A stretch of DNA of 64,000 bases from contig JBJXGB010000222.1 of NCBI GenBank assembly GCA_046152935.1, forward strand, positions 1,648-65,647. Direction: 5' to 3'. Position numbers and translations under genes: made by a program. Shown in pieces: positions 1-64,000 of the stretch (within the stretch, counting starts at the first letter, position 1; every line of letters begins with the position of its first letter). The notes beneath the pieces are model-generated. The model did no database searches. It was not told the origin of the DNA and was given only the letters and a program-made list of their open reading frames with translations. The stretch is from Cytophagales bacterium. GTDB lineage: Bacteria; Bacteroidota; Bacteroidia; Cytophagales; UBA9547.

Positions 1-527
1 CTTATCGTTTTTGCAACGTATCTGTTCGCTTCAAACGTACTAGGATTCACTATTTGAGCCTCTATAAGACTGTATTTTAACAGATATTTCGAAAATTTAC
101 TTTTGTTTTCAACTTTAAGTAGCAAAGTGGTGGAATCATTTTGCGCCAGATTGAAGACCACAAACTCTCCGACCCCAGCTTTAACAGGTTTTTCAACCAA
201 AGTATAATCAGTGCCGCAATAAGAAGTGCCTATTACTTTATCATTTGAGATTACGTTTAATGTGATTTTTTCATTGCTATTGCCAAAACCTATCAACCAT
301 CGTATTGATTGCGAGCGGTTTAAGACATTTAGTCTGACAAATATTAAATCTGAGGCATCTTCTACTGCTATTTCATTAGTACACAACGAATCGCTGTAAA
401 TTTTAAGGGCGGGTAAAATGCTGTAAGACTTATTCTGCTTGTTTAGCTCCAAATAGTCTAAAACGCCAGCCTTCAATTGTGCTGAAGAAAAAATCAATGA
501 AACAAAAAATAATAAATATCTAATCAT
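1..527 (-). CDS. hypothetical exported protein, N-terminal part (gene runs off the left edge of the window)
   Basis: Own reverse-strand translation: ATG at 527-525, then MIRYLLFFVSLIFSSAQLKAGVLDYLELNKQNKSY..., open to position 1. The hydrophobic N-terminus looks like a signal peptide. Absent from the supplied track because it has no stop in the window. No family recognised. Confidence 0.4.
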   Translation of the reverse strand, partial: MIRYLLFFVSLIFSSAQLKAGVLDYLELNKQNKSYSILPALKIYSDSLCTNEIAVEDASDLIFVRLNVLNRSQSIRWLIGFGNSNEKITLNVISNDKVIGTSYCGTDYTLVEKPVKAGVGEFVVFNLAQNDSTTLLLKVENKSKFSKYLLKYSLIEAQIVNPSTFEANRYVAKTI

Positions 528-1387
528 TCGTTGGTTGAGCTGCTATAAAGATTGTAAATATGATACCTAAGAATCTCTAATGGTTATTTCAATTGTTTAT
601 ACGCATTTAAATTAAAATTCTAATTGCGAAAGTGAACTATTCTACGAAAACCAAAAAATCACCTCACAAACAGTTTTTCTTCACGCTTGATGTTTAATCC
701 TTAATTTAAAATTCCAAATGATCGCCAACTACGAGTAACAAATGTGGATTTTTTATAGCCGTTCTACGGTAGCGACATCGAACTATTATTTGTAAATTCA
801 TTTGGCAATATTAAATAAATACTAGGCTTTTGAGTTCATCTTCAACTCTCTGCTTTCCGCGAATCAAACTTTATTGTTATGACATTTAAACCTTCGAATC
901 TAAAATATCCACTAAATAAACAATATTAAAAATATTACTACTTTTTTGGAAATACATTAGATATTTTTTTGAAATCTGAATATTTACGCCAAATTCTACA
1001 GATGTTGAAATATCAAAATTAAATATTGATGTAATCACATTGAAGATGTCTTCGAGTATACGATCATTCACAAAAGAAGTTGAAAATATGGATGAGATTC
1101 AATCATATAGCTAAATTAAAGGATGTATTTGACCGACTAATTCTAAAAAAAACAACCAATTCCAGCCGAAGAAAATCGTGCCAAAATCCCTAAAAATTTC
1201 CTTTTCTACAGTTCAATTCCACCCTTGAAGCGCCAATCTATATGGCAAAAATGATTGTGTTTTTAATAAATATTCAAATTGAAATAAGTAATTTATTTGC
1301 ATCCTCAATGCTGGATGAAATTATTAATTAATACAAACTTAACGATTTCTTAAACGCCATTCCCACGCAATTGACTATCATAGCACC

Positions 1388-2869
1388 ATGTTCGCTTCGA
1401 TATCAAGTTTTTACACTTTTTTTTGTACCTTTTTTATTGTCTTGGTTTTTTCAAATTTTTCATTTGGCAATAACCAATCTGTCGCTGATACATTAATTTC
1501 AAAAGCAGATAAATACATTGCCACCGAAAATTATTTAGAAGCACTCGATTATTATCTGAAAGCTACATCCGTACTTGAAACCCGAATACACGACAGCCTC
1601 AGCCTTGCGTACTCATACAAGAAAATAGGCCTTTGCTACGATTACTTCGACTACGTTGCATATTCAAAATCTTACTTTAATAAAGCACTTCAAATTTATG
1701 CAAGTCTTGGAGATAAAAAAGGCCAAGCCTATTGCTATGCCTACCTTGGCGATATGCTTGAAGATGCTGCACAGAACAATGAGGCCTTGGAAACCCATAA
1801 ACGGGCACTAAAATTGTTCTTAGACTTGGGCGATGCTGCTGGAGAGGCCATGCAATACGACAACATGGCTAGTGTGTATGAAAATTACAACAAGTTAGAC
1901 ACGTCATTTATGCTTTTAAGAAAAGCACTAGTCATATATAGTAGATTGCAAGACAGTATCGGCATTTGCGTGTCTTTAAACAACTATGGCGACATCTACT
2001 ACAAACTAAAGAAATACCCTATTTCGCTCAGCTATTTCAAAAGATCGCTTGCCATTGCCCAAAAGATAGGGAATAAAGAAGAAGAAAGAGGGAATTTGAG
2101 AGATATTTCCAGAGTTTATGAAGCACTAGGCGATTATAAAAACTCGTACCTATACTTCGCTGAATATTTCAGCCTGCACAAGAAGTTGAAAATTGAAAAA
2201 AAAATAGAAGAAATTGCTGGAATAGAAGCCAGATCCATCCAAGAAAAAAAGAACTTAGAAATTAAATCATTGGAAGCCGAAAGGGAGATTATTCGCCTCC
2301 AATCAACAATTATCACCATTTGTCTAATCTCATTTTTCCTAATCCTTTTGTCCGTGTACATTGCGTTCTTAGTGAAATCGAAAAAAGACAAACAGCTCGA
2401 CAAACTTCAGAAGGCCAATATGGAATCTGAACTTGTAATGAAGCGAGAAAAATTATTGGATTTTGCAAGAATGCTGGCGGAAAGAGGGGTGATAATCGAT
2501 GATTTAAAACACAAGCTCGAACATGACCAAGGCAATAGTAAAGACAAAAACCCTGATGCTATCCGGTATAGAGCCCTAGAGCAACTTTCCAATGCGAGTA
2601 TCCTCACAGATGAAGATTGGAAAAAATTCAAGAAACAATTTGAAGCTGTTCACGAGGGCTTCTTTTCAAAGATAAAAGACAAATATCCAGACTTTTCTAC
2701 TGGAGATATTAGACTTGCAGCAATATTAAAACTAAAACTCTCCCAAGACGAAATAGCGCACATGATGGGCATATCGCCAGACAGTGTAAAAAAGGCAAAG
2801 TCTAGATTAAAAAAGAAAATATCGATCGATGACGATTTTAAAATAAAGGAATGGATTGATGATTTATGA
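1388..2869 (+). CDS. membrane-anchored TPR-repeat transcriptional regulator with C-terminal LuxR/GerE-like HTH
   Basis: N-terminal hydrophobic anchor (FFCTFFIVLVFSNFSF). Several TPR-like ~40-aa repeats (e.g. AYCYAYLGDMLEDAAQNNEALETHKRAL). Internal TM helix (IITICLISFFLILLSVYIAFLV), then a coiled coil. C-terminal HTH (LSQDEIAHMMGISPDSVKKAKSRLKKKI). Confidence 0.65.
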   Translation: MFASISSFYTFFCTFFIVLVFSNFSFGNNQSVADTLISKADKYIATENYLEALDYYLKATSVLETRIHDSLSLAYSYKKIGLCYDYFDYVAYSKSYFNKALQIYASLGDKKGQAYCYAYLGDMLEDAAQNNEALETHKRALKLFLDLGDAAGEAMQYDNMASVYENYNKLDTSFMLLRKALVIYSRLQDSIGICVSLNNYGDIYYKLKKYPISLSYFKRSLAIAQKIGNKEEERGNLRDISRVYEALGDYKNSYLYFAEYFSLHKKLKIEKKIEEIAGIEARSIQEKKNLEIKSLEAEREIIRLQSTIITICLISFFLILLSVYIAFLVKSKKDKQLDKLQKANMESELVMKREKLLDFARMLAERGVIIDDLKHKLEHDQGNSKDKNPDAIRYRALEQLSNASILTDEDWKKFKKQFEAVHEGFFSKIKDKYPDFSTGDIRLAAILKLKLSQDEIAHMMGISPDSVKKAKSRLKKKISIDDDFKIKEWIDDL

Positions 2870-2898
2870 ACCCATTTTTCACCTTCACGACAAATAAT

Positions 2899-2920
2899 GG
2901 GCTTTATCCGCACCAAGCCC
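2899..2920 (+). terminator. weak candidate rho-independent terminator after the TPR/LuxR gene
   Basis: GGGCTT-10 nt loop-AAGCCC hairpin 30 nt after the stop, followed by AATATTTTAT. The stem is short and the T-run is interrupted. Confidence 0.3.
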
Positions 2921-3015
2921 AATATTTTATCACAACTATTTTTGTAAATTAAATTTGTTTATCTACCTTCGCACTCCCATTTTCGGATCATAGTATTTAT
3001 ACATAATTATTAGTA

Positions 3016-3441
3016 ATGCCAACCATACAACAGCTCGTTAGAAACGGCAGAGAAAAGCTGATTTATAAGTCAAAATCTCCTGCATTAGCGTCTTGCCCTG
3101 AGAAAAGAGGGGTATGTACCAGAGTGTACACTACAACACCAAAAAAACCAAACTCAGCTATGCGTAAAGTAGCAAGGGTAAGGCTTACCAACCAAAAAGA
3201 AGTGAATGCCTATATTCCAGGTGAAGGTCACAACTTGCAAGAACACTCAATCGTGTTGATCCGTGGTGGTAGGGTAAAAGATTTGCCAGGGGTTCGTTAC
3301 CACATTATTCGTGGTGCATTAGATACTGCTGGTGTAAGCAATAGAAAACAAAGCCGTTCAAAATACGGTGCAAAAACACCTAAAGCAGGTGCTCCAGCTA
3401 CTGGAAAAGGAGGTGCAAAAGCTCCAGCTAAGAAAAAGTAA
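3016..3441 (+). CDS. rpsL: 30S ribosomal protein S12
   Basis: [12 protein letters not shown]...[18 protein letters not shown]...GVRYHIIRG is canonical S12. Carries an extra K/A/P-rich C-terminal tail. Confidence 0.97.
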
Positions 3442-3480
3442 AAATTTAACAATCAATTAATAATCAATTCTTAATTTTAA

Positions 3481-3948
3481 ATGAGGAAGTCGAAACCGGA
3501 AAAAAGATATGTATTACCGGACCCCAAGTACGGACAAGTGCTTGTTACAAAATTTGTAAACAGCCTAATGTGGGACGGTAAGAAGAGTATTGCATACACT
3601 ATATTTTATGATGCAATCGATCTGGTAGCCAAAAAGACAAACGAAGATGGTTTGGAAATTTGGAAAAAAGCGTTGGCGAACATTACGCCTGCAGTCGAAG
3701 TTAAATCTAGACGCGTAGGTGGTTCAAATTTCCAAGTGCCAACTGAAGTAAGGCCAGAAAGAAAACAGTCATTAGGTATCAAGTGGATGATATTGTATGC
3801 TAGAAAAAGAGGAGAGAAATCAATGACGGACAAACTAGCAGGCGAAATTGTAGCAGCTTCTAAAGGTGAAGGTGCTGCAGTGAAGAAGAAGGAAGATACA
3901 CACAGAATGGCTGAAGCAAACAAAGCATTTTCTCATTTCAAATTCTAA
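3481..3948 (+). CDS. rpsG: 30S ribosomal protein S7
   Basis: Canonical S7 sequence ([16 protein letters not shown]; ...[13 protein letters not shown]). Position after rpsL. Confidence 0.97.
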
Positions 3949-3951
3949 AAA

Positions 3952-6087
3952 ATGTCAAATCTTAAGTATTTGCGTAATATTGGTATCATGGCTCACATCG
4001 ATGCAGGTAAAACTACCACATCGGAGCGTATTCTTTATTATTCAGGTAAAACTCATAAAATTGGTGAAGTGCACGAAGGTGCTGCTACTATGGATTGGAT
4101 GGTGCAAGAACAAGAACGTGGTATCACTATCACTTCTGCCGCTACCCATTTTCAATGGAATTATCCAACAGAACAAGGTGATCCAATTGCTGGAAAAACT
4201 GAAGTTTACGAATTTAATCTAATCGATACACCAGGTCACGTTGATTTTACAGTAGAAGTAGAGCGTTCTTTAAGGGTATTAGATGGTGCGGTTGCTTTGT
4301 TTTCAGCTGTTGATGGTGTTGAGCCTCAATCTGAAACAGTATGGCGCCAAGCTACTAAATACCATGTTCCTCGCTTGTGCTTTGTAAATAAAATGGATCG
4401 TTCTGGTGCAGATTATTTCGATTGCGTAAAACAAATCAAAGAAAAATTAGGTGCAAAACCTGTGCCTCTTCAAATTCCAATCGGAAATGAAGACAAATTC
4501 AAAGGCGTTGTTGATTTATTGACAATGAAAGGTTACATCTGGAACGAAACCGATCAAGGTAGAACGTATGATGTAATTGAAATCCCAGCTGATTTAGTAG
4601 ATGAAGCTAACGAATGGAGACAATTTTTAGTTGAGTCTATTGCAGAATATGATGACGCTTTGTTGGAGAAATTCTTTGATGACCCAAATTCTATCACCCG
4701 TGATGAATTGATGGTTGCCATCAGAAAAGCTACCATTGATATGACGATTTCACCAGTAATGTGTGGATCGGCTTTCAAAAATAAAGGTGTTCAAATGATG
4801 TTGGATGCCGTTATCGCTTACCTTCCTTGCCCACTTGATTTGCCACCAGTAATGGGAACAAATCCTGAAACAGGTGAAGAAGAAGTACGTGAACCAAAAC
4901 CAGATGCTCCTTTTGCAGCTTTGGCATTTAAGATAGCAACTGATCCTTATGTTGGTCGTTTGGCTTTCATCCGTGTTTACTCAGGTAAACTGGAAGGAGG
5001 TTCTTATGTACACAACATGAGAACAGATAAAAAAGAGCGTATTTCACGTTTGTTGCAAATGCACGCTAACAAACAAAATCCAATCGAAAGAGTAGAAGCA
5101 GGAGATATTGCGGCTGCTGTTGGTTTTAAAGACATCAAAACTGGAGATACGTTGGTTGATGAAAAACAGCCAATTATTCTTGAGTCAATGTCGTTTCCTG
5201 AACCAGTTATTGGTTTGGCAATTGAGCCTAAAAAATCGGTTGATATCGATAAATTAAGCAATGCCATTGTAAAATTATTGGAAGAAGATCCAACCCTTAA
5301 AGTTGAAACTAACCAAGAAACTGGTCAAACTATTTTGAGAGGTATGGGTGAGCTTCACTTGGAAATCATTATTGATAGAATGAGACGCGAATTTGGTGTT
5401 GAAATCAATCAAGGTGCACCTCAAGTATCTTACAAAGAGCGCTTTACTAAAAAACTAGAACACAGAGAGGTTTACAAAAAACAATCAGGTGGTAGAGGTA
5501 AATTTGCCGATATCGTGTTTGAAATGAGCCCTCGTGATGATGATAAGAAAGAAGGATTGCAATTTGTGAATGAAGTAGTGGGTGGAGCTATCCCTCGTGA
5601 ATTTATTCCTGCAGTTCAAAAAGGTTTTGAAGAATGTTTGAAAAATGGTTCTTTGGCTGGATATCCAGTAGAAGGATTCAAAATCAGATTGTTCCACGGA
5701 TCTTACCATGATGTCGATTCAGATTCATTGTCTTTTGAATTGGCTGCTAAAGTTGGTTTCAGAGAAGCTGGTAAAAACTGCGGTCCACAATTGCTTGAGC
5801 CTATCATGGCTTTGGAAGTTGCTACTCCAGATGAATATACTGGTCCTGTAACAGGTGATTTGAACAGAAGAAGAGGTATTATGAAAGGTATGGATTCTAA
5901 GCCAGGCTTTACTATTATCAAAGGTGATGTACCACTTTCGGAATTGTTCGGATATGTAACAGATTTAAGAACAATTACTTCAGGTCGTGCATCTGCATCG
6001 TTGACATTCTCGCATTACGATCCAATTCCGGGAAATATTGCTGAGGGTATTGTAGCGAAAGCAAAAGCAGCCCATTCTAATTCATAA
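3952..6087 (+). CDS. fusA: translation elongation factor G
   Basis: G-domain motifs [21 protein letters not shown]. Full-length 711-aa EF-G in str-operon position. Confidence 0.97.
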
Positions 6088-6114
6088 TATTGATCTCATA
6101 AAAATTCATTTGTA

Positions 6115-6420
6115 ATGAACCAAAAAATAAGAATAAAATTAAAATCGTTCGATCATTCATTGGTCGACAAATCTTCTGAGAAGATTGTACGTGCTGTAAA
6201 AGCTACAGGTGCAATTGTGAGTGGACCAATTCCGCTTCCAACTGAAAAACAAATATTTACAGTATTGAAATCACCTCACGTTAACAAAACGGCTCGTGAT
6301 CAGTATCAAATCTGTACCTACAAAAGATTAGTAGATATTTATTCTACTAGCCCAAAAACAGTAGATGCACTGATGAAACTTGAATTGCCAAGTGGAGTAG
6401 ATGTTGAGATCAAAGTTTAA
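6115..6420 (+). CDS. rpsJ: 30S ribosomal protein S10
   Basis: [14 protein letters not shown]...SGPIPLPT...SPHVNK is canonical S10, 101 aa. Confidence 0.97.
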
Positions 6421-6440
6421 TGATCTGGATAAAAATTATA

Positions 6441-6474
6441 AAAAAGGTTGCTAAGAAATTGGCAACCTTTTTTA
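6441..6474. terminator. bidirectional-looking rho-independent terminator downstream of rpsJ
   Basis: AAAAAGGTTGC-10 nt loop-GCAACCTTTTTT. An 11-bp stem flanked by an A-run on the left and a T-run on the right, 21 nt after the rpsJ stop. Confidence 0.55.
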
Positions 6475-6707
6475 CTTATGATACGACATGTAGAAAAGAA
6501 TCAACAAACTTTACATTTTTGCTTGGTAGTATTAAATCAATAGGTCTCTAAATGTATTCAATACATCCTAAAGATGAATTGAATACATCCTACTGCTATT
6601 TTCGACCATTATATCATATCCCAAAAATAAAAGATAGGAAGGAGCCAAAATTCTTCCGATGTATCGACAGGCGAACGAAATTATATCTGACGAAAAAACT
6701 TAGCAGG

Positions 6708-8135
6708 TTAATGTGACGCATTTTTCAACTTCATTCTTTTTTGCAACTCTATCATTTGAGCTTTAAATTTCTTATCGGTAACCATCATATCCTCGCAAGT
6801 CTCAATGGAATGAATTACGGTGCTATGATCTCTCCCTCCAAAGTAAAGACCAATCGTTTTTAACGATAAACTAGTGTAGTTTTTAGCTAGATAAATCCCT
6901 ATCTGCCTAGGTATTACAAGCTCCTTTTTTCTAGATTTCCCTTTCAAATCATCAAGCGAGATTTTAGCAAATTCACACACAGATTTCTGAATATAATCGA
7001 TATTCACCTCTGTCGTTATATCACAAACTATTGATTGAATTACCTTTTTGGCCAGTTCCAAGTCAATTTCCTTCCTATTCAGAGAAGATTCTGCAATCAA
7101 ACGAAGTAACACGCCCTCAAGCTCTCTCACGTTTGTATCTACACTATGGGCAATATATTCAATCACGATCATCGACATTTCCATGCCTTCTGCATCCATC
7201 TTTTGTTGAATAATAGCCATCTTTGTCTCAAAATCAGGCTGTTGCATATCTGCATTTAGACCCCATTTAAAACGAGACAAAAGCCTCTCCTCCATTCCTT
7301 TCAACTCCTTTACAGGACAATCGCTTGTCATTATTATTTGCCTCTGCGATTGATGTAAAGTATTAAAAATATTAAAAAAGATTTCCTGGGTTTTTTCCTT
7401 TCCCGAAAAAAACTGAATATCATCAATTATCAACACATCAACATTCAAATAATATGCCCCAAAATCCTGTATACTTCCTGTACGAACGGATTCCATAAAA
7501 TGATTTACAAATTTCTCTGATGTTACATACAAGATTTTCTTATTTGGACTATCCGCAGCAATCTTGTTACCAATAGCTTGAACCAAATGCGTCTTCCCAA
7601 GACCAACCCCTCCATAAACAGTCAATGGATTAAAAGAGGTAATGCCCGGTTTGTTTCCTACGGCCAATCCAGCAGACCGTGCTAAACGATTACAATCACC
7701 TTCTATAAAATTATCAAAAGTATAATTAGGATTTAAGTTCGACCTATACTTAGCGTGCTCATTAATTAGTACATCATGCTGAACTTCGGCTTTATTCAAA
7801 AAATCGTTCTTAAAATTTGCTATCTTCTTGGCAGGAATATTAAAAGACAAAGTACCAGACTTCTCATTTCCTTTGTCAACAATAATTGAATATTCTAGTC
7901 TCCCACCTGGCCCTAATTCAGACAAAATAGCTTTTTTTAGCACATGTACATAATGCTCTTCCAACCATTCATAAAAAAATTGGCTTGGAACTTGTATGGT
8001 TAGTATGTCGTCTTCCAACGACACAACGTGCACTGGCCTAAACCAAGTCTCAAAATTTTTATCTGTAATATGTTGCCTTATTACAGACAGACAGTTGTTC
8101 CATACTGCCGCGCAGTCTCTTACAAGTGTAACCAT
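6708..8135 (-). CDS. dnaA: chromosomal replication initiator protein DnaA
   Basis: AAA+ Walker A GGVGLGKTHL, Walker B VLIIDDIQF, C-terminal DNA-binding region (GGRDHSTVIHS). 475 aa. Confidence 0.95.
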   Translation of the reverse strand: MVTLVRDCAAVWNNCLSVIRQHITDKNFETWFRPVHVVSLEDDILTIQVPSQFFYEWLEEHYVHVLKKAILSELGPGGRLEYSIIVDKGNEKSGTLSFNIPAKKIANFKNDFLNKAEVQHDVLINEHAKYRSNLNPNYTFDNFIEGDCNRLARSAGLAVGNKPGITSFNPLTVYGGVGLGKTHLVQAIGNKIAADSPNKKILYVTSEKFVNHFMESVRTGSIQDFGAYYLNVDVLIIDDIQFFSGKEKTQEIFFNIFNTLHQSQRQIIMTSDCPVKELKGMEERLLSRFKWGLNADMQQPDFETKMAIIQQKMDAEGMEMSMIVIEYIAHSVDTNVRELEGVLLRLIAESSLNRKEIDLELAKKVIQSIVCDITTEVNIDYIQKSVCEFAKISLDDLKGKSRKKELVIPRQIGIYLAKNYTSLSLKTIGLYFGGRDHSTVIHSIETCEDMMVTDKKFKAQMIELQKRMKLKNASH

Positions 8136-8400
8136 GAAAAATGCTTAATTATATTTAGATTTTTTTACTTTCTCTAGTATCAGATTTCAAAACTGCTCAA
8201 AAAATAGTTAAAAAAAAACAACCGATTAGCCTTGTATTATCCGAGTATGGCTGGAGGATGAATTTAGAGGGTAAACACTTTAAAAATCATTGAAAAATAC
8301 AACGTATACTTGGAAAATTTAAACCTCTAGAGAAACATTAAACTTGATGTAAACAATAAAGCGTGATACATAATTAATTGATAATCAACTACATAAAAAG

Positions 8401-8409
8401 TTATCCACA
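8401..8409. promoter_or_regulatory. perfect DnaA-box consensus TTATCCACA upstream of dnaA
   Basis: Exact 9-mer TTATCCACA at 8401-8409. Related AAATCCACA at 8422-8430 and TTATCCGAG at 8237-8245. Lies in the 279-bp AT-rich dnaA upstream region. Confidence 0.35.
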
Positions 8410-8414
8410 CGTTT

Positions 8415-9509
8415 CTAAAAGAAATCCACAAATTGATCGAACAAATACTTTGAGTCATGGGGGCCCGGTGCCGCTTCAGGATGGTACTGCACAGAAAATG
8501 CTCTTCGATCCTTTATTCGTATACCTTCAACAGTCTCGTCATTAAGATTAATGTGGGTAATCTCCACATTTGCATTCTTAATCACCTCCTCCTTCACCAC
8601 CGAAAACCCGTGGTTCTGAGAAGTAATTTCAGACTTCCCAGTCAAAAGATTCTTAACGGGGTGATTCAAACCTCGATGTCCATTATGCATTTTATAGGTA
8701 GAAATGCCATTTGCCATTGCCAGCAGCTGCTGTCCTAAACAAATGCCAAACAAAGGCTGGTTATTTGCCAATATATCTTTGACGGTATTCACGGCATATC
8801 CCATTACAGACGGGTCGCCAGGACCGTTGGAGATAAAATATCCATTAGCTCCCCATTCCAACATGTCGCTGTATGCAGCAAAAGATGGAAAAACCTTACA
8901 GTAACAATCTCTATTTTCAAAATTTGTTAGAATCGACTTCTTTACTCCCAAATCTAAAACGGCAACCTTATACTTAGAGCTTTCATTTCCAAAAAAATAA
9001 TGTGATTTTGTACTCACTTTCGAAGACAATTCCAAACCAGTCATAGTAGGTACAGTAGATAGCTCAGCCGACAAGTCCTCAACGTTCAAATTCACTGACG
9101 ATATTATCCCATTCATTGCACCCTTATCCCGAACATGTCTAACCAATTTTCGAATGTCAATGTCTGCGATCCCTACAATCCCATTGGCATCAAAATAGCC
9201 TTGGAGTGAATTCATAGCAAATCTTCTAGAAAAAACATTTGCAAATGAATTACAAACCAAGCCTTTAAATTGCACAACTGACGATTCTTGTTCCAATTCG
9301 GCAGTACCATAATTCCCAATATGGGGAGAAGTATTAATTATTATTTGTCCAGAATACGATGGATCAGTGTAGATTTCTTGATAGCCAGTCATTCCTGTAT
9401 TAAAGCACATTTCACCATTTGTCGTACCCTTTACACCAATAGACTTACCTTCAAAGACCAACCCATCCTCCAAGACCAGTAGTGCTTTATCCTTCAAAAC
9501 ATATTTCAT
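8415..9509 (-). CDS. carA: carbamoyl-phosphate synthase small (glutamine amidotransferase) subunit
   Basis: Class-I GATase triad context (FGICLGQQLL, HRGLNHPV, QYHPEAAPGPHD). ATG at 9509 (MKYVLKDKALLVLEDG) is preferred over the TTG at 9515 used by the ORF track. Confidence 0.9.
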   Translation of the reverse strand: MKYVLKDKALLVLEDGLVFEGKSIGVKGTTNGEMCFNTGMTGYQEIYTDPSYSGQIIINTSPHIGNYGTAELEQESSVVQFKGLVCNSFANVFSRRFAMNSLQGYFDANGIVGIADIDIRKLVRHVRDKGAMNGIISSVNLNVEDLSAELSTVPTMTGLELSSKVSTKSHYFFGNESSKYKVAVLDLGVKKSILTNFENRDCYCKVFPSFAAYSDMLEWGANGYFISNGPGDPSVMGYAVNTVKDILANNQPLFGICLGQQLLAMANGISTYKMHNGHRGLNHPVKNLLTGKSEITSQNHGFSVVKEEVIKNANVEITHINLNDETVEGIRIKDRRAFSVQYHPEAAPGPHDSKYLFDQFVDFF

Positions 9510-9563
9510 ATTCAATATTCTTTAAATAATTGGTAAAACTAACAATAGTATTTGACTTTGACA

Positions 9564-9597
9564 TAAAAAAAGGACTTGAGCATAAACCCAAATCCTT
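9564..9597 (-). terminator. rho-independent terminator after rplQ (end of the alpha operon)
   Basis: On the - strand: AAGGAUUUG-loop-CAAGUCCUU, a 9-bp stem with one G.U pair, followed by UUUUUUU. Lies 35 nt after the rplQ stop. Confidence 0.55.
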
Positions 9598-9631
9598 ATA
9601 AATAAACCAATGAAAATCACATCATTTGCTT

Positions 9632-10105
9632 TTACTTCGCTTCATCACCTTCTTCTATCTGACCAACAGCATCGGTGGAAGCAGATTTTTTACTCCTTCT
9701 TGTTCTAGTCTTAGGCTCTTTAACTTCAGATTTATTAGAATACAACAAGTTGTAATCGACCAATTCGATAATGCAAGTCTCCGCATTATCACCCAAACGA
9801 TTACCAGTTCTAATGATCCTAGTATAGCCACCAGGTCTATCAGCAACTTTATCAGAAACGTTGTCAAAAAGCTCCTTCACCGAAACCTTATCTTGCAAGT
9901 ACGAAAAAACAACCCGTCTTGAATGGGTAGAATCGTCTTTCGATTTGGAAATCAAAGGCTCTACGTATTTTCTCAACTCCTTAGCTTTGGCTAAAGTAGT
10001 TTCAATTCTTTTGTGCAATATCAAAGATGACGCCATATTAGACAACAAAGCGTGTCTATGTGCTGTGGTTCTTCCTAAATGATTATCTTTCTTACCGTGT
10101 CTCAT
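9632..10105 (-). CDS. rplQ: 50S ribosomal protein L17
   Basis: [29 protein letters not shown] is canonical L17. Last gene of the alpha operon. Has a charged C-terminal extension. Confidence 0.96.
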
Positions 10106-10111
10106 TATTTT

Positions 10112-11104
10112 CTAATCTTCTTCTAATTTGTATTTGACAACGTCCATTCCGAAACGTAAATTTTTCTCCTGCATTAATTGCTCAAGCTCAGCCAATGATT
10201 TTTTCCCAAAATTTCTGAACTTCATCATATCAGAAACATCCAATGAAGCTAAATCACCTAGTGTCTTTATATCAGCAGCTTTCAAACAATTGTAAGCTCT
10301 AACTGAAAGATCAAGATCAGCCAACGAAGTTTTGAGCAATTTCCTCATGTGCAAAAACTCCTCATCAACAGTCTCTATCTCTTCTGCTTTCTGAGTCTCA
10401 AAAGTCATAGTCTTATCAGAAAACAACATAAAATGCTGAATTAGAATATGGGCAGCCCCTTTCAAAGCATCTTCTGGGTGAATCGTCCCGTCAGTCTCAA
10501 TTTCAATCAGCAACTTTTCATAGTCAGTTTTTTGCTCTACTCTCGTATTTTCAACACTGTATTTTACATTTTTTATGGGCGTAAAAATAGAATCGATGGC
10601 GATTAATCCAAAAACACCATCCCCTAGCTTGTGTTCTTCAGCTGGCACATAACCCCTACCTTTCTCAACAGTTAGTTCCAAATCAAACTTCACACCTGTG
10701 GCAAAGTGAGCTATTACCATATCAGGGTTTGTAATTTGAAAACAAGAAGTAAAGTCTTGGATCATTCCAGCACTAAAAGCCTCCTTATTCTTCAGAACAA
10801 TGGCAATTCTATTATCAGTCATTACATCAGGAATCTTCTTAAATCTAACTTTTTTCAGATTCAAAATCATCTCAGTAACATCCTCCCTTACACCTTCTAT
10901 AGTAGTAAATTCATGGAGCACCCCAGGCAATTTGATACCAGTTATAGAATAACCTTCTAGGGAAGACAGTAAAATTCTTCGCAGAGCATTGCCTATTGTA
11001 ACACCAAAGCCTTTTTCTAAGGGTTTGAACTCAAACAAGCCTTTAAAGTCGTCAGCTTTTTCCATTACGACTTTGTCCGGCATTTGGAAAGCTAATATTG
11101 ACAT
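10112..11104 (-). CDS. rpoA: DNA-directed RNA polymerase subunit alpha
   Basis: [15 protein letters not shown]-terminal domain motif and C-terminal domain ([19 protein letters not shown]). 330 aa. Confidence 0.97.
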
Positions 11105-11131
11105 AGTTACTACTTTTATATTTTAACTAAA

Positions 11132-11740
11132 TTATTGTTTTGAGTAAAGTTCAACTATTAACTGCTCGTTAATATTTTCAGGGATTGATTGTCTATCAGG
11201 ATAATTAATAATTTTACCTGACATTAACTTGGCATCCCACTCTAACCAATTATATCTTTTTGAACTCTTGGCGGACAGCGAAGTAGTAATAACCTCTAAA
11301 GACTTCGACTTTTCTCTGACACTAACAACATCGCCTGGCTTCAGTAAATATGACGGGATATTGACCAACTCGTTATTTACCAAGATATGTTTGTGTAGCA
11401 CAATTTGTCTGGCAGCTCTTCTAGTGGTACCTAATCCCAAACGATAAACTGTATTATCCAACCTACCTTCAAGAAACTTTAACAAATTTTCACCAGTAAT
11501 GCCCTCTTTTCTAGCTGCAAAATCAAATGTCTTTTCAAACTGCCTTTCTAATAGACCGTATATATACTTAGCCTTTTGCTTTTCAGCAAGCTGAATGGCA
11601 TATTCAGACTTTTTAGACCTTCTACCCTTTCCATGTTGACCAGGAGGATAATTTTTTTTCAACAATGCTTTGCTATGTCCCAAGATAGGCTCATTAAACC
11701 TCCTTGAAATTCTAGCTTTTGGACCAATATATCTTGCCAT
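11132..11740 (-). CDS. rpsD: 30S ribosomal protein S4
   Basis: [14 protein letters not shown]... with S4 RNA-binding domain ([11 protein letters not shown]...[13 protein letters not shown]). Confidence 0.97.
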
Positions 11741-11769
11741 TTCTATATAATATCAATTGTATTCAAGAA

Positions 11770-12162
11770 TTAAACTCTTCTTCTTTTTGGCGGACGACAA
11801 CCATTATGAGGAACTGGAGTTACGTCACGTATAACACTTATTTCAATACCAGCATTTTGAATAGTCCGAATTGCAGACTCTCTGCCTGAACCTGGACCCT
11901 TCACAAACACCTCAGCCTTCCGCATACCTGCCTCAAACGCTACTTGTGCAGCAGATGACGCAGCCAATTGCGCAGCATAAGGGGTATTCTTTTTTGAACC
12001 TTTAAATCCCATTTTACCCGAAGAGCCCCAAGAAATCACTTGCCCATTCATATTAGTAATCGAAATTATGATATTGTTAAAAGTGGCCTGGATATGAACC
12101 TGACCAATTGGTTCAACTATTACGATCCGCTTTTTTGTCTTGTCTTTCTTTTTTTGTGCCAT
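11770..12162 (-). CDS. rpsK: 30S ribosomal protein S11
   Basis: [15 protein letters not shown]...[14 protein letters not shown]...[12 protein letters not shown] is canonical S11. Confidence 0.97.
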
Positions 12163-12201
12163 TTCTTAAATTATTATCAACAAAAATCAACCTAATGAAA
12201 T

Positions 12202-12579
12202 CTATTTAGTCGCTTTTTTCTTATTTGCTACTGTCTTGCGCTTGCCCTTCCTGGTCCGACTATTATTTTTAGTACGCTGCCCCCTCACCGGCAAACCCTT
12301 TCTATGTCTTAAACCTCTGTAACAACCTATGTCCATCAACCTCTTAATAGACAGCTGCACTTCGGACTTCAGAACACCCTCAGTCTTAAACTCAGTCGAA
12401 ATAATATTTCTAATACCATTAGCTTCATCCTCTGTCCACTCCTTCACCTTCTTGTCTAAGCTAACCTTAGCTTTATTTAAAATATACTGAGAAGTACTTA
12501 GCCCAATACCATAAATGTAAGTAAGAGACACGTCTCCCCTTTTTAAATCCGGAATATCTACACCTGCGATCCTAGCCAT
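12202..12579 (-). CDS. rpsM: 30S ribosomal protein S13
   Basis: [10 protein letters not shown]... is the canonical S13 N-terminus, with ATG at 12579. The 19-codon upstream extension in the ORF track overlaps rpmJ and is rejected. Confidence 0.95.
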
Positions 12580-12589
12580 AATTCTATAA

Positions 12590-12706
12590 TTAACCTTGTC
12601 TTTGTTTAAAACGTGGATTCTTCTTATTAATAACATAGAGCTTCCCTTTCCTGCGAATTATTTTGCAGTCCACGCTCCTCTTTTTGATAGATGCCTTAAC
12701 TTTCAT
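12590..12706 (-). CDS. rpmJ: 50S ribosomal protein L36
   Basis: Own translation, below the ORF-track size cut-off: [38 protein letters not shown]. Canonical L36 in the expected infA-rpmJ-rpsM position. Confidence 0.93.
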
Positions 12707-12752
12707 CTTTATAATTAATTAACTATTTTTTGCTCAACTCTTGACTTGGTGC

Positions 12753-12971
12753 TTATTTATACCTAAACACAATCCTACCTTTTGTCAAATCATAAGGAGA
12801 CATTTCCAACTTAACTTTGTCACCAGGCAATATCTTTATATAATTCATTCTCATCTTTCCAGAAATGTGACAAATAACTTCGTGTCCATTTCCTAACTCT
12901 ACCCTAAACATTGCATTAGACAAAGCTTCTAGTATTTTACCATCTTGCTCAATTGAAGACTGTTTCGACAT
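12753..12971 (-). CDS. infA: translation initiation factor IF-1
   Basis: 72-aa S1-like OB fold ([31 protein letters not shown]). Its ATG overlaps the map stop by 1 nt (TAATG). Confidence 0.97.
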
Positions 12972-13762
12972 TAGATTACTTGCTCTTTAATTATATAATC
13001 GAAAGTCGTTAAAACCTCTGGACTTCCATTCAACACGGCAACAGTATGCTCAAAATGGGCTGAAGGCCTGCCATCACTCGTTTTAACAGTCCAATTATCC
13101 TCTAGCTGATATACATCTCTAGTACCTAAATTAATCATGGGTTCTATGGCTAGGACCATGCCCGTTATTAGCTTGTGCCCTTTTCCCCTTCTTCCAAAAT
13201 TAGGTACTTCAGGCTCTTCATGCAAATTTCTTCCAACACCATGCCCCACTAATTCTCTGACTACGCCATACTTTTCTCTCTCATTATACGACTGTATCGC
13301 AAAACTTATGTCCCCAACTCTCATGCCAGCCTTTGCTTGCTTAATGCCTTCATACAGAGATTCCTTTGTGACACGAAGCAACTTCCTCTTTTCAGCGCTA
13401 ATGTCACCAACACTATAAGTGTAAGCCGAATCAGCATGATAACCACTTAGAAGAACACCACAATCGATAGAAACAATATCGCCATTTCTCAACTCATAAT
13501 CACTGGGCAATCCGTGCACAACTGTATCATTCACCGATATGCACAAAGAACTAGGAAACTCCCTATACTTCAAGAACGAAGGAACAGCACGATTATCTTT
13601 AATAAACTCATAAGCTATCCTATCTAATTCAAGAGTCCTAACACCCTCTCTGACATTCCTCGACAACTCCCCATGAACCCTTCCCAAAACATCTCCACTC
13701 TTTTTAATTAGCTCCAACTCATCAACTGACTTATATTGAATCTTTTCCCTTCTCCAGAACAT
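12971..13762 (-). CDS. map: type I methionine aminopeptidase
   Basis: MetAP-I sequence blocks ([35 protein letters not shown]). Position between secY and infA. Confidence 0.95.
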
Positions 13763-13766
13763 ATAC

Positions 13767-15080
13767 TTACGCCACAGACAGTTCCTGTCTTCCTTTAATC
13801 CTACCTGACTTCATCAGACCATCGTATTTCTTCATCAATAAATAACTTTCGATTTGCTGTAAAGTATCCAGAACAACACCAACCATAATTAGAAGCGAAG
13901 TGCCTCCATAAAACTGCGCAAACTCCCTATTGAGACCGAACAAACTTGCGATAGCAGGAAAAACCGCCACAGCCACAAGAAAAAGCGAACCTGGTAAAGT
14001 GATCTTCGATAAAATATTGTCAATAAAATCTGAAGTTTCCTTACCAGGCTTGATGCCCGGAACAAAACCACCACCTCTCTTTATGTCATCAGCAATCTGA
14101 GTTGGATTAATAGCTATGGCCGTGTAGAAAAAAGTAAATACAACTATCAAGAAACCAAACAACGTGTTGTACTGCCAAGAGGTGTAATCCGAAAACGTTG
14201 CCCCGATTGTGTTTGCCAAGTCAGAAGAATCAGACCAAATAGAGGCAATCATTGCTGGCAAGAACATTAGCGATTGTGCAAAGATGATTGGCATAACACC
14301 TGAAGCATTCAACTTCAGTGGAATATATTGTCTTTGACCACCAATCACTTTATTACCGACTACTTGTTTGGCATACTGCACTGGAACTTTTCGCGTTGCT
14401 TGCGTCAACATTATTACAGCCATAACAATAAAGAACAACGCTACAAGCTCGAGCAGGAAGAAAAGCGCTCCATTCATACCTTTCGACAAGGCCTCTCCAA
14501 TGATACCTGCCGGAAACCTAGACAAAATACCAACCATAATTAACATAGAAATACCATTGCCAATTCCTCTATCCGTAATTTTTTCACCGAGCCACATACA
14601 AAACATTGTGCCAGTCGTTATTATAATAATAGACGAAATAGTAAATAGAGTTCTTTCAATCATGACCGCCTCAGCTGGTATGGTGGCAGTAACATACCCG
14701 ATCGACTGAGCGATAGTGATAAATATCGTTAATATTCTCGTCATCTGGTTGATCTTTCTCCGCCCACTCTCTCCATCCTTCTGCATCTTCTGGAAATATG
14801 GCACTGCTACTGTCAATAATTGCAAAACAATTGAAGCAGAAATATAAGGCATGATACCTAAGGCAAAAATAGAAGCATTGCTGAAAGCACCTCCCAAAAA
14901 GGTATCCAATAAGCCTAATATACCAGAGGTATTTTTTGTCAACTTAGTTGGATCGACCCCAGGTAAAACTACGTAAGAACCAAGCCTAAAGATGAGAAGA
15001 AAACCCATTGTATTTACAATACGGTTTCTCAACTCATCTATTGAAAAAATATGCTTTATGGTTCTAAATACCCTTTTCAT
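13767..15080 (-). CDS. secY: preprotein translocase subunit SecY
   Basis: 437-aa polytopic membrane protein with SecY blocks (LGIMPYISASIVLQLL, ITDRGIGNGISMLI). spc-operon position. Confidence 0.96.
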   Translation of the reverse strand: MKRVFRTIKHIFSIDELRNRIVNTMGFLLIFRLGSYVVLPGVDPTKLTKNTSGILGLLDTFLGGAFSNASIFALGIMPYISASIVLQLLTVAVPYFQKMQKDGESGRRKINQMTRILTIFITIAQSIGYVTATIPAEAVMIERTLFTISSIIIITTGTMFCMWLGEKITDRGIGNGISMLIMVGILSRFPAGIIGEALSKGMNGALFFLLELVALFFIVMAVIMLTQATRKVPVQYAKQVVGNKVIGGQRQYIPLKLNASGVMPIIFAQSLMFLPAMIASIWSDSSDLANTIGATFSDYTSWQYNTLFGFLIVVFTFFYTAIAINPTQIADDIKRGGGFVPGIKPGKETSDFIDNILSKITLPGSLFLVAVAVFPAIASLFGLNREFAQFYGGTSLLIMVGVVLDTLQQIESYLLMKKYDGLMKSGRIKGRQELSVA

Positions 15081-15086
15081 TCTATT

Positions 15087-15533
15087 TTAAACAATTTCAA
15101 TATTACCACCAAGACTTTCAACACTAACTTGAGCAGCTTTTGTAAAAGCATGAAGCTTCACAGTTATCTTAGATCTTAATTCGCCTCTCCCCAACAACTT
15201 CACTCTATCCCTCTTCGAGACCAATCCATTTAAAAATAGAATTTCACAATCGATAATTGTCAACTTCTTCAAATCAACAAGACTCTGGATAGTATCTAAA
15301 TTAACACCTTTGTACTCTACTCTATTAATGTTTGTAAACCCAAACTTGGGAATTCTCCTCTGCAAAGGCATCTGACCTCCCTCAAATCCTAACTTATCCT
15401 TGTGACCAGATCTAGCCTTATCTCCTTTATGACCCTTAGTAGAAGTGCCACCCTTCCCAGAACCAGTACCTCTGCCAATTCTTTTTGAAGACTTTATCGA
15501 ACCAAGAGCTGGTTTTAACAAATTTAATTTCAT
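15087..15533 (-). CDS. rplO: 50S ribosomal protein L15
   Basis: RIGRGTGSGKGGTSTKGHKG...GFEGGQMPLQRRIPK is canonical L15. Confidence 0.96.
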   Translation of the reverse strand: MKLNLLKPALGSIKSSKRIGRGTGSGKGGTSTKGHKGDKARSGHKDKLGFEGGQMPLQRRIPKFGFTNINRVEYKGVNLDTIQSLVDLKKLTIIDCEILFLNGLVSKRDRVKLLGRGELRSKITVKLHAFTKAAQVSVESLGGNIEIV

Positions 15534-15537
15534 TGAA

Positions 15538-15714
15538 CTAATTTAATATTGTTATCAAGTGACTAACCTTCTTAATCATCCCAAGGATTTGAGGTGTTCC
15601 CTCAACTTCAACTATCCTACTAATCTTACCCAATCCCAAAGCCTCAAGAGTTCTCTTTTGGTCCATTGGCCTTTTAATGGTACTTCTAACCTGTTTTATT
15701 TTTACGATCGCCAT
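15538..15714 (-). CDS. rpmD: 50S ribosomal protein L30
   Basis: Own translation, below the ORF-track cut-off: MAIVKIKQVRSTIKRPMDQKRTLEALGLGKISRIVEVEGTPQILGMIKKVSHLITILN*. Lies between rpsE and rplO as expected. Confidence 0.92.
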   Translation of the reverse strand: MAIVKIKQVRSTIKRPMDQKRTLEALGLGKISRIVEVEGTPQILGMIKKVSHLITILN

Positions 15715-15719
15715 AATTA

Positions 15720-16238
15720 TTAGCCGTTGAATACTTTTTTCATTGGAATTCCTCTAAACCTAGCAACTGTGAAAGGGTCTCTCATTTGAAGCAATGCATC
15801 AAAAGTAGCTTTAACAACATTGTGGGGGTTTGAAGAACCCTTTGACTTTGCCAAAACATCTTTTATACCGGCACTTTCCAACACAGCTCTCATTGCACCA
15901 CCAGCAATTACACCAGTACCTGCAGCAGCTGGTTTTAACAAAACCAAACCACCACTATACTTACCAATTGTCTCGTGAGGCACCGTTCCCTTGAAAACTG
16001 GAACCTTTATCAAATTTTTCTTAGCGTCATCAACCCCTTTCGCGATGGCATCAGTCACTTCATTTGCTTTACCTAAACCAAATCCAACTACTCCATTACC
16101 ATCTCCAACAACTACAATAGCAGAAAAACTAAAACGTCTACCACCTTTCACAACCTTTGCAACACGATTGACAGCAACTACTCTGTCCTTAAGTTCAATT
16201 TCGCTTGCCTTGACTCTTTTAATATTTAATTGCGACAT
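15720..16238 (-). CDS. rpsE: 30S ribosomal protein S5
   Basis: [36 protein letters not shown] is canonical S5. Confidence 0.97.
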
Positions 16239-16250
16239 AACTAAAGTTTC

Positions 16251-16601
16251 TTAGAAAATTAAACCTCCTTCTCGTGCACCTTCTGCCAAAGCTTTCACTC
16301 TACCATGATACAAATACCCACCTCTGTCAAATACCACAGTACTTATTCCATTATCCTTTGCCTTTTGAGCAATTAACTTTCCAACCTCTTTGGATACCTC
16401 CAATTTAGGACTTTTCATAGACTTAAGTTCTTTGGAAGACACGCTAGTCACTGTGGTACCATTTGAATCGTCAATCAACTGGACATAGATATCTGAATTA
16501 CTCCTAAATACCGCCAATCTAGGCAACTGACCAGAACCAGAAATCACACTTCTTGTTCGCTTCCGTATTTTTAACCTCCTGCTTGCTTTGTCTACAGACA
16601 T
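16251..16601 (-). CDS. rplR: 50S ribosomal protein L18
   Basis: PRLAVFRSNSDIYVQLIDD...VFDRGGYLYHGRVKALAEGAREGG is canonical L18. Confidence 0.96.
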   Translation of the reverse strand: MSVDKASRRLKIRKRTRSVISGSGQLPRLAVFRSNSDIYVQLIDDSNGTTVTSVSSKELKSMKSPKLEVSKEVGKLIAQKAKDNGISTVVFDRGGYLYHGRVKALAEGAREGGLIF

Positions 16602-16608
16602 GATTTTA

Positions 16609-17166
16609 TTATTTTTTAGCTGATGTCTTACCTGCTTTTCTCCTTATTACTTCTCCAGTAAATCTTATACCTTTTCCTTTATATGGCTCTGGCTCTCTAA
16701 AAGACTTCAATTTCGCACAAACTTGGCCTAGCAACTGTTTGTCAATCCCTTCTAAAATAACTGTAGGATTTTTACCCTTCTCGGTAACAGTGGCAACTCT
16801 AATTTCGCTTGGTACTTCAAAATAAATGCCATGAGAATAACCCAAACTCAATTCTAACAAGTTCCCAGCATTAGAAGCTTTGAAACCAACGCCCACTAAC
16901 TCCAATTGAGATTTGTAACCAGCGCTAACACCTACGATCATGTTGTTCAAAAGGGAACGATACAAGCCATGTAACGCCTTGTGCCTTTTTTGTTCTGTTG
17001 GTCTTTCAATAATGAGATCATTACCTTCCAAAACAATTTTAAAATCTGTATCAACAGCCTGTACCAGTACACCTTTAGGACCTTTCACAGTCACTAAATT
17101 GCTTTTGTCCATAGTGATTTCTACTTTCTCTGGCAACGAAATAGGCTTTTTTCCAATCCTTGACAT
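16609..17166 (-). CDS. rplF: 50S ribosomal protein L6
   Basis: MSRIGKKPISLP...two-domain L6, ending ...EPYKGKGIRF. Confidence 0.96.
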   Translation of the reverse strand: MSRIGKKPISLPEKVEITMDKSNLVTVKGPKGVLVQAVDTDFKIVLEGNDLIIERPTEQKRHKALHGLYRSLLNNMIVGVSAGYKSQLELVGVGFKASNAGNLLELSLGYSHGIYFEVPSEIRVATVTEKGKNPTVILEGIDKQLLGQVCAKLKSFREPEPYKGKGIRFTGEVIRRKAGKTSAKK

Positions 17167-17177
17167 TACTTATTATA

Positions 17178-17573
17178 TTAATATACAAAACAAACTACCT
17201 CACCACCTATCTTTTGCTCACGAGCCTCTTTGTCAGTCATTAAACCTTTTGAAGTCGAAACAATAGCAATACCCAAACCACTTAACACTCGTGGAAGGCC
17301 ATCATGATCTACATATTTTCGTAAGCCTGGTTTGCTGATCCTCTCAATGTGCACAATAGAAGACTTTTTATTCAAGCTATTATACTTAAGTGCTATTTTT
17401 ATAGTAGCATGTTTTTCGTCTGAATCTTCAAACTTGTAGTTCAATAAATACCCTTTATCAAACAAAACTTTTGTGATCTCCTTCTTAAATTTTGAAGAAG
17501 GAACTTCTAATAATCTATGTCCAGCCATAGAAGCATTTCTAATTCTGGTCAGGAAATCTCCAATTGAATCCAT
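17178..17573 (-). CDS. rpsH: 30S ribosomal protein S8
   Basis: DSIGDFLTRIRNA...GLGIAIVSTSKGLMTDKEAREQKIGGEVVCFVY is canonical S8. Confidence 0.97.
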   Translation of the reverse strand: MDSIGDFLTRIRNASMAGHRLLEVPSSKFKKEITKVLFDKGYLLNYKFEDSDEKHATIKIALKYNSLNKKSSIVHIERISKPGLRKYVDHDGLPRVLSGLGIAIVSTSKGLMTDKEAREQKIGGEVVCFVY

Positions 17574-17621
17574 TTATTCGTTTTTTTGAAATGGGGTGCA
17601 AAGATACGATAATATTCTGGG

Positions 17622-17891
17622 TTACCAACTAGATTTAGTCAAACCAGGAATTTTACCCTCGTTGGCCAATAATCTAAATTGATTTCTACAAATACCAAAT
17701 TTTCTCATGTAACCTCTAGGCCTCCCTGTCAACTTACAACGATTATGCAACCTTATGGGATTTGCATTTTTGGGCAGTTTGTCAAGACCTAAATAATCAC
17801 TAGCTTCTTTCAAAGCTTTTCTTTTAGAAGCATAACGAGCTACCAATAGAACTCTCTTAACTTCACGCGCTTTTACTGATTCCTTAGCCAT
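17622..17891 (-). CDS. rpsN: 30S ribosomal protein S14
   Basis: 89-aa S14 ([23 protein letters not shown]...W) in spc-operon position. Confidence 0.95.
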
Positions 17892-17896
17892 TTATT

Positions 17897-18451
17897 TTAT
17901 TTCTTTTGATTAGCAAATGGTAAACCAAATAACTTCAACAATTCCAAACTTTCTTCATCAGTCTGAGCAGTTGTAACAAAAGTGATATCCATTCCCGAAA
18001 TTTTAGTTACCTTATCGATACTAATCTCTGGGAATATTATCTGCTCTTTCACACCCAAAGTATAGTTGCCTCTTCCATCAAAGCCCTTATCATTAATGCC
18101 CTTGAAATCTCTCACACGTGGTAAAGCAATAGAAGTCAATCTATCCATAAACTCATACATCTTCTGACCCCTAAGTGTTACTTTAGCACCAATCGGCATA
18201 TTTTCCCTCAACTTAAAATTAGAAATAGCTTTTTTAGATTTTGTAGGAACTGCTTTCTGACCTGTAATCTGAGTTAACTCCTCTACCCCTATATCGACCA
18301 ATTTCTTATCAGCGACTGCCGCACCTATACCTTTGTTTACACAAATTTTGGTAACTTTAGGTACTTGCATCACATTCTTATAACCAAATTTGGTCTTCAA
18401 CGCAGGAACTACTTCCCTATCATAAATATCTTTAAAACGAGGTGTTGCCAT
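17897..18451 (-). CDS. rplE: 50S ribosomal protein L5
   Basis: [16 protein letters not shown]...[10 protein letters not shown]...[16 protein letters not shown] is canonical L5. Confidence 0.97.
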
Positions 18452-18453
18452 CT

Positions 18454-18768
18454 TTATATAACGTTACCGGTTTTTACACTAAACCTTTCTGAATTACCTT
18501 CTTTATCTATTCTATGACCAACTCTAGTAGCCTTACCATTGGTGTCTGCCAAAGCTACATTACTAATATGAACTGGCAATTCTTTTTCTAAAATCGACCC
18601 ACTTGGATTAGAAGAAGTTGGCTTCAAATGACGTTTTACTTTGTTCACGCCCTCCACCAAAATTCTAGATTCCCTAGGTAGCACTTGTAAGACCGTAGAC
18701 ACTTTTCCACGCGCATTACCAGCTAATACCACAACTTTGTCACCTTTTTTTATGTTCTGCTTTGCCAT
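18454..18768 (-). CDS. rplX: 50S ribosomal protein L24
   Basis: KOW motif [17 protein letters not shown]. 104 aa. Position after rplN. Confidence 0.95.
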
Positions 18769-18786
18769 CTTAAATACTTATAAATA

Positions 18787-19155
18787 CTATAAAACTTCAG
18801 GAGCAAGAGAAATTATCTTCATAAATTGCTTCTCCCTTAATTCCCGAGCAACTGGACCAAAAATTCTAGTTCCCCTAGGTTCGTCAGCAGCATTTAATAA
18901 AACTGCTGCATTATCTTCAAAACGAATGTAAGTTCCATCCTTACGCCTCACTTCCTTCCTAGTTCTTACAACCACAGCTTTAGAAACAGTACCTTTTTTC
19001 ATGCTGCTTGAAGACAAAGCTGCCTTCACAGTAACGACAATCTTATCGCCAAGTGACGCATACCTCTTTCTTGTCCCTCCCAGAACTCTTATACACAGAA
19101 CTTCTTTTGCGCCGCTATTATCAGCTACATTTAATCTAGATTCTTGCTGTACCAT
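18787..19155 (-). CDS. rplN: 50S ribosomal protein L14
   Basis: [27 protein letters not shown] is canonical L14. Confidence 0.97.
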
Positions 19156-19157
19156 TA

Positions 19158-19427
19158 CTATTTAGCTTTTTCAATAATTTGAACCAATCTCCACCTTTTG
19201 GTCTTACTCAAAGGACGAGTTTCCATAATCTCAACAACATCACCTATCCCACACTGATTAGTCTCGTCATGTGCAACAAACTTCTTTGTTTTGTTAACAA
19301 ACTTCCCATACTTAGGGTGCTTCGTTTTTCTATCGATAGAGACAACTATCGACTTCTCCATCTTGTTGCTAACAACCTTCCCAACTCTGGCTTTTCTTAA
19401 ATTTCTATCTTCTAATACCACTTCCAT
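19158..19427 (-). CDS. rpsQ: 30S ribosomal protein S17
   Basis: [40 protein letters not shown] is canonical S17. Confidence 0.96.
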
Positions 19428-19431
19428 TTTA

Positions 19432-19626
19432 CTATGATGTTTTCATCCTTTTGGAAAATTCTGAACTTAATTGTGCAAACAACCTACGTGAAGACCTAAT
19501 TTTCATAGGATTTTCAATGGGAGATACAGCATGGGCAAACCTCAAACGTCCCAACAAATCCTTTTCTGCTCTTAACCTATCTGCTAACTCATCATTTTTT
19601 AGCAACGCTATTTCTTTATACTTCAT
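19432..19626 (-). CDS. rpmC: 50S ribosomal protein L29
   Basis: 64-aa helical protein ([27 protein letters not shown]) between rplP and rpsQ. Confidence 0.93.
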
Positions 19627-19634
19627 GGCTAGAA

Positions 19635-20054
19635 TTAAGCTACGTAATCGTGTTTAGAAATGAATTTAACTTTCAAAGGAAGCTTCTGAGCAGCTAAGCG
19701 CAAGGCCTCATTTGCCAAATCAATTGAAACACCCCCTGCTTCAAACAGTATGGTACCAGGCTTCACAGGAACTACCCAATATTCAGGGGCTCCCTTACCT
19801 TTACCCATACGCACCTCTGCGGGCTTTCTAGTCATTGGCTTATCTGGAAACACACGAATCCAAATATTACCTTGACGCTGCATACCCCGCGATAAAGCAA
19901 CTCTAGCAGCTTCCAACTGTCTCGCAGTGATAAAACCAGGTTCTAAAACCTTCAAAGCAAACTGACCAAAGCTTATGGAAAAGCCTCTGGTCGCAATACC
20001 TTTGATTCTTCCCTTTTGTGTCTTTCTATAATTAGTCTTTTTTGGCTGAAGCAT
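19635..20054 (-). CDS. rplP: 50S ribosomal protein L16
   Basis: [15 protein letters not shown]...[30 protein letters not shown] is canonical L16. Confidence 0.97.
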
Positions 20055-20074
20055 AGCGTTCTAGGCTTTTACTG

Positions 20075-20911
20075 TTATCTTCTTCTGTTGTTAGTACTCT
20101 TATTTTTACTTGCACCACCGAGACCAGGTTTAACACCCTTGGCATCAGAGCCCTCTTCACCCCTTCTCCTGTCGCCACCACGAGAGCCCCTCTCGTCCCT
20201 ATCATTTCTTCTATCTCCACGAGGTGAGTCACTAGCAACATTTGATTGAGCCGCGGCTAAACCAACATTAGGGGACAAATCTCTTTTTCCAAAAACCTCA
20301 CCCTTGAATATCCAAACTTTAATGCCTATTTTTCCGTAGACAGTTTGAGCCTCAGTAATAGCATAATCAATATCGGCTCTCAAAGTATGGAGAGGAACCC
20401 TTCCTTCTTTATACCCCTCGGAACGAGCCATTTCCGCTCCCCCTAAACGACCAGAAACCTTTACTTTTATCCCTTGAGCACCCACACGCATTGCCGATGC
20501 AATTGCTTGTTTCATAGCCCTTTTATAGGATATTCGTGCCTCAATTTGTTGTGCAATAGATTCACCAACCAACTTAGCATCTAACTCAGGACGCTTTACT
20601 TCAAAGATATTAATCTGTACATCCTTTTCAGTAATTTTCTTGAGCTCCTCCTTGATTTTATCAACCTCACCTCCTCCCTTCCCAATAACAACACCTGGAC
20701 GAGCTGTGTTGATAGTAAGAATAACTCTCTTTATTGTTCTCTCAACTATAATCTTTGCAATTCCAGCTTTTGGAATACGTGCTAAAACATACTTCCTAAT
20801 TTTCTCATCTTCAATCAGCTTATCGGCAAAGTTCTTACCACCGTACCAGCTAGAGTCCCAACCTCTCACTATACCTAACCTTAATCCTACAGGATTCGTT
20901 TTAGTCCCCAT
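20075..20911 (-). CDS. rpsC: 30S ribosomal protein S3, with a long R/G/D-rich C-terminal tail
   Basis: [14 protein letters not shown]..., a KH domain, and [30 protein letters not shown]. 278 aa, including a ~55-aa low-complexity tail. Confidence 0.96.
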
Positions 20912-20947
20912 TTCGATTATCTATTATTTAGTTTTTCGATTTATTCA

Positions 20948-21316
20948 TTAAGCTTTTTCTTCAACTACAGCAGATATTTTACTATCTAAAACCACAGTTA
21001 TATGATTTGATCTTTTCCTAATCCTGTGACCTCTTCCTTGCGGAGCTGGACGCATCCTCTTCAACATCCTACCGCCATCGACAAAAATAGTTTTCACAAA
21101 TAAGTCTGCTTCTTCCACTCTCTCATCAGGATTTCCTTGTTGCCAGTTAGACACGGCAGAAAGCACTAACTTATGTAAGTATTCAGCACCAACTTTACTT
21201 TGAAACTTCAAGATAGCCAACGCCTGATTCACATCTTTACCTCTAACCAAATCAACAACTAATCTCATCTTCCTTGGTGAAGTTGGCACATTTCTTAAGA
21301 TTGCTCTAGCTTCCAT
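20948..21316 (-). CDS. rplV: 50S ribosomal protein L22
   Basis: [24 protein letters not shown]...[22 protein letters not shown] is canonical L22. Confidence 0.96.
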
Positions 21317-21324
21317 TTATTTTC

Positions 21325-21600
21325 TTATTTGCCTTTATCTTTCTTAGCAGCGTGTCCTCTGAAATTTCTAGTAGGTGCGAACTCGCCTAACTTGTGACCT
21401 ACCATATTTTCGGTGCAAAACACCGGTATAAATTTATTGCCATTATGCACGGCAAAGGTTTGTCCTACAAAATCAGGTGAGATCATAGACCTCCTAGACC
21501 AAGTTTTCACTACTGTCTTCTTTCCTGTTTCGTTTATCTTATCGACCTTAGCAACTAGTCTAAAATCAATATAAGGACCTTTTTTTAATGAGCGACCCAT
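21325..21600 (-). CDS. rpsS: 30S ribosomal protein S19
   Basis: [12 protein letters not shown]...[22 protein letters not shown] is canonical S19. Confidence 0.97.
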
Positions 21601-21601
21601 C

Positions 21602-22426
21602 TTATTTAGTTCTCTTACTTATTATAAATGAATTAGAATACTTTTTAGGTGTTCTCGTCTTCAGACCTCTCGAATAAAGTCCTTTCCGCGAACGGGGTTG
21701 ACCACCAGAAGCTCTACCTTCACCACCGCCCATTGGGTGATCTACTGGATTCATTGCAACACCTCTGACACGCGGTCTAATACCTTTCCATCTATTTCTA
21801 CCTGCCTTCCCAACAGATAAATTGATATGATCTTCATTCGAAACTGAGCCCACAGTAGCTTTGCAAGTCAACAAAACCAATCTTAGCTCACCAGAAGGCA
21901 ACTTAATCGTAGCGTATTTCTCCTCGCGAGCAACCAATTGAGCGGAAGAGCCAGCGCTTCTAGCCAAACTGGCGCCATTGCCTGGTTTCAACTCTACATT
22001 GTGTATGAAGTTACCTAATGGTATTTCAGACAAAGTTAATGCATTGCCCAACTCCGGAGGAACTCCTTTACCAGATAGAACTGTTTGACCTACTTTCAAC
22101 CCTTTTGGGGCAATTATATATCTTTTTTCTCCATCGGCATAAAATAATAATGCAATGCGAGCGGTTCTATTTGGATCGTACTCAATCGTCTTCACAACCG
22201 CGGGTATGTTATCTTTATCTCTCTTAAAATCGATAATTCGATACGCCTGCTTGTGTCCACCACCTATGTATCGCATAGTCATAGCCCCTTCGCTATTTCT
22301 ACCACCACTTTTAGTTTTTTTAGCTATCAAAGACTTTTCAGGCTTTGAAGCTGTAATTTCATCAAAAGTAGGAGCTAACCTATGTCTTTGTCCGGGCGTA
22401 ACCGGTCTTAATTTTTTTATCGCCAT
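21602..22426 (-). CDS. rplB: 50S ribosomal protein L2
   Basis: [14 protein letters not shown]...[17 protein letters not shown] is canonical L2. Confidence 0.97.
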
Positions 22427-22428
22427 GA

Positions 22429-22716
22429 TTATATACTGCTATAGAAATCAATAACTTCACCTTTCGCTAGGGTAACAAAAGCTTTTTTTATAGAGCTAGT
22501 TCTACCACTCAAGAACGATTTTTTAGTACTTCTAGATTTTTGTTTAGAAGATGTAATTAATGTATTAACAGCATCAACGTTCACATTGTAAGCTTTTTCA
22601 ACTGCTTTCTTAATCTCCACTTTATTGGCCTTCTTATCAACAATGAAGCCGTAAACTCCCTTATCATTTAAGGCCGTAACTTTCTCTGTAACGAGAGGCT
22701 TGATCAACACTTCCAT
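22429..22716 (-). CDS. rplW: 50S ribosomal protein L23
   Basis: 95-aa L23 (LIKPLVTEK...[22 protein letters not shown]) between rplD and rplB. Confidence 0.95.
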
Positions 22717-22720
22717 CGTA

Positions 22721-23341
22721 TTACAATTCGTTTAATTTTTGAACAGCAGATTCAGCAAGAAATATTATGTCAGAGTTTACCAAGTCATAAGTATTGACTG
22801 AATCAGCACATACTACTTTTGTATTTGGAATATTTCTTCCAGACATCACTACATTAATATTGACATCAGGTAAAATCAACAGTGTTTTTTTGTTTGCAAA
22901 TGAAAATGCATTCAAAAATTCTAAATATGATTTCGTTTTTGGTGCGTCAAAAGTGAAATCTTCAACTATTGTAATAAGACTCTCTTTTGCTTTTGAAGAA
23001 AGTATAGACTTTCTAGCAAGCAGCTTTAATTTTTTGTTCAACTTAAAGCTGTGGTCGCGTGGTTGTGGCCCAAAAACTCTTGCACCACCCACATAAATAT
23101 TGGCTTTTCTAGAACCATGTCTTGCTCCACCAGTACCTTTTTGCTTGAGCATCTTTCTGGTAGAATAATTTACCTCTGGTCTTTCTTTTGTTTTGGAAGT
23201 ACCTTGTCTTTGATTGGCAAGATATTGCTTAACATCTAGATAAACCGCATGTTCATTAGGCTCAATAGCGAAAACTTCGTCAGAAAGCTTTGTCTTTTTG
23301 CTGGTTGCTTTTCCCCCTATATTATATACAATAAGCTCCAT
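22721..23341 (-). CDS. rplD: 50S ribosomal protein L4
   Basis: QRQGTSKTKERPEVNYSTRKMLKQKGTGGARHGS is canonical L4. Confidence 0.96.
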   Translation of the reverse strand: MELIVYNIGGKATSKKTKLSDEVFAIEPNEHAVYLDVKQYLANQRQGTSKTKERPEVNYSTRKMLKQKGTGGARHGSRKANIYVGGARVFGPQPRDHSFKLNKKLKLLARKSILSSKAKESLITIVEDFTFDAPKTKSYLEFLNAFSFANKKTLLILPDVNINVVMSGRNIPNTKVVCADSVNTYDLVNSDIIFLAESAVQKLNEL

Positions 23342-23345
23342 TATA

Positions 23346-23969
23346 CTATTTCTCTAAATATACTATCGAATTATTAGACCCTGGAATCGATCCACTTATC
23401 AATACCAAGTTTTTCTCTGGATAAATTTTCACCACTTTCAAATTCTGAATAGTAGTTTGTTGGTTTCCCATACGACCACCCATTCTCATACCAGGCAATA
23501 CTCTTGACGGAAATGAACAAGCACCTATTGAACCTGGATGACGTAATCTATTGTGCTGACCATGAGTTTGACCTCCTACTCCACCAAAATTATATCTCTT
23601 CACAACACCTTGAAATCCTTTACCTTTCGAATCACCAACTGCATCTATAAAATCGCCTTCACTCAAGACTTCTTCCAACTTCACCACCTGACCAACTGTA
23701 AAGGTACCTTCTGTATCTCTAAATTCCATAATTCTTTGTGCTGCGTCAAGACCAGATTTTTTCAAGTGTCCTTGAATAGACTCTGTTGTATTTTTCTTCT
23801 TAGCTGCACCATAGGCCACTTGAATGGCACTGTATCCATCAGATTCTTTGGTCTTCACTTGTGTTACCACAACTGGACCCGCCTCTACCAATGTGCAAGG
23901 AATGGACTTAGCGTCTTCTTTGCTGTAAAAGCTTGTCATCCCTATTTTTTTGCCGATAATACCTGACAT
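23346..23969 (-). CDS. rplC: 50S ribosomal protein L3
   Basis: MSGIIGKKIGMTS... is the canonical L3 N-terminus, with ATG at 23969. The 24-codon extension to 24041 in the ORF track is non-homologous and rejected. Confidence 0.95.
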   Translation of the reverse strand: MSGIIGKKIGMTSFYSKEDAKSIPCTLVEAGPVVVTQVKTKESDGYSAIQVAYGAAKKKNTTESIQGHLKKSGLDAAQRIMEFRDTEGTFTVGQVVKLEEVLSEGDFIDAVGDSKGKGFQGVVKRYNFGGVGGQTHGQHNRLRHPGSIGACSFPSRVLPGMRMGGRMGNQQTTIQNLKVVKIYPEKNLVLISGSIPGSNNSIVYLEK

Positions 23970-24449
23970 TTTTTTATTTGTTTTTCCCGTGTTTCCGAAA
24001 AGGGATTGCAAAAGTAGTAATTCATTTTTGATTATCAACAATTAGAGCAAAAATATTTTATAAATTTATTGGTAATTGTAATATAATTTAATTTAATCAA
24101 TAAAAAATATAATTATACTAATGAATTAGTCAATTTTACGAATAAATATTTTTGTAAATAAATATTTTAATGCTAAAAAAGGGCGTATTATTGTACCGAC
24201 TGGTCTAATTTAGATTCGTTCTTGGAAGGAGATACATACTTTGGATTGAAACTTGCCACAACGATTAGCAAGGGCATAAAAACTGGCACCCTAAAATAGA
24301 GAGACTTTGTGTAAAATACGTTATTAATGCGTACACAGTGAAACCAGTAACGAGTTAAGAAAATTAAATATTAAAACGAAAGTATATCTGCAAGACTTAT
24401 TTCAAAGGAATTTAATTCATTCCGAAACCTATAACACCAATTAAAAAAT

Positions 24450-25028
24450 ATGAAGCACAATAAAGAAGGTATAGTGTTGAATGGAATGTATTATTTGTGG
24501 AAAACGGGATTTAATGCCAGTGGCATTACTGATATACTTAAATCTTGTGGTATTCCAAAAGGGTCTTTTTACAATTTATTTGAAACGAAAGAAGACTTTT
24601 GCATAGAGGCTCTGGATTTATATTGCAATATTATGCACACTGCCATGGAAGAGTATTTGCACGATAGAACATTCATTCCATTCGAAAGAATGAAAAATTT
24701 TTATATGTATCAGATTGAGCAGAGCTTTGATGAAGGGCAGATAAGGGGGTGCTTCATGTGTAACTTGGCACTTGAGATGTCGTATTCAAGCAAAAAAATA
24801 AGAAAGGAACTGAGCCAGCATCTTTCGACAAATTTGACATTGCTCGAGAAATGCATGAATGAGGCTGAACATAAAGGAATGCTTAATGAACTTTTAACGC
24901 CCTTTCAGGCTGCAGAATTGATACAAAATAATTGGTTTGGAGCCTTGTTAAGATCAAAAGCTACTGGAAAGGTGGAATCCCTCAACGAGTTTCTGATTGG
25001 AACTTTTGAAGTTTTAGAAAGCGAATAG
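24450..25028 (+). CDS. TetR/AcrR family transcriptional regulator
   Basis: N-terminal TetR HTH (GFNASGITDILKSCGIPKGSFYNLFETKEDF) plus a helical C-terminal ligand domain. 192 aa. Confidence 0.8.
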   Translation: MKHNKEGIVLNGMYYLWKTGFNASGITDILKSCGIPKGSFYNLFETKEDFCIEALDLYCNIMHTAMEEYLHDRTFIPFERMKNFYMYQIEQSFDEGQIRGCFMCNLALEMSYSSKKIRKELSQHLSTNLTLLEKCMNEAEHKGMLNELLTPFQAAELIQNNWFGALLRSKATGKVESLNEFLIGTFEVLESE

Positions 25029-25046
25029 TAGATTTCGAAGCCTAAC

Positions 25047-25066
25047 ATTGAGTTAAAAGACTCAAT
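25047..25066 (+). terminator. candidate terminator after the TetR gene
   Basis: ATTGAGT-TAAAAG-ACTCAAT hairpin (7-bp stem) followed by TTGTGT, 19 nt after the stop. Confidence 0.35.
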
Positions 25067-25086
25067 TTGTGTCGCTGTAATAAAAA

Positions 25087-25110
25087 GGAAAGGGTACCAT
25101 ATCCCTTTCC
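25087..25110. terminator. hairpin terminator between convergent TetR and fabI genes (best fit for fabI, - strand)
   Basis: GGAAAGGG-8 nt loop-CCCTTTCC. The preceding AAAAA becomes a T-run on the - strand. Lies 17 nt beyond the fabI stop. Confidence 0.55.
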
Positions 25111-25127
25111 TTAAGAATCATAGTGCA

Positions 25128-25940
25128 TTATTTATTCATTACTTCTATCATCCTTTCTGTGATGCCAGAATGCGAAAATCCTCCATCGTGAAGCAAATTT
25201 TGCATGGTAACCATTCGTGTAAAATCGGAGAACATTGCAATGCAATAACTGGCACAATCTGCTGCTGAGGCGTTGCCAAGAGGCGACATTCTATCAGCAA
25301 AATCAAAAAACACATCGAATCCCGAGATACCGCTACCTGCAGTAGTCTTGGTAGGTGATTGGGAGATGGTATTTACCCTTACTTTTTTGGATTTTGCAAG
25401 CCTTGCACCATAGCTACGAGCAATTGACTCTAACATGGCTTTTGCCTCTGCCATATCTGTATAATCTGGGAAATTTCTTTGCGCAGCTATATAAGTAAGT
25501 GCTACAATTGAACCCCATTCATTCAGTGAATCTTGTTTCTCTGCAACGTGCATTACCTTGTGGAACGAAAGTGCAGAAATATCTAAGGTTTTTAAATAGT
25601 CATCGTATTTCAAATCTCCGTAGGGGCGACCTTTGCGAATATTTGGGCTCATGCCGATAGAGTGTAGCACAAAATCGAGTTTGCCTCCCAAAATATCTAC
25701 CGAACCAGAGAATAATTTTTCAAGATCTTCAATTGAAGTAGCGTCTGCAGGAATCACAGTAGCGCCTGTAGCTTCAGCCAGTTTATTAATTTCGCCCAAA
25801 CGCATGGCTAAAGGAGCATTTGTAAGTGTAAATTTAGCACCTTCGGCATGTGCCAATTCTGCTACTTTCCAAGCAATTGAATTTTCATTTAGTGCACCAA
25901 ATATGATGCCTCTTTTTCCTTTTAAAAGATTGTAAGCCAT
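25128..25940 (-). CDS. fabI: enoyl-[acyl-carrier-protein] reductase (FabI type, SDR family)
   Basis: KGKRGIIFGALNENSIAWKVAE N-terminal Rossmann motif typical of FabI. Y..M...K active-site region (YTDMAEAKAMLE). 270 aa. Confidence 0.88.
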   Translation of the reverse strand: MAYNLLKGKRGIIFGALNENSIAWKVAELAHAEGAKFTLTNAPLAMRLGEINKLAEATGATVIPADATSIEDLEKLFSGSVDILGGKLDFVLHSIGMSPNIRKGRPYGDLKYDDYLKTLDISALSFHKVMHVAEKQDSLNEWGSIVALTYIAAQRNFPDYTDMAEAKAMLESIARSYGARLAKSKKVRVNTISQSPTKTTAGSGISGFDVFFDFADRMSPLGNASAADCASYCIAMFSDFTRMVTMQNLLHDGGFSHSGITERMIEVMNK

Positions 25941-26106
25941 TGATTATTAGTTTAATAGGTAACGAAAAATTGAATAGTGCCAATAATTGTACGTGAAAAT
26001 TAAGGTACGACTTGAAATTTATTGAAATTCAAAGATAGTGTATTGGATTTTAAAGATGAAATAATCTGAATCTCGTTGAAATTTGAGAAATATTCTAAAA
26101 GTGAAA

Positions 26107-27033
26107 TTAAGCTACTTTTCCTGCCAATAGAAAAATAACCGCCATTCGTATAGCAACACCATTTTCAACTTGTTCTAATATTACAGAATGCTTAGAATCG
26201 GCCACCTCGCTCGTAATTTCTACACCTCTATTGATCGGGCCCGGATGCAAAATTAAGATCTCTTTTTTTAAACCATCTAAAACATGCCTGTTGATGCCAT
26301 AATATGTAGCATATTCCCTCAACGAAGGGAAATATTTTAATTGTTGCCTTTCCAACTGAATTCGCAAAATATTGGCAACATCGCACCATTCCAAAGCCCT
26401 TCGTAAATCAGTTTCAATGGCAATTCCTAATTCTGATAGATATTTGGGAATAAGCGTAGTAGGCCCGCAAACCATGACTTCGGCTCCCATCTTCTTTAGC
26501 AAAAAGAAATTTGAAAGCGCTACTCTAGAATGTAAAATGTCACCAAAAATACAAACTTTCTTGCCTATGAGAGTTCCCAATTTCTCACGGATAGTATACG
26601 CATCTAGTAATGCTTGGGTTGGATGCTCGTGCGTGCCATCGCCTGCATTTACTACGATACAATTGGTATTTTCGGCTACAAAATGCGGAGAACCTACACT
26701 TGAATGTCTCATCACGATCATGTCTACCTTCATAGCCAATATATTGTTGACTGTGTCGAGCAAAGTTTCGCCTTTTTTTACAGAACTATTTGAGGATGTA
26801 AAATTTACAATGTCGGCACCCAACCTCTTTTGAGCCAGTTCAAAAGATAGTCTTGTGCGGGTTGAATTCTCAAAAAAAACATTGGCAATGGTAAGATCGC
26901 GAAGCGTAGGAAGGCGCTTAATTTGCCCCTGCAATAGTACTTTAAAATTGGTGGCAGTATCCAATATTAACTTAATGTCACCATGAGTGAGATTTTTAAT
27001 GCCAAGAAGATGCTTTGTGGTAAGCTGAGACAA
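26107..27033 (-). CDS. pyrB: aspartate carbamoyltransferase catalytic subunit
   Basis: ATCase/OTCase motifs (FENSTRTRLSFE, HPTQALLD, HPGPINRG). The only in-frame start at the expected N-terminus is TTG (27033). Confidence 0.93.
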   Translation of the reverse strand: MSQLTTKHLLGIKNLTHGDIKLILDTATNFKVLLQGQIKRLPTLRDLTIANVFFENSTRTRLSFELAQKRLGADIVNFTSSNSSVKKGETLLDTVNNILAMKVDMIVMRHSSVGSPHFVAENTNCIVVNAGDGTHEHPTQALLDAYTIREKLGTLIGKKVCIFGDILHSRVALSNFFLLKKMGAEVMVCGPTTLIPKYLSELGIAIETDLRRALEWCDVANILRIQLERQQLKYFPSLREYATYYGINRHVLDGLKKEILILHPGPINRGVEITSEVADSKHSVILEQVENGVAIRMAVIFLLAGKVA

Positions 27034-27064
27034 ATTTGAATCAGTTAAAATTTTCGAAATGTAG

Positions 27065-27607
27065 CTAATTTTTCGGTATCATCCATACGGAATCTTCCGG
27101 AACGCCCTGTTCTTTTAATTCTACCAGTACTTTTTCTGTTATCAATGTATTCACATTTTTACCAATATATTTTGGTTCGATCGGCAATTCGCGAGAATAT
27201 TTTCTATTGATTAATACCAATAACTCTACATTTTGCGGCCTTCCAAAGCTCAACATGGCATCGAGGCCAGCCCTGACAGAACGACCAGTGTATAGAACAT
27301 CGTCTACAATTATCACTTTTTTGTTTTCCAATGAAAAAGGAACATGCATGGCATTGGGAATAATATCGAGTGCCCTTCTGCCAAAATCATCTCTGTTAAA
27401 AGTGGAATCCAATGTGCCAAATTTTACATCGATCGAAAAATCGCTTGCCAAAAGCTTTTTGATCTTTTCTGCCAAAAAAACCCCTTTTGGTTGCAAACCC
27501 AGCAGTACAGATCTCGAAAAATCATCGTGGTTTTCAATAAGCTGATAGCACAATCTTTTAATTGTAATATTCAAAGATTCGCTATTAAAAATTAGCCTTT
27601 TATCCAT
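27065..27607 (-). CDS. pyrR: bifunctional pyrimidine operon regulator / uracil phosphoribosyltransferase PyrR
   Basis: PRTase PRPP-binding loop (VIIVDDVLYTGRSVRA) and a PyrR-type N-terminus. Adjacent to pyrB. ATG at 27607 is preferred over the TTG at 27613. Confidence 0.88.
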   Translation of the reverse strand: MDKRLIFNSESLNITIKRLCYQLIENHDDFSRSVLLGLQPKGVFLAEKIKKLLASDFSIDVKFGTLDSTFNRDDFGRRALDIIPNAMHVPFSLENKKVIIVDDVLYTGRSVRAGLDAMLSFGRPQNVELLVLINRKYSRELPIEPKYIGKNVNTLITEKVLVELKEQGVPEDSVWMIPKN

Positions 27608-27860
27608 GCCCAAATAAAATTAATAATTGTCAAAAATGAGAAACTAGGTACAAAATTACAACCCTTTGGTACATTTTTTTTGTCATGAACCATTTTACAA
27701 TTCAATAAGAAGTAGCAAATTCGTAGCCGGAACTGATTTTTGTCAGTTTACTTGGATGTAAAAAGTATTTTAATTAAAATGCACTCCGTTTGTACAATTT
27801 GAAGAAAGCAGCTTCATATTATATAAACTATTAAACAATAAATATAATTTTACCTACAAC

Positions 27861-29165
27861 ATGAACAGAAAACTAAAAGTATTAACTTTAGGTTGGGAAT
27901 TTCCGCCTATAATAAATGGTGGGTTAGGCGTAGCTTGCTATGGTTTAACCAAAGCTTTTAGTAAATATGTAAATATATCGTTGATACTTCCCAAAGGTGA
28001 GCCTAGCTTTTTGGCAAATAGCATAGAAACGATTGGTTTGAATACCATCGATGTTGAAAATTTGCAACTTCAAACTTCTACCTCTTCATACAAATTTTTA
28101 TCTGATGTAGATTTTATTGATGCCAATCTACTGCCCTATCAAACAAAAGACATTGAAATACTATCTGAAAAATATGCCACGACCGATCCTAAGATAATAA
28201 AGGAAAGACTGCAAAAAGATTTGAGCGTATTTGATACTGATGATTTATATGATGGATCGCTAGGAGAACGCGTGCAAAGTTTTGCCAAAGTAGCCACAAT
28301 ATTAGCCGCACAAAAGGATTTTGACATTATTCATGCCCATGATTGGATGACTTTTGTGGCTGGCATGGAAATAAAAGCATTCACTGGAAAGCCTTTGGTT
28401 TTGCATGTTCATTCTCTTGAAGTGGACAGAAACGGCCCTGAAAGCAAAGGTTGGGTATATCAGATTGAAAAATCGGCTATGGAATATGCCGATCTCATCG
28501 TGCCAGTGAGTAATTATACTGCTGGGGCCATAAAAACATTTTATGGTATAAATCCAGATAAAATTGTGGCAATACACAATGGAATAGAACAGGTGCAGGC
28601 CTATAGAAGCGAAAGCAGCCTACCAGAAAAAATTGTATTATTCCTTGGAAGGGTTACGGGACAGAAAGGCCCAGAATATTTCTTTGAGACTGCTGCAAAG
28701 GTGATAGAATTCATGCCCAATGTGCGATTTGTGATGGCTGGTTCGGGCAATATGCTGAAAGGAATCATTGAAAATAGTGCATACAAACATCTCGGCAATA
28801 AATTTCACTTTACCGGCTTTTTGAGCCAAGAAAGAGTAAGATATTTGCTTTCGATAGCAGATGTGTATGTAATGCCATCAGTATCGGAGCCTTTTGGGCT
28901 ATCGGCTCTGGAAGCCGCTCAATTTGGTGTACCTTGCGTAATCTCAAAACAATCTGGAGCGGCAGAAGTGCTACCAAGTGCACTGAAAGCCGATTTTTGG
29001 GATGTGGATAAAATGGCAGGAAACATCATTTCTATATTGAAATACAAGGGACTACGCGACCAGTTGGTAAAAGACGCTTACCACGATCTGAGTAAAATAA
29101 GCTGGGACAATACCGCTTCAGAATTATTTAGTTTGTTTCAAGAACGGTTTTCAACGACAAAATAG
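27861..29165 (+). CDS. GT-B glycosyltransferase (family 4/5-like, alpha-glucan/glycogen synthase-like)
   Basis: N-terminal GWEFPPIINGGLGVA motif and C-terminal E-x7-E region (PSVSEPFGLSALEAAQFGVP). Next to a GH57 gene. Confidence 0.65.
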   Translation: MNRKLKVLTLGWEFPPIINGGLGVACYGLTKAFSKYVNISLILPKGEPSFLANSIETIGLNTIDVENLQLQTSTSSYKFLSDVDFIDANLLPYQTKDIEILSEKYATTDPKIIKERLQKDLSVFDTDDLYDGSLGERVQSFAKVATILAAQKDFDIIHAHDWMTFVAGMEIKAFTGKPLVLHVHSLEVDRNGPESKGWVYQIEKSAMEYADLIVPVSNYTAGAIKTFYGINPDKIVAIHNGIEQVQAYRSESSLPEKIVLFLGRVTGQKGPEYFFETAAKVIEFMPNVRFVMAGSGNMLKGIIENSAYKHLGNKFHFTGFLSQERVRYLLSIADVYVMPSVSEPFGLSALEAAQFGVPCVISKQSGAAEVLPSALKADFWDVDKMAGNIISILKYKGLRDQLVKDAYHDLSKISWDNTASELFSLFQERFSTTK

Positions 29166-29221
29166 TTTATTGATAAAGGATGGCACCACTTGTTTCCGAT
29201 TAAAATTCTAAAATTGCATAC

Positions 29222-30415
29222 GTGAATATTTGCTTTTATTTTCAGGTTCATCAGCCATTTCGACTGTTGAATTATAATTTTTTTCAGATAGGAAAATCGC
29301 ATTTTTATGAAAATGAAATCTTAAATAGACAAATACTTCAGAAAATAGCACAAAATTGTTATTTGCAGACAAATGCACTGTTACTAGCACTCATAAATAA
29401 ATATCCTAGTGAATTTAATGTTTCCTTTAGTATTTCTGGAATGGCGCTCCGCCAATTTGAGCAATATCAACCCGAAGTAATACTTTCATTCCAAGCTTTG
29501 GCCAAAACTGGCCAAGTGGAATTTATTGGAGAAACATTTTATCATTCTTTGGCATCAGTCTATTCAAAAGAAGAATTTGAATCACAAATTAAGAAGCATG
29601 AGAAAGCGATTGGAAAATATTTTGGACAAAAACCAACTACATTTCGGAATACAGAATTGATTTTTGATGATAATGTTGCCCAAACGATTGAAGAATTAGG
29701 CTACAAAACCATTTTGGCGGAAGGAGTAGATCGAATTTTGAAAAATAGAAGCCCGCATCAAATCTATGCAGCATCTCAATGCAAAAATCTAAAAGTACTA
29801 TTACGAGATCATGACCTTTCTGATGATATTTCTTTTCGATTTAATGACGAAAAAGGAACAAATTTTCCATTGACTGTCAAGAAATTTGTAGATAAACTAA
29901 ATAAAATTGATAAATCAGCGGCTACTGTAAATTTATTTATGGACTATGAGACATTCGGGGAGCACCAGCCAGCTTCGAGCGGAATATTTACATTTCTAGA
30001 AGAACTTGTAATAGAATGTATTGATAATCAAGGCTATACGTTCAAATCGCCAAATCAAATTTCTGCTATTCTAGAGCCCAAAAATGAATATTCTGTAACG
30101 GACTATATTTCATGGGCCGACACGGAAAGAGATTTGTCGGCTTGGCTTAGTAATTCGATGCAATACGAGGCGTTGCATAAAATATATTCGCTTAGAAACG
30201 CTGTGCTGAGAACTGGTAGCCAAGATTTGATAGAGATTTGGTCGAGGCTGCAAACCTCCGATCACTACTATTATATGTGTACAAAATATTGGGCCGATGG
30301 CGATGTGCACAAATATTTCAGTCCATACAATTCGCCTTATGATGCGTACATTTTCTTTATGAATGTGGTTTCAGATTTTGAGCTGGTGCTGAAAAGAGCC
30401 CTGAAAACGAAATAA
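29222..30415 (+). CDS. glycoside hydrolase family 57 protein (alpha-glucan-active)
   Basis: N-terminal FYFQVHQPFRL and FMDYETFGEH blocks resemble GH57 signature regions. GTG start at 29222. Confidence 0.65.
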   Translation: MNICFYFQVHQPFRLLNYNFFQIGKSHFYENEILNRQILQKIAQNCYLQTNALLLALINKYPSEFNVSFSISGMALRQFEQYQPEVILSFQALAKTGQVEFIGETFYHSLASVYSKEEFESQIKKHEKAIGKYFGQKPTTFRNTELIFDDNVAQTIEELGYKTILAEGVDRILKNRSPHQIYAASQCKNLKVLLRDHDLSDDISFRFNDEKGTNFPLTVKKFVDKLNKIDKSAATVNLFMDYETFGEHQPASSGIFTFLEELVIECIDNQGYTFKSPNQISAILEPKNEYSVTDYISWADTERDLSAWLSNSMQYEALHKIYSLRNAVLRTGSQDLIEIWSRLQTSDHYYYMCTKYWADGDVHKYFSPYNSPYDAYIFFMNVVSDFELVLKRALKTK

Positions 30416-30622
30416 CATCCAAGTTGCTAAGTAAAGATTTATAGTATAAATTTGCAGAACACCTAAAACACGCTGCGCTTAAAAATGCATCGCAGGATAT
30501 AATAATGATTCATTATTGTACATATTAGTTTCAAAATGCCAATTCTAATCTTCTATATTTTTTAGCCCTTAACAAAATTTGACGAAAAGGGAAATTCTTA
30601 TTTCGCTAAACATTTCAATACT

Positions 30623-31363
30623 ATGGATTATAACACCCAGAGACAACAAATTCTACTGAAAGAATACGGCAGAAATATACAAGTAATGGTCGACAACTTA
30701 TTGCTAATAGATAATATTGAAAGCCGAAGCAAACAAACTGCCCAGCTGGTAGAATTGATGCGACAATTTGTGCAGCCAGGCGCAAAAGACAACAATGATG
30801 TAACCCATAAGATTTGGGACGACATATTTATTATTTCTGACTTTAAATTGGAAGTAGAAAGCCCGTTTCCAAAACCAGATGCCGCTGTTATTCACAAAAA
30901 GCCAGCTCCTTTGGGTTACAGCTATTCACAACCAAAATTAAAACATTATGGTAAAAACATTGAATTTTTAGTAAATAAAATTACTTCTATTGAAGATGGG
31001 TCTGAGAAGGAAAATGCTACAATCTATGTGGCAAGGTTGATGAAATCTTTCTTTGCCCAGTACAACAAGGAAGTGGTTGAAGATGAGGTAATTAAGGAGC
31101 AACTTTATCGGATTTCGAGTGGAAAAATAAAGCTTGATTTGGAAAAAATAAAGTCGGAAAATTTACTCGATTTATCAGGGGTACGAATAGACAATCGCAC
31201 GGAAAATGTAGCACCTAGTCGCCACAGAAACAACAATGGTAGAAGCAATAATGGAAGGAGTAGCAGCAACGATCGCAACACTTCAAATGGCAGGAGCAAT
31301 GAGAGAAGTAACAATACAAGAAACAACAGCAGCAGTGGTAGCAATAATAGACGAAGAAAATAG
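30623..31363 (+). CDS. DUF4290-family protein with N/R/S-rich C-terminal tail
   Basis: MDYNTQRQQILLKEYGRNIQVMVDNLL matches my memory of the conserved Bacteroidota DUF4290 N-terminus. The last 47 aa are an Asn/Arg/Ser repeat. Confidence 0.6.
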   Translation: MDYNTQRQQILLKEYGRNIQVMVDNLLLIDNIESRSKQTAQLVELMRQFVQPGAKDNNDVTHKIWDDIFIISDFKLEVESPFPKPDAAVIHKKPAPLGYSYSQPKLKHYGKNIEFLVNKITSIEDGSEKENATIYVARLMKSFFAQYNKEVVEDEVIKEQLYRISSGKIKLDLEKIKSENLLDLSGVRIDNRTENVAPSRHRNNNGRSNNGRSSSNDRNTSNGRSNERSNNTRNNSSSGSNNRRRK

Positions 31364-31432
31364 CTTTTTTGCCCTTACCCTACATAATTAAAGTTAGATA
31401 TTTTAAATAATAATCTTAGATAAATCTACCTA

Positions 31433-32737
31433 GTGTCTTCTTTCGAAATCAAAGGCGGTCATCAGTTAAAAGGTGAAATTGTGCCGCAGGGCGCTAAAAA
31501 TGAGGCTTTACAAATTGTCTGTGCGGTTTTATTGACAGCAGAACCTGTCATTATCAGAAACATTCCACATATCCGTGATGTAATGAAGCTTATCGAACTG
31601 CTTCAGGATTTGGGCGTGTTTGTAGAAAAACTTAACGACCACGACTACAAGTTCATTGCCAAAGATGTAAACCTTGATTTTCTAGAAACAGAAGATTTCA
31701 AACAAAAAGGTGCCGCTTTACGAGGATCCGTGATGATTATTGGTCCTTTATTGGCCAGATTTGGAAAAGCGAAGATGCCAAAACCAGGTGGCGACAAAAT
31801 TGGTAGACGAAGGTTAGATACGCATTTTATTGGCTTCGAAAAACTAGGTGCTAAATTCAATTACGATACCAAAGACGCCTTTTTTGAAATAGATGCCAAA
31901 GCTCTCAAAGGCTGCTACATGCTGCTTGACGAAGCATCTGTAACGGGCACGGCAAATATAGTGATGGCCGCTGTGATGGCGGAAGGCAAAACCAGTATTT
32001 ACAATGCAGCTTGCGAGCCATATTTGCAACAACTTTGCCAAATGTTGGTGAGAATGGGAGCAAAAATAGAAGGAATTGGCTCTAATTTTCTACATATATA
32101 TGGTGTAGATTCTTTGTGTGGTACCGAACATACTTTGCTTCCAGACATGATTGAAATTGGCAGTTTTATTGGTCTTGCTGCCATGACTCAATCGGAAATA
32201 ACCATAAAAAATGCAAGAGTAGACATGTTGGGAATGATTCCAGACACATTCAGAAAATTGGGTATTCATTTGGAAATAAAAGGAGACGACATTTTTATCC
32301 CCTCGCAAACCCACTACGAATTAGACACTTTTATAGATGGCTCCACGCTTACTGTTGCTGATTCTCCTTGGCCAGGTTTCACTCCAGATTTGTTGAGTAT
32401 TGTACTCGTAACGGCCATACAAGCCAAAGGAACAGTGCTTATACATCAAAAAATGTTTGAAAGTCGCCTTTTCTTTGTAGATAAACTAATAGAAATGGGT
32501 GCCCAGATTATCTTGTGCGACCCACACCGAGCCACTGTAATTGGGCTTAACCGAGCCTATAATTTGCGTGGAATTACCATGACCTCACCCGATATTCGTG
32601 CAGGGGTTTCTCTTTTAATTGCAGCCATGGGTGCTGAAGGCACTAGCATAATCCATAATATCGAACAAATAGACCGAGGCTACCAATACATCGACACGAG
32701 ATTGAACAACCTAGGTGCGAAAATTGTAAGGAAATAA
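31433..32737 (+). CDS. murA: UDP-N-acetylglucosamine 1-carboxyvinyltransferase
   Basis: EPSP-synthase fold MurA blocks (GAKNEALQIVCAVLL, PKPGGDKIGRRRLDTH, HRATVIG, DIRAG). GTG start. Confidence 0.93.
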   Translation: MSSFEIKGGHQLKGEIVPQGAKNEALQIVCAVLLTAEPVIIRNIPHIRDVMKLIELLQDLGVFVEKLNDHDYKFIAKDVNLDFLETEDFKQKGAALRGSVMIIGPLLARFGKAKMPKPGGDKIGRRRLDTHFIGFEKLGAKFNYDTKDAFFEIDAKALKGCYMLLDEASVTGTANIVMAAVMAEGKTSIYNAACEPYLQQLCQMLVRMGAKIEGIGSNFLHIYGVDSLCGTEHTLLPDMIEIGSFIGLAAMTQSEITIKNARVDMLGMIPDTFRKLGIHLEIKGDDIFIPSQTHYELDTFIDGSTLTVADSPWPGFTPDLLSIVLVTAIQAKGTVLIHQKMFESRLFFVDKLIEMGAQIILCDPHRATVIGLNRAYNLRGITMTSPDIRAGVSLLIAAMGAEGTSIIHNIEQIDRGYQYIDTRLNNLGAKIVRK

Positions 32738-32757
32738 GAACGGGAATCTAGTGCTAT

Positions 32758-32798
32758 AAAAAAGTTATTGTTGAATGATATTCTACAATAACTTTTTT
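32758..32798. terminator. 14-bp perfect hairpin between convergent murA and moxR, likely murA terminator
   Basis: AAAAAAGTTATTGT-13 nt loop-ACAATAACTTTTTT. The right arm overlaps the moxR stop codon and its last codons. Confidence 0.5.
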
Positions 32799-33739
32799 AC
32801 CATTTCTTCAACACTTACGCCATTGGCTTCAGCCTTGAAATTTAACACAATTCTGTGACGCAATATAGGCAGAGCCACTGCTTGCACATCTTCAATATCA
32901 GGAGAATATTTCCCATTAAGCAAGGCATTGCATTTCGCCCCAACCACTAGAAACTGCGATGCTCTTGGGCCAGCGCCCCATTCAATGTATTCGTTGGTTT
33001 CCTTAGCAGCCAACTCGGTGTTCGGGCGAGTTTTTTGAACTAGTTTCACAGCATATTCTACCACATTATCTGCCACAGGCGCTTTTCGGATCAATTCTTG
33101 GTATTGTTTTATGTCTTTGCTTCCGATTATTTTATTAATGCTTACTTTCTTTTCAGAGGTGGTGCTTTTTACAATTTCAATTTCGTCCTTAAAACTTGGA
33201 TAATCGAGCAAAATATTAAACATAAACCTATCTAATTGAGCCTCTGGCAAGGGATAAGTGCCTTCTTGCTCAATTGGATTTTGTGTGGCAAGTACAAAAA
33301 ATGGCTTGTCTAGATTGTAAGATTGACCTGCAATCGTTACGCTTTGCTCTTGCATAGCCTCTAAAAGCGAAGCTTGGGTTTTTGGAGGCGTTCGATTTAT
33401 TTCATCAGCCAAAATAATATTTGCAAAAACGGGGCCTTTTACAAATTTAATATTGCGATTTGAATCTAAAGTTTCAGAACCTGTAATATCGGAAGGCATT
33501 AAATCGGGAGTAAACTGAATACGCTTGAAATCAAGATCTAAAGCATCTGAAATAGTTTGGATCAAAGAAGTTTTTGCTAAACCAGGCACACCCACCAAGA
33601 GGCAATGCCCACGGCTGAGAATCCCAGTCAATACCAATTTTACTACCTCATTCTGCCCTACAATTACTTTCGCTATTTCTTGGGTGAGTTTTTTATATGA
33701 AGCCGCAAGTTCATCGGCCAATTCTACATCTGATTTCAT
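32783..33739 (-). CDS. MoxR-family AAA+ ATPase
   Basis: Walker A LLVGVPGLAKT, Walker B ILADEINR, VLATQNP...EAQLDRF. 318 aa. Confidence 0.9.
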   Translation of the reverse strand: MKSDVELADELAASYKKLTQEIAKVIVGQNEVVKLVLTGILSRGHCLLVGVPGLAKTSLIQTISDALDLDFKRIQFTPDLMPSDITGSETLDSNRNIKFVKGPVFANIILADEINRTPPKTQASLLEAMQEQSVTIAGQSYNLDKPFFVLATQNPIEQEGTYPLPEAQLDRFMFNILLDYPSFKDEIEIVKSTTSEKKVSINKIIGSKDIKQYQELIRKAPVADNVVEYAVKLVQKTRPNTELAAKETNEYIEWGAGPRASQFLVVGAKCNALLNGKYSPDIEDVQAVALPILRHRIVLNFKAEANGVSVEEMVKKLL

Positions 33740-33941
33740 TTTTATCTATTAGCAAGTAATTTCTGCAATAATACGTTGATAAAGGCAGATAGTCAATTTT
33801 GAAAAAATTAATACACATTGTATTAGTATATCAAAAGGAAACAAAATAAAAACTGTGAATTTGTCGAACAGATTCAAATGACAATTTGTTTATTTAGAAA
33901 AGTTCTAAGCATTGAGTATTTTTGACCAAATTTAAAGCATT

Positions 33942-35180
33942 ATGACACTAGAAACAGATTTGAACATAGATATAGATAGTATCAGAAAAGACTTTCCCAT
34001 ATTAAATGAAAAAATCAATGGAAAACAATTGGTATATTTTGATAATGCAGCTACAACTCAAAAACCCAAATCTGTAATATTGGCTTTGACATCGTATTAC
34101 GAGACCATTAATGCCAATATTCACAGAGGTATTCATACCTTGGCCGAAAAAGCAACAGCCGAATATGAAATGACACGTGAAAAAATCAGAGAATTCATCA
34201 ATGCCGAGTCTTCAGATCAAGTTATTTTCACAAGAGGGGTTACAGAAAGTGTAAACTTAGTTGCGCAAACGTATGGAAGAATGTTTTTAGAAGCTGGAGA
34301 TGAAATTATCATTTCAACTATGGAACACCATTCGAATATTGTGCCTTGGCAAATGATTTGTGAAGAAAAAGGGGCTATTCTCAAGATAATTCCGATCAAT
34401 GACGATGGTGATTTGATAATGGCTGAATATGAAAAATTACTCTCAACCAAAACCAAAATAGTATCTGTTGTACATGTTTCTAATGCACTAGGCACAGTAA
34501 ATCCTGTAAAAGAAATTATTGAAAAAGCACACGAATTTGGAGCTGTGGTAATGCTAGATGGGGCGCAGGCCGCTTCACATCAACACATAGATGTACAAGA
34601 TTTGAATGTTGATTTCTATGCTTTATCTGGTCATAAATTTTACGGTCCGACTGGCATTGGTGTGCTTTACGGCAAAAGAGCATTGTTAGAAAAAATGCCA
34701 CCATACATGGGTGGTGGAGAGATGATAAAAGAAGTAACATTTGGCAAAACCACCTACAATGAATTGCCTTATAAGTTTGAAGCTGGTACACCCAATATTG
34801 CAGATACCATAGCCCTAAGGAAAGGCATTGAATACATGGAAAGAATTGGTTTTGAGGCAATTGCACATCATGAAAATGAATTATTGCATTATGCAACAGA
34901 TGTGCTCACTTCATTTTCTGGGTTAAGAATTGTAGGAAATGCCAAAGAAAAGGTGAGCGTTTGTTCGTTTGTGATGGATGGAATTCATCCGCAAGATATT
35001 GGTATTATTTTAGATAGCGAAGGCATAGCCGTGCGTACAGGTCATCATTGTACTCAGCCCTTGATGGATAGATTTAATATACCAGGCACTGCTAGGGCAT
35101 CATTTGCATTATACAACACAAAAGCAGAAATTGATAAACTTGGCAAAGGGATTGAAAAGGTGATTAGAATGGCTAGATAA
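33942..35180 (+). CDS. sufS: cysteine desulfurase, SufS subfamily
   Basis: PLP Lys context SGHKFYGPTGIGVLYG, catalytic Cys loop RTGHHCTQPL, HRGIH motif. Followed by sufE. Confidence 0.93.
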   Translation: MTLETDLNIDIDSIRKDFPILNEKINGKQLVYFDNAATTQKPKSVILALTSYYETINANIHRGIHTLAEKATAEYEMTREKIREFINAESSDQVIFTRGVTESVNLVAQTYGRMFLEAGDEIIISTMEHHSNIVPWQMICEEKGAILKIIPINDDGDLIMAEYEKLLSTKTKIVSVVHVSNALGTVNPVKEIIEKAHEFGAVVMLDGAQAASHQHIDVQDLNVDFYALSGHKFYGPTGIGVLYGKRALLEKMPPYMGGGEMIKEVTFGKTTYNELPYKFEAGTPNIADTIALRKGIEYMERIGFEAIAHHENELLHYATDVLTSFSGLRIVGNAKEKVSVCSFVMDGIHPQDIGIILDSEGIAVRTGHHCTQPLMDRFNIPGTARASFALYNTKAEIDKLGKGIEKVIRMAR

Positions 35181-35188
35181 AATATAAA

Positions 35189-35608
35189 ATGACAATAGAA
35201 GGCATTGAGAATGAGCTGATTGAAGATTTTGCTCTGTTTGAAACATGGGACGAAAAATACGAATACATCATTGATTTGGGCAAAAAGCTAGATCCTTTGG
35301 GGGCTGAATTCAAAACCACAGAACGAAAAATAAAGGGCTGCCAAAGCAGTGTGTGGTTGGTATCTGAATTTGAAAATGGTTCCGTAAAATTTAGAGCCGA
35401 TAGTGATTCTGTGATCGTCAAAGGATTAGTTAGCTTACTGATAAAGGTGCTTTCCGATCAAAAACCAGCCGATATTATCAAATCTGATTTGGCTTTTATG
35501 GATAAAATAGGCTTGATGCAACATTTGGCTCAAACGCGATCAAATGGTTTATTGGCAATGGTAAAGCAAATGAAATTAGATGCAATGGTGTACCAATCGC
35601 AGGCTTAA
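35189..35608 (+). CDS. sufE: cysteine desulfuration protein SufE
   Basis: Conserved acceptor-Cys motif KIKGCQSSVWL. 139 aa. Confidence 0.9.
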   Translation: MTIEGIENELIEDFALFETWDEKYEYIIDLGKKLDPLGAEFKTTERKIKGCQSSVWLVSEFENGSVKFRADSDSVIVKGLVSLLIKVLSDQKPADIIKSDLAFMDKIGLMQHLAQTRSNGLLAMVKQMKLDAMVYQSQA

Positions 35609-35694
35609 ACGCAACTTTGGCATCAAAATTCAAAGGTATTTTCTTTCATAATTCGTGAAACTAATGTAAATTCGACTCATAACACTTTACCGAA

Positions 35695-36171
35695 ATGGAA
35701 ACGAGAGTGATTGAAATCTCCGACTATGAATTAGAAAGAGGAAAACCTATGCCAAGTAAAATACATAGTAAAATACAAATACTTTTAGGGTGCTTATTTT
35801 TGAATAAATATGCTTCAAGATTTGACTTTTTGAGTGAATTAGATGTTTTTTTAAATGGAAATAAGTATGTCCCAGACATCGCCATTTACAGAAAAGGCAT
35901 TTTAGATTTTGAAGAAGACGAATCTATGGTTTATATAGCTCCTTTAGCCGTGATAGAGATTTTGTCCCCTTCGCAAGCATTAGGCGATTTGATTATAAAA
36001 ATGAAAAAGTACATAGAAGGAGGCGTAAAATCGTATTGGCTTGTAGTACCTCAAACAAAAACTGTTTTTTTATTCGATAGCAATAAAGAACAAACCACTT
36101 TTATTTCAGGTACGATTAAAGACCACGAAACAGGTATTGAGCTTCAATTTGACGAAATTTTCAAATCATAG
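35695..36171 (+). CDS. Uma2 (DUF820) family PD-(D/E)xK nuclease-like protein, copy 1
   Basis: YELERGKPMP...VPDIAIY...PLAVIEILSPSQ...KMKKYIEGGVKSYWLV fits the Uma2 pattern PD...E.LS......K..Y...GV..YW. Confidence 0.7.
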   Translation: METRVIEISDYELERGKPMPSKIHSKIQILLGCLFLNKYASRFDFLSELDVFLNGNKYVPDIAIYRKGILDFEEDESMVYIAPLAVIEILSPSQALGDLIIKMKKYIEGGVKSYWLVVPQTKTVFLFDSNKEQTTFISGTIKDHETGIELQFDEIFKS

Positions 36172-36175
36172 TACC

Positions 36176-36649
36176 ATGGAAATTAGAACAATTGAAATAA
36201 CAGACTACGAATTAGAACGGGGAAAACCTTTGCCAAGTTTTGAACATTCAGCCGTTGAGGGCAACTTAATTTTTACATTAAAAACATTGTACAAAGATAA
36301 ATTCAACGTTCATCCAGAGTTATCGCTAGATTTGGAGGGAGAATTTTTAACGCCTGACATTAGCATTTTGCCCAAATTGAGTGTCGATTTTTCTAAAGTT
36401 CATATCAAATACACCAAAGCACCTATTGCGGTAATCGAAATATTGTCGCCAACCCAAGCGCTGGCAGATTTATTTGTAAAAATGCATCGATACATCGATT
36501 TAGGAGTGAAATCTGTATGGATAATAGAACCAATGTCGAAAACCGTTTGGGTATTTAATTCAAAAAAGGAACAAACTACTTTTATTGGTGACAAAATTTC
36601 AGATGCCGAAACAGGCATCGCTATAGAAATGAATGACATATTTAATTAA
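36176..36649 (+). CDS. Uma2 (DUF820) family PD-(D/E)xK nuclease-like protein, copy 2 (tandem paralogue)
   Basis: MEIRTIEITDYELERGKPLP...TPDISIL...PIAVIEILSPTQ...KMHRYIDLGVKSVWII. ATG at 36176, 4 nt after the copy-1 stop. The earlier start at 36137 overlaps copy 1. Confidence 0.7.
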   Translation: MEIRTIEITDYELERGKPLPSFEHSAVEGNLIFTLKTLYKDKFNVHPELSLDLEGEFLTPDISILPKLSVDFSKVHIKYTKAPIAVIEILSPTQALADLFVKMHRYIDLGVKSVWIIEPMSKTVWVFNSKKEQTTFIGDKISDAETGIAIEMNDIFN

Positions 36650-36651
36650 AA

Positions 36652-36984
36652 ATGGAAGCAACAGCAGCAGCATTAACAGAAGAACAAATAAAAGAAAAAG
36701 TAATTGAGGCTTGTAAATCGGTATATGACCCAGAAATACCAGTAAATATTTTTGAATTAGGGTTAATTTATGAAATAAACCTCTTTCCGATCAACAATTG
36801 CTATGTATCTATGACATTGACATCGCCATCTTGCCCTTCTGCTCAAGAATTGCCAGCCGAGGTAAAAACAAAAATTATGGAATTGGGCTTTTTCAACGAA
36901 GTAAATGTAGAAATTACGTTCGACCCAGCTTGGAATCAAGAAATGATGAGCGAAGTAGCAAAATTGGAACTTGGCTATATGTAA
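36652..36984 (+). CDS. DUF59-type Fe-S cluster assembly protein (SufT/PaaD-like)
   Basis: VYDPEIPVNIFELGLIY...MTLTSPSCPSA is the DUF59 signature. 110 aa. Confidence 0.85.
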   Translation: MEATAAALTEEQIKEKVIEACKSVYDPEIPVNIFELGLIYEINLFPINNCYVSMTLTSPSCPSAQELPAEVKTKIMELGFFNEVNVEITFDPAWNQEMMSEVAKLELGYM

Positions 36985-37072
36985 AACTGTTCAGAAGATG
37001 TAGTATTTTTGAGATGGAATTCAAACTGAGATTCTGATAAGTAAAAACCGACAAAAATTAACAATTAATAAA

Positions 37073-37489
37073 ATGTATCCTGAAGAATTGGTATTGCCCA
37101 TGAAAAAAGAACTTACTGATGTAGGTTTTGAAGATTTATTAAGTGCTGCTGGAGTAGAAAAGGCCGTAAATGAGAAGGGTACAACACTTGTGGTTGTCAA
37201 TTCTGTTTGTGGTTGTGCGGCCAGAAATGCTCGTCCAGCGGTTCGTATGGCTTTGACAAACAGTAAATTTAAACCATCGCACCTCACTACTGTTTTTGCG
37301 GGTGTTGATACAGATGCAGTTTCGAAAGCAAGAGAATTCATGCTCCCTTATGCGCCATCATCACCTTCGATTGCATTATTTAAAGATGGTGAGTTAGTAC
37401 ACATGATCGAGCGTCATCATATTGAAGGTCGTCCTGCTGAAATGATTGCTGATAATTTGATGTTGGCTTTTGAAGAATATTGTGCGTAA
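37073..37489 (+). CDS. bacilliredoxin (BrxA/BrxB, YphP/YqiW, DUF1094) family protein
   Basis: TTLVVVNSVCGCAARNARPA contains the family CGC redox motif. 138 aa. Confidence 0.8.
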   Translation: MYPEELVLPMKKELTDVGFEDLLSAAGVEKAVNEKGTTLVVVNSVCGCAARNARPAVRMALTNSKFKPSHLTTVFAGVDTDAVSKAREFMLPYAPSSPSIALFKDGELVHMIERHHIEGRPAEMIADNLMLAFEEYCA

Positions 37490-37513
37490 AAAGTGCTTTT
37501 CTTAGACACTGAT

Positions 37514-37545
37514 AAAAATCCTGCTTTCTCAACAGCAGGATTTTT
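37514..37545 (+). terminator. rho-independent terminator after the bacilliredoxin gene
   Basis: AAAAATCCTGCT-8 nt loop-AGCAGGATTTTT followed by TGTTTT, 25 nt after the stop. Confidence 0.7.
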
Positions 37546-37684
37546 TGTTTTCAAAATGCCCATCTTCTTAAAACCTTTTTTACGAATCGCTTTCACTTCA
37601 CCAATTTTTGCGTCTCACTGCCTATTGTTAAAGTTAATGACATTAGAATTTTACTTATATTCGCACCAAACAAACAAATAAAAA

Positions 37685-37894
37685 ATGAAACTCGTTTTCG
37701 ATCGCACCAATTACATCATTCTATTAGCCGGAATAGCAGTATTAATCATAGGTTATTTTGTAATGACACTCGATAAAGAACCTTATGGCTTTGGATTTGT
37801 TGGTTTGACACTTGGCCCACTGATCGTTTCGATCGGGTTTGCAATTCAGTTTGTGGCTATTTTTTACAAGAAAAAATCTACTGACAAAATCTAA
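37685..37894 (+). CDS. small two-TM membrane protein (DUF3098-like)
   Basis: 69 aa with two hydrophobic helices (YIILLAGIAVLIIGYFVM; LGPLIVSIGFAIQFVAIF). Resembles the DUF3098 family as I recall it. Confidence 0.55.
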   Translation: MKLVFDRTNYIILLAGIAVLIIGYFVMTLDKEPYGFGFVGLTLGPLIVSIGFAIQFVAIFYKKKSTDKI

Positions 37895-37983
37895 TAAACA
37901 ACAAATATTCTGCTGCCTCTGAATATTTTAGAAAGAGCAAAAATCAAACTCAGCATTGAATTGAACTAGTAAAAGCAATTTCC

Positions 37984-38763
37984 ATGACCATTTTTGAAGC
38001 CGTGATATTAGCCATCGTAGAAGGTATCACAGAGTTTTTACCCATCTCATCTACTGGCCACATGATTATCGTGTCGAGCCTTTTTGGCATCCAAAGTTCT
38101 GAATTTGTAAAAATTTTTACTGTCAATATTCAGTTGGGAGCTATTTTATCAGTATTAGTTTTATACTGGAATCGCTTTTTTAAGTCGTTAGATTTTTATT
38201 ACAAACTTATAATAGCTTTCATCCCAGCAGCCATTATTGGCTTTCTTTTAGGCGATTATATCGATAGCCTGCTCGAAAATGTGCTTGTGGTGGCAATTAT
38301 GCTATTAGCAGGAGGCGTTGTCCTTTTATTTGTTGATAAGTGGTTTGTAAATAACACAGAAGAAAAAGAACTCACATTTCCATCTGCATTTGTGATTGGT
38401 CTTTTTCAATGTATTGCCTTAATACCTGGTGTTTCACGCTCTGCCTCTACCATCATTGGCGGGATGGCGAAAGGCTTAACAAGAAAACAAGCCGCAGAAT
38501 TTTCCTTTTTTCTAGCAGTACCAACCATGTTTGCCGCCACAGCATATAAATTATTGAAAAACTACAAATCTATCCAAACAGAACATATCCAGCTACTAGC
38601 AGTTGGAAATTTGGTGGCTTTCATTGTAGCTATTATTGCCATTAAATTCTTCATTTCTGTATTAACAAAATACGGTTTCAAAGCCTTTGGATGGTATAGA
38701 ATAGTAGTGGGCTCTGCTATTTTGATATTGCTTGCCTTAGGATACAATCTTCAAATCGTGTAG
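37984..38763 (+). CDS. uppP: undecaprenyl-diphosphate phosphatase
   Basis: BacA/UppP motifs ([28 protein letters not shown]). 8-TM, 259-aa protein. Confidence 0.92.
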
Positions 38764-38796
38764 CTTTTCAGCTTATTTACCTTACAACTCCTATAA

Positions 38797-39492
38797 ATGT
38801 CTGATTTTTTGCAAAAATATGAAGATGGTCAGGTAATTCTGATCGACAAACCACAATCGTGGACTTCGTTTGATGTAGTAAACAAATTACGGTACGCTTT
38901 GAAGGTAAAAAAACTCGGACATGCAGGCACGCTCGATCCATTGGCAACAGGCTTGTTGATACTTTGTTCTGGTAAATTCACAAAAAAAATAGACGAATAC
39001 CAAGCCCAAGAAAAAGAATATGTTGGGGAAATGATTTTAGGAAAAACTACTCCGAGCTACGATAGCGAAACGGAGGTAAATGGGGAATTCCACATAGATC
39101 ATATCAATATTGAAACGATTCATGAAGCATCTACATCATTTTTAGGAGAAATATCACAAATCCCACCTATGTATTCTGCCATCAAAAAAGATGGACAAAG
39201 GATGTACGATTTGGCTCGTCAAGGCAAAACTATTGAACTTGAACCACGAAAAGTAACGGTTACAACATTCGAGATTACTAAGATTGACATTCCAAAAGTA
39301 GAATTTCGAGTGGTGTGCTCAAAAGGCACTTATATAAGAAGTCTGGTACATGATTTGGGCAAAAAACTAAATTCAGGAGCATACATGAGTGCATTGAGAA
39401 GAACCCGAATAGGTGCATTTCGCGTAGAAAATGCACAATCTGTCGCAAATTTCATCGATCAAATCAAAGAAATGGGCAGCAAAAACGCATGA
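38797..39492 (+). CDS. truB: tRNA pseudouridine(55) synthase
   Basis: Catalytic-Asp motif GHAGTLDPLATGLL and PPMYSAIK. 231 aa. Confidence 0.93.
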   Translation: MSDFLQKYEDGQVILIDKPQSWTSFDVVNKLRYALKVKKLGHAGTLDPLATGLLILCSGKFTKKIDEYQAQEKEYVGEMILGKTTPSYDSETEVNGEFHIDHINIETIHEASTSFLGEISQIPPMYSAIKKDGQRMYDLARQGKTIELEPRKVTVTTFEITKIDIPKVEFRVVCSKGTYIRSLVHDLGKKLNSGAYMSALRRTRIGAFRVENAQSVANFIDQIKEMGSKNA

Positions 39493-39501
39493 CATAAAGT
39501 G

Positions 39502-41604
39502 CTACTCAATGCTTTTTATTACAAATTCAACCCTTCTGTTTTGGGCTTTGCCTTTGGCAGTTTTGTTTTCTGCCACTGGCTTAGTCGATCCATAGCCATT
39601 GAATATTACTTTGTCTTTATTTGCACCTTTACCCTCTAAGTATTGCTCTACTGCTCTCGCTCTCCATCGAGACAAAAGCAAATTTTTATCTGCTTTACCA
39701 ACATTATCTGTGTGTCCGCCAATTTCTACGAGTATTCCTGGATTGTCAGTTAAGAATTTAGCTAATTTGTCTAGCTCAGGAAATGATTTTGGATCTAATA
39801 TCGATTTGCCAGATTGGAAAAATATGTTGTTCATACGAATTGCAACACCAACTTCAATAGGTGCAATCACCAAATCTTTGAATATTTTAATACCACTTTT
39901 CTCGTTTTTAATATCTAAAGTTTCAAAAACTGGATAATAGCCAGTAGCTCTGGCATTGATCGTATAGGCATCTGATAAAGGAACTATAAGTTTATATTCA
40001 CCAGTCGCAGTGGTAACTTCAAAATTGGGATAGGGAATCTTATCCACTTGGATGATATAGGGCAAAATATTCGCCATTGGCTTAGAAGTTTTTTTATTAA
40101 ATACTTTACCAACAATGGTTGCCATGGCTACAGCAACTTTCTCCTCAATCTTTTCGCCATACAAATCTTGTGTTATCTCTTTATATTCATCCAGCAAAGT
40201 GAGATCAAGAGAATCGGCCTTGGTAAGGTATTTTGCGACTTTATATTGCAACACGTACTTTTTACCCCAAGGCAATTTTATTTCATAATTTGATTTTGAA
40301 GGATTTACTTTCGACTGATATGTAGTACTGTCTGCTACAACATTATCAATGTATAGTTTCACTTTATCTCCGTAAGGCACATAAGAACGGGTAGATGTAA
40401 TTAAGAAGTTTCCACTTATTTTGACGTAAGGCAAAGGCGTAAGGAATAAATCTTGTGATACTTCTATATATTCTTTGATATTGGTAGCATCATAAGTTGA
40501 AGTATCTGAAATCCAGTTGGTTAGTGAGGGAATAAATTTATAGATTTTACCAAATGGCAATCGAGCAGTATATTTAGATGAATCAAAATTGATCTTGATA
40601 GAGTCGGCAGGCAAGCCACTTATATTGATAGCATATTTTTTTGTTGGAGAAATAAGCTGATTGCTAAGTTTATTAAATATTTTCCCGGTAATTAATATAT
40701 AAGGATTTACCTCTTTTAGCTTAATTTTAAAAATGTCGGTTCCTCCTCTAGATTCACTGGACGAGACGTAATAGGCTTCTGTAAGTTTCGCATTTGGCTT
40801 GAAATACGATTCGTATTCTGGCGTATTTGCCAAACTTTCTAGCAATTTTGGTTCTTGCCACTCATCTGCATACTTAGACACCCGTTTTGCTACGTATATA
40901 TCGTAATTTCCATTTTGCTTTTTTGATGAAAAATACAAGATATTATTGTCTGCACCAGCTAAAAAAGGCGATTCTTCGCTATCATATAAGTCATAATTTT
41001 CAAAATATAATCTCTTAAATCTCGACCATCTTGAGCCTTCGTTTTCAGAAATATAAATATCTGTTCTTTTTTTGATGATTGATTTAGAGGCAGACATCAA
41101 TATATACTTCCCATCTGCACTTAAAGACGCATTGAAGGATTTTCCTCTCAATAAGGGATTCATGCCAGGAATCTTGATTTTCTTTGGATTTGTCCAATCT
41201 TCATCGCCTTTGTGGTACATAAATGAAAGACCTGGCTGATAGTAAGTGCCATTATTCTTGTATTTGCCAGACACCAAGATCTGTGTTCCATCTTGATTAA
41301 TGCCCAAAATACCATTATATCTGGTATCGTTCATTTTGACATCCATTCTCAAAGCGGGACCCCAAGTACCATCAGGTTGCAATTCTGAAAACCAAATATC
41401 TTGGCTATTTTTACCGCCATATTCATTTTCAGGATGATTAACCCTCAAAAAATATAAAATTTTACCGTCAGATGATATCACAGGGTTTATTTCACTGTAT
41501 ACAGAGTTCACATTATCTCCTAAGTTTTGGGGCTTAAAAGATTTTTGAGCCGCTATGTTGAAAATAAAGAAGAAAAAACCAATACAAAATGAAGCAACTC
41601 TCAT
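39502..41604 (-). CDS. OmpA-family envelope protein with N-terminal TolB-like (PD40) repeats and CarboxypepD_reg-like domains
   Basis: Signal peptide. PD40-like repeats (SEINPVISSDGKILYF, SLSADGKYILMS). Two Ig-like regulatory-type domains (ITGKIFNK..., IVGKVFNKKTSKP...). C-terminal OmpA domain (VEIGGHTDNVG...LSRWRARAVEQYL...NRRVEFVI). Confidence 0.8.
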   Translation of the reverse strand: MRVASFCIGFFFFIFNIAAQKSFKPQNLGDNVNSVYSEINPVISSDGKILYFLRVNHPENEYGGKNSQDIWFSELQPDGTWGPALRMDVKMNDTRYNGILGINQDGTQILVSGKYKNNGTYYQPGLSFMYHKGDEDWTNPKKIKIPGMNPLLRGKSFNASLSADGKYILMSASKSIIKKRTDIYISENEGSRWSRFKRLYFENYDLYDSEESPFLAGADNNILYFSSKKQNGNYDIYVAKRVSKYADEWQEPKLLESLANTPEYESYFKPNAKLTEAYYVSSSESRGGTDIFKIKLKEVNPYILITGKIFNKLSNQLISPTKKYAINISGLPADSIKINFDSSKYTARLPFGKIYKFIPSLTNWISDTSTYDATNIKEYIEVSQDLFLTPLPYVKISGNFLITSTRSYVPYGDKVKLYIDNVVADSTTYQSKVNPSKSNYEIKLPWGKKYVLQYKVAKYLTKADSLDLTLLDEYKEITQDLYGEKIEEKVAVAMATIVGKVFNKKTSKPMANILPYIIQVDKIPYPNFEVTTATGEYKLIVPLSDAYTINARATGYYPVFETLDIKNEKSGIKIFKDLVIAPIEVGVAIRMNNIFFQSGKSILDPKSFPELDKLAKFLTDNPGILVEIGGHTDNVGKADKNLLLSRWRARAVEQYLEGKGANKDKVIFNGYGSTKPVAENKTAKGKAQNRRVEFVIKSIE

Positions 41605-41707
41605 CTATGTGAATATTTTTAAGTGACAATTAAATATCAAATGCTATTGATAGGTTGTTAAATTTTTCGAGTGTGAATCAAACCATTCAAAGCAAACTAG
41701 TATTTTT

Positions 41708-43102
41708 TTAATAATTAAAACTTTGTTTTTTGGGGCTTAATATTTTCCCAAAAACCAAGTTCATACCTACCCGTATATTGAACATTTTTGCATCGTAAGG
41801 CAGAGCAACTGGAATTTTCTGGCCAGCAAATTCCTCCAAATTGTAGCGAGTCGCAAAAATATTGTCGCTTACTACATATATCTGAAATGGACCAGGTTTC
41901 AATACTATTCCACCACCGAAAGTAATATTTTCATATTGATAAGTAGAAGAAAGTATTACGCTCAAAATTCTGCCAAACTTATATTGAGCACCCAAAGTTA
42001 ACGCTGCTCTCCATTCAATATATCTTTCCAATTTCAACATGGCAGATACATTAAATCTGTTTGTGACTTTATAATTGGCAGAAAAATACAGCCTTGGAGT
42101 GAGCCAAGTACGAAAACTAGTTCGCTTGGCGGTTGTATCTGTTCCAGTACTAAAATAGGTCGATAAAGAATCTGCAAAATCTACGTTCTCTAAACTATCG
42201 CCTCTAATAATTGGGCCAAATGCATCGATACCTGTAAACGGCCCTTTAGTTTGGCTTTGAGAATACTTTGTATTTTCAATATCGTTTTTCCAATCTATAA
42301 ACCCAATGTTGCTTGCTGAAAAGCCAAGAAAGAATCGCTCTCTAAGCTTATAACTCAAGCCCAAATCGACAGACCCACCCAAATTATTGAATTGCGCTGC
42401 TAATTGTGAAGGGTCATTCGAGATTGCATTGATACCCGAAGTATTGACAGTAGCCGAACTCGATAACGAAATAGCTTCGGAAGTCACCCCGATTTTCAGA
42501 TTGTCAGAGTAAACATTAACAGCGGCAATACCTTGCAATAAATTGAATCGGCCACCAATATTGAAATTCTTAAACATTTTATTCAACCCTATAGAATAAT
42601 GGTTGTACGACAGTATTTGCGTGTTTAAAGTTGAAAAATCAAATAATCTGCCTGCTTCCGAGCCTTGCTCCGACCATTGAAAAGTAGCAAATTGAAATAC
42701 CGATTGCGGTATATTTAAGTTAATATCTGTCGTATTTCCAGCATCAAATGAAAGAAAAGAGTTTCTCCACTTTAATCTCAAATGAAAAAAATCGATTTGG
42801 TTGCCGATATGTAGATAATTGTTGCTCGGCATACTGTTTACAAACTTATTTACATTGAAAACAGTAACACCATTTTGTTTTTCAAAACCTGTGGTGGGCA
42901 GAAAGCCAGTATTTATGAAGCCAACTTTGAATGATGAGATGATTGGCAAGCCGATACTTACTTTGTGATCGGGCACAGCTGTAGGAATGTAGTAGCTCGA
43001 TTGGTACACATGCTCCATCATGGGCAGTGTCATTTCGCCTTGCGAGAATGCAGCGAGGCTGACGAAACTAAAAATTACGGTTAGAATTTTTTTCACAGGC
43101 AA
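41708..43102 (-). CDS. predicted outer-membrane beta-barrel protein, family unassigned
   Basis: Signal peptide (KKILTVIFSFVSLAAFSQ). Alternating hydrophobic beta-strand pattern throughout. No ATG start: TTG at 43102 or GTG at 43096. I could not match it confidently to PorP/SprF. Confidence 0.5.
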   Translation of the reverse strand: MPVKKILTVIFSFVSLAAFSQGEMTLPMMEHVYQSSYYIPTAVPDHKVSIGLPIISSFKVGFINTGFLPTTGFEKQNGVTVFNVNKFVNSMPSNNYLHIGNQIDFFHLRLKWRNSFLSFDAGNTTDINLNIPQSVFQFATFQWSEQGSEAGRLFDFSTLNTQILSYNHYSIGLNKMFKNFNIGGRFNLLQGIAAVNVYSDNLKIGVTSEAISLSSSATVNTSGINAISNDPSQLAAQFNNLGGSVDLGLSYKLRERFFLGFSASNIGFIDWKNDIENTKYSQSQTKGPFTGIDAFGPIIRGDSLENVDFADSLSTYFSTGTDTTAKRTSFRTWLTPRLYFSANYKVTNRFNVSAMLKLERYIEWRAALTLGAQYKFGRILSVILSSTYQYENITFGGGIVLKPGPFQIYVVSDNIFATRYNLEEFAGQKIPVALPYDAKMFNIRVGMNLVFGKILSPKKQSFNY

Positions 43103-43205
43103 GTATTTTATATTTCAATTATTTTGATTTGAAATTGGTTTTTATAGGTCTTTGCATATTTTACAAGTAATTGATCTTCAATATCTTACATATCAAAATA
43201 CCAAC

Positions 43206-44888
43206 TTAATCAGTAAATGTAAATTCGCCACTACCCTCTCCGTAGAAATTTATTTTTACATTCAACTTGTTTGTTGGGTAGAATTTTACAGATTTTGGCG
43301 TAGCATCATTGGCACCTTTAGTGCCGAACAAACCTGTTATTCTGATGGATTTACAACGATTTCTGAGATCTTCAAATTGTAGGCGATCTAAAGCCAATCT
43401 ATTTTTGGTAGTAACTGCCGTCTGTACGCTACCTTGTGCGTCTACATTCGCGCCATTGATGGTAACATTTGTGCCCAGACTTGGTATTGCAACACTATCT
43501 GCGTCCAAAAACTCCAACTTTGCAAGAATATCAAGTGGAAATTTATTTTCAAAATTAAAGTTTATGACAGATTTATTAATACTTGTACTGTAGTTCTGAC
43601 CAGACGAGCTGGTGTTAAGCGTTGAAAAATCTGGTGCTGTAAGGATGCTTTTTATTCTAAAATCTTTCAGATAGCCATTTAAAGGTAGCTTCAGTATTGT
43701 CTCTGTTTTTATTCTGCTGGTTGATAAAATAAAGTCGCTATTGTAATCTGTGTTCGCACCTGAAATAGATAAAATGATACCAAAGGAAATATAATTAGGA
43801 CCTTTGTTCAACAAGTCTTTTAGAATCTCTTCGCTCACATTTTCGGTAGATTTGGAGGGGAAACCTGCAAGATTCACCTCTGGATCTGTGGGCTTCAAAA
43901 TTGAAAACGGCTTATTATCGGGCGAATTCGACCTATCGGAAAGCAATACCGAATCTTTGTCGTAAGCTACTAATGGATTGAGAATGAGCTTTGCAGGAAT
44001 GCCGAAATAATTTTCGAACCTTATTTCCATTGTAGGATTCTCGAAAAAAACCGTGCCAGTACCTGTGCTGTTATCCGAACTATTGAACGCCCTGATGCCC
44101 AAACCATTTACATCTAGTTGATCGTCACCTAATGGCAAGGCCAAATCGCCAATTTTACCATCAATTCTTGACCATTTCAAATCTTTAAGACCAAAAAAGT
44201 TTAAAGTTAGCTGTCCAAATGCGTTTGGTACTGTCACAGCATTATTTACAGAAACAGCCAATCGTACGTCTATTTTGTTGCTACCTGCCAATACCAATTT
44301 GTAATTTTGTAGATTTTGGGTCTTTTTTACCTGCAAGCCTACACTTAATTGATAATCTAACACAAGGGCTGCATTGGTAGTTTTATCTACAATATTGGTA
44401 AATGTAACACTGACATTTACCGTATTTGAAAGTGAAGATGCCATTTCCAATTCTAGCTCGCCACCTGACAGTATTATTTGCCTTATGGTAGCATTGCTCA
44501 GCACACTATCGCCTTGAGCCAAATCTATCGGAATAGAAGCATCGATGGTCGGCAAGGTTTGTGGGCCGTTGGCAATCGGAAAACTACCCACGTTATTGAG
44601 CGCTATATCATTTTCGGCAATATTAATGATAGAACCTAACTCTGTGAATTCAAATGACTTAGGACCCAAATTCATCACATAATAGCCACCAACTTCATCA
44701 ACTGCAATTGTTAGAAGGCTGTCTGCGGGATTTTTTAAATCGCTAAATGCTATATCAGAATCTATTAACGGCAAGCCCCCACCAGCGCTGCTGATAACTA
44801 TTTTCTCAGGGCTTTCCAATTCTTTTACACAACCAGAAATGAAGTTTATTAAAAGCAGGCAAACTATTATGGGTGTATATTTTTTCAT
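43206..44888 (-). CDS. hypothetical lipoprotein
   Basis: Lipoprotein signal MKKYTPIIVCLLLINFISGC. 560 aa, beta-rich and N/S/T-rich. No recognised domain. Confidence 0.6.
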   Translation of the reverse strand: MKKYTPIIVCLLLINFISGCVKELESPEKIVISSAGGGLPLIDSDIAFSDLKNPADSLLTIAVDEVGGYYVMNLGPKSFEFTELGSIINIAENDIALNNVGSFPIANGPQTLPTIDASIPIDLAQGDSVLSNATIRQIILSGGELELEMASSLSNTVNVSVTFTNIVDKTTNAALVLDYQLSVGLQVKKTQNLQNYKLVLAGSNKIDVRLAVSVNNAVTVPNAFGQLTLNFFGLKDLKWSRIDGKIGDLALPLGDDQLDVNGLGIRAFNSSDNSTGTGTVFFENPTMEIRFENYFGIPAKLILNPLVAYDKDSVLLSDRSNSPDNKPFSILKPTDPEVNLAGFPSKSTENVSEEILKDLLNKGPNYISFGIILSISGANTDYNSDFILSTSRIKTETILKLPLNGYLKDFRIKSILTAPDFSTLNTSSSGQNYSTSINKSVINFNFENKFPLDILAKLEFLDADSVAIPSLGTNVTINGANVDAQGSVQTAVTTKNRLALDRLQFEDLRNRCKSIRITGLFGTKGANDATPKSVKFYPTNKLNVKINFYGEGSGEFTFTD

Positions 44889-45047
44889 TTGGTAAAGTTT
44901 ATAATTAAATAGTCCATATCCTTCAATGAGAAAAACTACGAAATATGATTATTAAATCTAGTAAAAACTGAATATAAACACAATTTTAATTAATTGCGAT
45001 TCAAAACCAACTTATTTATGTCAATCAAATGATTTATTAATGATTTA

Positions 45048-47102
45048 TTAACCTTGACCCAAAAATTTGCGCATAAACCACTCTGTGGCCACTAGGCAGA
45101 TCAAAACGAGAAGCAATATTTTGAAATTTATCACCTCTTCGTTGCTCTCTATTTGATAAACTTTATTGTTCGAGCCTAAGCCCTCAAAATCAACTGCTAA
45201 ATTTTTCATTTGCCTGAAATCGTAATGCTTTGCATTTGTTTTATTGGCTATATTTCTCAACAATTCAAAATCGGCAATTTTAGTGTTGCTTTCCAAATCG
45301 AGATCTTGAATGCTAAATTCTCCTTTTATGCTGAGTTCTTTGCCAGATAAAATGGTCTTGCAAGTGTAGGTGTACAGCCCAGCCTTCAAACCAGTAAGTT
45401 CGAAATTGGGATTGCTGACAGAATTGCTAAATTTGAAATTAAGTATTTTTTTGCTTTCGTCTTTTAAAGTGAGATCAAAGTTTTGGTCGAAAATAGGCTG
45501 GTAAATATCGTTGTAAGTTTCTATTTTGAACACTACAGGTACGTTTTGCTCATATCTCTTCTCGGTGGTATTGCATCTGAACTTCCTTTTGTCTGTCTTT
45601 TGGGCAAGTAAGGTGCTTACTTTCTTTATAAAATCATCAAATACAACCGTGTTTTTGTTTTCGGCAAACTCATTCATGCGCCATTGCCATATTCCTTCGC
45701 CAAAAAACACGCCATATTTTTTGCCCTCCTCTACAAAGATGGCAAGCAATGGTTTTTCAGTTGCAATTGTACCCACTTTTTGTTTCAGAATAATATTCCA
45801 GCCCGATCCAAGATTGTATTCGCCAAAAGGCACCACCAGAGGCGGGCTTTTATCTAAAAACGAAGCCAAACCCTGATCGAAATTCAAACTGGTGTATGAA
45901 GGATTTAATATGGCCGAAACTTTGTCGAACTGGCCAGCGGGCGATAAAATTTTGACATTGGGAATTTGCAAGTTAGCCGTTTGCAAATTGGTATTACTCC
46001 CCACTATATAAAGGATTGGTGTGTTGCTTTTTTCAAAAGAATTTAAAATTGCGTTGAACGAACCAGCGAGACCAGGCAACTGATAGGCTATTATCAAATC
46101 GAAATTGTCGTTTTTAAACTGATTTATGCCTTCGATAAATGATTGAATTTCAACATTTTCTCCATTATTTAACGAAGACATAATCGCCTTGATATCGGGA
46201 TGAGGTGCAGCAGCCAAAAGTGCAATTTTTTGTTTGGCTTCGATCACGTCAAAATAAATGTCTTTTTGATTGTTTTTAATCGAAAATTCGCCTTTGATGG
46301 CATCGGCAACGATGGTGTAGTGCTTCAAACCTGCTTCATTTTCAATATTTTCAAAAGCCAAAGCGACTGAATATTCATCATTCACAATATTGATAGTTTG
46401 CGTGTTTATCTTTTTTTTCTCAGCATAAATAGAAACCGAAGCCCTTTTTCCCTTCAAATTATATGCTTTGATCTCAATATTTATGGGGAATTTATTGCCT
46501 TTGCCCACAATATTGTTGAAAACACAATTTTTGACAACCAAATCTTTTGGCTTTGTGGTATCGCCAATGCCCACTGTAAATACTGGACAATTGAAAGTAT
46601 TGAACAATGGAGAAGTGCCCTTATTTACAATCCCATCTGTAAAAAGTACAACGCCCTTTAAATCGCTAGATTCGAGGCTATTATCCACAAAACTAAAAAG
46701 TGAAGATATATCAGTTTCGGCTTTGTCAAATTTCAAATCTTTGAGCAAAGTACCTGAAAATAAGCCATCTAAGGTGAAAATTTTAACATCAAATCTGTCA
46801 CCCAATTGGTCTCTAATCTTTTCAATATTGGCTATAAACACCTCTGAATTAGCTTCTAAGGCGTCTTTTACCGAGGTAGAATTGTCTAAGGCGATGACAA
46901 AAGTAGATTTTTCGGTAACGATACTCTTCGATTTGATAAATGGCGTGAGCAACATAAACACCATGATCGAAACGGTGAAAAAGCGAAGTGTCGCCATCGC
47001 AATATTGGTTCTGGTACTCCAAGACGATTGTTTATGATACAGTAAAAAAGCAAAAACGAAGCCCGAAAAAACAGAAATGGCAATGATAACAAACGTATTC
47101 AA
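45048..47102 (-). CDS. membrane-anchored von Willebrand factor A (VWA) domain protein (BatA-like N-terminal double TM)
   Basis: Two N-terminal TM helices. MIDAS-type motif VIALDNSTS and VVLFTDGIVNKG. C-terminal TM anchor ending ...ATEWFMRKFLGQG. TTG start. Confidence 0.6.
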   Translation of the reverse strand: MNTFVIIAISVFSGFVFAFLLYHKQSSWSTRTNIAMATLRFFTVSIMVFMLLTPFIKSKSIVTEKSTFVIALDNSTSVKDALEANSEVFIANIEKIRDQLGDRFDVKIFTLDGLFSGTLLKDLKFDKAETDISSLFSFVDNSLESSDLKGVVLFTDGIVNKGTSPLFNTFNCPVFTVGIGDTTKPKDLVVKNCVFNNIVGKGNKFPINIEIKAYNLKGKRASVSIYAEKKKINTQTINIVNDEYSVALAFENIENEAGLKHYTIVADAIKGEFSIKNNQKDIYFDVIEAKQKIALLAAAPHPDIKAIMSSLNNGENVEIQSFIEGINQFKNDNFDLIIAYQLPGLAGSFNAILNSFEKSNTPILYIVGSNTNLQTANLQIPNVKILSPAGQFDKVSAILNPSYTSLNFDQGLASFLDKSPPLVVPFGEYNLGSGWNIILKQKVGTIATEKPLLAIFVEEGKKYGVFFGEGIWQWRMNEFAENKNTVVFDDFIKKVSTLLAQKTDKRKFRCNTTEKRYEQNVPVVFKIETYNDIYQPIFDQNFDLTLKDESKKILNFKFSNSVSNPNFELTGLKAGLYTYTCKTILSGKELSIKGEFSIQDLDLESNTKIADFELLRNIANKTNAKHYDFRQMKNLAVDFEGLGSNNKVYQIESNEEVINFKILLLVLICLVATEWFMRKFLGQG

Positions 47103-47707
47103 AAGCTGGATTTGATAAGATAATAATTACAATATTCGATAATTAAAGCTGCAAACACACAAGTTTGACATAAAAAATACCTGCAATTAAAAAGGGAGGA
47201 AAAAAACGAATATTATTTCGTCAAAAAAAACCAAATAATATATTGCCCCAAAGCAGCAACGAATTAAAAATAAAAATTTTATTGCTTATTATTGTAATTA
47301 TCAAAATTATATTCCAATTTTGACATATATATTAACACTATTCAGAACAATATTCTGAGACCAAACTAAATCTAAGCAAAAATGAAGCCTAGTTCTGCAC
47401 CTTATTTTCTTGTGGGCATTTCAAAAAATCTCAATTCCACCCTAACCCTCCCCCACGGTGAGAGTTAGCGTTGGGTTTGTATAATAATTTTTGAGGTTTT
47501 TAGAGATACCCTTCCGAAAGTTTACGATCATTAAGGTATTTTTGTCGGCTTACTTATCGAGTTTCAAGTTCTACAACGAGTTGCGGTGGCAACGCTTTCT
47601 TTTATGATCAAATCACATAAATGTAGCTAGACTAATTTACGTTACGTGTGATTTGACTTTTGTGGAATTATGTATACTTTTAGAACAACTACACTTAATT
47701 GATCTAC

Positions 47708-48892
47708 ATGACAGAGTTGCTACGATTAAAATTAGAAGTAAACGACAAATTTCAACAGCATTACAACAAGGCACCACAATTTGTGTCTGCGGCTCCAGGC
47801 CGAATCAACATTATTGGCGAACATACCGATTATAATTTTGGCCTGGCACTGCCCGCAGCCATCAATCGTTGGGTAATTATCAGCATGGCCTTTCGCGAAG
47901 ACAGCGAGATACATATTCATTCAGAAAATTATGGCTCTCAGATGGTTTTTATTCCAAACAATCCATTTACAGAAACGGAAAGCTGGACCAAATACATACA
48001 CGGAGCACTTGATATATTTGCCAAAAAAGACAAACTCAATCGAGGCTTCGATGCCCTTATTTGGGGCAATGTGCCACTTGGGGCAGGTGTTTCATCGTCT
48101 GCTGCTATCGAAGTAGCGATGATGAATTTGCTACGAACGAGCTTCCAAGCTACTTTTGACGACATTACCCTGGTAAAAAACTGCCAAAAGATCGAACATG
48201 AATATTTAAAAGTGAAATCAGGATTGTTGGATCAATACGCTTCACAATTCTCGAAAGAAGGCAAATTGATGGTGCTGGATTTTAAGTCGCTTACCCACGA
48301 ATATGTAGATGCCGACATGGGCGATTGGTGCTGGATATTGGCAAATACAAAAGTAAAAAGAGAGTTGGCCGGCAGTAAATATTCTGAAAGAGTAGTAGAA
48401 ACGCAGATGGGGCTAAATCAATTGAGTAATACCAATACCCAGATTGAAGGTTTTAGAGATGTCACCGTCAATGATCTTGGATCGATTACCGACCTTGTCA
48501 ATAGAAAAAGACTGAAACATTTGGTGTACGAAAACATTCGTGTATACAATACAGCCCAAGCATTCAAACTGAAAGACATGGAAAAAATAGGCGAATTGCT
48601 ACTCGAAAGCCATTATTCACTCAAAAACGACTATGAAGTAAGTTGCAAAGAATTAGACTTTTTAGTTGAAACGGGCAAAAAAGTGAAAGGCTGGGCCGGT
48701 GGACGAATGATGGGTGGTGGCTTTGGGGGCTGCACTATCAATTTGGTAAAAAAAGAGGCTATCGATTCCTTTTCTGAAACGATACTAAAGGAATACAACT
48801 TGAAATTTGGAATTGAAGCTGAATTGTACATTTTTGATACTGCAGCTGGTGCAAAGTGCGATGTTTTGCAGCCATACGCTTCAAGGGTTTGA
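47708..48892 (+). CDS. galK: galactokinase
   Basis: Galactokinase signature APGRINIIGEHTDYN and GHMP kinase motif PLGAGVSSSAA. ATG at 47708 is preferred over the TTG at 47699. Confidence 0.92.
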   Translation: MTELLRLKLEVNDKFQQHYNKAPQFVSAAPGRINIIGEHTDYNFGLALPAAINRWVIISMAFREDSEIHIHSENYGSQMVFIPNNPFTETESWTKYIHGALDIFAKKDKLNRGFDALIWGNVPLGAGVSSSAAIEVAMMNLLRTSFQATFDDITLVKNCQKIEHEYLKVKSGLLDQYASQFSKEGKLMVLDFKSLTHEYVDADMGDWCWILANTKVKRELAGSKYSERVVETQMGLNQLSNTNTQIEGFRDVTVNDLGSITDLVNRKRLKHLVYENIRVYNTAQAFKLKDMEKIGELLLESHYSLKNDYEVSCKELDFLVETGKKVKGWAGGRMMGGGFGGCTINLVKKEAIDSFSETILKEYNLKFGIEAELYIFDTAAGAKCDVLQPYASRV

Positions 48893-48923
48893 AACCCTTA
48901 AACCGTTAGAGATGGCTAGCAAT

Positions 48924-49913
48924 TTATTGTGTCTCCAATATCTTGAAAAGTTCGTCTAATTTTGGTGTGAGAATGATTTCTGTTCTTCGATTTTTTTGGC
49001 GAATTTCAGCCGACTTGCCATCGACAATTGGTAAAAATTCTGCCTTTCCAGCAGGCGTTATTTTTTGAGGTTTTACGCCTTCGGCAATTAATATTCTGGT
49101 AATATCGGTAGCGCGCAGCACACTCAAATCCCAATTATCTCTAAAAGCTGCATTGGTATTTTTGGCTACAGGCACATCATCGGTATGGCCTTCGATCATC
49201 ACATTTACTTCGGGCTGATTTTTCAAAACGCTTCCCAATTTACGCAGTGCTTCTTCGCCTTTTTTATCTACCGAAGTGCTACCAGAGCCGAAAAGAAGCT
49301 TTTCTGAGAGAGAAACATAAACCTTGCCATTTTTTACATTCACAGTAAGCCCATTGTCTTTAAATGAAAGCAGGGCATCGGTAACGCTATTTCTCAACGC
49401 CAAAACGGCACTGTCTTTTTGAGCCATTATTTGCTGCAAATCTTTTAATTTCGACTCTCGCTCTTTCAAATCTGTCAGCAATTTATCATTAGTCGACTTG
49501 GTGAGCATCAGCGATTTTTCCAAATCCAACAGTTGTTGCTCCTTTCTTGCCAAATTTGACGACATTTGGTTCGATTCGGCCGAATAATTGGCAAGCAAGT
49601 CTTTGTAATCTTTACGTAGTCTGTCGCCAGTGGCAGTTTGTTCTTCGAGCAGCTTTTGAATTCGAGAAATATTATCGGCTTTCAAAGTAGTATCCAGCAT
49701 CAATTCTTTTGCGATATTGTAGAGATTGACTATCTGTTCGGATTTAGTTTTGTTCAATGTTTTGTTGGCGTTCAAGCTATCTTGGCATTCAGAAAAATCG
49801 GCATCTAATCGCAGTTTTTTGGCAAGTAACTCATTGTGCTTTTTGCTTGAAACACAAGAACTGAAGACAATTACAAAGCCAAGAATGCCTGTTAATATTT
49901 TGATACTTTTCAT
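48924..49913 (-). CDS. OmpA/MotB-domain lipoprotein with long coiled-coil region
   Basis: Lipobox VFSSC, a ~180-aa coiled coil, and a C-terminal OmpA-like domain (IEGHTDDVP...NWDLSVLRATDITRIL...NRRTEIIL). Confidence 0.8.
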   Translation of the reverse strand: MKSIKILTGILGFVIVFSSCVSSKKHNELLAKKLRLDADFSECQDSLNANKTLNKTKSEQIVNLYNIAKELMLDTTLKADNISRIQKLLEEQTATGDRLRKDYKDLLANYSAESNQMSSNLARKEQQLLDLEKSLMLTKSTNDKLLTDLKERESKLKDLQQIMAQKDSAVLALRNSVTDALLSFKDNGLTVNVKNGKVYVSLSEKLLFGSGSTSVDKKGEEALRKLGSVLKNQPEVNVMIEGHTDDVPVAKNTNAAFRDNWDLSVLRATDITRILIAEGVKPQKITPAGKAEFLPIVDGKSAEIRQKNRRTEIILTPKLDELFKILETQ

Positions 49914-49927
49914 GTTGTTATTAAATG

Positions 49928-50644
49928 TTATCTATTAACGTTCAAAAGTTTGCCATTCGTATAAATTGGTAGCACATCATATTTGTCGCTTGTCATACAA
50001 AATTCTATATCTTTATGGATATTGAGTTTGGCAAGTCGTTTTGCATGGGTCGATTTTCTAGTCAAATCTATGATTTCATTTTTTGAAGATTGGTAAAGAA
50101 CAAGAGAAGACAACGCTGCATCTTGGTCAATATCAAAACTTTCGGTCAATTTTTCGATCAAAGCACCTGCAAACAAAGTATCTTCAAGATTAAAATGTCC
50201 TTTCCACCCAGCACATAGTATAATACAGCTCTTGCCAGTTTCTAGCAAATAATTTGCAACACTAGAAATATTCAAAAAACTGCCCACTACGATCGTATCT
50301 GCCTCGGTCGATTGTGTGATTGCCTGTGTACCATTGGTAGTAGTAATGGCAATCGTTTTGCCTTTCATGGCTTCATTCATGTAACTAAATGGCGAATTGT
50401 CAAGGTCAAAACCTTCCACTTTCATGCCATCTCGTTCGGCAGCGGCAAGCAAGCCAGAAATTTGTAAATCTCGGCATTCTTCAACTTCAGCAACGGGAAT
50501 AATACTTTCTACACCGTGTGCAAAAGCAGTTACCATACACGAAGTGGCTCTGAATATATCTGCCACTACTACAATTTTACCTTTCAATTCGTGCTGAAAC
50601 AAAAAATGGGGACTAAAACAAACTTCAATATTAGGTATTGGCAT
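49928..50644 (-). CDS. comB: 2-phosphosulfolactate phosphatase (ComB) family protein
   Basis: N-terminal VVVADIFRATSCMVTAF and DLDNSP blocks typical of the ComB family. 238 aa. Confidence 0.7.
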   Translation of the reverse strand: MPIPNIEVCFSPHFLFQHELKGKIVVVADIFRATSCMVTAFAHGVESIIPVAEVEECRDLQISGLLAAAERDGMKVEGFDLDNSPFSYMNEAMKGKTIAITTTNGTQAITQSTEADTIVVGSFLNISSVANYLLETGKSCIILCAGWKGHFNLEDTLFAGALIEKLTESFDIDQDAALSSLVLYQSSKNEIIDLTRKSTHAKRLAKLNIHKDIEFCMTSDKYDVLPIYTNGKLLNVNR

Positions 50645-50656
50645 TGTTGTATGTAA

Positions 50657-51742
50657 TTATATAAATGGGAACTTTGTCACTAATGCCTTTACCTTATTTT
50701 CTCTTATTCCAATAAAAATTTCTGTGCCAATTGTTGAAAATTCCTTTTTCACATATCCCAAACCTATTCCAACACCAAGAATGGGCGATTGTGTTCCAGA
50801 TGTAACTTCTCCAATTTTTTCTTCTTGCGCGTTGAATATTTCGTAATGACTTCGAGGAATTCCTCTTTCTACCATCTTAAAACCCACGAGTTTTTTAGCT
50901 ACACCAGTTTCCTTTTGTAATTTCAGCACCTCTGAATTAATGAAATTCTTTTCAAAACTTGTGATCCAACCTAAGCCAGCTTCAATTGGCGAGGTGGTGT
51001 CATCAATATCATTGCCGTACAGACAAAATCCCATTTCCAATCGCAGCGTATCTCGAGCTCCTAATCCGATTGGTTTGATGCCAAATTCTTTTCCTGCTTC
51101 CAAGATAGCATTCCACATTTCAACTGCGTTTTCATTTGGAATATACACTTCAAAGCCGCCAGCACCAGTGTAGCCAGTATTGGAGATCAAGATGTCCTTA
51201 ATGCCAGCCAATTCAATTTTATGGGCGAAGGTATAATACGACAAAGTCGCTAAATCGAAAGAAGTTAGCTTTTGCAATGCCAATGTTGCTTTGGGCCCTT
51301 GCACGGCAAATAAGCACAATCTATCAGATAAATTCTCTAATTCTGCCCCAAAACTGTTGTTTTTATTGATCCAATTCCAATCTTTCTCAATATTTGAAGC
51401 ATTTACCACCAAAAAATAAGCCTCGTTTGCGATACGATATACAAGAATATCATCTACAATTCCACCATTATCATTCGGCAAACACGAATATTGCACTTTT
51501 CCATCATGCAGTTTTGCTACATTATTGGATGTTACAAATTGTAATAAATCAAACGCTTTGGGCCCACTCACTAGAAATTCGCCCATGTGTGATACATCAA
51601 AAATACCTACTGCATGTCGCACATTGTTGTGCTCATCGATATCAGATGAATACCTTACCGGCATTTCAAAACCCGCAAACGGCACAATTTTGGCACCCAA
51701 TTGCGTATGTACTTGGTGTAGAGGAACTTGCTTTAAATTCAA
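50657..51742 (-). CDS. gcvT: glycine cleavage system aminomethyltransferase T
   Basis: [18 protein letters not shown]...[11 protein letters not shown]...GYTGAGGFE are GcvT blocks. TTG start at 51742. Confidence 0.93.
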
Positions 51743-52139
51743 TTTTAATTATATTATGTTCGTGAGGGCAAAAGTATCATTTTTTAATGAAAGAGCCTCA
51801 TTATTCTGTCACTTGAGCTAGCTCAGCACTTACTCGGCAAAAAACCAAACATCGATTCAAAAAGCACCGTGAACTCTCGCTGAAACAAAGATGAGCACAA
51901 AACAAAAACAATAAAAAAAAGCCTCAATAAAAGTACACATTTGGCATTTATTACTAAACGAAAAGCGAGACAAAAATTTCGTAATATATTCATTATCAAT
52001 GTATTGTGTAACAATTACTGTTACAAATATTCAACCTATCTGAGACAGCATAAAATAGCGTTTGTTTTTATTCTAAAAATAATTGCTTACATTTAAAGCT
52101 TGTTGAATTTACAATAGGCAAAACCACCATACTAACACG

Positions 52140-55100
52140 ATGAATTCTATTTTAAAAAGAGTTCTTGAGATAGATGATAAAGAAGTAACCCCAGTATTGC
52201 TACTTCTGGCAAACTCATTTTTTATAGGGGTATTTATCGTGAGCTACGATGTCGCGGCAAACACGATTTTCCTCAACACGTTTGGTACCGAATATTTAAC
52301 ACGTATTCCCATATTTTCCGGAGCTTTGGGCATGATTTCCACCTCAATTTTTGCATATTTTCAACGAAGATTGCCATTTACACGCCTCACTCTATATTGC
52401 TTTAGCATTATTACCATCATAGTAGCCGCACTTTTTTTTGGGCTAGAATTTTACGACAGTCGTGCTTTGAAATTCGTTTCCTATTTACTTTTAGGTCCAA
52501 TCAATACCATTTTTATTCTGTGTTTTTATGGTACAGTTTCTCGTTCTTTCTCATTAAAAAGAGAGCGACACATGACAGGTACGGTAGATCAGGGCCAGAT
52601 GATCGCTACTGCTATCGCCTATTTCACGATTCCACTCGTTTCAGGCATTGTAGTTGATATTACAAAATTTTTCATTGCCAGCGTCATTAGTGGATCGTTA
52701 GCATTCGTGTTCATGTTTATTTTTCTGGTAAAATATGGCATAAATGCCCAACTAGAACGCAGTATCACCCATAATCAACGAGCGAGCAACACAGAATTGG
52801 CCGCCAGCCCTTACGTGCGGATGCTTGCTATGGTGTTTTTTGGCTCAGTACTGGCCACTATCTTTTTAGAGTATTCGTTCCTTACCGTAACAGTCGAAAA
52901 ATACAAAGACCAAGATTCTTTGGCCAGTTTTTTGGGTATTTATGGTGGATTGGTGACGGTATTTAGTGTGATCTTACAGACTTTCGTGGCCGATAGGGTC
53001 ATAAAATTGTATGGGATGAAAATATCTTTGATTTTAATTCCTAGCATATTGGGGCTATTTGCCATCTTGGCATCTTTAATTGGCACGTTTTTTGGCTACA
53101 CGGCCAACGATTCCAGTTTTATTCTCTTCTTTTTGTTTATGGCCATGAGCAAGTTATTTCTTCAATCGCTCAAGGAAGCATTTGAAGATCCTATTGTTAA
53201 AAACTTGTTTATCCCACTCGATTCAAAAAAACGCTACGATATTCAAACCAAAATAGAAGGCTTTTTCAAAGAATTTTCTGGTTTCATTGCAGGTACACTT
53301 CTCACGATTGTCAGTTATTTCAGTTTTGTAAATTTAATTTTTTACTCATATTTCCTTGCTGCTATATGTGCATTCTATTTTTATGTAGTAATAAGGCTGT
53401 TCGTTGAATATCGAAAAAACCTCACAGAAGCCTTGTTGAAGCAACAAGGCAAAGAAGCTGAAAGCGATAAGAAAGAATACGAAGTTACTGATGTACTAAT
53501 AAAAGAGTTGGAAACTGGCAATGTGAATACAATTATTTACACGCTCAAATTACTAGAAAAAATAGAGCCCATCATGGCTGAAGGTCGATTTACAAAATAC
53601 CTGAACGATCAAAACAAAGACCTGAGACAATATTCATTGCTTAGGCTTGAATCAAATAGAGCACTTAAAGCAATTGAAGAAATAACAAAACTAGAAGCCA
53701 GAGAAAACGACCCAGAAATAAAGTTGCTTGCCAGCAAAGCGCTAAAGGAATTAAACAACACCGACAGGGTAGAAATTGGTCATTTAATGACGTACACTTT
53801 GGTAAAATCAAAAAAGGTAGAAACTAGGATATATGCTGCGAGGCTCATTGCCAAAACTACAGAAGATGCTTATTTGCCCCAATTAATGCTTCTTTTGCGA
53901 GATTTGGACCCGAAAGTACGCTTTGCGGCCATGATATCTTCGGCACAAATGCAAAGAACAGAGACCTGGCCCATATTAATAGAATACCTATCTTCTTACA
54001 CATTTTGCAATGTTTCGGCTGCCGCTCTCATTACCTTTGGCGAATTGGTATTGCCTGCACTTGAAGCAGCATTTTATAAAACCAATCAATCGGCTACTAT
54101 TCAAGAAAAAATAGTGCAGATATATGGCAGAATTCAGGGCGATAAAGTGATCTCTCTGCTTTGGAATAAGATTGATTTTCCCGACAAAAAGATAGTAAAT
54201 AATGTTTTATTGTGTTTGAGTAGTTGCGGTTTTAGGCCAGAAGGCGATCGTATTGTGCGTATAAAACAGCAAATCGAGTCTGAAATTGGTAATTCGGCTT
54301 GGAACATTGCAGCCCTTACCGAAATACCGCAAACTGAAGAAACCATATTGCTAAAACAAGCATTGGAAGAGGAGATAGCCTTTAATTTCGAGAACATTTA
54401 TATGCTATTGGCTTTGATATACGATTCTCAAGCCATCAAATTAGTGAAAGACAATATTGAATCTGGCACCGTAGAGGGGTTGGTATATGCAATAGAGCTA
54501 ATCGATGTGTTTATGGCAGAGGAATTGAAACCTATATTTCTGCCATTGATAGAAGACATCTCGCAATCGGAGCGCACAGAAAGATTGCAAGGGAGCTTTC
54601 CAAGGCAAAAACTTGACAGCATTGAAGTGCTAAAACAAATCATCAACCGAGATTATAATAAAGTAAATAAATGGACCAAAGCCTGTGCCATGTATTGCTA
54701 CGCAAATATGCAAGAATCTGAAATGTGCGATGATCTTACGGCCAATTTATTCAACCCCGACCCCTTATTAAGAGAAATATCTGCTTGGTCGATCGTTAAG
54801 AAAGATTATTACAGCTACAAACAAAATTCGAATCGATTGGTAGAAAATATAAGAAAAGAGCTTGATTCACAATTTTTAAATGCCACCCATGATGAAAACG
54901 AGCCTAGAAAACAATTGAGCAGAATTGAAAAAATATTTTTCCTAAAAGAGCTTCCGGCTTTTAAAAATGTTCCGGGTGTTATTTTGGTAGAGTTTGTAGA
55001 GCTAATTGAAGAGGTGATAATAAAAAAAGATGCGGTAATTCTGGATTTTGGCGCTACCGGACAGTCGCCACTTTATATTATTGTAAAGGGAAACGCAGAG

Positions 55101-55364
55101 GTAAAAAGCGAATCTGGCGAAATCATTACAATCATTGGCGAAAAGGAAATGATAGGAGAAATGCTAATACTCGATACCGACCACAACCATCACGAAATTA
55201 TTGCCTCAGAAGATTGCATTCTATTTAAAATAGACAAAGACCGATTTCTGGAGCAAATCACTGATAATTTTGAAATTGCAAAAGAATTAATCCAAGTAAT
55301 TTCTTCAAAATTCAAAGCCATAGAAGAAATAAAGATAGAATCGAAAGAAGTGTTTGAAAGCTAA
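52140..55364 (+). CDS. polytopic membrane protein: 12-TM transporter-like domain + HEAT/ARM-like repeats + C-terminal cyclic-nucleotide-binding-like domain
   Basis: 12 hydrophobic helices in aa 1-425. HEAT-like repeats in aa ~450-900 (LRDLDPKVRFAAMISSAQ, ENDPEIKLLASKALKEL, NPDPLLREISAWSIVKK). CNB-like beta-roll in aa 926-1055 (FLKELPAFKNVPG...IIGEKEMIGEMLIL...). Confidence 0.7.
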   Translation: MNSILKRVLEIDDKEVTPVLLLLANSFFIGVFIVSYDVAANTIFLNTFGTEYLTRIPIFSGALGMISTSIFAYFQRRLPFTRLTLYCFSIITIIVAALFFGLEFYDSRALKFVSYLLLGPINTIFILCFYGTVSRSFSLKRERHMTGTVDQGQMIATAIAYFTIPLVSGIVVDITKFFIASVISGSLAFVFMFIFLVKYGINAQLERSITHNQRASNTELAASPYVRMLAMVFFGSVLATIFLEYSFLTVTVEKYKDQDSLASFLGIYGGLVTVFSVILQTFVADRVIKLYGMKISLILIPSILGLFAILASLIGTFFGYTANDSSFILFFLFMAMSKLFLQSLKEAFEDPIVKNLFIPLDSKKRYDIQTKIEGFFKEFSGFIAGTLLTIVSYFSFVNLIFYSYFLAAICAFYFYVVIRLFVEYRKNLTEALLKQQGKEAESDKKEYEVTDVLIKELETGNVNTIIYTLKLLEKIEPIMAEGRFTKYLNDQNKDLRQYSLLRLESNRALKAIEEITKLEARENDPEIKLLASKALKELNNTDRVEIGHLMTYTLVKSKKVETRIYAARLIAKTTEDAYLPQLMLLLRDLDPKVRFAAMISSAQMQRTETWPILIEYLSSYTFCNVSAAALITFGELVLPALEAAFYKTNQSATIQEKIVQIYGRIQGDKVISLLWNKIDFPDKKIVNNVLLCLSSCGFRPEGDRIVRIKQQIESEIGNSAWNIAALTEIPQTEETILLKQALEEEIAFNFENIYMLLALIYDSQAIKLVKDNIESGTVEGLVYAIELIDVFMAEELKPIFLPLIEDISQSERTERLQGSFPRQKLDSIEVLKQIINRDYNKVNKWTKACAMYCYANMQESEMCDDLTANLFNPDPLLREISAWSIVKKDYYSYKQNSNRLVENIRKELDSQFLNATHDENEPRKQLSRIEKIFFLKELPAFKNVPGVILVEFVELIEEVIIKKDAVILDFGATGQSPLYIIVKGNAEVKSESGEIITIIGEKEMIGEMLILDTDHNHHEIIASEDCILFKIDKDRFLEQITDNFEIAKELIQVISSKFKAIEEIKIESKEVFES

Positions 55365-55378
55365 TAATAAAATCGGAG

Positions 55379-56860
55379 ATGAATTTTACATTTGATATAT
55401 ACATAAGCTATGCTTTAAAAGATAATCACCAAACTGACTCTCAAGCAGGATGGGTGAGTAATTTTCAGCGTTTTTTAGAAACTCTCATCTTTCAAATTAT
55501 GGGCGAAAAGCCTAGTTTTCTAAATTATGAAAGCCAAGAAAAACCTGCAAAATCAGAATTAGTAAAAGTGGCGGTGTTTGTATGCATTGTTTCGCCAGAA
55601 TATGTAAAAAGCGAGTCTTCGATCGAAGAGATAGACGACTTTTTCAATATAGCCAACACCAACGGAAATCTATTCGTCAATGGCAAAGAAAGGGTACTTA
55701 AGGTAGTGAAATTTCCAGTTCCAATGCTAGAGCAGCCGACTAAAGTAGCGAATCTATTGGAATACGATTTGTATCAAACCGATAGTATCACTGGACAGCC
55801 TAATGAATTTGTAGATTTTTTCAATATTGAAGCTCAAAGAAAATATTGGCTAAAAATAGTAGACTTAGCTTACGATATTTCTGCGATCTTAAAATCAAAT
55901 CGGAAGCGTAGCGTAGCTCAACAAGACTATTCGATTTACAACGAAAAAAATGTGTATTTAGCAGAATCCGGCTTTGATTTACAACTACATAGAGATAGCA
56001 TCAAACGCGAACTTACCAGACATGGTTTCCGTGTTTTGCCCGACCACGCCTTGCCCACAAATCTGTTAGAACTTGAATTAGCCATCAAAAAAGACATCGA
56101 ACGCTCGAGGCTTTCCATACATTTGGTTGGCGATAGCTATGGTGAATATGCGCCCACATCTCCCAAATCAATACTAGAAATTCAGAATAAACTGGCTGGT
56201 GATCACAGCATTATTTCATCTGGCTCTGCAAACAGTAGATTTAGCCGTCTGATCTGGATTTCGCCCGATGCAAAACTCGACAATGACAAGCAAAAAATGT
56301 TTATCGATAATTTGAGGCGAGATCTTGAAGCCAATGAAGGAGCTGAAATACTTCAGTCGCCCATTGAAGACTTCAAAATGGTGGTTTTAGGAGAATTACT
56401 AGATTTGAACATTGAAAAATTAAAAAGGGAAACCATTTTGAGTGGTCAAATTAACCAAGACAAAAAAAACATTTATCTTATATTTGACAATGTAGATCGG
56501 ATTGAAGCTCAGAAAATAGCCGATTTTTTAAATTACAAGGGCTATCAAACAATATTGCCTTCTTTTGAAGGCGAACTTTTAGAATTGAGAGAAATTCATC
56601 TCAATAATTTGAAACAATGCGATGCAGCCCTCATCTACATTGATAAAGTAAATGATTTGTGGGTACAAATGAAATTTTTAGATTTGCTAAAAGCACCTGG
56701 ACTAGGCCGTACAAAACAAGAGCTATTCAAAGCCCTTGTTTTAGGCAAAGATGTCAAAAATAGAGCTGGAGATTTGAATAAATTCGATGCCCCAGTATTT
56801 GAAATAAACGACAATATTGAAAATTCATTAGCCGGATTTATCAAAGAATTTGCACTATGA
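55379..56860 (+). CDS. protein with an N-terminal TIR-like domain followed by two further TIR/flavodoxin-like modules
   Basis: FDIYISYALKD...W...VAVFVCIVSPEYVKSESSIEEI fits the bacterial TIR pattern (D[IV]FISY..D; S..Y..S.....E). Internal repeats KNVYLAESGFD...GFRVLPD and KNIYLIFDNVD...GYQTILP. Confidence 0.65.
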   Translation: MNFTFDIYISYALKDNHQTDSQAGWVSNFQRFLETLIFQIMGEKPSFLNYESQEKPAKSELVKVAVFVCIVSPEYVKSESSIEEIDDFFNIANTNGNLFVNGKERVLKVVKFPVPMLEQPTKVANLLEYDLYQTDSITGQPNEFVDFFNIEAQRKYWLKIVDLAYDISAILKSNRKRSVAQQDYSIYNEKNVYLAESGFDLQLHRDSIKRELTRHGFRVLPDHALPTNLLELELAIKKDIERSRLSIHLVGDSYGEYAPTSPKSILEIQNKLAGDHSIISSGSANSRFSRLIWISPDAKLDNDKQKMFIDNLRRDLEANEGAEILQSPIEDFKMVVLGELLDLNIEKLKRETILSGQINQDKKNIYLIFDNVDRIEAQKIADFLNYKGYQTILPSFEGELLELREIHLNNLKQCDAALIYIDKVNDLWVQMKFLDLLKAPGLGRTKQELFKALVLGKDVKNRAGDLNKFDAPVFEINDNIENSLAGFIKEFAL

Positions 56861-59800
56861 CACCTGAAATAAATACCAACCAAGACGTAGCCAAGCAAAA
56901 GCTGGTAAAAAATCACAGCAACCCATTCCCAGGCCTGCGACCATTTAGCATGGACGAAAGCCATTTATTCTTTGGGCGAGAAGGGCAAAGCGATGAAGTT
57001 TTGAGGAAAATCTCTGAAAATAAATTCGTAGCTGTCATTGGCTCGTCTGGCAGCGGAAAGTCGTCTTTTATATATTGTGGCGTAATACCAATATTATATG
57101 GTGGTTTTCTTACAAAAATTGGCACTAATTGGGACGTAATCGTTACCAGACCAGGCGGTGGCCCAATCGACAACTTAGCCGAATCTATAGCCAAAAAAGA
57201 TAAAAATTACAGTTCACTCACTAGAGAGGAAAAAACCTTACAAAAAACCATCACTTCTACGCTTCTAAGAAGCAGCTCCTTGGGCATAACGGAAGCGGTG
57301 AGTAAATACACCGAGACTGAGAACACCAATATATTGTTAATAGTCGATCAATTTGAAGAATTATTTCGTTTCAAAAAGAATGAGGAAAACGAAGGAAGCA
57401 GTGAATCATTGGCGTATGTAAATCTTTTGGTAGATGCGGTACAAAATGCAGGAAACCACATATATGTAGCAGCCACAATGCGATCCGATTTTATAGGCGA
57501 ATGTGCTCAATTTCCACAACTTACAAGACTTATCAATCAAAGTAATTACCTTATTCCTCAAATGACGAGGGAACAAAAACGCTCAGCAATATTTGGGCCA
57601 GTTTCTGTTGGTGGAGCTAAAATTACACCTCGTCTTTTGCAACAAATATTAGGCGATCTGGGCGACAATCCCGATCAATTGCCGATCATGGCGCACTCAT
57701 TGATGAGGACTTGGGATTACTGGCAAACAAATAAAGAAGACAATGAGCCAATGGATTTACCTCATTATGAGGCCATTGGCACTATGTCGGGTGCACTTTC
57801 TCAACATGCCAATGAAGCATACGATGAGCTAAATGCCCGTGAGAAAGAAATCTGTGCCATTCTTTTTAAATGCTTAACAGAAAAAACTGGTGATTCTGAT
57901 GGCATTCGCAGACCAACTCGGGTAAATGTGATCTCGAAAATTGCCAATTGCACAGATGATGAAATAATAAATATCGTTGAGGTTTTTCGTAAGCCAGGTC
58001 GGTCGCTCATCATGCCACCTTTTGGTGTAAATCTTTCACCAAATTCGATAGTCGATATTTCGCACGAATCTTTAATGCGAATATGGGTACGACTCAAAAA
58101 CTGGGTTGATGAAGAAGGGCAAGCCGTAGAAATGTATTTACGACTTTCAGATGCTGCTTCCAAATACCAAACTGGAAAATCTGGAATGTGGAGACCACCA
58201 GATTTGCAATTGGCTTTAAATTGGCAAGAAAAGAATATTCCGACATTGGAATGGGCTGTGAGATACAACCCTGCTTATGAAAGAACGATGGTTTTTCTTG
58301 AAACAAGTAAGAAAGCCTTTGAAACAGAGCAGAAAGTAAAAGAGGAACAGCAACGTAAAAGATTGGCTCAAGCCACTCGCACGGCCCTTTTTCTAGGGGT
58401 GCTTACCGTATTGGCGTTGGTAGCATTTGTGTATTCGTTTATATTGAAAATTGAGGCAGACAAACAAACAGGCCTTGCAAAAGAAAGCCAATTACAAGCA
58501 ATAAAACAATCTAAACTGGCCACAAAAAATGCCAAATTAGCTGAAGAGCAACGGATAATTGCCTCTGCAAAAGAAAAAGAAGCAGTTTTGCAATCAGAAG
58601 AAGCCAAGCACCAAAAAGAATTGGCTTTGGTAGCTGCCGATGAGGCGAATTTGCAAAAATCTTTTGCTCAAAAAAGCTTAGTAAGAGCCAACGTGCAAAC
58701 CAAAATTGCTGAAGAACAGAAAGCATTGGCTCTATTAAATGAGCAGAAAGCCAAAGATTCGCAAATAAAGGCAGAAAGAGCCCAAACTGACGCCTCAAGA
58801 CAACGTTTTTTATCTATTGCACAAGCCATGTCCGTGAAATCTTTGCAGATTTTAGATACCACGACCAAAGTGCTGGTGGCTCAACAAGCGTTCAAATACA
58901 ACCGAGATTTTAAAGGAAATCCACACAGCCACGATGTATACGATGGCTTGTATTACGCTACAAAATTTCTTTTTCACGACAATCATAATAGCCTAAAAGG
59001 CCATTCGGATGCTGTGAGAGGTGTGGTATTCGCTCCAAATGGAGATTTGTACACCGCAGGAAGCGATGGAAAAGTACTAAAATGGAGCATGGAAAATGGG
59101 ATATATAAAAGTGTATTATTCCATAAAAATTCCTTTATCAACAGAAATATCATAATCAGCAGCAACGGCAAATGGCTGGCTTTGGTTGGCGAAGCACCAT
59201 TTATACAACTGTTTGATTTATCAAACCCAAACAGCAAGCCCAAAAAGCTGTATGGGCATAAAGGACAAATCTGGACAGCTACTTTCATGCCTGACAACCA
59301 AAATTTGGTTTCAATTGGTTCTGATAGTTCTATTCTGATGCGAAATTTGGATACTGACAAATATTTTTTAGTAGCTAAAACGAGCACAAAAGTCAAAACA
59401 CTAGCTACCAGTTCTGTTGGCAATTATATAGCAGGTGGCGATGAAATCGGCAATATTTTTGTTTGGGATGTTGGCAAAACGAAAGCCCCAATGGTAATTA
59501 CATCAAAAAACCTTAAGAAAATACAATCTCTATCTATTAGTCTGGATGGTAAATATTTGGCAGCTGGCGATGAACATGGTTTGGTGAAAATATGGGACGC
59601 ATTCGATAACTTCAAATTGACAGCCAACCTTACAGGCCACCGATCTCGCATTAATGATTTAAAATTTGACCCAAAAAGTGAAGTTCTAGCAACAGCCAGC
59701 TTCGATGGAAGCGTAAGAATGTGGGATTTAGATCACTTAAACGAGCAGCCAATTACACTTCGAGATCACAATTCTTGGGTTTGGTCCGTAGCTTTTACAG

Positions 59801-60006
59801 GCGATGGTCTAAACATAGTAACAGGCTGTGTAGATAATTTAATCAGAATTTATCCGACCAATGCAGAATCTATGGCCGATAAAATATGCTCGAAATTAAA
59901 ACGCAACATGACACCTGCCGAATGGACTGCCTATGTAGCCAAGGATATTAGCTTTGAAGAAACATGCCCAGGATTGCCTCAAGGTAGAAATCAAGAATTG
60001 GAATAG
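56857..60006 (+). CDS. STAND-type P-loop NTPase - single TM helix - coiled coil - WD40 repeat protein
   Basis: NPFPGLRPFSMDESHLFFGRE + Walker A GSSGSGKSS (57040-57063) + Walker B ILLIVDQFEELF. TM helix TALFLGVLTVLALVAFVYSFIL (58381-58446) preceded by RKR..R. ~125-aa A/K/E/Q coiled coil. At least 6 WD40 repeats (GHSDAVRGVVF...GSDGKVLKW; GHRSRINDLKF...SFDGSVRMWD). The ATG overlaps the upstream stop (ATGA). Confidence 0.8.
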   Translation: MTPEINTNQDVAKQKLVKNHSNPFPGLRPFSMDESHLFFGREGQSDEVLRKISENKFVAVIGSSGSGKSSFIYCGVIPILYGGFLTKIGTNWDVIVTRPGGGPIDNLAESIAKKDKNYSSLTREEKTLQKTITSTLLRSSSLGITEAVSKYTETENTNILLIVDQFEELFRFKKNEENEGSSESLAYVNLLVDAVQNAGNHIYVAATMRSDFIGECAQFPQLTRLINQSNYLIPQMTREQKRSAIFGPVSVGGAKITPRLLQQILGDLGDNPDQLPIMAHSLMRTWDYWQTNKEDNEPMDLPHYEAIGTMSGALSQHANEAYDELNAREKEICAILFKCLTEKTGDSDGIRRPTRVNVISKIANCTDDEIINIVEVFRKPGRSLIMPPFGVNLSPNSIVDISHESLMRIWVRLKNWVDEEGQAVEMYLRLSDAASKYQTGKSGMWRPPDLQLALNWQEKNIPTLEWAVRYNPAYERTMVFLETSKKAFETEQKVKEEQQRKRLAQATRTALFLGVLTVLALVAFVYSFILKIEADKQTGLAKESQLQAIKQSKLATKNAKLAEEQRIIASAKEKEAVLQSEEAKHQKELALVAADEANLQKSFAQKSLVRANVQTKIAEEQKALALLNEQKAKDSQIKAERAQTDASRQRFLSIAQAMSVKSLQILDTTTKVLVAQQAFKYNRDFKGNPHSHDVYDGLYYATKFLFHDNHNSLKGHSDAVRGVVFAPNGDLYTAGSDGKVLKWSMENGIYKSVLFHKNSFINRNIIISSNGKWLALVGEAPFIQLFDLSNPNSKPKKLYGHKGQIWTATFMPDNQNLVSIGSDSSILMRNLDTDKYFLVAKTSTKVKTLATSSVGNYIAGGDEIGNIFVWDVGKTKAPMVITSKNLKKIQSLSISLDGKYLAAGDEHGLVKIWDAFDNFKLTANLTGHRSRINDLKFDPKSEVLATASFDGSVRMWDLDHLNEQPITLRDHNSWVWSVAFTGDGLNIVTGCVDNLIRIYPTNAESMADKICSKLKRNMTPAEWTAYVAKDISFEETCPGLPQGRNQELE

Positions 60007-60042
60007 CCATAAATTATTACTTTAATAGACTTATTATAGAAA

Positions 60043-61110
60043 ATGTCAATTCGTATTTTCAAAAAAGCAATTCAATACATGTTGCCATTCGTAGTGTTTG
60101 CTTCTTCCGCACAAATCCCACTTAAAAGTTCGTGTAGTCAAAAGCTAAAGGAGATGCAAAAAAACTATGAGCAAGGCATTTTATCCACCATAGCAAACGA
60201 TTTGGAAGATTGTATGTTTGACGGATTTACAAAAACCGAAAAATTGCAAGGCTATAGGCTCATTATTCTTTCTTATTTGTTTCTTGATGAGAACAGAAAT
60301 GCCGAGAAAAAAATGAACGAGTTGTTGGTATATGAGCCTGATTACCAACCAAATAAAGCTTTAGATCCGGTTGAATATGTAAAACTTTACGAATCTTTCA
60401 ATGTATTGCCCAATATTTCGTTTGGCGTAAGTATAGGTGCGAATCAAAGTGCTGTAAATGCTGGATCGACCTACGGAGTTGGAAATACGGAGGTCATTCC
60501 AGTAAAATTTACTGGTGGAATTGGCTTAAATTTTGGCGTTTGTGCAGATTTACTTCTCTATAAAAATCTATTCTTGACTGTTGAAGGATATTATACAACA
60601 AAAAACTTTAGTTCTAAGCAACCCATTCTTAACTCCTCAGAACTCAATACCACCGAAAGTCAAACATCTATTAGCACTCCGCTCACCTTAAAATACTCAA
60701 TTGGCACCCGAAAAATAAGATTTTTTGTGCGATCAGGCTTTTCATTAGATTACTTACTAAGCTCTCAAAACGAATTGATAAGAAAAAACATTATTACAGA
60801 CCAAAACGACTTTGCGGGAGCCAGTATAAGTATGGATAGTCAAAGAAATAAAATTAACTTTTCGGCAGTATTTGGGGGTGGCATTACCTACAAATTAGGG
60901 TACGGTTTTGCCTTCATCGATGCTAGGTATTTGTACGGCCTCACCAATTATTCTAATTCAAAAGTTAGATATAATTTTTTCGACACCCAAGTCACTAATT
61001 ATGGCTATGTCGACCCAGATTTTGGATTAAATAATGTTCAGTTGAGTATAGGATATATGTATTCTCTCTATAAAGTAAAGAAGAAAAAAAGTAATTTTAT
61101 CATTGATTAA
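60043..61110 (+). CDS. outer-membrane beta-barrel protein with N-terminal helical (TPR-like) domain
   Basis: Signal peptide (MLPFVVFASSAQ). ~95-aa helical region. Then alternating beta-strand pattern typical of small OM barrels (FGVSIGANQS, GGGITYKLGYGFAFIDARYLYGL, LSIGYMYSL). Confidence 0.6.
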   Translation: MSIRIFKKAIQYMLPFVVFASSAQIPLKSSCSQKLKEMQKNYEQGILSTIANDLEDCMFDGFTKTEKLQGYRLIILSYLFLDENRNAEKKMNELLVYEPDYQPNKALDPVEYVKLYESFNVLPNISFGVSIGANQSAVNAGSTYGVGNTEVIPVKFTGGIGLNFGVCADLLLYKNLFLTVEGYYTTKNFSSKQPILNSSELNTTESQTSISTPLTLKYSIGTRKIRFFVRSGFSLDYLLSSQNELIRKNIITDQNDFAGASISMDSQRNKINFSAVFGGGITYKLGYGFAFIDARYLYGLTNYSNSKVRYNFFDTQVTNYGYVDPDFGLNNVQLSIGYMYSLYKVKKKKSNFIID

Positions 61111-61111
61111 T

Positions 61112-62386
61112 ATGCGATTATCTTTATTCAACAAATCATCGATTTGCCTTTTAATATTTTTTTCAATCGTCAATTTTGTGGGCTGCAATAGAATTGATGT
61201 ATCTCCCAATCTATCGAAAGCGTTCATAAAATTTTATGGGGGAAATGGCTCAGAAATTTCTTCTAAAATGCTGCTGTTGAACGATGGTTCTTTCTTGATG
61301 CTGGGCACAAGCTCCTCTTTCAACACAAATGACACAACAGATATTTATTTGGTGAAATCCAATGACAAAGGCAATAAAATTTGGGAAAAAAACTATGGCA
61401 ATGGTCTTTTTGAAATCGCAGAGGTAATACGCAAATCGACCGACAATACGGTGGTGATGCTTGGCACTTCTGGCGATGTAGCCACAGGAAATGCAAGCAT
61501 TTATCTTGCTAAAATCAACCCAAACGATGGTGCATTGGTTTGGCAAAAAACATTAAAAAACAACAACAAAAGTACATACGGTTATGATCTTTCTGTTGAT
61601 GCCAGTGGTTCAATATTTGTGGTGGGTGCTACGGACACGCTTACGAATATTGGCCTGTTGAAAAATGTATATATCACCAAATTAAATGCAGACGGTTCGG
61701 AAAATAACACCATTCCTACCCTAGGGCTAGATAGCAGAAATAATCTTGCTAGAAACATTATTGACATCAATGGCAATGAGGTTTCTTGCTTGGTAAATAC
61801 CACTATTTCTGTTGATGTAAACGGCTCTCCACAGACACAAGCTTCCCCTATTTTTGTAAATATTAAGCTTGATGTTGGTCGAGCTACATTGCAAGTAAAC
61901 AAAAGCTCGCCACAAATCGGTGAATTGAGCATACAAAATGCTAACCAGATGAAAAAAACAGCTGATGGGGGTTACATCGTAGTGGGCTCCTGTATAAAAA
62001 ACGGAGTCAAAAATATGTATTTACTCAAATTGGATAAGGATTTTAACAAAACTGACGGCAAAGGTTGGTTTCAGTTTTATAGTGATGAGGGCGATAGTGA
62101 AGGCTTAAATGTGATCCAATGCACTGATGGGGGCTATGCGGTTTGTGGCACTACCTTTTCGAATACTTTTAATAATAATATTGCACTGCTTCGTACCAAT
62201 GCCAATGGCGATGCATTGTTTATGAAAAATTATGGCGGAACTGGCAATGATTTGGGGACAGATATTACCCAAACAAACGATGGTGGATTTGCCATTTTGA
62301 GCACCATAGAATTATTAAATTCACCACAAAACAGGCCCGTGATGTCGCTCCTAAAGACCAATGCCAATGGTAATTTAGAAAACTAA
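61112..62386 (+). CDS. lipoprotein built from ~6-7 beta-propeller-like repeats
   Basis: Lipobox NFVGC. Repeats of the form [DG]G[GS][FY].[IV].G.T......D.[YL]L.K.N..G...W (e.g. DGSFLMLGTSSS...DIYLVKSNDKGNKIW; DGGYAVCGTTFS...IALLRTNANGDALF). ATG 1 nt after the upstream stop. Alternative TTG at 61103. Confidence 0.6.
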   Translation: MRLSLFNKSSICLLIFFSIVNFVGCNRIDVSPNLSKAFIKFYGGNGSEISSKMLLLNDGSFLMLGTSSSFNTNDTTDIYLVKSNDKGNKIWEKNYGNGLFEIAEVIRKSTDNTVVMLGTSGDVATGNASIYLAKINPNDGALVWQKTLKNNNKSTYGYDLSVDASGSIFVVGATDTLTNIGLLKNVYITKLNADGSENNTIPTLGLDSRNNLARNIIDINGNEVSCLVNTTISVDVNGSPQTQASPIFVNIKLDVGRATLQVNKSSPQIGELSIQNANQMKKTADGGYIVVGSCIKNGVKNMYLLKLDKDFNKTDGKGWFQFYSDEGDSEGLNVIQCTDGGYAVCGTTFSNTFNNNIALLRTNANGDALFMKNYGGTGNDLGTDITQTNDGGFAILSTIELLNSPQNRPVMSLLKTNANGNLEN

Positions 62387-62424
62387 TGTCATCGTTTCAA
62401 GACTCAAATCAAAATAGTATATCC

Positions 62425-64000
62425 ATGAAAATAAAATTAACTTTATTATTTCAGGTATTTGCCCTCTTTATTTTTTTTTGTTGCCAAGGTCAAATCAATG
62501 TTTCACCTGCTACTGGAGGGATAAATATTTGTACTGGTTCGGTCGCAACTCTTTCGAATATTACAATTACAGCATCTAATATAAATGATTTTAATAATGG
62601 TTCGAACACCAACGATGATGGCTACAAATTATTTTTGCCAACGGGTTTCATTTTTGCTGAAGTGCCAGCTGTCACTACCATATCTGGCTCTACTAATATT
62701 GAAATAGATTATGGATATGTAGGTACAGTTACATCATCTACATTTCGATTTAGATATTCTACTTCGGGTTCAGTTGCAGTAAATGACGGTTTTGTCATTT
62801 CAAATATAAAAGTATTGTCTACCTCTGCTGGATTTGGTTTTATTACAAGAATTAATGATGGTCTGTTAAACAACGATGCGACTGTAACAGGAAGTTATGG
62901 CATAAATTATGGTTTGCTTTCAAGTATCAACACACCGAATTTAACGCCAATAGTAGCTAATGCATCAGTCTGCGGGGCAGATTTGATTAGTTTTGTACCC
63001 AACACAGTGTCAGGAGTTAGCTACAATTTTTACACGATGAGCAATAATTTGGTGGCCATGAATGCTACCTCTTACTCAAAAACCTATGCGAATGGTGTAG
63101 TTGAGAGCTTTCAAATTGCGCCAGTTTCTGGAATCTGCCAAGCAAATAATAGTCTTTGGGCTACCGTTACTGGCACTTCCTTCAATGTACCTTCTGCACC
63201 GTCTGCAGCAAACACCACTAGCCAATTAAGCGTATGCGAAGGTTCGGGGTCAAATCCTACACTGTCTGTCACGGGCGGAACATTATTCAACTGGTACGCA
63301 GATCAGAATCTCACTATTTTACTTGGGTCATCTTCTGGTGGCTACATTCCTTCACCTGCAATCATTACGTCAGCTGCGGGTGCAAATTTCGACTATTATG
63401 TCACTAGCAAGCAAGGAGATTGCGAAAGTCCTTCGAGAAAAATATCAGTAACGGTAACAGATGTGCCTAGCTTTTTGATTACAAATTTGTCATCGAGCTA
63501 TTGTGCTAGTTCTCAATCTATTACGATAAATGCATTCCCAACTATTTCAGGTGCAAATGGCATATTTACTGCTACAAAACTTTCGGGACCAGGAAATATT
63601 TCAAATTTTTTAACTTTTACTGGCGGTAATTATAGCGTATCACCTGCCAATGTCACAGGATTAAGTTCAACTACTGGCACAAATATAAATTTGATATATA
63701 CTGTAACTGTAAATGGATGTGTTTCAACTGCTTCAAATACTACCAATATATTTGCTTTGCCATCTGTAGATTTTGTTTTGCCAAGTAGCCCTACTCTTGG
63801 TTTAATTAGGGATACTGACCCTCCTTTCTCATTGGTAGGAAGCCCTGCAGATGGTAGTTTTGCAGGAACTGGTGTTGCAGGCAATGATTTTGACGTACGA
63901 TTATTAACAACTGGTACTTACACAGTTACGTACACTGCCAGCTTAAATGGATGTACAAACAGTATCAACAAAAACATTACTGTAGTAACCAATACAGGCA
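62425..64000 (+). CDS. large secreted cell-surface protein with Cys-containing Ig-like repeats, 5' part (runs off the right edge)
   Basis: Own translation: MKIKLTLLFQVFALFIFFCCQGQINVSPATGG..., open to position 64000. Recurring units with C.G/NGC and '...WY' (LSVCEGSGSNPTLSVTGGTLFNWYAD...GDCESPSRKISVTV). These resemble Ig-like repeats of Cytophaga-type gliding/T9SS adhesins. Confidence 0.6.
   Translation, partial: MKIKLTLLFQVFALFIFFCCQGQINVSPATGGINICTGSVATLSNITITASNINDFNNGSNTNDDGYKLFLPTGFIFAEVPAVTTISGSTNIEIDYGYVGTVTSSTFRFRYSTSGSVAVNDGFVISNIKVLSTSAGFGFITRINDGLLNNDATVTGSYGINYGLLSSINTPNLTPIVANASVCGADLISFVPNTVSGVSYNFYTMSNNLVAMNATSYSKTYANGVVESFQIAPVSGICQANNSLWATVTGTSFNVPSAPSAANTTSQLSVCEGSGSNPTLSVTGGTLFNWYADQNLTILLGSSSGGYIPSPAIITSAAGANFDYYVTSKQGDCESPSRKISVTVTDVPSFLITNLSSSYCASSQSITINAFPTISGANGIFTATKLSGPGNISNFLTFTGGNYSVSPANVTGLSSTTGTNINLIYTVTVNGCVSTASNTTNIFALPSVDFVLPSSPTLGLIRDTDPPFSLVGSPADGSFAGTGVAGNDFDVRLLTTGTYTVTYTASLNGCTNSINKNITVVTNTG

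Follow-up and report, generated by a model that had tools for sequence, protein, structure and literature searches.

A candidate six-gene trans-envelope signalling operon around a STAND NTPase in Cytophagales

TIR, STAND and CNB domains are typical of immunity. In a Cytophagales bacterium all three are encoded in one compact cluster together with predicted outer-membrane proteins, which raises the question whether this locus serves defence or signalling across the envelope. We analysed a stretch of 64,000 nucleotides containing the cluster (the window). An ORF check revealed five plus-strand ORFs in series (g1 to g5, Table 1), separated by 14, −4 (ATGA), 36 and 1 nt, and the coordinates and spacings of a preliminary description proved exact. 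While its five genes are real, it had overlooked a sixth plus-strand gene for a predicted giant T9SS cargo (g6), which starts 38 nt past g5 and exits the window. The gcvT gene (50657-51742, minus strand, Pfam GCV_T) is located upstream and is divergent from g1. The interval between both genes, previously described as an AT-rich region of about 400 bp, is non-coding as expected but only mildly AT-rich, since its GC content is about 0.35 compared to 0.35–0.41 within the cluster. It yielded no Rfam family match at E ≤ 1 and no excess of sigma-70-like matches over shuffled sequences. Likewise, promoter and terminator signals between the cluster genes were no higher than the shuffled expectation. 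Gene order and spacing predict that g1–g6 form a compact operon. In the literature searched this six-gene operon, a variant of STAND/TIR systems, is without prior description.

Table 1 Predicted features of the cluster in the window
Feature	Position	Strand	Basis or detail
Presumed operon promoter region	51743..52139	.	397-bp non-coding, gcvT-g1 interval
g1, NTT-HEAT-cNBD inner-membrane protein, 1074 aa	52140..55364	+	Pfam, profile, AF2, Foldseek
g1 residues 1-440, ~12-helix NTT/TLC (MFS-fold) transporter domain	52140..53459	+	hydropathy, AF2, NTT matches
g1 residues 441-940, cytoplasmic HEAT-repeat solenoid	53460..54959	+	HEAT_2, AF2, AlphaRep
g1 residues 941-1074, CNB-fold domain, non-canonical phosphate-binding cassette	54960..55361	+	Pfam cNMP_binding
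g2, cytoplasmic, three tandem TIR-like domains, 493 aa	55379..56860	+	AF2, Foldseek
g2 domain 1 (aa 1-175), TIR domain	55379..55903	+	TIR_2; Glu84 at canonical catalytic position
g2 domain 2 (aa 190-343), DUF4062-like	55946..56407	+	DUF4062; Gln269-Asn270 instead of catalytic Glu-Tyr
g2 domain 3 (aa 358-493), diverged duplicate of domain 2	56450..56857	+	hhalign, conservation
g3, transmembrane nSTAND1 NTPase - coiled-coil stalk - WD40, 1049 aa	56857..60006	+	Pfam, hydropathy
g3 residues 23-440, cytoplasmic nSTAND1 NTPase	56923..58176	+	Walker A GSSGSGKSS, Walker B VDQFEE, intact
g3 residues 507-529, single transmembrane helix (N-in)	58375..58443	+	Kyte-Doolittle
g3 residues 531-665, periplasmic coiled-coil stalk	58447..58851	+	composition, periodicity
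g3 residues about 700-1049, periplasmic WD40 beta-propeller	58954..60003	+	Pfam WD40/propeller
g4, outer-membrane beta-barrel, 355 aa	60043..61110	+	signal peptide + small N-terminal helical (TssQ/TPR-like) domain
g5, beta-propeller lipoprotein, 424 aa from ATG	61112..62386	+	signal peptide then Cys (FVGC)
g6 (partial), giant secreted Ig/PKD-like repeat surface protein, N-terminus	62425..64000	+	signal peptide, 525-codon open frame

The gene order of the cluster was found in at least 561 species genomes, and cultured genera with the cluster include Fulvivirga, Chryseolinea and Ohtaekwangia. The order g1–g4 is identical wherever a related locus includes sufficient flanking sequence, as expected for the single operon proposed earlier. 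Homologues were co-localised in all informative loci, clearly against the refuting case of dispersed homologues named in the preliminary description. An ORF of about 400–456 aa follows g4 in 58 of 59 loci, and an ORF of more than 1,100 aa reaching the locus end follows g5 in 57 of the 59. The flanks consist of housekeeping genes in conserved synteny, with queA in 44 of 47 loci and MR_MLE in 41, neither plasmid nor viral homologues of the cluster were found, and the entire window is free of tRNA genes, in line with the absence of a flanking tRNA noted before. Because of the number of species, the housekeeping flanks and the lack of plasmid and viral copies, we regard the cluster as vertically inherited core genome; hundreds of Cytophagales species carry the operon as a fixed chromosomal component.

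Nearly all domain assignments of the preliminary description (cNMP_binding, nSTAND1, WD40, HEAT_2, TIR-like, barrel, propeller lipoprotein) were recovered. In Pfam searches g3 matched nSTAND1 with 304.5 bits (E 2e-90), and more than 20 WD40/propeller models matched residues 713–1015. Walker A and Walker B are near-invariant among orthologues and the NTPase shows a median identity of 64%, the highest of any cluster domain, which argues for a switch-competent g3; the WD40 part shows 33%. The transmembrane helix reaches a Kyte-Doolittle value of 2.58 (19-residue window), is hydrophobic across all orthologues and is flanked by an RKR..R cluster on its N-terminal side, while a signal peptide is absent before the NTPase. 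The stalk lacks Pro and Gly, contains 26% Ala, is rich in E, K, Q and R and shows a hydrophobic periodicity of 3.5 residues. Its length among orthologues is quantised, with 128 aa in 49 loci and 135 aa in 20 loci, a difference of one heptad. This pattern points to a rigid coiled coil of about 19–20 nm that varies in heptad steps. By its predicted topology, g3 keeps the NTPase in the cytoplasm, is anchored in the inner membrane and carries the WD40 propeller into the periplasm toward the outer membrane.

The barrel match of g4 is weak in the window (NCBIfam TDE1717, E 8e-7), and orthologues match Pfam OMP_b-brl_2. Residues 31–105 match TssQ_fam in an NCBIfam search. For one g4 orthologue a weak PorT/SprT match, far under the cut-off, was observed. 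In g5 a Cys terminates the N-terminal segment in 10 of 10 displayed orthologues (of 59), and a strict lipobox regex matches 38 of the 59. Weak delta-60, SBBP and PQQ_2 propeller repeats are present in the window, the first two of which recur among the fast-diverging orthologues (20–35% identity). The g4 barrel and the g5 propeller lipoprotein are predicted outer-membrane partners, and together with the single transmembrane helix, stalk and WD40 part of g3 they agree with the envelope-spanning layout suggested previously. The window covers the N-terminal part of g6, and its T9SS sorting tail is known from orthologues. Five full-length orthologues comprise 1,979–5,116 aa with fn3, PKD_4 and Por_Secre_tail, and the N-termini are unconserved from genus to genus. 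Judged by these orthologues, g6 is predicted to be a giant, fast-evolving T9SS-exported surface protein.

On the cytoplasmic side, the AF2 model of g2 (pLDDT 80) shows three beta-alpha domains with plant TIR domains, SARM1, TIR-STING and NDT as best Foldseek matches. TIR_2 scores 26.5 bits, slightly below the gathering threshold (GA) of 28, and DUF4062 24.9 bits, slightly above its GA of 24.7. The domain 1 motif SPEYVKSESSIEEI was matched by alignment to SxxYxxSxWCxxE. Of 83 Cytophagales orthologues, 6 retain its Glu84, solely in the subclade of the window, and the other 77 lack it, mostly with T, N or H instead; 101 of 151 wider-family members have E or D at this position. In domain 2, Tyr193 is followed after 76 residues by Gln269, whereas the corresponding spacing in Evangelion leads from F11 to E87-Y88. 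A Gln occupies position 269 in 81 of 83 orthologues, and the wider family has it in 137 of 151 members. Domain 3 has no Pfam match and no Glu but aligns to domain 2 (hhalign probability 80%, E 1.4e-5) and carries invariant W428, K432 and D435 and a (K/Q)(A/S)xGxGR motif. The preliminary description had proposed that the NTPase activates the TIR modules, against which the Gln-Asn pair of domain 2, the missing Glu of domain 3 and the loss of the domain 1 Glu in most orthologues argue.

The ATGA overlap suggests translational coupling between g2 and g3. Fusions of the triple-TIR module to nSTAND1, kinases or CHAT occur elsewhere: one protein (P0470) combines it with nSTAND1, and in another locus (L093) a kinase-triple-TIR gene precedes an nSTAND1 gene by 4 nt. 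Given the nSTAND1 fusions in other lineages, g2 appears to be an N-terminal part of the STAND protein that is encoded here by a gene of its own. Based on Gln-Asn in place of Glu-Tyr, the domain 1 Glu loss and the kinase and CHAT fusions, g2 would mainly be a scaffold or adaptor and not a dedicated NADase. Because domain 1 keeps Glu84, NAD+ chemistry is possible for the g2 of the window.

A profile of g1 built from 48 homologues matched solved ATP/ADP translocators (AtNTT1, E 4.5e-21; C. pneumoniae NTT1, E 6.7e-18) over residues 12–441, and both are also the best Foldseek matches of its AF2 model (pLDDT 83; TMt 0.57–0.74). Homologues are labelled 'ATP:ADP antiporter, AAA family' at JGI. A hydropathy scan revealed 11–12 transmembrane segments in the N-terminal part, concordant with the AF2 helix map. 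The middle region is an all-helical repeat in the model, with HEAT_2 (42.2 bits, residues 554–619, Pfam) and AlphaRep HEAT matches in the PDB. The C-terminal domain matches cNMP_binding (48.1 bits, GA 27.5) as well as PKG, PKA and CRP (profile and Foldseek). The Arg of its phosphate-binding cassette is Asn in the window and K, P, N or E among orthologues, with a median identity of merely 20% for the domain. As modelled, g1 thus combines a predicted transporter of the NTT fold, a large HEAT platform in the cytoplasm and a CNB domain that is degenerate. The NTT-HEAT-cNBD fusion family to which it belongs was reported in 2017, its function there being unknown (PMC5381601). The missing Arg and poor conservation leave the earlier idea that a nucleotide product gates the 12-helix protein without direct support.

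The preliminary description had considered a non-defence role equally possible. This branch is now favoured, and a classical defence role of the cluster is possible but less likely. TIR, STAND and CNB domains are hallmarks of immunity, Glu84 is retained in the g2 of the window, and the wider triple-TIR-nSTAND1 family is found in conflict-type neighbourhoods (L092). However, the cluster itself has housekeeping syntenic flanks and no viral or plasmid homologues, its g2 carries Gln-Asn for Glu-Tyr in domain 2 and, in 77 of 83 Cytophagales orthologues, no domain 1 Glu, and PADLOC returned zero matches, so that it is unclassified as a defence system, as previously stated. ThsA, CD-NTase and cyclase partners are absent from it, also in agreement with that description. 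A patchy defence island was rejected in view of at least 561 species, queA in 44 of 47 flanks and zero plasmid or viral copies.

Variant clusters from 'Bacteroidales' MAGs contain a HAMP-SpoIIE phosphatase, either inserted (L090, L091) or substituting g2 (L086, L088), with g3 proteins 42–48% identical and the clusters otherwise orthologous. As this phosphatase joins or replaces g2, the output points to regulatory signalling and not to killing. Moreover, a membrane-anchored molecular-switch ATPase reaching across the periplasm and linked to a giant surface protein looks more like an integral device for envelope signalling than like a mobile system against phages. We give about even odds to the view that these six vertically inherited genes encode an apparatus for signalling across the envelope, built around a STAND switch and functionally tied to a giant T9SS-exported surface protein.

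The protein interactions in such an apparatus were all deduced from the order of the genes, from fusions and from topology. In it, the WD40 propeller of g3 would sense the state of the g4/g5/g6 assembly, i.e. contact, load, damage or loss. This readout would allow the cytoplasmic NTPase to exchange its nucleotide and oligomerise, which in turn would cluster g2. Clustered g2 would yield a regulatory output, mainly as a scaffold and possibly by residual domain 1 TIR chemistry where Glu84 survives. The output would be the HAMP-SpoIIE (RsbU-type) phosphatase in the 'Bacteroidales' MAG variants and g1 in the cluster of the window; the role of g1, putatively transport and coupling to g2/g3, is the weakest link of the model. 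Instead of obligatory suicide, the result would be physiological regulation, for instance of the state of the surface or of adhesion, of envelope stress or of the exchange of nucleotides.

The five reading frames g1 to g5 of the preliminary description are present on the plus strand, separated by 14, −4 (ATGA overlap), 36 and 1 nt. While these five genes stand, the cluster is longer than described: a sixth co-oriented reading frame with a signal peptide (g6) begins 38 nt past g5 and had been overlooked. Upstream of g1 a spacer of 397 bp was found as reported, but its AT enrichment is only mild. This leader of about 400 bp matched no Rfam family at E ≤ 1 and thus contains no known riboswitch. 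Consensus scans for promoters and terminators yielded counts equal to the shuffled expectation, Bacteroidota promoters lying outside the consensus of the scan, and no internal terminator above chance was detected within the cluster. No tRNA gene was found anywhere in the window, which agrees with the flanks as described before. The coordinates of all features are given in the Table.

Coordinates of the genes, surrounding features, variant clusters and fusions considered in this study
Sequence	Position	Strand	Feature
Window	39502-43102 and 48924-49913	−	upstream envelope genes
Window	43206-47102		two ORFs (560 and 684 aa) without Pfam match
Window	52140-55364	+	g1, NTT-HEAT-cNBD inner-membrane protein
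Window	55379-56860	+	g2, three tandem TIR-like domains
Window	56857-60006	+	g3, transmembrane nSTAND1 NTPase-stalk-WD40 protein
Window	58447-58851	+	stalk of g3 (residues 531-665)
Window	60043-61110	+	g4, outer-membrane barrel
Window	61112-62386	+	g5, propeller lipoprotein
Window	62425 to window end	+	g6, giant secreted surface protein, partial
L086	2854-15988		variant cluster with HAMP-SpoIIE phosphatase (metagenomic)
L088	10001-23132		variant cluster with HAMP-SpoIIE phosphatase (metagenomic)
L090	6748-22049		seven-gene cluster ('Bacteroidales' MAG)
L091	6821-22058		seven-gene cluster ('Bacteroidales' MAG)
L087	18955-23000		Trypco1 and Trypsin-nSTAND1-WD40 pair
L089	152-4546		distant NTT-HEAT protein (1310 aa), then separate 152-aa cNMP-binding gene
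L092 (P0470)	10001-12919		triple-TIR-nSTAND1 fusion
L093	5121-7979		triple-TIR fusion with kinase
P0381, P0399, P0401, P0410, P0434, P0441			further triple-TIR fusion examples

The envelope genes on the minus strand upstream of the cluster encode a 700-aa PD40+OmpA protein of PorE-like architecture, a DUF5723 protein and a 329-aa OmpA-domain protein. A divergent TPR/PD40/OmpA gene (773-780 aa) adjoins the operon in 27 of 47 main-clade loci. The PD40-OmpA gene was considered as a seventh component and not counted, since only these 27 loci have it upstream and in the window it does not adjoin the operon.

The window derives from a Cytophagales MAG. Its g2 protein is identical to ACKVOU_12870 and has homologues of about 480 aa in Fulvivirga, Ohtaekwangia, Chryseolinea, Chryseotalea, Roseivirga-type and Cyclobacteriaceae genomes; a scan with one genome per species revealed relatives in at least 561 genomes. 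Fulvivirga lutea, Ohtaekwangia and Chryseotalea share a common gene order, with an NTT/HEAT/cNMP gene followed by g2, an nSTAND1-WD40 gene, an OMP_b-brl_2 gene, a gene for a protein of about 420-440 aa and a gene for a giant protein. For the comparison of neighbourhoods 80 loci from the species scan and four neighbourhood loci were used. As judged by tblastn, g1 to g4 are co-localised in the same order wherever the flank suffices, as the proposal of one operon had implied. An ORF of 400-456 aa lies 3′ of g4 in 58 of the 59 loci with enough flank, and a giant ORF running off the locus end comes next in all but one of these 58. The genes keep their sequence and tight spacing in two orders, where the proteins are 25-48% identical. 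The flanks in the main clade are syntenic and of housekeeping type, and of 47 loci 44 have queA and 41 a gene for an MR_MLE enzyme. No relatives of g2 were found on viral contigs or on plasmids. PADLOC, run on the five proteins, placed the cluster in no classified system and returned only sub-threshold CNB and P-loop matches, consistent with the earlier statement that it resembles no known defence system. According to the kept order, the housekeeping flanks, the lack of viral or plasmid copies and the lack of a PADLOC class, the operon appears to be vertically inherited and core-genome-like rather than a mobile defence island.

The domain calls made previously for the two membrane proteins, namely a cNMP-binding and a HEAT domain for g1 and a STAND NTPase and WD40 for g3, were matched by the profiles cNMP_binding, HEAT_2, nSTAND1 and WD40. 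In g3 the nSTAND1 domain (Pfam PF20703, residues 23-440) scored 304.5 bits against a GA of 27.1 (E 2e-90). This NTPase is the best-conserved domain of g3 (64% median identity), and its Walker A (GSSGSGKSS) and Walker B (VDQFEE) motifs are near-invariant in 70 orthologues. The protein has an N-terminus of 22 aa and a single strong transmembrane helix with an RKR..R cluster on the N-terminal side, so that everything past residue 530 is predicted to be periplasmic. The stalk that starts here lacks Pro and Gly, is rich in A, E, K, Q and R and shows a periodicity of 3.5 residues; as an isolated segment it gave nothing useful in Pfam at E ≤ 10. Its length is quantised among the window protein and 69 orthologues: 49 loci have a stalk of 128 aa and 20 loci one of 135 aa, a difference of exactly one heptad. 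The sequence suggests that the stalk is a coiled-coil ruler of about 19-20 nm, which would set the distance between the inner membrane and the WD40 propeller that follows it.

The products of the last three genes belong to the outer membrane and the cell surface. In the window g4 gave a weak signal for an outer-membrane barrel, and its orthologues carry OMP_b-brl_2 together with a small TssQ-like N-terminal domain. No match of the window protein to the curated NCBIfam models for PorP/SprF, PorT/SprT and PorQ was obtained. Assignment of g4 to PorT/SprT was rejected, as one orthologue reached 24.8 bits with a cut-off of 125. Pfam searches with isolated segments of g4 and g6 at E ≤ 10 returned nothing useful. 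The g5 protein shows weak propeller repeats in the window and delta-60/SBBP repeats in its orthologues, whose inspected N-termini consist of a signal peptide and a following Cys. Among the g5 lipoproteins of the window, L001, L002, L004 and other loci, several carry acidic residues in the stretch +2 to +5 past the Cys that is lipidated (CNDEMD, CNNIED, CQSEDN). Such a pattern is similar to the surface-export signal of Bacteroidota, and therefore g5 may be surface-exposed instead of periplasmic. Orthologues of g6 from Fulvivirga lutea, Ohtaekwangia and Chryseotalea comprise 2,075-5,116 aa with fn3, PKD_4 and Por_Secre_tail domains and thus represent T9SS cargo; Por_Secre_tail, a type-A CTD, is present on five full-length orthologues. 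A conserved N-terminal docking domain was not found on g6, the N-termini being unrelated between genera. Both g5 and g6 diverge fast. The source contig has 67,739 bp and extends about 3.7 kb beyond the window; with so short a remainder, the assembly probably breaks within the repeats of the giant g6 and cuts the gene short.

On the cytoplasmic side, the AF2 model of g2 (pLDDT 80) contains three beta-alpha domains. The best fold matches found by Foldseek were TIR domains, SARM1, TIR-STING and nucleoside deoxyribosyltransferase, with a TMt of 0.63 for SNC1, while searching the PDB sequences with a profile of g2 gave chance matches only (E about 1). Domain 1 matched TIR_2 with 26.5 bits, slightly below the GA of 28, and members of the wider family reached 29-59 bits. 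Glu84 of the window protein occupies the canonical TIR catalytic position, and the WC of the motif SxxYxxSxWCxxE is replaced by SS. This Glu is kept in 6 of 83 Cytophagales orthologues; in the other 77 it is replaced, for instance by T, N or H. In the wider family E or D is found at this position in 101 of 151 members, and SxWCxxE is mostly kept. Domain 2 is a marginal match to DUF4062 over residues 192-267, with 24.9 bits against a GA of 24.7. Work from 2026 identified DUF4062 as a TIR-like NADase domain with a catalytic Glu, E97 in KpSwz and E87-Y88 in Eva01, the latter 76 residues after F11 (bioRxiv 10.64898/2026.05.01.722283; 10.64898/2026.06.25.731849). The catalytic Glu-Tyr of the acidic-SYT region was not found in domain 2 of g2: with a register inferred from motif and spacing (Tyr193 plus 76 residues), its position corresponds to Gln269-Asn270. 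Among the 83 orthologues 81 have Gln at position 269, and among the 151 members of the wider family 137 do. Domain 3 is a diverged duplicate of domain 2 (hhalign probability 80%, E 1.4e-5); it has no Glu at the equivalent position, and its isolated segment gave nothing useful in Pfam at E ≤ 10. The exchange of Glu-Tyr for Gln-Asn and the loss of the domain 1 Glu from most orthologues point to a shift of the TIR/DUF4062 module of this locus from enzyme to adaptor, as it appears from these residues.

Variant clusters show that the second position of the operon is exchangeable. In two metagenomic loci (L086, L088) a HAMP-SpoIIE phosphatase, a membrane protein with two TM helices and a periplasmic sensor domain, takes the place of g2; neither cluster contains a TIR-like gene, and g3 is 42-43% identical. 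Two 'Bacteroidales' MAGs (L090, L091) carry seven genes, including both the HAMP-SpoIIE phosphatase and a 462-aa orthologue of g2 that retains Gln at the catalytic position. At least 120 matches above 56% identity were found for the phosphatase family. Since the phosphatase replaces or joins g2 in these variants, the core of the system is made up of g1, g3, g4, g5 and g6, and the second slot holds a swappable signalling module. A profile search with the triple-TIR module revealed 1,314 cluster representatives at E ≤ 1e-30. The module occurs fused to Ser/Thr kinases (at either end), to a CHAT protease and to nSTAND1 (P0470). In L093 a gene for a kinase-triple-TIR protein lies 4 nt upstream of an nSTAND1 gene whose product is 46% identical to g3, and in L092 the fused triple-TIR-nSTAND1 gene is located beside NACHT-FGE-sulfatase and PIN toxin-antitoxin genes and transposases. 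From these fusions and contexts it follows that g2 is a detachable N-terminal partner of nSTAND1 and that other lineages use this partner in conflict-type contexts.

Only the family profile and the predicted structure revealed the NTT nature of the g1 protein. The window sequence alone gave no Pfam TLC match, and its isolated TM segment was uninformative even at E ≤ 10, although TLC or MFS_1 is seen in some homologues. Among solved structures, a profile built from 48 homologues matched the ATP/ADP translocators AtNTT1 of plastids (E 4.5e-21) and CpNTT1 of chlamydiae (E 6.7e-18), and the same two proteins were the best superpositions of the AF2 model (pLDDT 83) in Foldseek, with a TMt of 0.57-0.74. 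HEAT_2 scored 42-48 bits and cNMP_binding 48 bits (GA 27.5). On the basis of these profile and fold matches g1 is an NTT-HEAT-cNBD fusion, a protein type reported by Major, Embley & Williams 2017 (PMC5381601), who assigned it no function. The CNB domain is the least conserved part of g1 (20% median identity). Its phosphate-binding cassette does not contain the conserved Arg (G-E...P-R-[ST]-A), which is Asn in the window and K, P, N or E in orthologues; judged by these residues, the CNB pocket is non-canonical. Distant homologues of g1 are also found in three loci without STAND partners (L085, L087, L089), and therefore an NTT-HEAT gene alone is not sufficient to define the system. About 6 kb from the distant homologue in L087, an unrelated genome, lies a conflict-type pair of Trypco1 and Trypsin-nSTAND1-WD40 genes; this closeness is probably coincidental. 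In L089 the NTT-HEAT protein and the cNMP-binding protein are encoded separately, an arrangement also reported by Major et al. 2017 (PMC5381601).

By its components the locus belongs to the nSTAND1 and NTT-HEAT-cNBD families. With the nSTAND1 conflict systems (Kaur, Burroughs, Iyer & Aravind, eLife 2020/2021, PMC8195603) it shares the nSTAND1 clade, a C-terminal repeat sensor and TIR-type modules as separate or fused N-terminal partners, and its triple-TIR module is exchanged for, or attached to, kinases and CHAT proteases in the way of the effector-associated adaptors of those systems. It differs from them in the membrane anchor and periplasmic sensor of g3, in the fixed operon with barrel, lipoprotein, T9SS cargo and NTT transporter, and in its core-genome-like rather than patchy or mobile occurrence. 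The three-part architecture of g1 exactly matches the family described in PMC5381601; that paper treats the proteins in isolation, whereas here g1 is the first gene of a STAND/TIR/surface-protein operon. The order of g2 and g3 mirrors eukaryotic TEP1/NWD1, in which DUF4062 is followed by a STAND NTPase and WD40, and domain 2 of g2 is linked to the 'NIR' NADases (Swarozyc, Evangelion, TEP1/NWD1) by its marginal DUF4062 match and its TIR-like fold. In contrast to these enzymes, g2 has Gln-Asn for Glu-Tyr, three tandem domains instead of one and no AUX domain, the context is the core chromosome and not a plasmid or defence island, and the NTPase is a transmembrane nSTAND1 and not NACHT. Avs/NLR-like systems, Thoeris, Pycsar and CBASS have elements in common with the operon (a STAND switch with repeat sensor, TIR, CNB on a membrane module), but the sensor here is periplasmic, catalytic and ligand residues are partly degenerate and the distribution looks vertical. 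The partners reported before as absent are indeed lacking: no SIR2 or SLOG domain is encoded by any of the six genes and PADLOC gave no match for Thoeris (ThsB TIR with ThsA SIR2 or Macro/SLOG), and no cyclase domain (PycC, CD-NTase) is present in the cluster or its conserved neighbours. The Pycsar-related PADLOC signal consists of weak CNB-domain similarity to PycTIR, and all P-loop matches to Avs models were sub-threshold. Avs proteins combine an effector fused at the N-terminus with a TPR-type sensor in the cytosol, whereas the N-terminus of g3 is short and its sensor lies past the TM helix. The locus thus lacks what defines Thoeris, Pycsar, CBASS and Avs, and likewise the catalytic and contextual features of DUF4062 NADases. 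In LapD-LapG-LapA and SprB/SprF a giant repeat-rich surface protein is likewise encoded alongside outer-membrane partners and an inner-membrane protein whose periplasmic domain serves output or input. The likeness is no more than an analogy. The operon encodes no c-di-GMP module, LapG-type protease or PorP/SprF partner, and its cargo uses T9SS secretion with a type-A CTD. The phosphatase between g1 and g3 in the 'Bacteroidales' MAG variants resembles the RsbU/SpoIIE partner-switching phosphatases, but this gene is missing from the window cluster, and the loci yielded neither a STAS nor an anti-sigma partner. A literature search for STAND, WD40 and TIR with outer membrane or T9SS found no paper describing the operon.

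The analysis shows the predicted topology, the conservation of the operon, the linkage of g2 and g3, the intact NTPase motifs, the degenerate catalytic and ligand residues and the constant giant T9SS cargo gene. That the operon encodes a trans-envelope signalling apparatus has, in our estimate, an even chance of being correct. In such an apparatus the periplasmic WD40 domain would monitor the assembly of g4, g5 and g6 at the outer membrane, NTP-dependent oligomerisation of g3 would then cluster g2, and g2 would relay the signal to a regulatory output, which is g1 or, in the variants, the SpoIIE phosphatase. More specifically, and only tentatively, g3 could represent a trans-envelope receptor of a class not recognised before, an NLR/STAND switch whose periplasmic repeat sensor, kept at a set distance by a heptad-quantised coiled-coil ruler, surveys a hypervariable giant surface protein docked on the barrel-lipoprotein pair and whose cytoplasmic output passes through a TIR-like adaptor to a nucleotide transporter of the NTT family. 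In one version of this receptor, a nucleotide signal would be exported or imported, by which gliding Bacteroidota living on surfaces may signal surface contact or kin (allo)recognition. That the transporter, the STAND/TIR pair and the envelope proteins are unrelated genes that merely adjoin each other would fit the occurrence of the g1 family in other contexts without STAND partners. Chance adjacency is nevertheless almost excluded and its probability very small, given an order and spacing kept across two orders despite the low identity, overlapping or 1-nt junctions and no internal terminator above chance.

The defence model of the preliminary description, a fixed abortive-infection or anti-invader system, uses the same parts differently: g4, g5 and g6 would form a tripwire for phage adsorption or for attack by predators or competitors, the WD40 domain would sense and the STAND NTPase oligomerise, domain 1 of g2 would degrade NAD+ or make a nucleotide signal, and the NTT-CNB protein would dissipate nucleotides, so that the cell is killed or arrested. 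The domains nSTAND1, TIR_2, DUF4062 and CNB are of immune type, the DUF4062 proteins Swarozyc and Evangelion are proven anti-phage NADases, and the acidic residue of domain 1 is present in the window and in much of the wider family. The neighbourhood of the fused gene in L092 and the fast evolution of g5 and g6, as under arms-race pressure, also speak for defence. We still regard it as unlikely, since the operon keeps one order at one chromosomal site between housekeeping flanks in hundreds of species, plasmid or viral copies and a PADLOC match were not found, the domain 1 Glu is gone from nearly all Cytophagales orthologues and Gln-Asn stands for Glu-Tyr throughout domain 2. Furthermore, the CNB pocket is non-canonical with no cyclase in the operon, and the replacement of g2 by a SpoIIE phosphatase indicates a regulatory and not a lethal output. 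Signal flow could also be reversed, the operon being an inside-out controller, or an assembly or retention machine, of a giant adhesin in the manner of LapD/LapG/LapA or of SprB accessories. The NTT-HEAT-CNB protein, together with the TIR-like domains and the NTPase, would then sense the nucleotide state of the cytoplasm, and via the stalk the WD40 domain would hold, release or position g6 at the g4/g5 site. This would suit a giant T9SS cargo gene that is invariably last in the operon, a stalk of fixed length and heptad steps that resembles a structural strut across the periplasm, cytoplasmic parts with nucleotide-binding folds without clear catalytic residues, and carriers that belong mostly to the Cytophagales, an order noted for gliding bacteria. 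However, STAND NTPases are known to be ligand-triggered oligomerising switches with the C-terminal repeats as sensor, and this favours outside-in flow. Neither a protease nor a c-di-GMP module nor a PorP/SprF-type partner is encoded, and the PorT/SprT score of the g4 orthologue is far below the cut-off. In addition, cargo with a type-A CTD, as carried by g6, normally needs no dedicated partner, and the N-termini of g6 offer no conserved docking domain. An inside-out function is improbable as well.

STAND/TIR-type signalling is already known; unusual are the topology and the partner set of this operon. The locus is also a cautionary case: a tight operon with hallmark defence domains does not by itself justify the annotation as a defence system. 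The adaptor-like appearance of the TIR/DUF4062 module bears on the domestication of immune domains and on the architecture of TEP1/NWD1; if the periplasmic-sensor receptor is real, the operon would represent a bacterial split relative of their DUF4062-STAND-WD40 arrangement. STAND/NLR switches are known as cytosolic sensors, and a widespread form fixed in the chromosome, with its sensor propeller in the periplasm and connections to outer-membrane proteins and a giant surface protein, would bring NLR-type signalling into the cell envelope. The NTT-HEAT-cNBD family occurs in cyanobacteria, chlamydiae and oomycetes. The operon provides a concrete and testable set of genomic partners for these proteins and, should g3 act as such a receptor, would give them their first functional context.

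Follow-up and report, generated by a model that had tools for sequence, protein, structure and literature searches.

A probable divergent NTT-type transporter with HEAT repeats and a degenerate cyclic-nucleotide-binding domain at the head of a STAND-encoding operon in Cytophagales

The first gene of an operon in the window, the whole 64,000-nt stretch of Cytophagales DNA analysed here, encodes a membrane domain related to NTT transporters, a HEAT solenoid and a C-terminal cyclic-nucleotide-binding (CNB) fold on one polypeptide (Table 1). Its CNB domain has lost the canonical phosphate-binding cassette, its pattern of constraint is the reverse of that in a sister subfamily of the same architecture, and its neighbours are STAND, TIR-like and envelope genes in place of the sister's cyclase and HD genes. 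The best reading of these observations, to which we give a probability of roughly one half, is a regulated transporter whose cyclic-nucleotide (cNMP) input gave way to protein coupling with a STAND module.

Table 1. Coordinates of the NTT-HEAT-CNB gene, its domains and the downstream operon genes, counted from the first letter of the window.
Feature	Position	Strand	Extent	Basis and remarks
NTT-HEAT-CNB gene	52140..55364	+	1074 aa	ATG start; first gene of the operon; ORF, domains, full-length model
Membrane domain, predicted divergent TLC/NTT-type MFS transporter	52140..53429	+	residues 1-430	12 helices (6+6); profile and Foldseek
HEAT/ARM-like solenoid, predicted cytoplasmic	53484..54890	+	residues 449-917	HEAT_2; all-helical model
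CNB-fold domain, degenerate	54915..55313	+	residues 926-1058	beta-roll and C-helices; PF00027, fold matches
Phosphate-binding cassette equivalent, IGEMLILDTDHNHHEIIA	55152..55205	+	residues 1005-1022	Asn1016 at the Arg position
Triple TIR/NDT-like alpha/beta protein, predicted cytoplasmic	55379..56860	+	493 aa	Pfam, model, Foldseek
nSTAND1 NTPase-TM-coiled-coil-WD40 protein	56857..60006	+	1049 aa	4-nt overlap between its start and the preceding stop
Putative outer-membrane beta-barrel protein	60043..61110	+	355 aa	OMP_b-brl_2 in same-position orthologues
Putative lipoprotein	61103..62386	+	427 aa	Cys after a hydrophobic N-terminal segment; orthologues in synteny
Large S/T/N/G-rich secreted surface protein	62425..64000	+		start only; continues past the window end

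The reading frame proposed by a sequence-only reading of this DNA stood, from its ATG start to its full length, and so did all four of that reading's descriptive claims, apart from a detail of cassette coordinate and register described below. The product is a 100% match to P0001, a Cytophagales MAG protein in NCBI. Full-length homologues number 87, and, with a single genome taken for each GTDB species, no fewer than 552 genomes contain relatives; judged by homologue numbers, the three-part architecture is far beyond chance. In JGI annotation, relatives are named in the style of 'ATP:ADP antiporter', and they have TLC/MFS_1 Pfam matches. A family of TLC/NTT-like proteins fused to HEAT repeats, which the sequence-only reading had named, proved to be real: PDB profile matches, a best Foldseek match to AtNTT1 and the published family (PMC5381601) identify the window protein as a member. 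On domain order, with one chain running from an NTT-like domain through HEAT repeats to a cNBD at its C-terminus, it probably belongs to the NTT-HEAT-cNBD fusion clade, and the architecture itself has been described before (Major et al. 2017, PMC5381601). These fusions are monophyletic, broadly bacterial and functionally uncharacterised (Major, Embley & Williams 2017, Genome Biol Evol; PMC5381601), and that data set takes in Bacteroidetes NTT sequences. They resemble the window protein in domain order and size, but cAMP binding or regulation was proposed for the family there and binding was assumed, whereas the cassette of the window subfamily is degenerate throughout, and the STAND/TIR-like/OMP operon that the window gene heads receives no mention (PMC5381601).

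The membrane domain was examined in an AlphaFold2 full-length model built on a 52-sequence alignment (mean pLDDT 83.2, pTM 0.70), which contains 12 long helices, six at residues 13-208 and six at 224-438 around a loop at 209-223, in agreement with the 6+6 layout and central loop claimed earlier. Set against the TLC and MFS families, as had been suggested, the domain matched NTT structures alone in a PDB-wide search with the subfamily profile (AtNTT1, 9j3j, E 4.9e-24; Chlamydia NTT1, 9j3n, E 8.5e-21), and Foldseek placed AtNTT1 first (target-normalised TM 0.71-0.72 vs 0.51-0.62 for other MFS proteins). Pfam run on the window protein alone returned no TLC or other match over this domain; among 20 relatives it returned MFS_1 in 13 and TLC in 2. 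A TLC-like 'PLD' loop motif, common to NTT1, is kept. Profile and model comparison thus identify the domain as a divergent TLC/NTT relative (PF03219, TC 2.A.12). The plastid and chlamydial ATP/ADP translocators NTT1 (PDB 9j3j-9j3o) share the homologous 12-TM fold at only about 14-17% identity, and they lack the cytoplasmic HEAT/CNB extension of the window protein.

Four charged residues of AtNTT1, K155, E245, E385 and K527, are required for ATP/ADP exchange. Mapped through the 9j3j alignment, with the chain numbering shifted by 84, a value deduced from three matching residues, only E385 has a recognisably kept equivalent (Glu244 in the window; column Q30/E24/D19). E245 corresponds to Pro120 in 73 of 74 subfamily sequences, K527 to Gly381 within a variable column (R34/G14/other), and K155 lies where the alignment is poor and has no secure equivalent, Arg55 being a possibility, so that the canonical exchange residues are mostly absent. 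Invariant Gly, Pro, Arg, Lys and Asp residues and TLC/MFS-type motifs are retained, and functional microsporidian NTTs likewise vary at the essential AtNTT1 positions (PMC4256464). The domain may still transport a substrate.

Downstream of the membrane domain, residues 449-917 are modelled entirely as helical repeats and carry a HEAT_2 match (E 9.9e-11), as expected from the HEAT/ARM-like repeats noted at about 450-900. The CNB fold, which had been aligned by eye at residues 926-1055, was confirmed by Pfam cNMP_binding (PF00027, residues 961-1041; E 1.2e-12, 48.1 bits vs a cut-off of 27.5) and by a modelled beta-roll at 956-1031 followed by C-helices; Foldseek comparison of the model superposed it on M. 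tuberculosis CRP (rmsd 2.4 Å over 140 columns) and matched the PKG I CNB domain (TM 0.71, 26% identity). The family CNB profile matches PKG/PKA CNB domains, down to E 6.5e-39. The cassette lies where it had been placed and reads as claimed, with its start set 3 nt late (nt 55155, where 55152 is correct). Loss of the Arg and retention of Gly-Glu (Gly1006-Glu1007) also held, but the register of the replacement was off by one: because profile alignment to PKG/PKA CNB domains lays the canonical Pro-Arg-Ser/Thr-Ala on His1015-Asn1016-His1017-His1018, Asn, not His, replaces the Arg.

The degeneracy extends across the subfamily. None of its 81 members has a canonical cassette or an Arg at the phosphate position, whereas 114 of 118 sister members read FGELALLDPEPRSA and 117 of 118 carry the Arg. 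Among 74 window-subfamily sequences the Arg column is occupied by N38/E7/V6/S5/K3, and the cassette conserves Gly-Glu/Asp and the closing Ala1022 (61/74) and no other residue; Gly-Glu is kept in most members. Across the whole domain, conservation is limited to glycines and core hydrophobic residues. Loss of the Arg does not by itself prove that all ligand binding is lost; the domain has probably ceased to bind cNMP.

Comparison with the sister subfamily (P0085-like; Spirosoma, Dyadobacter, Larkinella, Emticicia and others), which shares architecture and length at about 22% identity to the window protein, disclosed a reversal of constraint. Membrane-domain divergence is equal in the two (0.417 in the window subfamily vs 0.419 in the sister), while pairwise identity in window and sister subfamilies, respectively, is 0.45 vs 0.27 for HEAT and 0.31 vs 0.59 for CNB. 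The sister thus has the CNB most and the HEAT region least conserved; in the window subfamily HEAT is the most constrained region and the CNB the least conserved domain. Among sequences of the TIR-like-linked clade, pairwise identity is 0.64 in HEAT and 56% in the membrane domain but drops to 33% in the cassette. Of the two roles first suggested for the domain, that of a protein-interaction module fits best, given a CNB that is the least conserved domain, a cassette without conserved residues beyond those named and the 33% vs 56% identities. The neighbourhoods differ as well. An HD gene is present in 5/5 sister loci (L087-L091), and a Guanylate_cyc (class III cyclase) gene, fused to a response regulator or TPR repeats, in 4/4 with enough sequence. 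Homologues of the cyclase, HD and kinase genes of L087 are absent from the window, with one weak receiver-domain match (L079) among the 80-odd window-type loci, and no cyclase or HD homologue of the sister locus lies within 10 kb in any of these loci.

Successive intergenic gaps in the window operon measure 14, -4, 36 and -8 nt, the first separating the NTT-HEAT-CNB stop from the TIR-like start. Among the 69 window-type loci with at least 4 kb of downstream sequence, 52 have the STAND gene directly downstream, 40 of them with the TIR-like gene too; the other 12 lack the TIR-like gene and still encode a degenerate CNB. The 17 loci without a STAND neighbour all belong to one paralogue clade, in which the HEAT region is highly conserved, and at least one genome of this kind, Ohtaekwangia kribbensis, encodes a TIR-like protein elsewhere. 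Cytophagales genomes of at least five named families share the gene order and the protein sizes, even where identity is as low as about 32%. The flanks differ and consist of ordinary genes of metabolism and the envelope; in the five operon loci whose annotation was read throughout, neither an integrase nor a transposase is listed. The operon looks vertically inherited, to judge from these sequences, not patchy like defence islands.

In the STAND protein an nSTAND1 domain (E 2.2e-90) is followed by a TM helix at about 506-534; next comes a coiled-coil-like stretch rich in A, K, E and Q, and then a WD40 propeller. No part of the operon is better conserved than the NTPase domain (median 63% identity). 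The single TM helix, kept in the window protein and four orthologues, is Arg/Lys-rich on its N-terminal side, and the propeller would lie in the periplasm. The barrel protein occurs in the operon in 48 loci, although Pfam gave no match on the window copy. A weak PQQ_2/BamB-like match suggests that the lipoprotein is possibly a beta-propeller. Orthologues of the surface protein, present in 5/5 loci annotated that far, span 1600-4800 aa and carry PKD/fn3 domains and Por_Secre_tail (a T9SS cargo signal).

Homologues of the second gene product, about 480 aa in length, number more than 990. Its domain 1 is a weak match to TIR_2, short of the threshold (26.5 bits vs 28), domain 2 just passes that of DUF4062 (24.9 vs 24.7), and domain 3 matches no named family; the model (pLDDT 80) matches the TIR domains of SNC1 (E 7.4e-5, TM 0.62), RUN1 and SARM1 (0.67) as well as NDT/DNPH1, so the neighbour is TIR-like by fold and DUF4062-bearing, as thought. 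DUF4062 proteins have recently been shown to be NADases converting NAD+ to ADPR. Among 38 sequences, the canonical 'CLxEL' position of domain 1 is Glu in 14 (Glu84 in the window) and its neighbour, position 83, is acidic (Glu or Asp) throughout; candidate position 267 of domain 2, in a tentative register, has Asp in 31 sequences and Glu in the remaining 7, the window among the latter. DUF4062-NACHT-WD40 is the TEP1/NWD architecture, and nSTAND1 has been reported in conflict systems. The window genes follow the order of TEP1 and NWD1/2 (DUF4062/TeTIR-NACHT-WD40), that is, DUF4062, STAND NTPase, WD40. They differ from this group, with which the Swarozyc defence system is classed, in that the components are distributed between two genes, nSTAND1 takes the place of NACHT, a TM helix separates NTPase from WD40, the TIR-like domains are three in tandem with no clearly conserved catalytic Glu, and PADLOC gives no match.

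We propose that the NTT-HEAT-CNB protein resides in the inner membrane, where HEAT solenoid and CNB fold would act jointly as the transporter's regulatory appendage. Among its Foldseek matches, SLC9C1, plant SOS1, HCN, CNG and SthK likewise join a membrane transport domain to a C-terminal CNB-fold regulatory domain; in these and in KCNH channels the membrane domains are unrelated and no HEAT solenoid intervenes. The CNB-homology domain of KCNH channels is blind to cNMP and works through protein contacts, and the degenerate CNB may serve, by analogy, as a comparable structural or autoregulatory module. The sister transporter would presumably be gated by a cNMP that the adjacent class III cyclase makes and the adjacent HD enzyme removes. 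In the window subfamily this small-molecule input would have been replaced: the protein, predicted to be co-transcribed with a membrane-anchored nSTAND1 NTPase, would probably be coupled to it physically through the strongly constrained HEAT solenoid, and the STAND module would control the transporter. The WD40 propeller would be set in the periplasm beside the outer-membrane barrel, the lipoprotein and the giant surface protein, with the triple TIR-like protein usually an adaptor or co-factor. Several observations pull against parts of this proposal: the 17 STAND-less loci keep a highly conserved HEAT region, three of the four essential AtNTT1 residues are not conserved, Gly-Glu persists in most cassettes, and, since the TIR-like partner carries DUF4062, an NADase family, a small-molecule link is conceivable.

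That last point underlies a different account, which we consider unlikely, in which the CNB was re-tuned to a product of the TIR-like/DUF4062 protein (ADPR or an isomer) and a STAND-activated NTT-like domain leaks or depletes nucleotides in abortive infection. The TIR/NDT fold and DUF4062 domain of the neighbour, the NADase activity of that family, the TEP1/NWD-like architecture and the presence of nSTAND1 in conflict systems all speak for it. So does the family itself, which offers a generator-plus-receptor precedent because the sister's cyclase, a signal-making enzyme, adjoins a CNB-bearing transporter; and the CNB profile matches PycTIR (8jsk, E 4e-12), to which weak PADLOC matches of the CNB region to TIR-effector models may be added. 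Yet the cassette is least conserved exactly in the TIR-like-linked clade (0.33 vs 0.56 membrane and 0.64 HEAT), conservation of the domain stops at glycines and core hydrophobic residues, and the TIR-like gene is missing from 12 of 52 STAND-linked loci, and the catalytic-position Glu of its product is not clearly conserved. The TIR-derived ligand suggested by the sequence-only reading is thus unsupported and disfavoured. Its defence framing is doubtful too, in view of the fixed gene order and sizes across Cytophagales families, the ordinary flanks and the lack of annotated integrases or transposases in the five loci. PADLOC-DB v2 matched no defence system over the window (Pycsar, Thoeris and Avs-like included), with only weak matches of the CNB region to TIR-effector models and of P-loop fragments to mad3/mad8. 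Pycsar effectors also fuse a CNB to a membrane effector, but Pycsar needs an adjacent pyrimidine cyclase, which neither the window nor the related loci contain, and its effectors carry a short TM module where the window protein has a 12-TM NTT-type transporter.

The membrane domain might instead be a pseudo-transporter, an anchor or scaffold holding the HEAT platform at the inner membrane, where it would help to assemble a trans-envelope STAND/OMP/lipoprotein/adhesin complex. Substitution of the AtNTT1 residues, conservation of HEAT above the membrane domain and the envelope components encoded by the other operon genes would suit such a role, although we hold it improbable: constraint on the domain equals that in the cNMP-linked sister, its motifs and invariant residues are kept, the E385 column stays E, D or Q, and microsporidian NTTs function despite variation at the same positions. 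Further down in plausibility, and a long shot, is a trans-envelope signalling machine conserved in Cytophagales, in which a WD40 propeller in the periplasm, joined through a TolA-like coiled coil to nSTAND1 in the cytoplasm, senses the barrel-lipoprotein-adhesin set; an NAD-derived nucleotide made by the triple TIR-like/DUF4062 protein would then be read by the Arg-less CNB, gating the NTT transporter. We give very little credence to the idea that the CNB still binds cAMP or cGMP non-canonically, in an ordinary cNMP-regulated transporter to which the STAND operon is a mere neighbour. The Pfam score above cut-off, the retained Gly-Glu and the cAMP regulation proposed by Major et al. (PMC5381601) are in its favour; nevertheless, 81/81 lack the Arg by which the cyclic phosphate is contacted, the cassette differs between clades, every sister locus examined has the cyclase/HD type of neighbour that the 80-odd window-type loci lack within 10 kb, and STAND synteny persists to about 32% identity.

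The comparative context of this transporter family, comprising cassette loss, contrasting neighbourhoods and constraint reversal, is apparently undescribed so far. If the signalling-machine reading were true, a STAND/TIR immune-type module would have been swapped in for the ancestral cyclase/cNMP input.

The window protein comprises an N-terminal membrane domain, a helical-repeat region and a C-terminal cyclic-nucleotide-binding (CNB) domain. In an AlphaFold2 model built from 52 homologues (mean pLDDT 83.2, pTM 0.70), six long helices (residues 13–208), a loop (209–223) and six further helices (224–438) form the membrane domain, residues 449–917 constitute an unbroken helical-repeat region, and a beta-roll (956–1031) precedes the C-terminal helices. 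Pfam placed HEAT_2 at residues 554–619 (E 9.9e-11) and cNMP_binding at residues 961–1041 (E 1.2e-12; 48.1 bits, cut-off 27.5), and the N-terminal 430 residues, searched as a single sequence, gave no match in Pfam or NCBIfam; identification of the membrane domain required a 20-sequence profile. The open reading frame, Pfam and the model together bear out the description given in a sequence-only reading (12 TM helices in a 6+6 layout, HEAT repeats, a CNB fold and a phosphate-binding cassette lacking Arg), including the beta-roll on which its CNB assignment depended. An identical protein, P0001 from a Cytophagales MAG, carries the NCBI name 'cyclic nucleotide-binding domain-containing protein'.

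The profile of residues 1–440, searched against all PDB sequences, matched the Arabidopsis plastid ATP/ADP translocator NTT1 (9j3j, E 4.9e-24), followed by Chlamydia pneumoniae NTT1 (9j3n, E 8.5e-21), with other MFS proteins absent from the matches. A Foldseek comparison with TLC and MFS families, suggested on the basis of the sequence, likewise ranked NTT entries first (target-normalised TM 0.71–0.72) and generic MFS transporters lower (0.51–0.62). Several relatives are named 'ATP:ADP antiporter' by JGI, and some have Pfam TLC or MFS_1 matches. The NTT-like plus HEAT family named in the earlier reading is real, in line with published fusions: Major, Embley and Williams (2017) described NTT-HEAT proteins as monophyletic and reported NTT-HEAT-cNBD fusions from both bacteria and oomycetes, with a data set that included Bacteroidetes NTT sequences (PMC5381601). 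NTT-HEAT(-cNBD) proteins are common in free-living bacteria, Chlamydiae and oomycetes, and none was characterised; no function was known for the fusions, for which cAMP control was suggested (PMC5381601). Full-text literature searches found no functional work on NTT-HEAT-cNBD proteins after that study. ATP/ADP exchange by AtNTT1 needs four charged residues, K155, E245, E385 and K527 (PMC4256464), which we located by way of the 9j3j alignment; a numbering offset fixed at 84 recovers E, E and K at chain residues 161, 301 and 443. E245 falls on Pro120 of the window protein (subfamily column P in 73/74), E385 on Glu244 (Q30/E24/D19), K527 on Gly381 (R34/G14/other) and K155, in a weakly aligned region, possibly on Arg55. 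The membrane domain is genuinely homologous to NTTs, but an ATP/ADP antiporter role cannot be taken for granted.

The cassette, IGEMLILDTDHNHHEIIA, occupies residues 1005–1022 (nt 55152–55205). Profile alignment to PKG/PKA CNB domains sets the canonical Pro-Arg-Ser/Thr-Ala on His1015-Asn1016-His1017-His1018, so the Arg is replaced by Asn; its loss had been read correctly from the sequence, in a register one residue off. Arg is absent from 79 of the 80 full-length homologues recovered in the first search, the cassettes of P0077–P0083 being likewise degenerate, and the sole Arg-bearing homologue, P0085 (22% identity), reads FGELALLDPEPRSASATA. Used as a query, P0085 retrieved a large sister subfamily from Spirosoma, Dyadobacter, Larkinella, Emticicia, Fibrisoma and other genera. 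A canonical-cassette regular expression matched 114/118 sister proteins versus 0/81 of the window's subfamily. The sister columns are almost invariant (F-G-E-L-A-L-L-D-x-E-P-R-S-A), and only Gly1006, Glu/Asp1007 and Ala1022 are kept in the window's subfamily. Arg-less CNB domains are not rare across the superfamily.

Domain constraint is reversed between the two subfamilies. Their membrane domains have diverged equally (mean pairwise identity 0.417 in the window's subfamily and 0.419 in the sister), whereas the corresponding values are 0.45 versus 0.27 for HEAT and 0.31 versus 0.59 for CNB. In the window's subfamily, information content is lower for the CNB domain than for the membrane or HEAT domains, and CNB is also the domain least identical to the window protein (median 29%).

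Five same-strand genes trail the transporter gene in the window, with successive gaps of 14, -4, 36, -8 and about 38 nt (see table). Identical gene order was found at loci whose transporter is only 32–35% identical, with nearly constant downstream protein sizes (about 480–493, 1045–1061, 350–358 and 404–412 aa) and flanks that vary by locus; where annotation reaches the end of the operon (five loci), its final gene encodes a 1600–4800-aa PKD/fn3 protein with a T9SS Por_Secre_tail. Chance adjacency was rejected, as synteny holds to about 32% identity. Across the operon, median identity is highest for the NTPase domain (63%), followed by WD40 (32%), the barrel (30%) and the lipoprotein (24.5%). 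With one genome scanned per GTDB species, at least 552 genomes contained relatives; the best 80 of these relatives are all Cytophagales-type and include Cyclobacteriaceae, Fulvivirga, Chryseolinea, Ohtaekwangia, Cytophaga aurantiaca, Rhodocytophaga and Thermonemataceae.

Coordinates of the window genes and of the compared loci
Feature	Span (nt)	Strand	Description
Transporter ORF (window)	52140-55364	+	ATG start, 1074 aa
TIR-like gene (window)	55379-56860	+	493 aa; weak TIR_2 match and DUF4062
STAND gene (window)	56857-60006	+	1049-aa nSTAND1-WD40; nSTAND1 E 2.2e-90
Putative outer-membrane barrel gene (window)	within 60043-64000	+	third downstream, 355 aa; orthologues with OMP_b-brl_2
Putative lipoprotein gene (window)	within 60043-64000	+	fourth downstream, 427 aa; weak BamB/PQQ-like match
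Giant surface protein gene, start (window)	within 60043-64000	+	last operon gene; Ig-like, S/T/N-rich, secreted
Envelope-type gene run (window)	39502-47102	-	upstream of transporter
PD40+OmpA protein (window)	39502-41604	-
DUF5723 protein (window)	41708-43102	-
Large protein (window)	43206-44888	-	lipoprotein-like N-terminus; no Pfam match
Large protein (window)	45048-47102	-	TM segments at both ends; no Pfam match
OmpH/Skp-like chaperone gene, L003	9204-9830		directly upstream of transporter
OmpH/Skp-like chaperone gene, L031	9304-9921		directly upstream of transporter
Sister locus L087	8001-14878
Sister locus L088	8001-14792
Sister locus L089	8001-11833
Sister locus L090	3498-11908
Sister locus L091	5895-11862
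P0080 locus L006	1477-7157		distant relative in a signalling setting

Of the 69 loci that extend 4 kb or more downstream, 40 carry the transporter, TIR-like and STAND genes, 12 carry the transporter and STAND genes separated by a gap too small for another gene, and 17 have neither neighbour. The latter 12 and 17 loci fall in one sequence cluster and look like extra paralogues, since in at least one such genome, that of Ohtaekwangia kribbensis, the TIR-like protein is encoded elsewhere. Two paralogous operons occur in one Flammeovirgaceae MAG, with (L026) and without (L078) the TIR-like gene; a second MAG holds a full operon (L034) and a paralogue whose contig stops at the transporter gene (L038). 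An OmpH/Skp-like chaperone gene adjoins the transporter gene at Roseivirga and Ohtaekwangia loci, and a run of envelope-type genes lies on the opposite strand in the window.

One hydrophobic helix, at about residues 506–534 of the STAND protein, is kept in four orthologues; it is preceded by Arg/Lys-rich sequence and followed by a ~130-residue A/K/E/Q-rich, TolA-like stretch and the WD40 propeller. Because the P-loop domain must be cytoplasmic and a single TM helix lies between, we infer that the coiled coil and propeller are periplasmic, a placement that fits the outer-membrane genes downstream. A periplasmic 'sensor' propeller is unusual for STAND NTPases.

The TIR-like protein is modeled (pLDDT 80) as three tandem TIR/NDT-like beta/alpha domains, the middle one being DUF4062. 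It was recognised by fold search alone: Foldseek returned the SNC1 TIR (E 7.4e-5), the SARM1 TIR (TM 0.67) and nucleoside 2-deoxyribosyltransferase/DNPH1, and PDB sequence searches with 5- and 38-sequence profiles gave nothing significant (best, TLR6 TIR domain, E 0.079). The family has >990 members of near-constant length, with many invariant residues in domains 2 and 3 (YLAExGxD, SIHLIG, W428, K432, D435 and an LLKAPGxG run at 436–443). Two 2026 preprints show DUF4062/TeTIR domains to be NADases with a catalytic Glu and ADPR as product, and TEP1 and NWD proteins to be DUF4062-NACHT-WD40, an architecture that the window operon mirrors, but split over two genes.

The sister loci are arranged differently, and just as uniformly. 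A convergent HD-domain gene lies directly downstream of the transporter in 5/5 loci examined (L087–L091), and a class III nucleotidyl cyclase gene adjoins it in all four with enough sequence (L087, L088, L090 and L091; the L089 contig ends directly after the HD gene). The cyclase is a response-regulator fusion with a histidine kinase gene beside it in Spirosoma and Dyadobacter, and a TPR-repeat fusion in two unrelated metagenomic contigs. These loci look like a compact cNMP-controlled transporter module, apparently uncharacterised. A search with the L087 cyclase, HD and kinase proteins found no homologue of any of them in the window, and the same search of 80-odd window-type loci gave a single weak receiver-domain match, in L079. 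Yet another type of signalling neighbourhood, the third for the family, is seen at L006, where P0080, a more distant relative (26% identity) in which no cassette can be recognised, has a Cache-GAF sensor protein on one side and a LytTR response regulator on the other.

A swap of input is the simplest account of the contrasts in cassette, constraint and neighbourhood. The ancestral type, persisting as the sister subfamily, would be an NTT-like transporter whose HEAT/CNB appendage senses a cNMP that the adjacent cyclase, itself linked to a sensor, makes and that the HD enzyme presumably breaks down. In the window's subfamily, decay of the cassette would have come with relaxed selection on the CNB domain and a much stronger constraint on the HEAT solenoid, and the transporter gene would have been fixed as the first gene of an operon that encodes a STAND NTPase spanning the membrane. 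We therefore favour control through protein–protein coupling, in which HEAT would serve for docking and the CNB fold would be kept in a structural or autoinhibitory role. The sequence-only reading had offered another route, in which the altered CNB domain reads a TIR-derived nucleotide; the DUF4062 NADase work and the generator-beside-receptor arrangement of sister loci lend this some plausibility, but the cassette varies more than any other segment in exactly the clade that has the TIR-like gene as a linked neighbour (identity 0.33; membrane domain 0.56, HEAT 0.64), and a quarter of STAND-linked loci lack that gene. Nor is the catalytic Glu clearly conserved in the TIR-like domains: the domain 1 'CLxEL' position is Glu in only 14/38 sequences, including window Glu84, and candidate position 267 in domain 2, where the register is ambiguous, is Asp in 31/38 and Glu in the window. 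We regard it as quite improbable that the NTT transporter is gated by a STAND/TIR-derived nucleotide signal acting on a re-purposed CNB domain.

A role in abortive infection is not supported, although it stays conceivable because nSTAND1 is known from conflict systems: PADLOC matched no described defence system, and the gene arrangement is invariant, spans a broad range of taxa and sits among housekeeping genes. A mobile defence island was rejected on the housekeeping flanks and the fixed gene order and sizes; the operon loci examined carry no annotated integrase or transposase.

Fusion of these domains has been described before (Major et al. 2017). In the literature searched, the split into cNMP-competent, cyclase-linked and cNMP-blind, STAND-linked subfamilies appears undescribed, as do the reversal of constraint between domains and the trans-envelope make-up of the operon, and no papers linking NTT-HEAT proteins with nSTAND1, TIR or WD40 were found. 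Cultured hosts with relatives include Cytophaga aurantiaca, Fulvivirga species and Agaribacillus aureus. The subfamily contrast offers two testable handles on transporter control, an intact cassette with cyclase and HD genes versus a decayed cassette with a STAND operon. Even if the link were only structural, the result would still warn against annotating these genes as 'cyclic nucleotide-binding' or 'ATP:ADP antiporter'. STAND/TIR-like modules are normally interpreted as immunity, and the fixation of one as a conserved, apparently vertically inherited envelope system would represent an unusual case.

Follow-up and report, generated by a model that had tools for sequence, protein, structure and literature searches.

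We propose, as a tentative reading to which we give somewhat less than even probability, that the protein encoded at 55379..56860 forms the cytoplasmic output arm of an NLR-like receptor, split and membrane-spanning, in which three TIR-like modules, one with a candidate catalytic glutamate and two with substituted sites, are paired with a transmembrane nSTAND1 NTPase bearing a WD40 propeller. In the window, that is, the whole 64,000-nucleotide stretch of Cytophagales DNA that was analysed, the gene and its modules are placed as follows.

55379..56860, forward strand: gene of the triple TIR-like protein, 493 aa (ORF and translation)
55379..55906, forward strand: module 1, aa 1-176, predicted TIR_2-type TIR domain (Pfam, hhalign)
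55940..56416, forward strand: module 2, aa 188-346, predicted pseudo-enzyme of DUF4062, a TIR-like NADase family (Pfam, hmmsearch, hhalign)
56450..56857, forward strand: module 3, aa 358-493, predicted TIR/DUF4062-like domain (AF2, Foldseek, hhalign)

AlphaFold2, run on a 39-sequence alignment, modelled the 493-aa protein with a mean pLDDT of 80 as three separate beta-alpha-beta domains (approximately aa 1-176, 188-346, and 358-493), in agreement with the three modules in one polypeptide proposed by an earlier, sequence-only reading of this DNA. The linkers, aa 177-187 and 347-357, are disordered in the model (pLDDT <50), and its overall pTM of 0.46 means that the placement of the domains relative to each other is of low confidence. 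The sequence elements that had been pointed out were found where that reading had put them: FDIYISYALKD at aa 5-15, VSPEYVKSESSIEEI at aa 71-85, and the elements beginning KNVYLAESG and KNIYLIFDN from aa 190 and aa 363, respectively. The hydropathy scan revealed no transmembrane segment and, with no signal peptide predicted either, the protein is predicted to be cytoplasmic.

The triple-TIR family comprises about 1000 close homologs, amounts to 1304 clusters at 50% identity (E<1e-30), and is carried by 573 species genomes. The suspicion that this layout was undescribed was borne out in the literature searched, which gave no account of a triple TIR architecture. A search of NCBIfam returned nothing specific for the protein, and PDB sequences searched by HMMER with module 2 or the family profile yielded chance matches only (RmlA and Rv3488, E >0.3). 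Membership of FxsC_Nterm was rejected, the score being 22 bits against a cutoff of 130 bits.

Catalytic TIR NADases carry a hallmark glutamate in helix C, four residues past a tryptophan (S..S.WC..E motif). The window protein as a whole matched Pfam TIR_2 with E=1e-5 and 26.5 bits, slightly short of the 28-bit cutoff, module 1 by itself scored 16.3 bits, and 33 of 39 family members matched this profile (E<=1e-3). Alignment of the family profile with a canonical TIR_2 domain (P0233) by hhalign, with a probability of 94.9% and E=4.5e-8, placed W73 on Ser80, which occupies the position of the motif Trp in the window protein, and E77 on Glu84 (codon 55628-55630), at the expected distance of four residues. 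Of the two candidates put forward from the sequence, Glu83 and Glu84, it is thus Glu84 that falls on the canonical TIR glutamate, and module 1 is, by its sequence, a TIR domain with Glu84 at the predicted catalytic position. Structural comparison of the whole model by Foldseek gave the TIR domain of SNC1 (5h3c, E 8.5e-5) as the best match, with RPP1, SARM1, and AbTir also among the matches; which module was aligned to SNC1 is not specified in the output. No usable result was obtained by hhalign of the module profiles against an approximate SARM1 TIR sequence.

Across 232 family members, position 84 is a glutamate in 86 and position 80 a tryptophan in 27. Glu84 is conserved only within the sub-clade of the window protein, where it is kept strictly down to about 47% identity, and the largest Cytophagales clade, which has the identical operon, carries T, N, or H at position 84. 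Since this clade retains the same operon without Glu84, catalysis by module 1 is not essential to the conserved function of the operon.

For module 2, the Pfam DUF4062 profile (PF13271) matched the window protein with E=2.3e-5 and 24.9 bits, above the cutoff of 24.7 bits, and 37 of 39 family members also matched. DUF4062 was identified in 2026 as a TIR-like NADase family; in Eva01 of the Evangelion system, mutation of E87 abolishes defence, while E97 of KpSwz from Swarozyc and E1008 of human TEP1 are likewise catalytic (10.64898/2026.05.01.722283, 10.64898/2026.06.25.731849). Module 2 aligned with Eva01 by hhalign with a probability of 91.7% and E=7.6e-7, and hmmsearch with the module-2 profile detected Eva01 at E 1.3e-8. 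Without gaps across the motif, the hhalign alignment superposed E87 of Eva01 on Gln269 (codon 56183-56185) and Y88 on Asn270, so that the catalytic glutamate in the acidic-SYT/E-Y motif of DUF4062 NADases and the Tyr after it are replaced in module 2 by Gln269-Asn270. This substitution is a property of the family, position 269 being Gln in 219 of 232 members (94%) and Glu in 11, and position 270 being Asn in 87%. A third preprint from 2026 (10.64898/2026.09.04.749371) reportedly describes DUF4062 proteins as 'NIR' TIR-like NADases.

The remainder of the motif is retained. The N-terminal aromatic residue of Eva01, F11, falls on Y193 (204 of the 232 members have Tyr there and 28 have Phe), D18 on D200, and R23 on R205, with the GxSYG motif and the Ser preceding helix C also aligned. 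The residues aligned with the Eva01 motif, Y193, A195, E196, D200, R205, G251, Y254, G255, S264, D/E267, N270, and A273, are 84-97% conserved, and module 2, with a median identity of 51%, is the most conserved of the three. DUF4062 NADases also have a Q/W/E motif where the core meets the auxiliary region (W162 in Eva01); in module 2, W293 is invariant, and the alignment stops at about residue 97 of Eva01. From these alignments, module 2 is a DUF4062 domain in which the presumed catalytic glutamate has been replaced by glutamine in an otherwise conserved motif, and the conservation of this motif argues for a working binding site and against decay.

Module 3 gave no match in the Pfam search. Modelled by itself, it reached a pLDDT of 90 and a pTM of 0.86, and Foldseek against the PDB (E 3e-4 to 1e-2, TM-scores up to 0.67) was led by TIR-1, TIR-STING, RRS1, SARM1, and AbTir together with nucleoside 2-deoxyribosyltransferase (NDT), DNPH1, and BcmB. 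Profiles of modules 2 and 3 built from 232 sequences aligned with each other over 65 columns (hhalign probability 93.8%, E=1.7e-7), a relation that required this depth, the profiles from 39 sequences giving a non-significant E=0.08. The elements opening modules 2 and 3 had been called near-identical, which overstates their resemblance (BLASTP E=0.26, 14/44 identities), but the shared homology behind that claim holds. Alignment of module 3 with canonical TIR was weak and in register (hhalign E 0.0037), placing the motif Trp on W428, which is invariant, and the Glu on K432, which is Lys in 225 of 232 members, within the conserved motif W..MK..D..KAPG.GR.K. Module 3 is accordingly described here as a divergent module 2 copy in which Lys occupies the predicted Glu position, and the description of both modules as divergent TIR-like or NDT-like Rossmannoid domains is upheld by the DUF4062 match of module 2 and by the homology of module 3 to it and its TIR and NDT folds. 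An assignment of the KAPG.GR.K loop to the LOG/SLOG 'PGGxGT' motif was dropped, as its spacing and position in the fold differ.

The structural matches of module 3 raise the alternative that this module, and perhaps module 2, could be an enzyme like NDT or DNPH1 that processes nucleotides in metabolism. Indeed, the NDTs of T. brucei and Leishmania, DNPH1/Rcl, and BcmB were matched with E-values similar to those of the TIR domains. However, the catalytic position is not acidic in either module (K432 and Q269), and the Glu nucleophile of the NDT/DNPH1 class is absent from module 3, whose similarity to that class is in fold only; module 3 as an NDT enzyme was dropped on this ground. Moreover, module 3 is detectably homologous to DUF4062, the single Nuc_deoxyrib_tr match obtained in 25 sequences is at noise level (E 0.12), and the gene lies in a signalling operon. 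We regard this alternative as very improbable.

The residues at the three positions, Glu84 at the canonical position, Gln269 on E87 of Eva01, and Lys432 by a weak alignment, fit the earlier suggestion that probably only one module is a catalytic unit. Distant multidomain relatives share the pattern: their module 1 has the full S.WC.KE[LV] motif, and the corresponding residues of modules 2 and 3 are Gln and Lys, respectively. For this reason one catalytic and two dead modules were probably the ancestral design, as judged from these residues.

The stop codon of the triple-TIR gene overlaps the start of the next gene (ATGA), and the two genes are translationally coupled. The partner has the following features.

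56857..60006, forward strand: nSTAND1 NTPase-TM-WD40 gene (Pfam nSTAND1 E 2.2e-90, and WD40)
aa 23-440 of its product: NTPase domain, with GSSGSGKS and LLIVDQFEE read as Walker A and B
58387-58443, aa 511-529 of its product: transmembrane helix (hydropathy scan)

The order in the partner is an nSTAND1 NTPase, the transmembrane helix, a linker, and a WD40 propeller. The linker is poorly conserved and was read as a putative coiled coil. A transmembrane segment follows the NTPase in each of the 66 orthologs and likewise in three partners that belong to other lineages, and the NTPase domain has a median identity of 65% versus 33% for the WD40 part. No description of a transmembrane helix ahead of WD40 repeats in an NLR-like STAND protein was found in the literature searched.

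An nSTAND1 gene adjoins the triple-TIR gene in 82 of 83 loci, an adjacency also seen in other lineages, and in P0265 the triple module is fused directly to the NTPase, on its N-terminal side. The NTPases of nSTAND1 systems are linked to an effector or adaptor, either N-terminally in the same chain or through an adjacent gene, and this arrangement is found here. In the passages on these systems in Kaur, Iyer, Burroughs & Aravind (eLife 2021, PMC8195603), nSTAND1 is defined within predicted conflict systems, its NTPases bear N-terminal TIR, caspase-like, or S/T kinase domains, and the systems have FGS (FGE-sulfatase) sensors, often diversity-generating retroelements, and a sporadic distribution.

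In the receptor that we favor, the WD40 propeller, presumably periplasmic, would receive an envelope signal and the cytoplasmic NTPase would oligomerise, thereby clustering the triple-TIR protein. TIR NADases are activated by oligomerisation and form composite TIR-TIR active sites. Such clustering could bring TIR domains into contact with each other and thereby switch on NAD(P)+ cleavage by module 1, with either an ADP-ribose-type signal or NAD+ depletion as the output. Modules 2 and 3, non-cleaving, could serve as built-in partner TIRs, as nucleotide-binding regulators setting the threshold, or as both. The fused forms place the triple module N-terminal to the NTPase, which is where NLRs carry their signalling domain. 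We infer that the protein contacts the NTPase, that the WD40 repeats are periplasmic, and that modules 2 and 3 bind nucleotides.

The three modules could instead form a purely non-catalytic adaptor acting through TIR-TIR or TIR-partner assembly, as do the TIR domains of MyD88/MAL and RRS1, which are scaffolding and non-catalytic. The adaptor would link the oligomerised nSTAND1 protein to another output, for example the MFS-HEAT-cNMP protein encoded upstream, and Glu84 would be a leftover. Elsewhere in the family, the triple module is found fused to a kinase, a CHAT, or a canonical TIR domain, as if the cassette recruited effectors, which suggests that it may be an adaptor and not an effector. 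In the same direction point the absence of the canonical Glu from most Cytophagales orthologs in the same operon and of the catalytic Glu from modules 2 and 3, the high rank of the non-catalytic RRS1 TIR in the structural matches of module 3 (TM 0.67), and the lack of NADase activity in the human DUF4062 proteins NWD1, NWD2, and NPHP3. A mere leftover is hard to reconcile with the strict retention of E84 in the sub-clade of the window protein or with the complete S.WC.KE motif of distant members, and the motif of module 2 is too conserved for a mere spacer. We consider this adaptor role unlikely, though of appreciable weight.

The protein could also be an input and not an output: the pseudo-enzyme sites of modules 2 and 3 may recognise NAD+, ADP-ribose, or some related nucleotide and so inform the NTPase of the metabolic or signalling state of the cell, with an output that would then be periplasmic or at the cell surface. 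The change from Glu to Gln with the rest of the DUF4062 motif kept is the pattern that would be expected of a non-cleaving binder, module 3 has its invariant Trp and a Gly/Arg/Lys-rich loop (KAPG.GR.K), and the cyclic-nucleotide-binding domain of the upstream protein shows that nucleotide sensing belongs to the operon. However, the fused forms give the cassette the N-terminal position usual for a STAND effector or adaptor, and the sensor part of STAND proteins is usually the WD40 repeats. An input role thus appears distinctly improbable to us.

The triple-TIR gene and its partner belong to a strictly conserved five-gene operon in Cytophagales, followed by the gene of a large secreted protein, in an order kept in about 80 species. 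The other genes of this locus that lie in the window are the following.

52140..55364, forward strand: protein of 1074 aa with an MFS-like polytopic membrane domain, HEAT repeats, and a C-terminal cyclic-nucleotide-binding domain
60043..61110, forward strand: protein of 355 aa whose orthologs match OMP_b-brl_2 (PF13568), an outer-membrane beta-barrel family
61103..62386, forward strand: lipoprotein-like protein of 427 aa with a hydrophobic N-terminal segment ending in Cys
62425..64000, forward strand: start of a large secreted protein, signal peptide MKIKLTLLFQVFALFIFFCCQG, running past the window edge

The first of these products matched Pfam cNMP_binding (E 1.2e-12) and HEAT_2 and has about 12 hydrophobic segments, an ortholog showing a weak match to MFS_1; its gene lies upstream in 79 of 83 loci. 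The 355-aa protein has a counterpart in the same position in 68 loci, and the lipoprotein-like protein, with weak Pfam matches to PQQ_2/SBBP (beta-propeller), has orthologs in 33. At the last position, orthologous loci encode a giant fn3/PKD/Por_Secre_tail protein, of the type IX secretion kind. A scan for sigma-70 promoters and terminators found them about as often as in shuffled sequence and says nothing about operon boundaries.

Relatives from other lineages lie in variable contexts, near toxin-antitoxin and transposase genes or beside NACHT-FGE-sulfatase. Measured against the sporadic distribution typical of conflict systems, the gene order is thus kept in Cytophagales and variable elsewhere. 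These relatives, together with the CHAT fusions of some of them, would fit a classical abortive-infection system in which the STAND protein senses a phage component, the TIR/DUF4062 protein depletes NAD+, and the cell dies. Such a mode of action is known for Thoeris-like systems, Swarozyc, and Evangelion, in which TIR or DUF4062 NADases deplete NAD+ and kill the cell, and nSTAND1 is defined, in the passages of PMC8195603 cited above, in predicted conflict systems. Against it, no family of PADLOC (PADLOC-DB v2) matched the triple-TIR protein, the neighbors giving weak domain-level matches only, and tblastn found no relatives of this protein in 72,556 plasmid and 50,697 phage records. The operon, with its envelope partners, is kept in order across the Cytophagales species, the 65% identity of its NTPase domain across families sets it apart from fast-evolving immune genes, the sensor is predicted to be periplasmic, away from cytoplasmic phage proteins, and most orthologs have lost the catalytic Glu. 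The Cytophagales context (conserved operon, no PADLOC match, no plasmid or phage relatives) lends no support to a defence role, and we judge the anti-phage explanation improbable.

As executioners of immunity that cleave NAD+, TIR domains have been joined since 2026 by DUF4062 domains. That the genes are conserved as a core operon alongside envelope and type IX secretion components suggests that these immune-type domains have a function other than phage defence. It is conceivable, though we hold it doubtful, that TIR, DUF4062, STAND, and WD40 modules were co-opted for envelope-spanning housekeeping signalling in gliding Cytophagales. The periplasmic WD40 propeller would then be coupled to the outer-membrane barrel, the lipoprotein, and the giant type IX-secreted surface protein, so that surface or contact events would be relayed through the transmembrane STAND NTPase to one active TIR and two pseudo-enzyme domains. 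The dead sites would bind NAD-derived nucleotides, and the cassette would control the MFS-HEAT transporter with its cyclic-nucleotide-binding domain. If true, the system would amount to an NLR that spans a bacterial membrane and has a role outside immunity, and it would provide the first natural example of a DUF4062 domain that senses nucleotides. More generally, the family is a natural case in which to test directly whether pseudo-enzymes of the TIR-like kind sense nucleotides or complete composite active sites as built-in partners.

Among known systems, the triple-TIR protein resembles Swarozyc, Evangelion, and TEP1 in that module 2 matches DUF4062 and aligns without gaps to Eva01 over the motif region. 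It differs in that E87-Y88 of Eva01 correspond to Gln269-Asn270, at 94% and 87% in the family, and in that the variable auxiliary region of DUF4062 NADases has no counterpart as such, the DUF4062 domain being flanked here by two further TIR-like domains. Unlike these NADase systems, it has an nSTAND1 NTPase as its partner and no plasmid or phage association.

According to the 2026 preprints, TEP1, NWD1, and NWD2 are laid out as DUF4062-NACHT-WD40, and human NWD1, NWD2, and NPHP3 have no NADase activity. With these and the bacterial TEP1-like proteins our system shares a TIR-like domain N-terminal to a STAND NTPase and C-terminal WD40 repeats, and the inactive human members are a precedent for a non-catalytic DUF4062. 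TEP1-like proteins, however, are single chains with NACHT and one TIR-like module, whereas two translationally coupled genes (fused in P0265) provide nSTAND1 and three modules here, with a transmembrane helix between NTPase and WD40.

With TIR-NLRs and SARM1 (RPP1/ROQ1 resistosomes, bacterial TIR-STAND proteins), module 1 shares the TIR fold, a Glu at the putative catalytic position, and the coupling to an oligomerising NTPase. In contrast, the window protein lacks the motif Trp, its Glu is not conserved across orthologs, two additional pseudo-TIR modules are present, and the predicted sensor is extracytoplasmic. Likeness to the nSTAND1 systems of PMC8195603 lies in the clear nSTAND1 neighbor (E 2e-90) and in the same kinds of domains fused to the cassette; in place of the FGS sensors described in its nSTAND1 passages, which do not mention the triple cassette, WD40 repeats stand behind a transmembrane helix in a conserved Cytophagales operon. 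Finally, modules 2 and 3 are without a catalytic Glu, as are the TIR domains of MyD88/MAL and RRS1, the latter a top match of module 3, but here the residues around the substituted position are highly conserved, which points away from a bare interaction surface and to a retained putative binding site.

The polypeptide for which the sequence-only reading had proposed three tandem TIR-like modules corresponds to the following open reading frame, in which every string quoted in that reading was found at its place.

55379-56860, + strand: triple-TIR protein, 493 aa, from ORF translation

The AlphaFold2 model, computed from an alignment of 39 sequences, bears out the three-module layout, with three independent beta-alpha-beta domains (about aa 1-176, 188-346 and 358-493; mean pLDDT 80) joined by linkers with pLDDT below 50 (aa 177-187 and 347-357). 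With its low pTM of 0.46, the model makes no prediction of how the three domains sit relative to one another. Foldseek comparison of the whole model, in which the aligned module is not given, returned the TIR domain of SNC1 first (E=8.5e-5), followed by SARM1, AbTir, MyD88, TIR-STING and SPARTA TIRs.

Module 1 is a TIR domain. Pfam TIR_2, matched in 33 of 39 family members, aligned with aa 8-93 of the whole protein (E=1e-5) at 26.5 bits against a cutoff of 28 bits. Module 1 scored alone reached 16.3 bits, so that about 10 bits arise outside it, presumably from weak similarity in modules 2 and 3. A module 1 profile of 232 sequences aligned over 135 columns with the canonical N-terminal TIR_2 domain of a relative, P0233 (hhalign 94.9%, E=4.5e-8). 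There, SPESIRSGWVKEEY of P0233 falls on SPEYVKSESSIEEI of the window protein, which places the canonical Glu, four residues past the Trp, on E84 and the Trp itself on Ser80. Only 86 of the 232 family members have Glu at position 84; within the sub-clade of the window protein it is strictly retained at identities as low as about 47%. T, N or H takes its place in the large Fulvivirga/Ohtaekwangia/Cyclobacteriaceae clade.

Module 2 is a DUF4062 domain whose catalytic Glu is replaced. The Pfam family matched aa 192-267 at 24.9 bits (cutoff 24.7 bits) and was found in 37 of 39 family members. According to three 2026 preprints (10.64898/2026.05.01.722283, 10.64898/2026.06.25.731849, 10.64898/2026.09.04.749371), DUF4062 is a TIR-like NADase: Swarozyc KpSwz requires E97, human TEP1 requires E1008, and Evangelion Eva01 requires F11 and E87, within an 'acidic-SYT / E-Y' motif. 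Module 2 aligned in register with Eva01, the sequence of which was taken from plasmid pMW2 (hmmsearch E=1.3e-8; hhalign 91.7%, E=7.6e-7).

Residues of Eva01 and the module 2 residues aligned with them
F11: Y193
D18: D200
R23: R205
G69: G251
S71-Y72-G73: S253-Y254-G255
S82: S264
E85: E267
E87 (catalytic): Q269
Y88: N270
A91: A273

Of the 232 full-length members, 219 have Gln and 11 have Glu at position 269, and 201 have Asn at position 270; the remaining residues aligned with the Eva01 motif are 84-97% conserved. Conservation is also higher in module 2 than in the two other modules (median identity 51% among Cytophagales-type members). As read from these alignments, a fixed Q269 within an otherwise maintained motif, in the best conserved module, is the pattern of a binding site retained with cleavage removed, and not that of decay.

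Module 3, for which no Pfam match was obtained in the window protein or in the 25 orthologs scanned, is a further TIR/DUF4062-like domain. Modelled alone with AlphaFold2 (pLDDT 90, pTM 0.86), it has the beta-alpha topology of the other modules. Its Foldseek matches in the PDB were C. elegans TIR-1, TIR-STING, the RRS1 TIR (TM 0.67), SARM1, RUN1, AbTir and SPARTA TIRs, as well as nucleoside 2-deoxyribosyltransferases, DNPH1 and BcmB; all of these had E-values of 3e-4 to 1e-2, and flavodoxin-like and Ras folds ranked below them. Comparison of 232-sequence profiles indicates that modules 2 and 3 are homologous (93.8%, E=1.7e-7, 65 columns); smaller comparisons were not significant. The TIR-like nature ascribed to both modules from sequence alone thus found support in the DUF4062 match of module 2 and, for module 3, in this profile homology and the Foldseek matches. 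A weak in-register alignment of module 3 with a canonical TIR (E 0.0037) puts W428 on the Trp and K432 on the catalytic Glu. W428 is invariant and K432 is Lys in 225/232 members, within the most invariant stretch of the protein (W428..M431-K432..D435..K438-A-P-G441-x-G443-R444-x-K446).

A hypothetical protein from a Cytophagales MAG has the same sequence as the window protein. A word-indexed search revealed 993 homologs of about 480 aa, the named ones from Cytophagales and related Bacteroidota (Fulvivirga, Ohtaekwangia, Chryseolinea, Cyclobacteriaceae). An exhaustive profile search gave 4829 cluster representatives (50% identity), 1304 of them with E<1e-30, of which more than 150 span all three modules; among species-representative genomes, 573 stretches contained a relative. 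No relative was present in 72,556 plasmids or 50,697 phage records, and PADLOC gave no match for the window protein. Longer members from other lineages have a fully canonical module 1 motif (SEWCTKEV, SQWCRKEL, SEWCQKEL), yet their module 2 retains the Gln and their module 3 the W...K pair; the ancestral cassette thus probably consisted of one catalytic TIR and two pseudo-enzymes. The earlier guess of a single catalytic unit agrees with these residues.

The triple-TIR gene ends in an ATGA overlap, its stop codon sharing bases with the start codon of the gene that follows.

56857-60006, + strand: nSTAND1 NTPase with WD40 repeats (Pfam nSTAND1, E=2.2e-90)

Two of its motifs, GSSGSGKS and LLIVDQFEE, are taken as Walker A and Walker B. 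One strongly hydrophobic segment (aa 511-529; window 58387-58443), preceded by a Lys/Arg-rich flank, separates the NTPase from the WD40 region; all 66 orthologs compared have it, as do three partners from other lineages. This conserved single transmembrane helix implies a membrane-spanning STAND protein with an extracytoplasmic propeller; the NTPase would be cytoplasmic and the WD40 region periplasmic. Across operon genomes, identity is 65% in the NTPase domain and 33% in the WD40 region.

The genetic coupling to nSTAND1 is obligate. In 83 related loci, tblastn revealed a fixed one-strand order of MFS-HEAT(-cNMP), triple-TIR, nSTAND1-WD40, outer-membrane barrel and 427-aa lipoprotein-like genes, present in this order in 79, 83, 82, 68 and 33 loci, respectively, most absences being contig ends. 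In the window, the other members, and the gene that follows them, are:

52140-55364: MFS-like protein of 1074 aa (about 12 hydrophobic segments), with HEAT repeats and, at its C-terminus, a cyclic-nucleotide-binding domain
60043-61110: putative outer-membrane barrel, first gene after nSTAND1 (orthologs match OMP_b-brl_2)
61103-62386: 427-aa lipoprotein-like protein, second gene after nSTAND1, with weak propeller matches
62425-64000: large signal-peptide protein, beginning only (ORF runs off the window end)

At orthologous loci, the third position after nSTAND1 is held by a giant fn3/PKD/Por_Secre_tail (type IX secretion) protein. The cNMP domain of the 1074-aa protein gave weak PADLOC matches to effector models annotated 'TIR' (PDLC00731, PDLC00732); in Fulvivirga and Ohtaekwangia orthologs, the cNMP match itself is weaker or was not detected. 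As listed, the 427-aa ORF begins at a TTG, with an 8-nt overlap with the end of the preceding gene (61103-61110); an alternative ATG lies three codons downstream (MRLSLF...). On the 5' side, 47699-51742 holds genes that look housekeeping-like by their translations alone: a galactokinase-like ORF that starts with TTG, and genes for an OmpA-family protein, for a ComB-like 2-phosphosulfolactate phosphatase and for a GcvT-like aminomethyltransferase. Across the 83 loci, no such gene was found within 10 kb of the operon; the flanks therefore vary by lineage and the operon is conserved. At one locus (L088, 3-13105), a 667-aa variant, P0142, has an additional DUF4062-like stretch; its downstream genes are unchanged, and upstream a SprB-repeat/PKD/Por_Secre_tail protein replaces the MFS-HEAT protein. 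The closest operon (L005, 77% identical) is on contig CAZMFZ010000015.1, labelled 'uncultured Bifidobacteriaceae bacterium'; since every other carrier is Cytophagales or Bacteroidota, this contig is probably mis-binned or mislabelled.

In other lineages, the relative P0265 has the cassette fused N-terminal to nSTAND1, and its neighbors are transposases, toxin-antitoxin genes and a NACHT-FGE-sulfatase gene. Further members have gained Ser/Thr kinases, a CHAT protease or one more canonical TIR_2, with the nSTAND1-TM-WD40 gene again next. A classical abortive-infection role, which we judge improbable, would fit such relatives better than the Cytophagales operon. Three loci (L085, 8001-10919; L086, 2143-7886; L089, 2958-8632) have the cassette fused directly to nSTAND1, to a CHAT protease or to Ser/Thr kinases; the surroundings of L085 comprise transposases, PIN toxin-antitoxin genes and a NACHT-FGE-sulfatase gene, and the locus carries Planctomycete-type PSD/PSCyt genes as well. 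In passages of Kaur et al. 2021 (eLife, PMC8195603), nSTAND1 is defined in predicted conflict systems with TIR, caspase-like or kinase N-terminal domains; those passages mention neither the triple cassette nor a WD40 form with a transmembrane segment.

We tentatively favor an NLR-like receptor that spans the membrane and is split over two genes, with the triple-TIR protein as its signalling arm in the cytoplasm. The oligomerising NTPase would cluster it, TIR-TIR contacts would switch on module 1, where its Glu is present, for NAD(P)+ cleavage, and modules 2 and 3 would be built-in partners and/or nucleotide-binding regulators. The main rival, a purely non-catalytic adaptor, seems rather unlikely to us; in its favor, most orthologs encoded in the same operon have lost E84, and elsewhere the cassette is fused to additional effectors.

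Three features appear undescribed in the literature searched: the cassette of three modules in which the Gln and Lys substitutions are fixed, its partnership with a transmembrane STAND, and the conserved envelope operon. No account of the triple layout was found there, and the sequence-only reading had likewise been aware of no defence TIR protein built in this way. For the putative signalling arm of a split receptor, TIR-NLRs, SARM1 and nSTAND1 conflict systems are among the closest known entities. The DUF4062 NADases have their domain in common with module 2, but the catalytic Glu of these enzymes is replaced there. The DUF4062-NACHT-WD40 proteins TEP1 and NWD1/2, of which NWD1/2 is inactive, like NPHP3, in the 2026 DUF4062 preprint work, have their logic in common with the triple-TIR and nSTAND1-WD40 pair.
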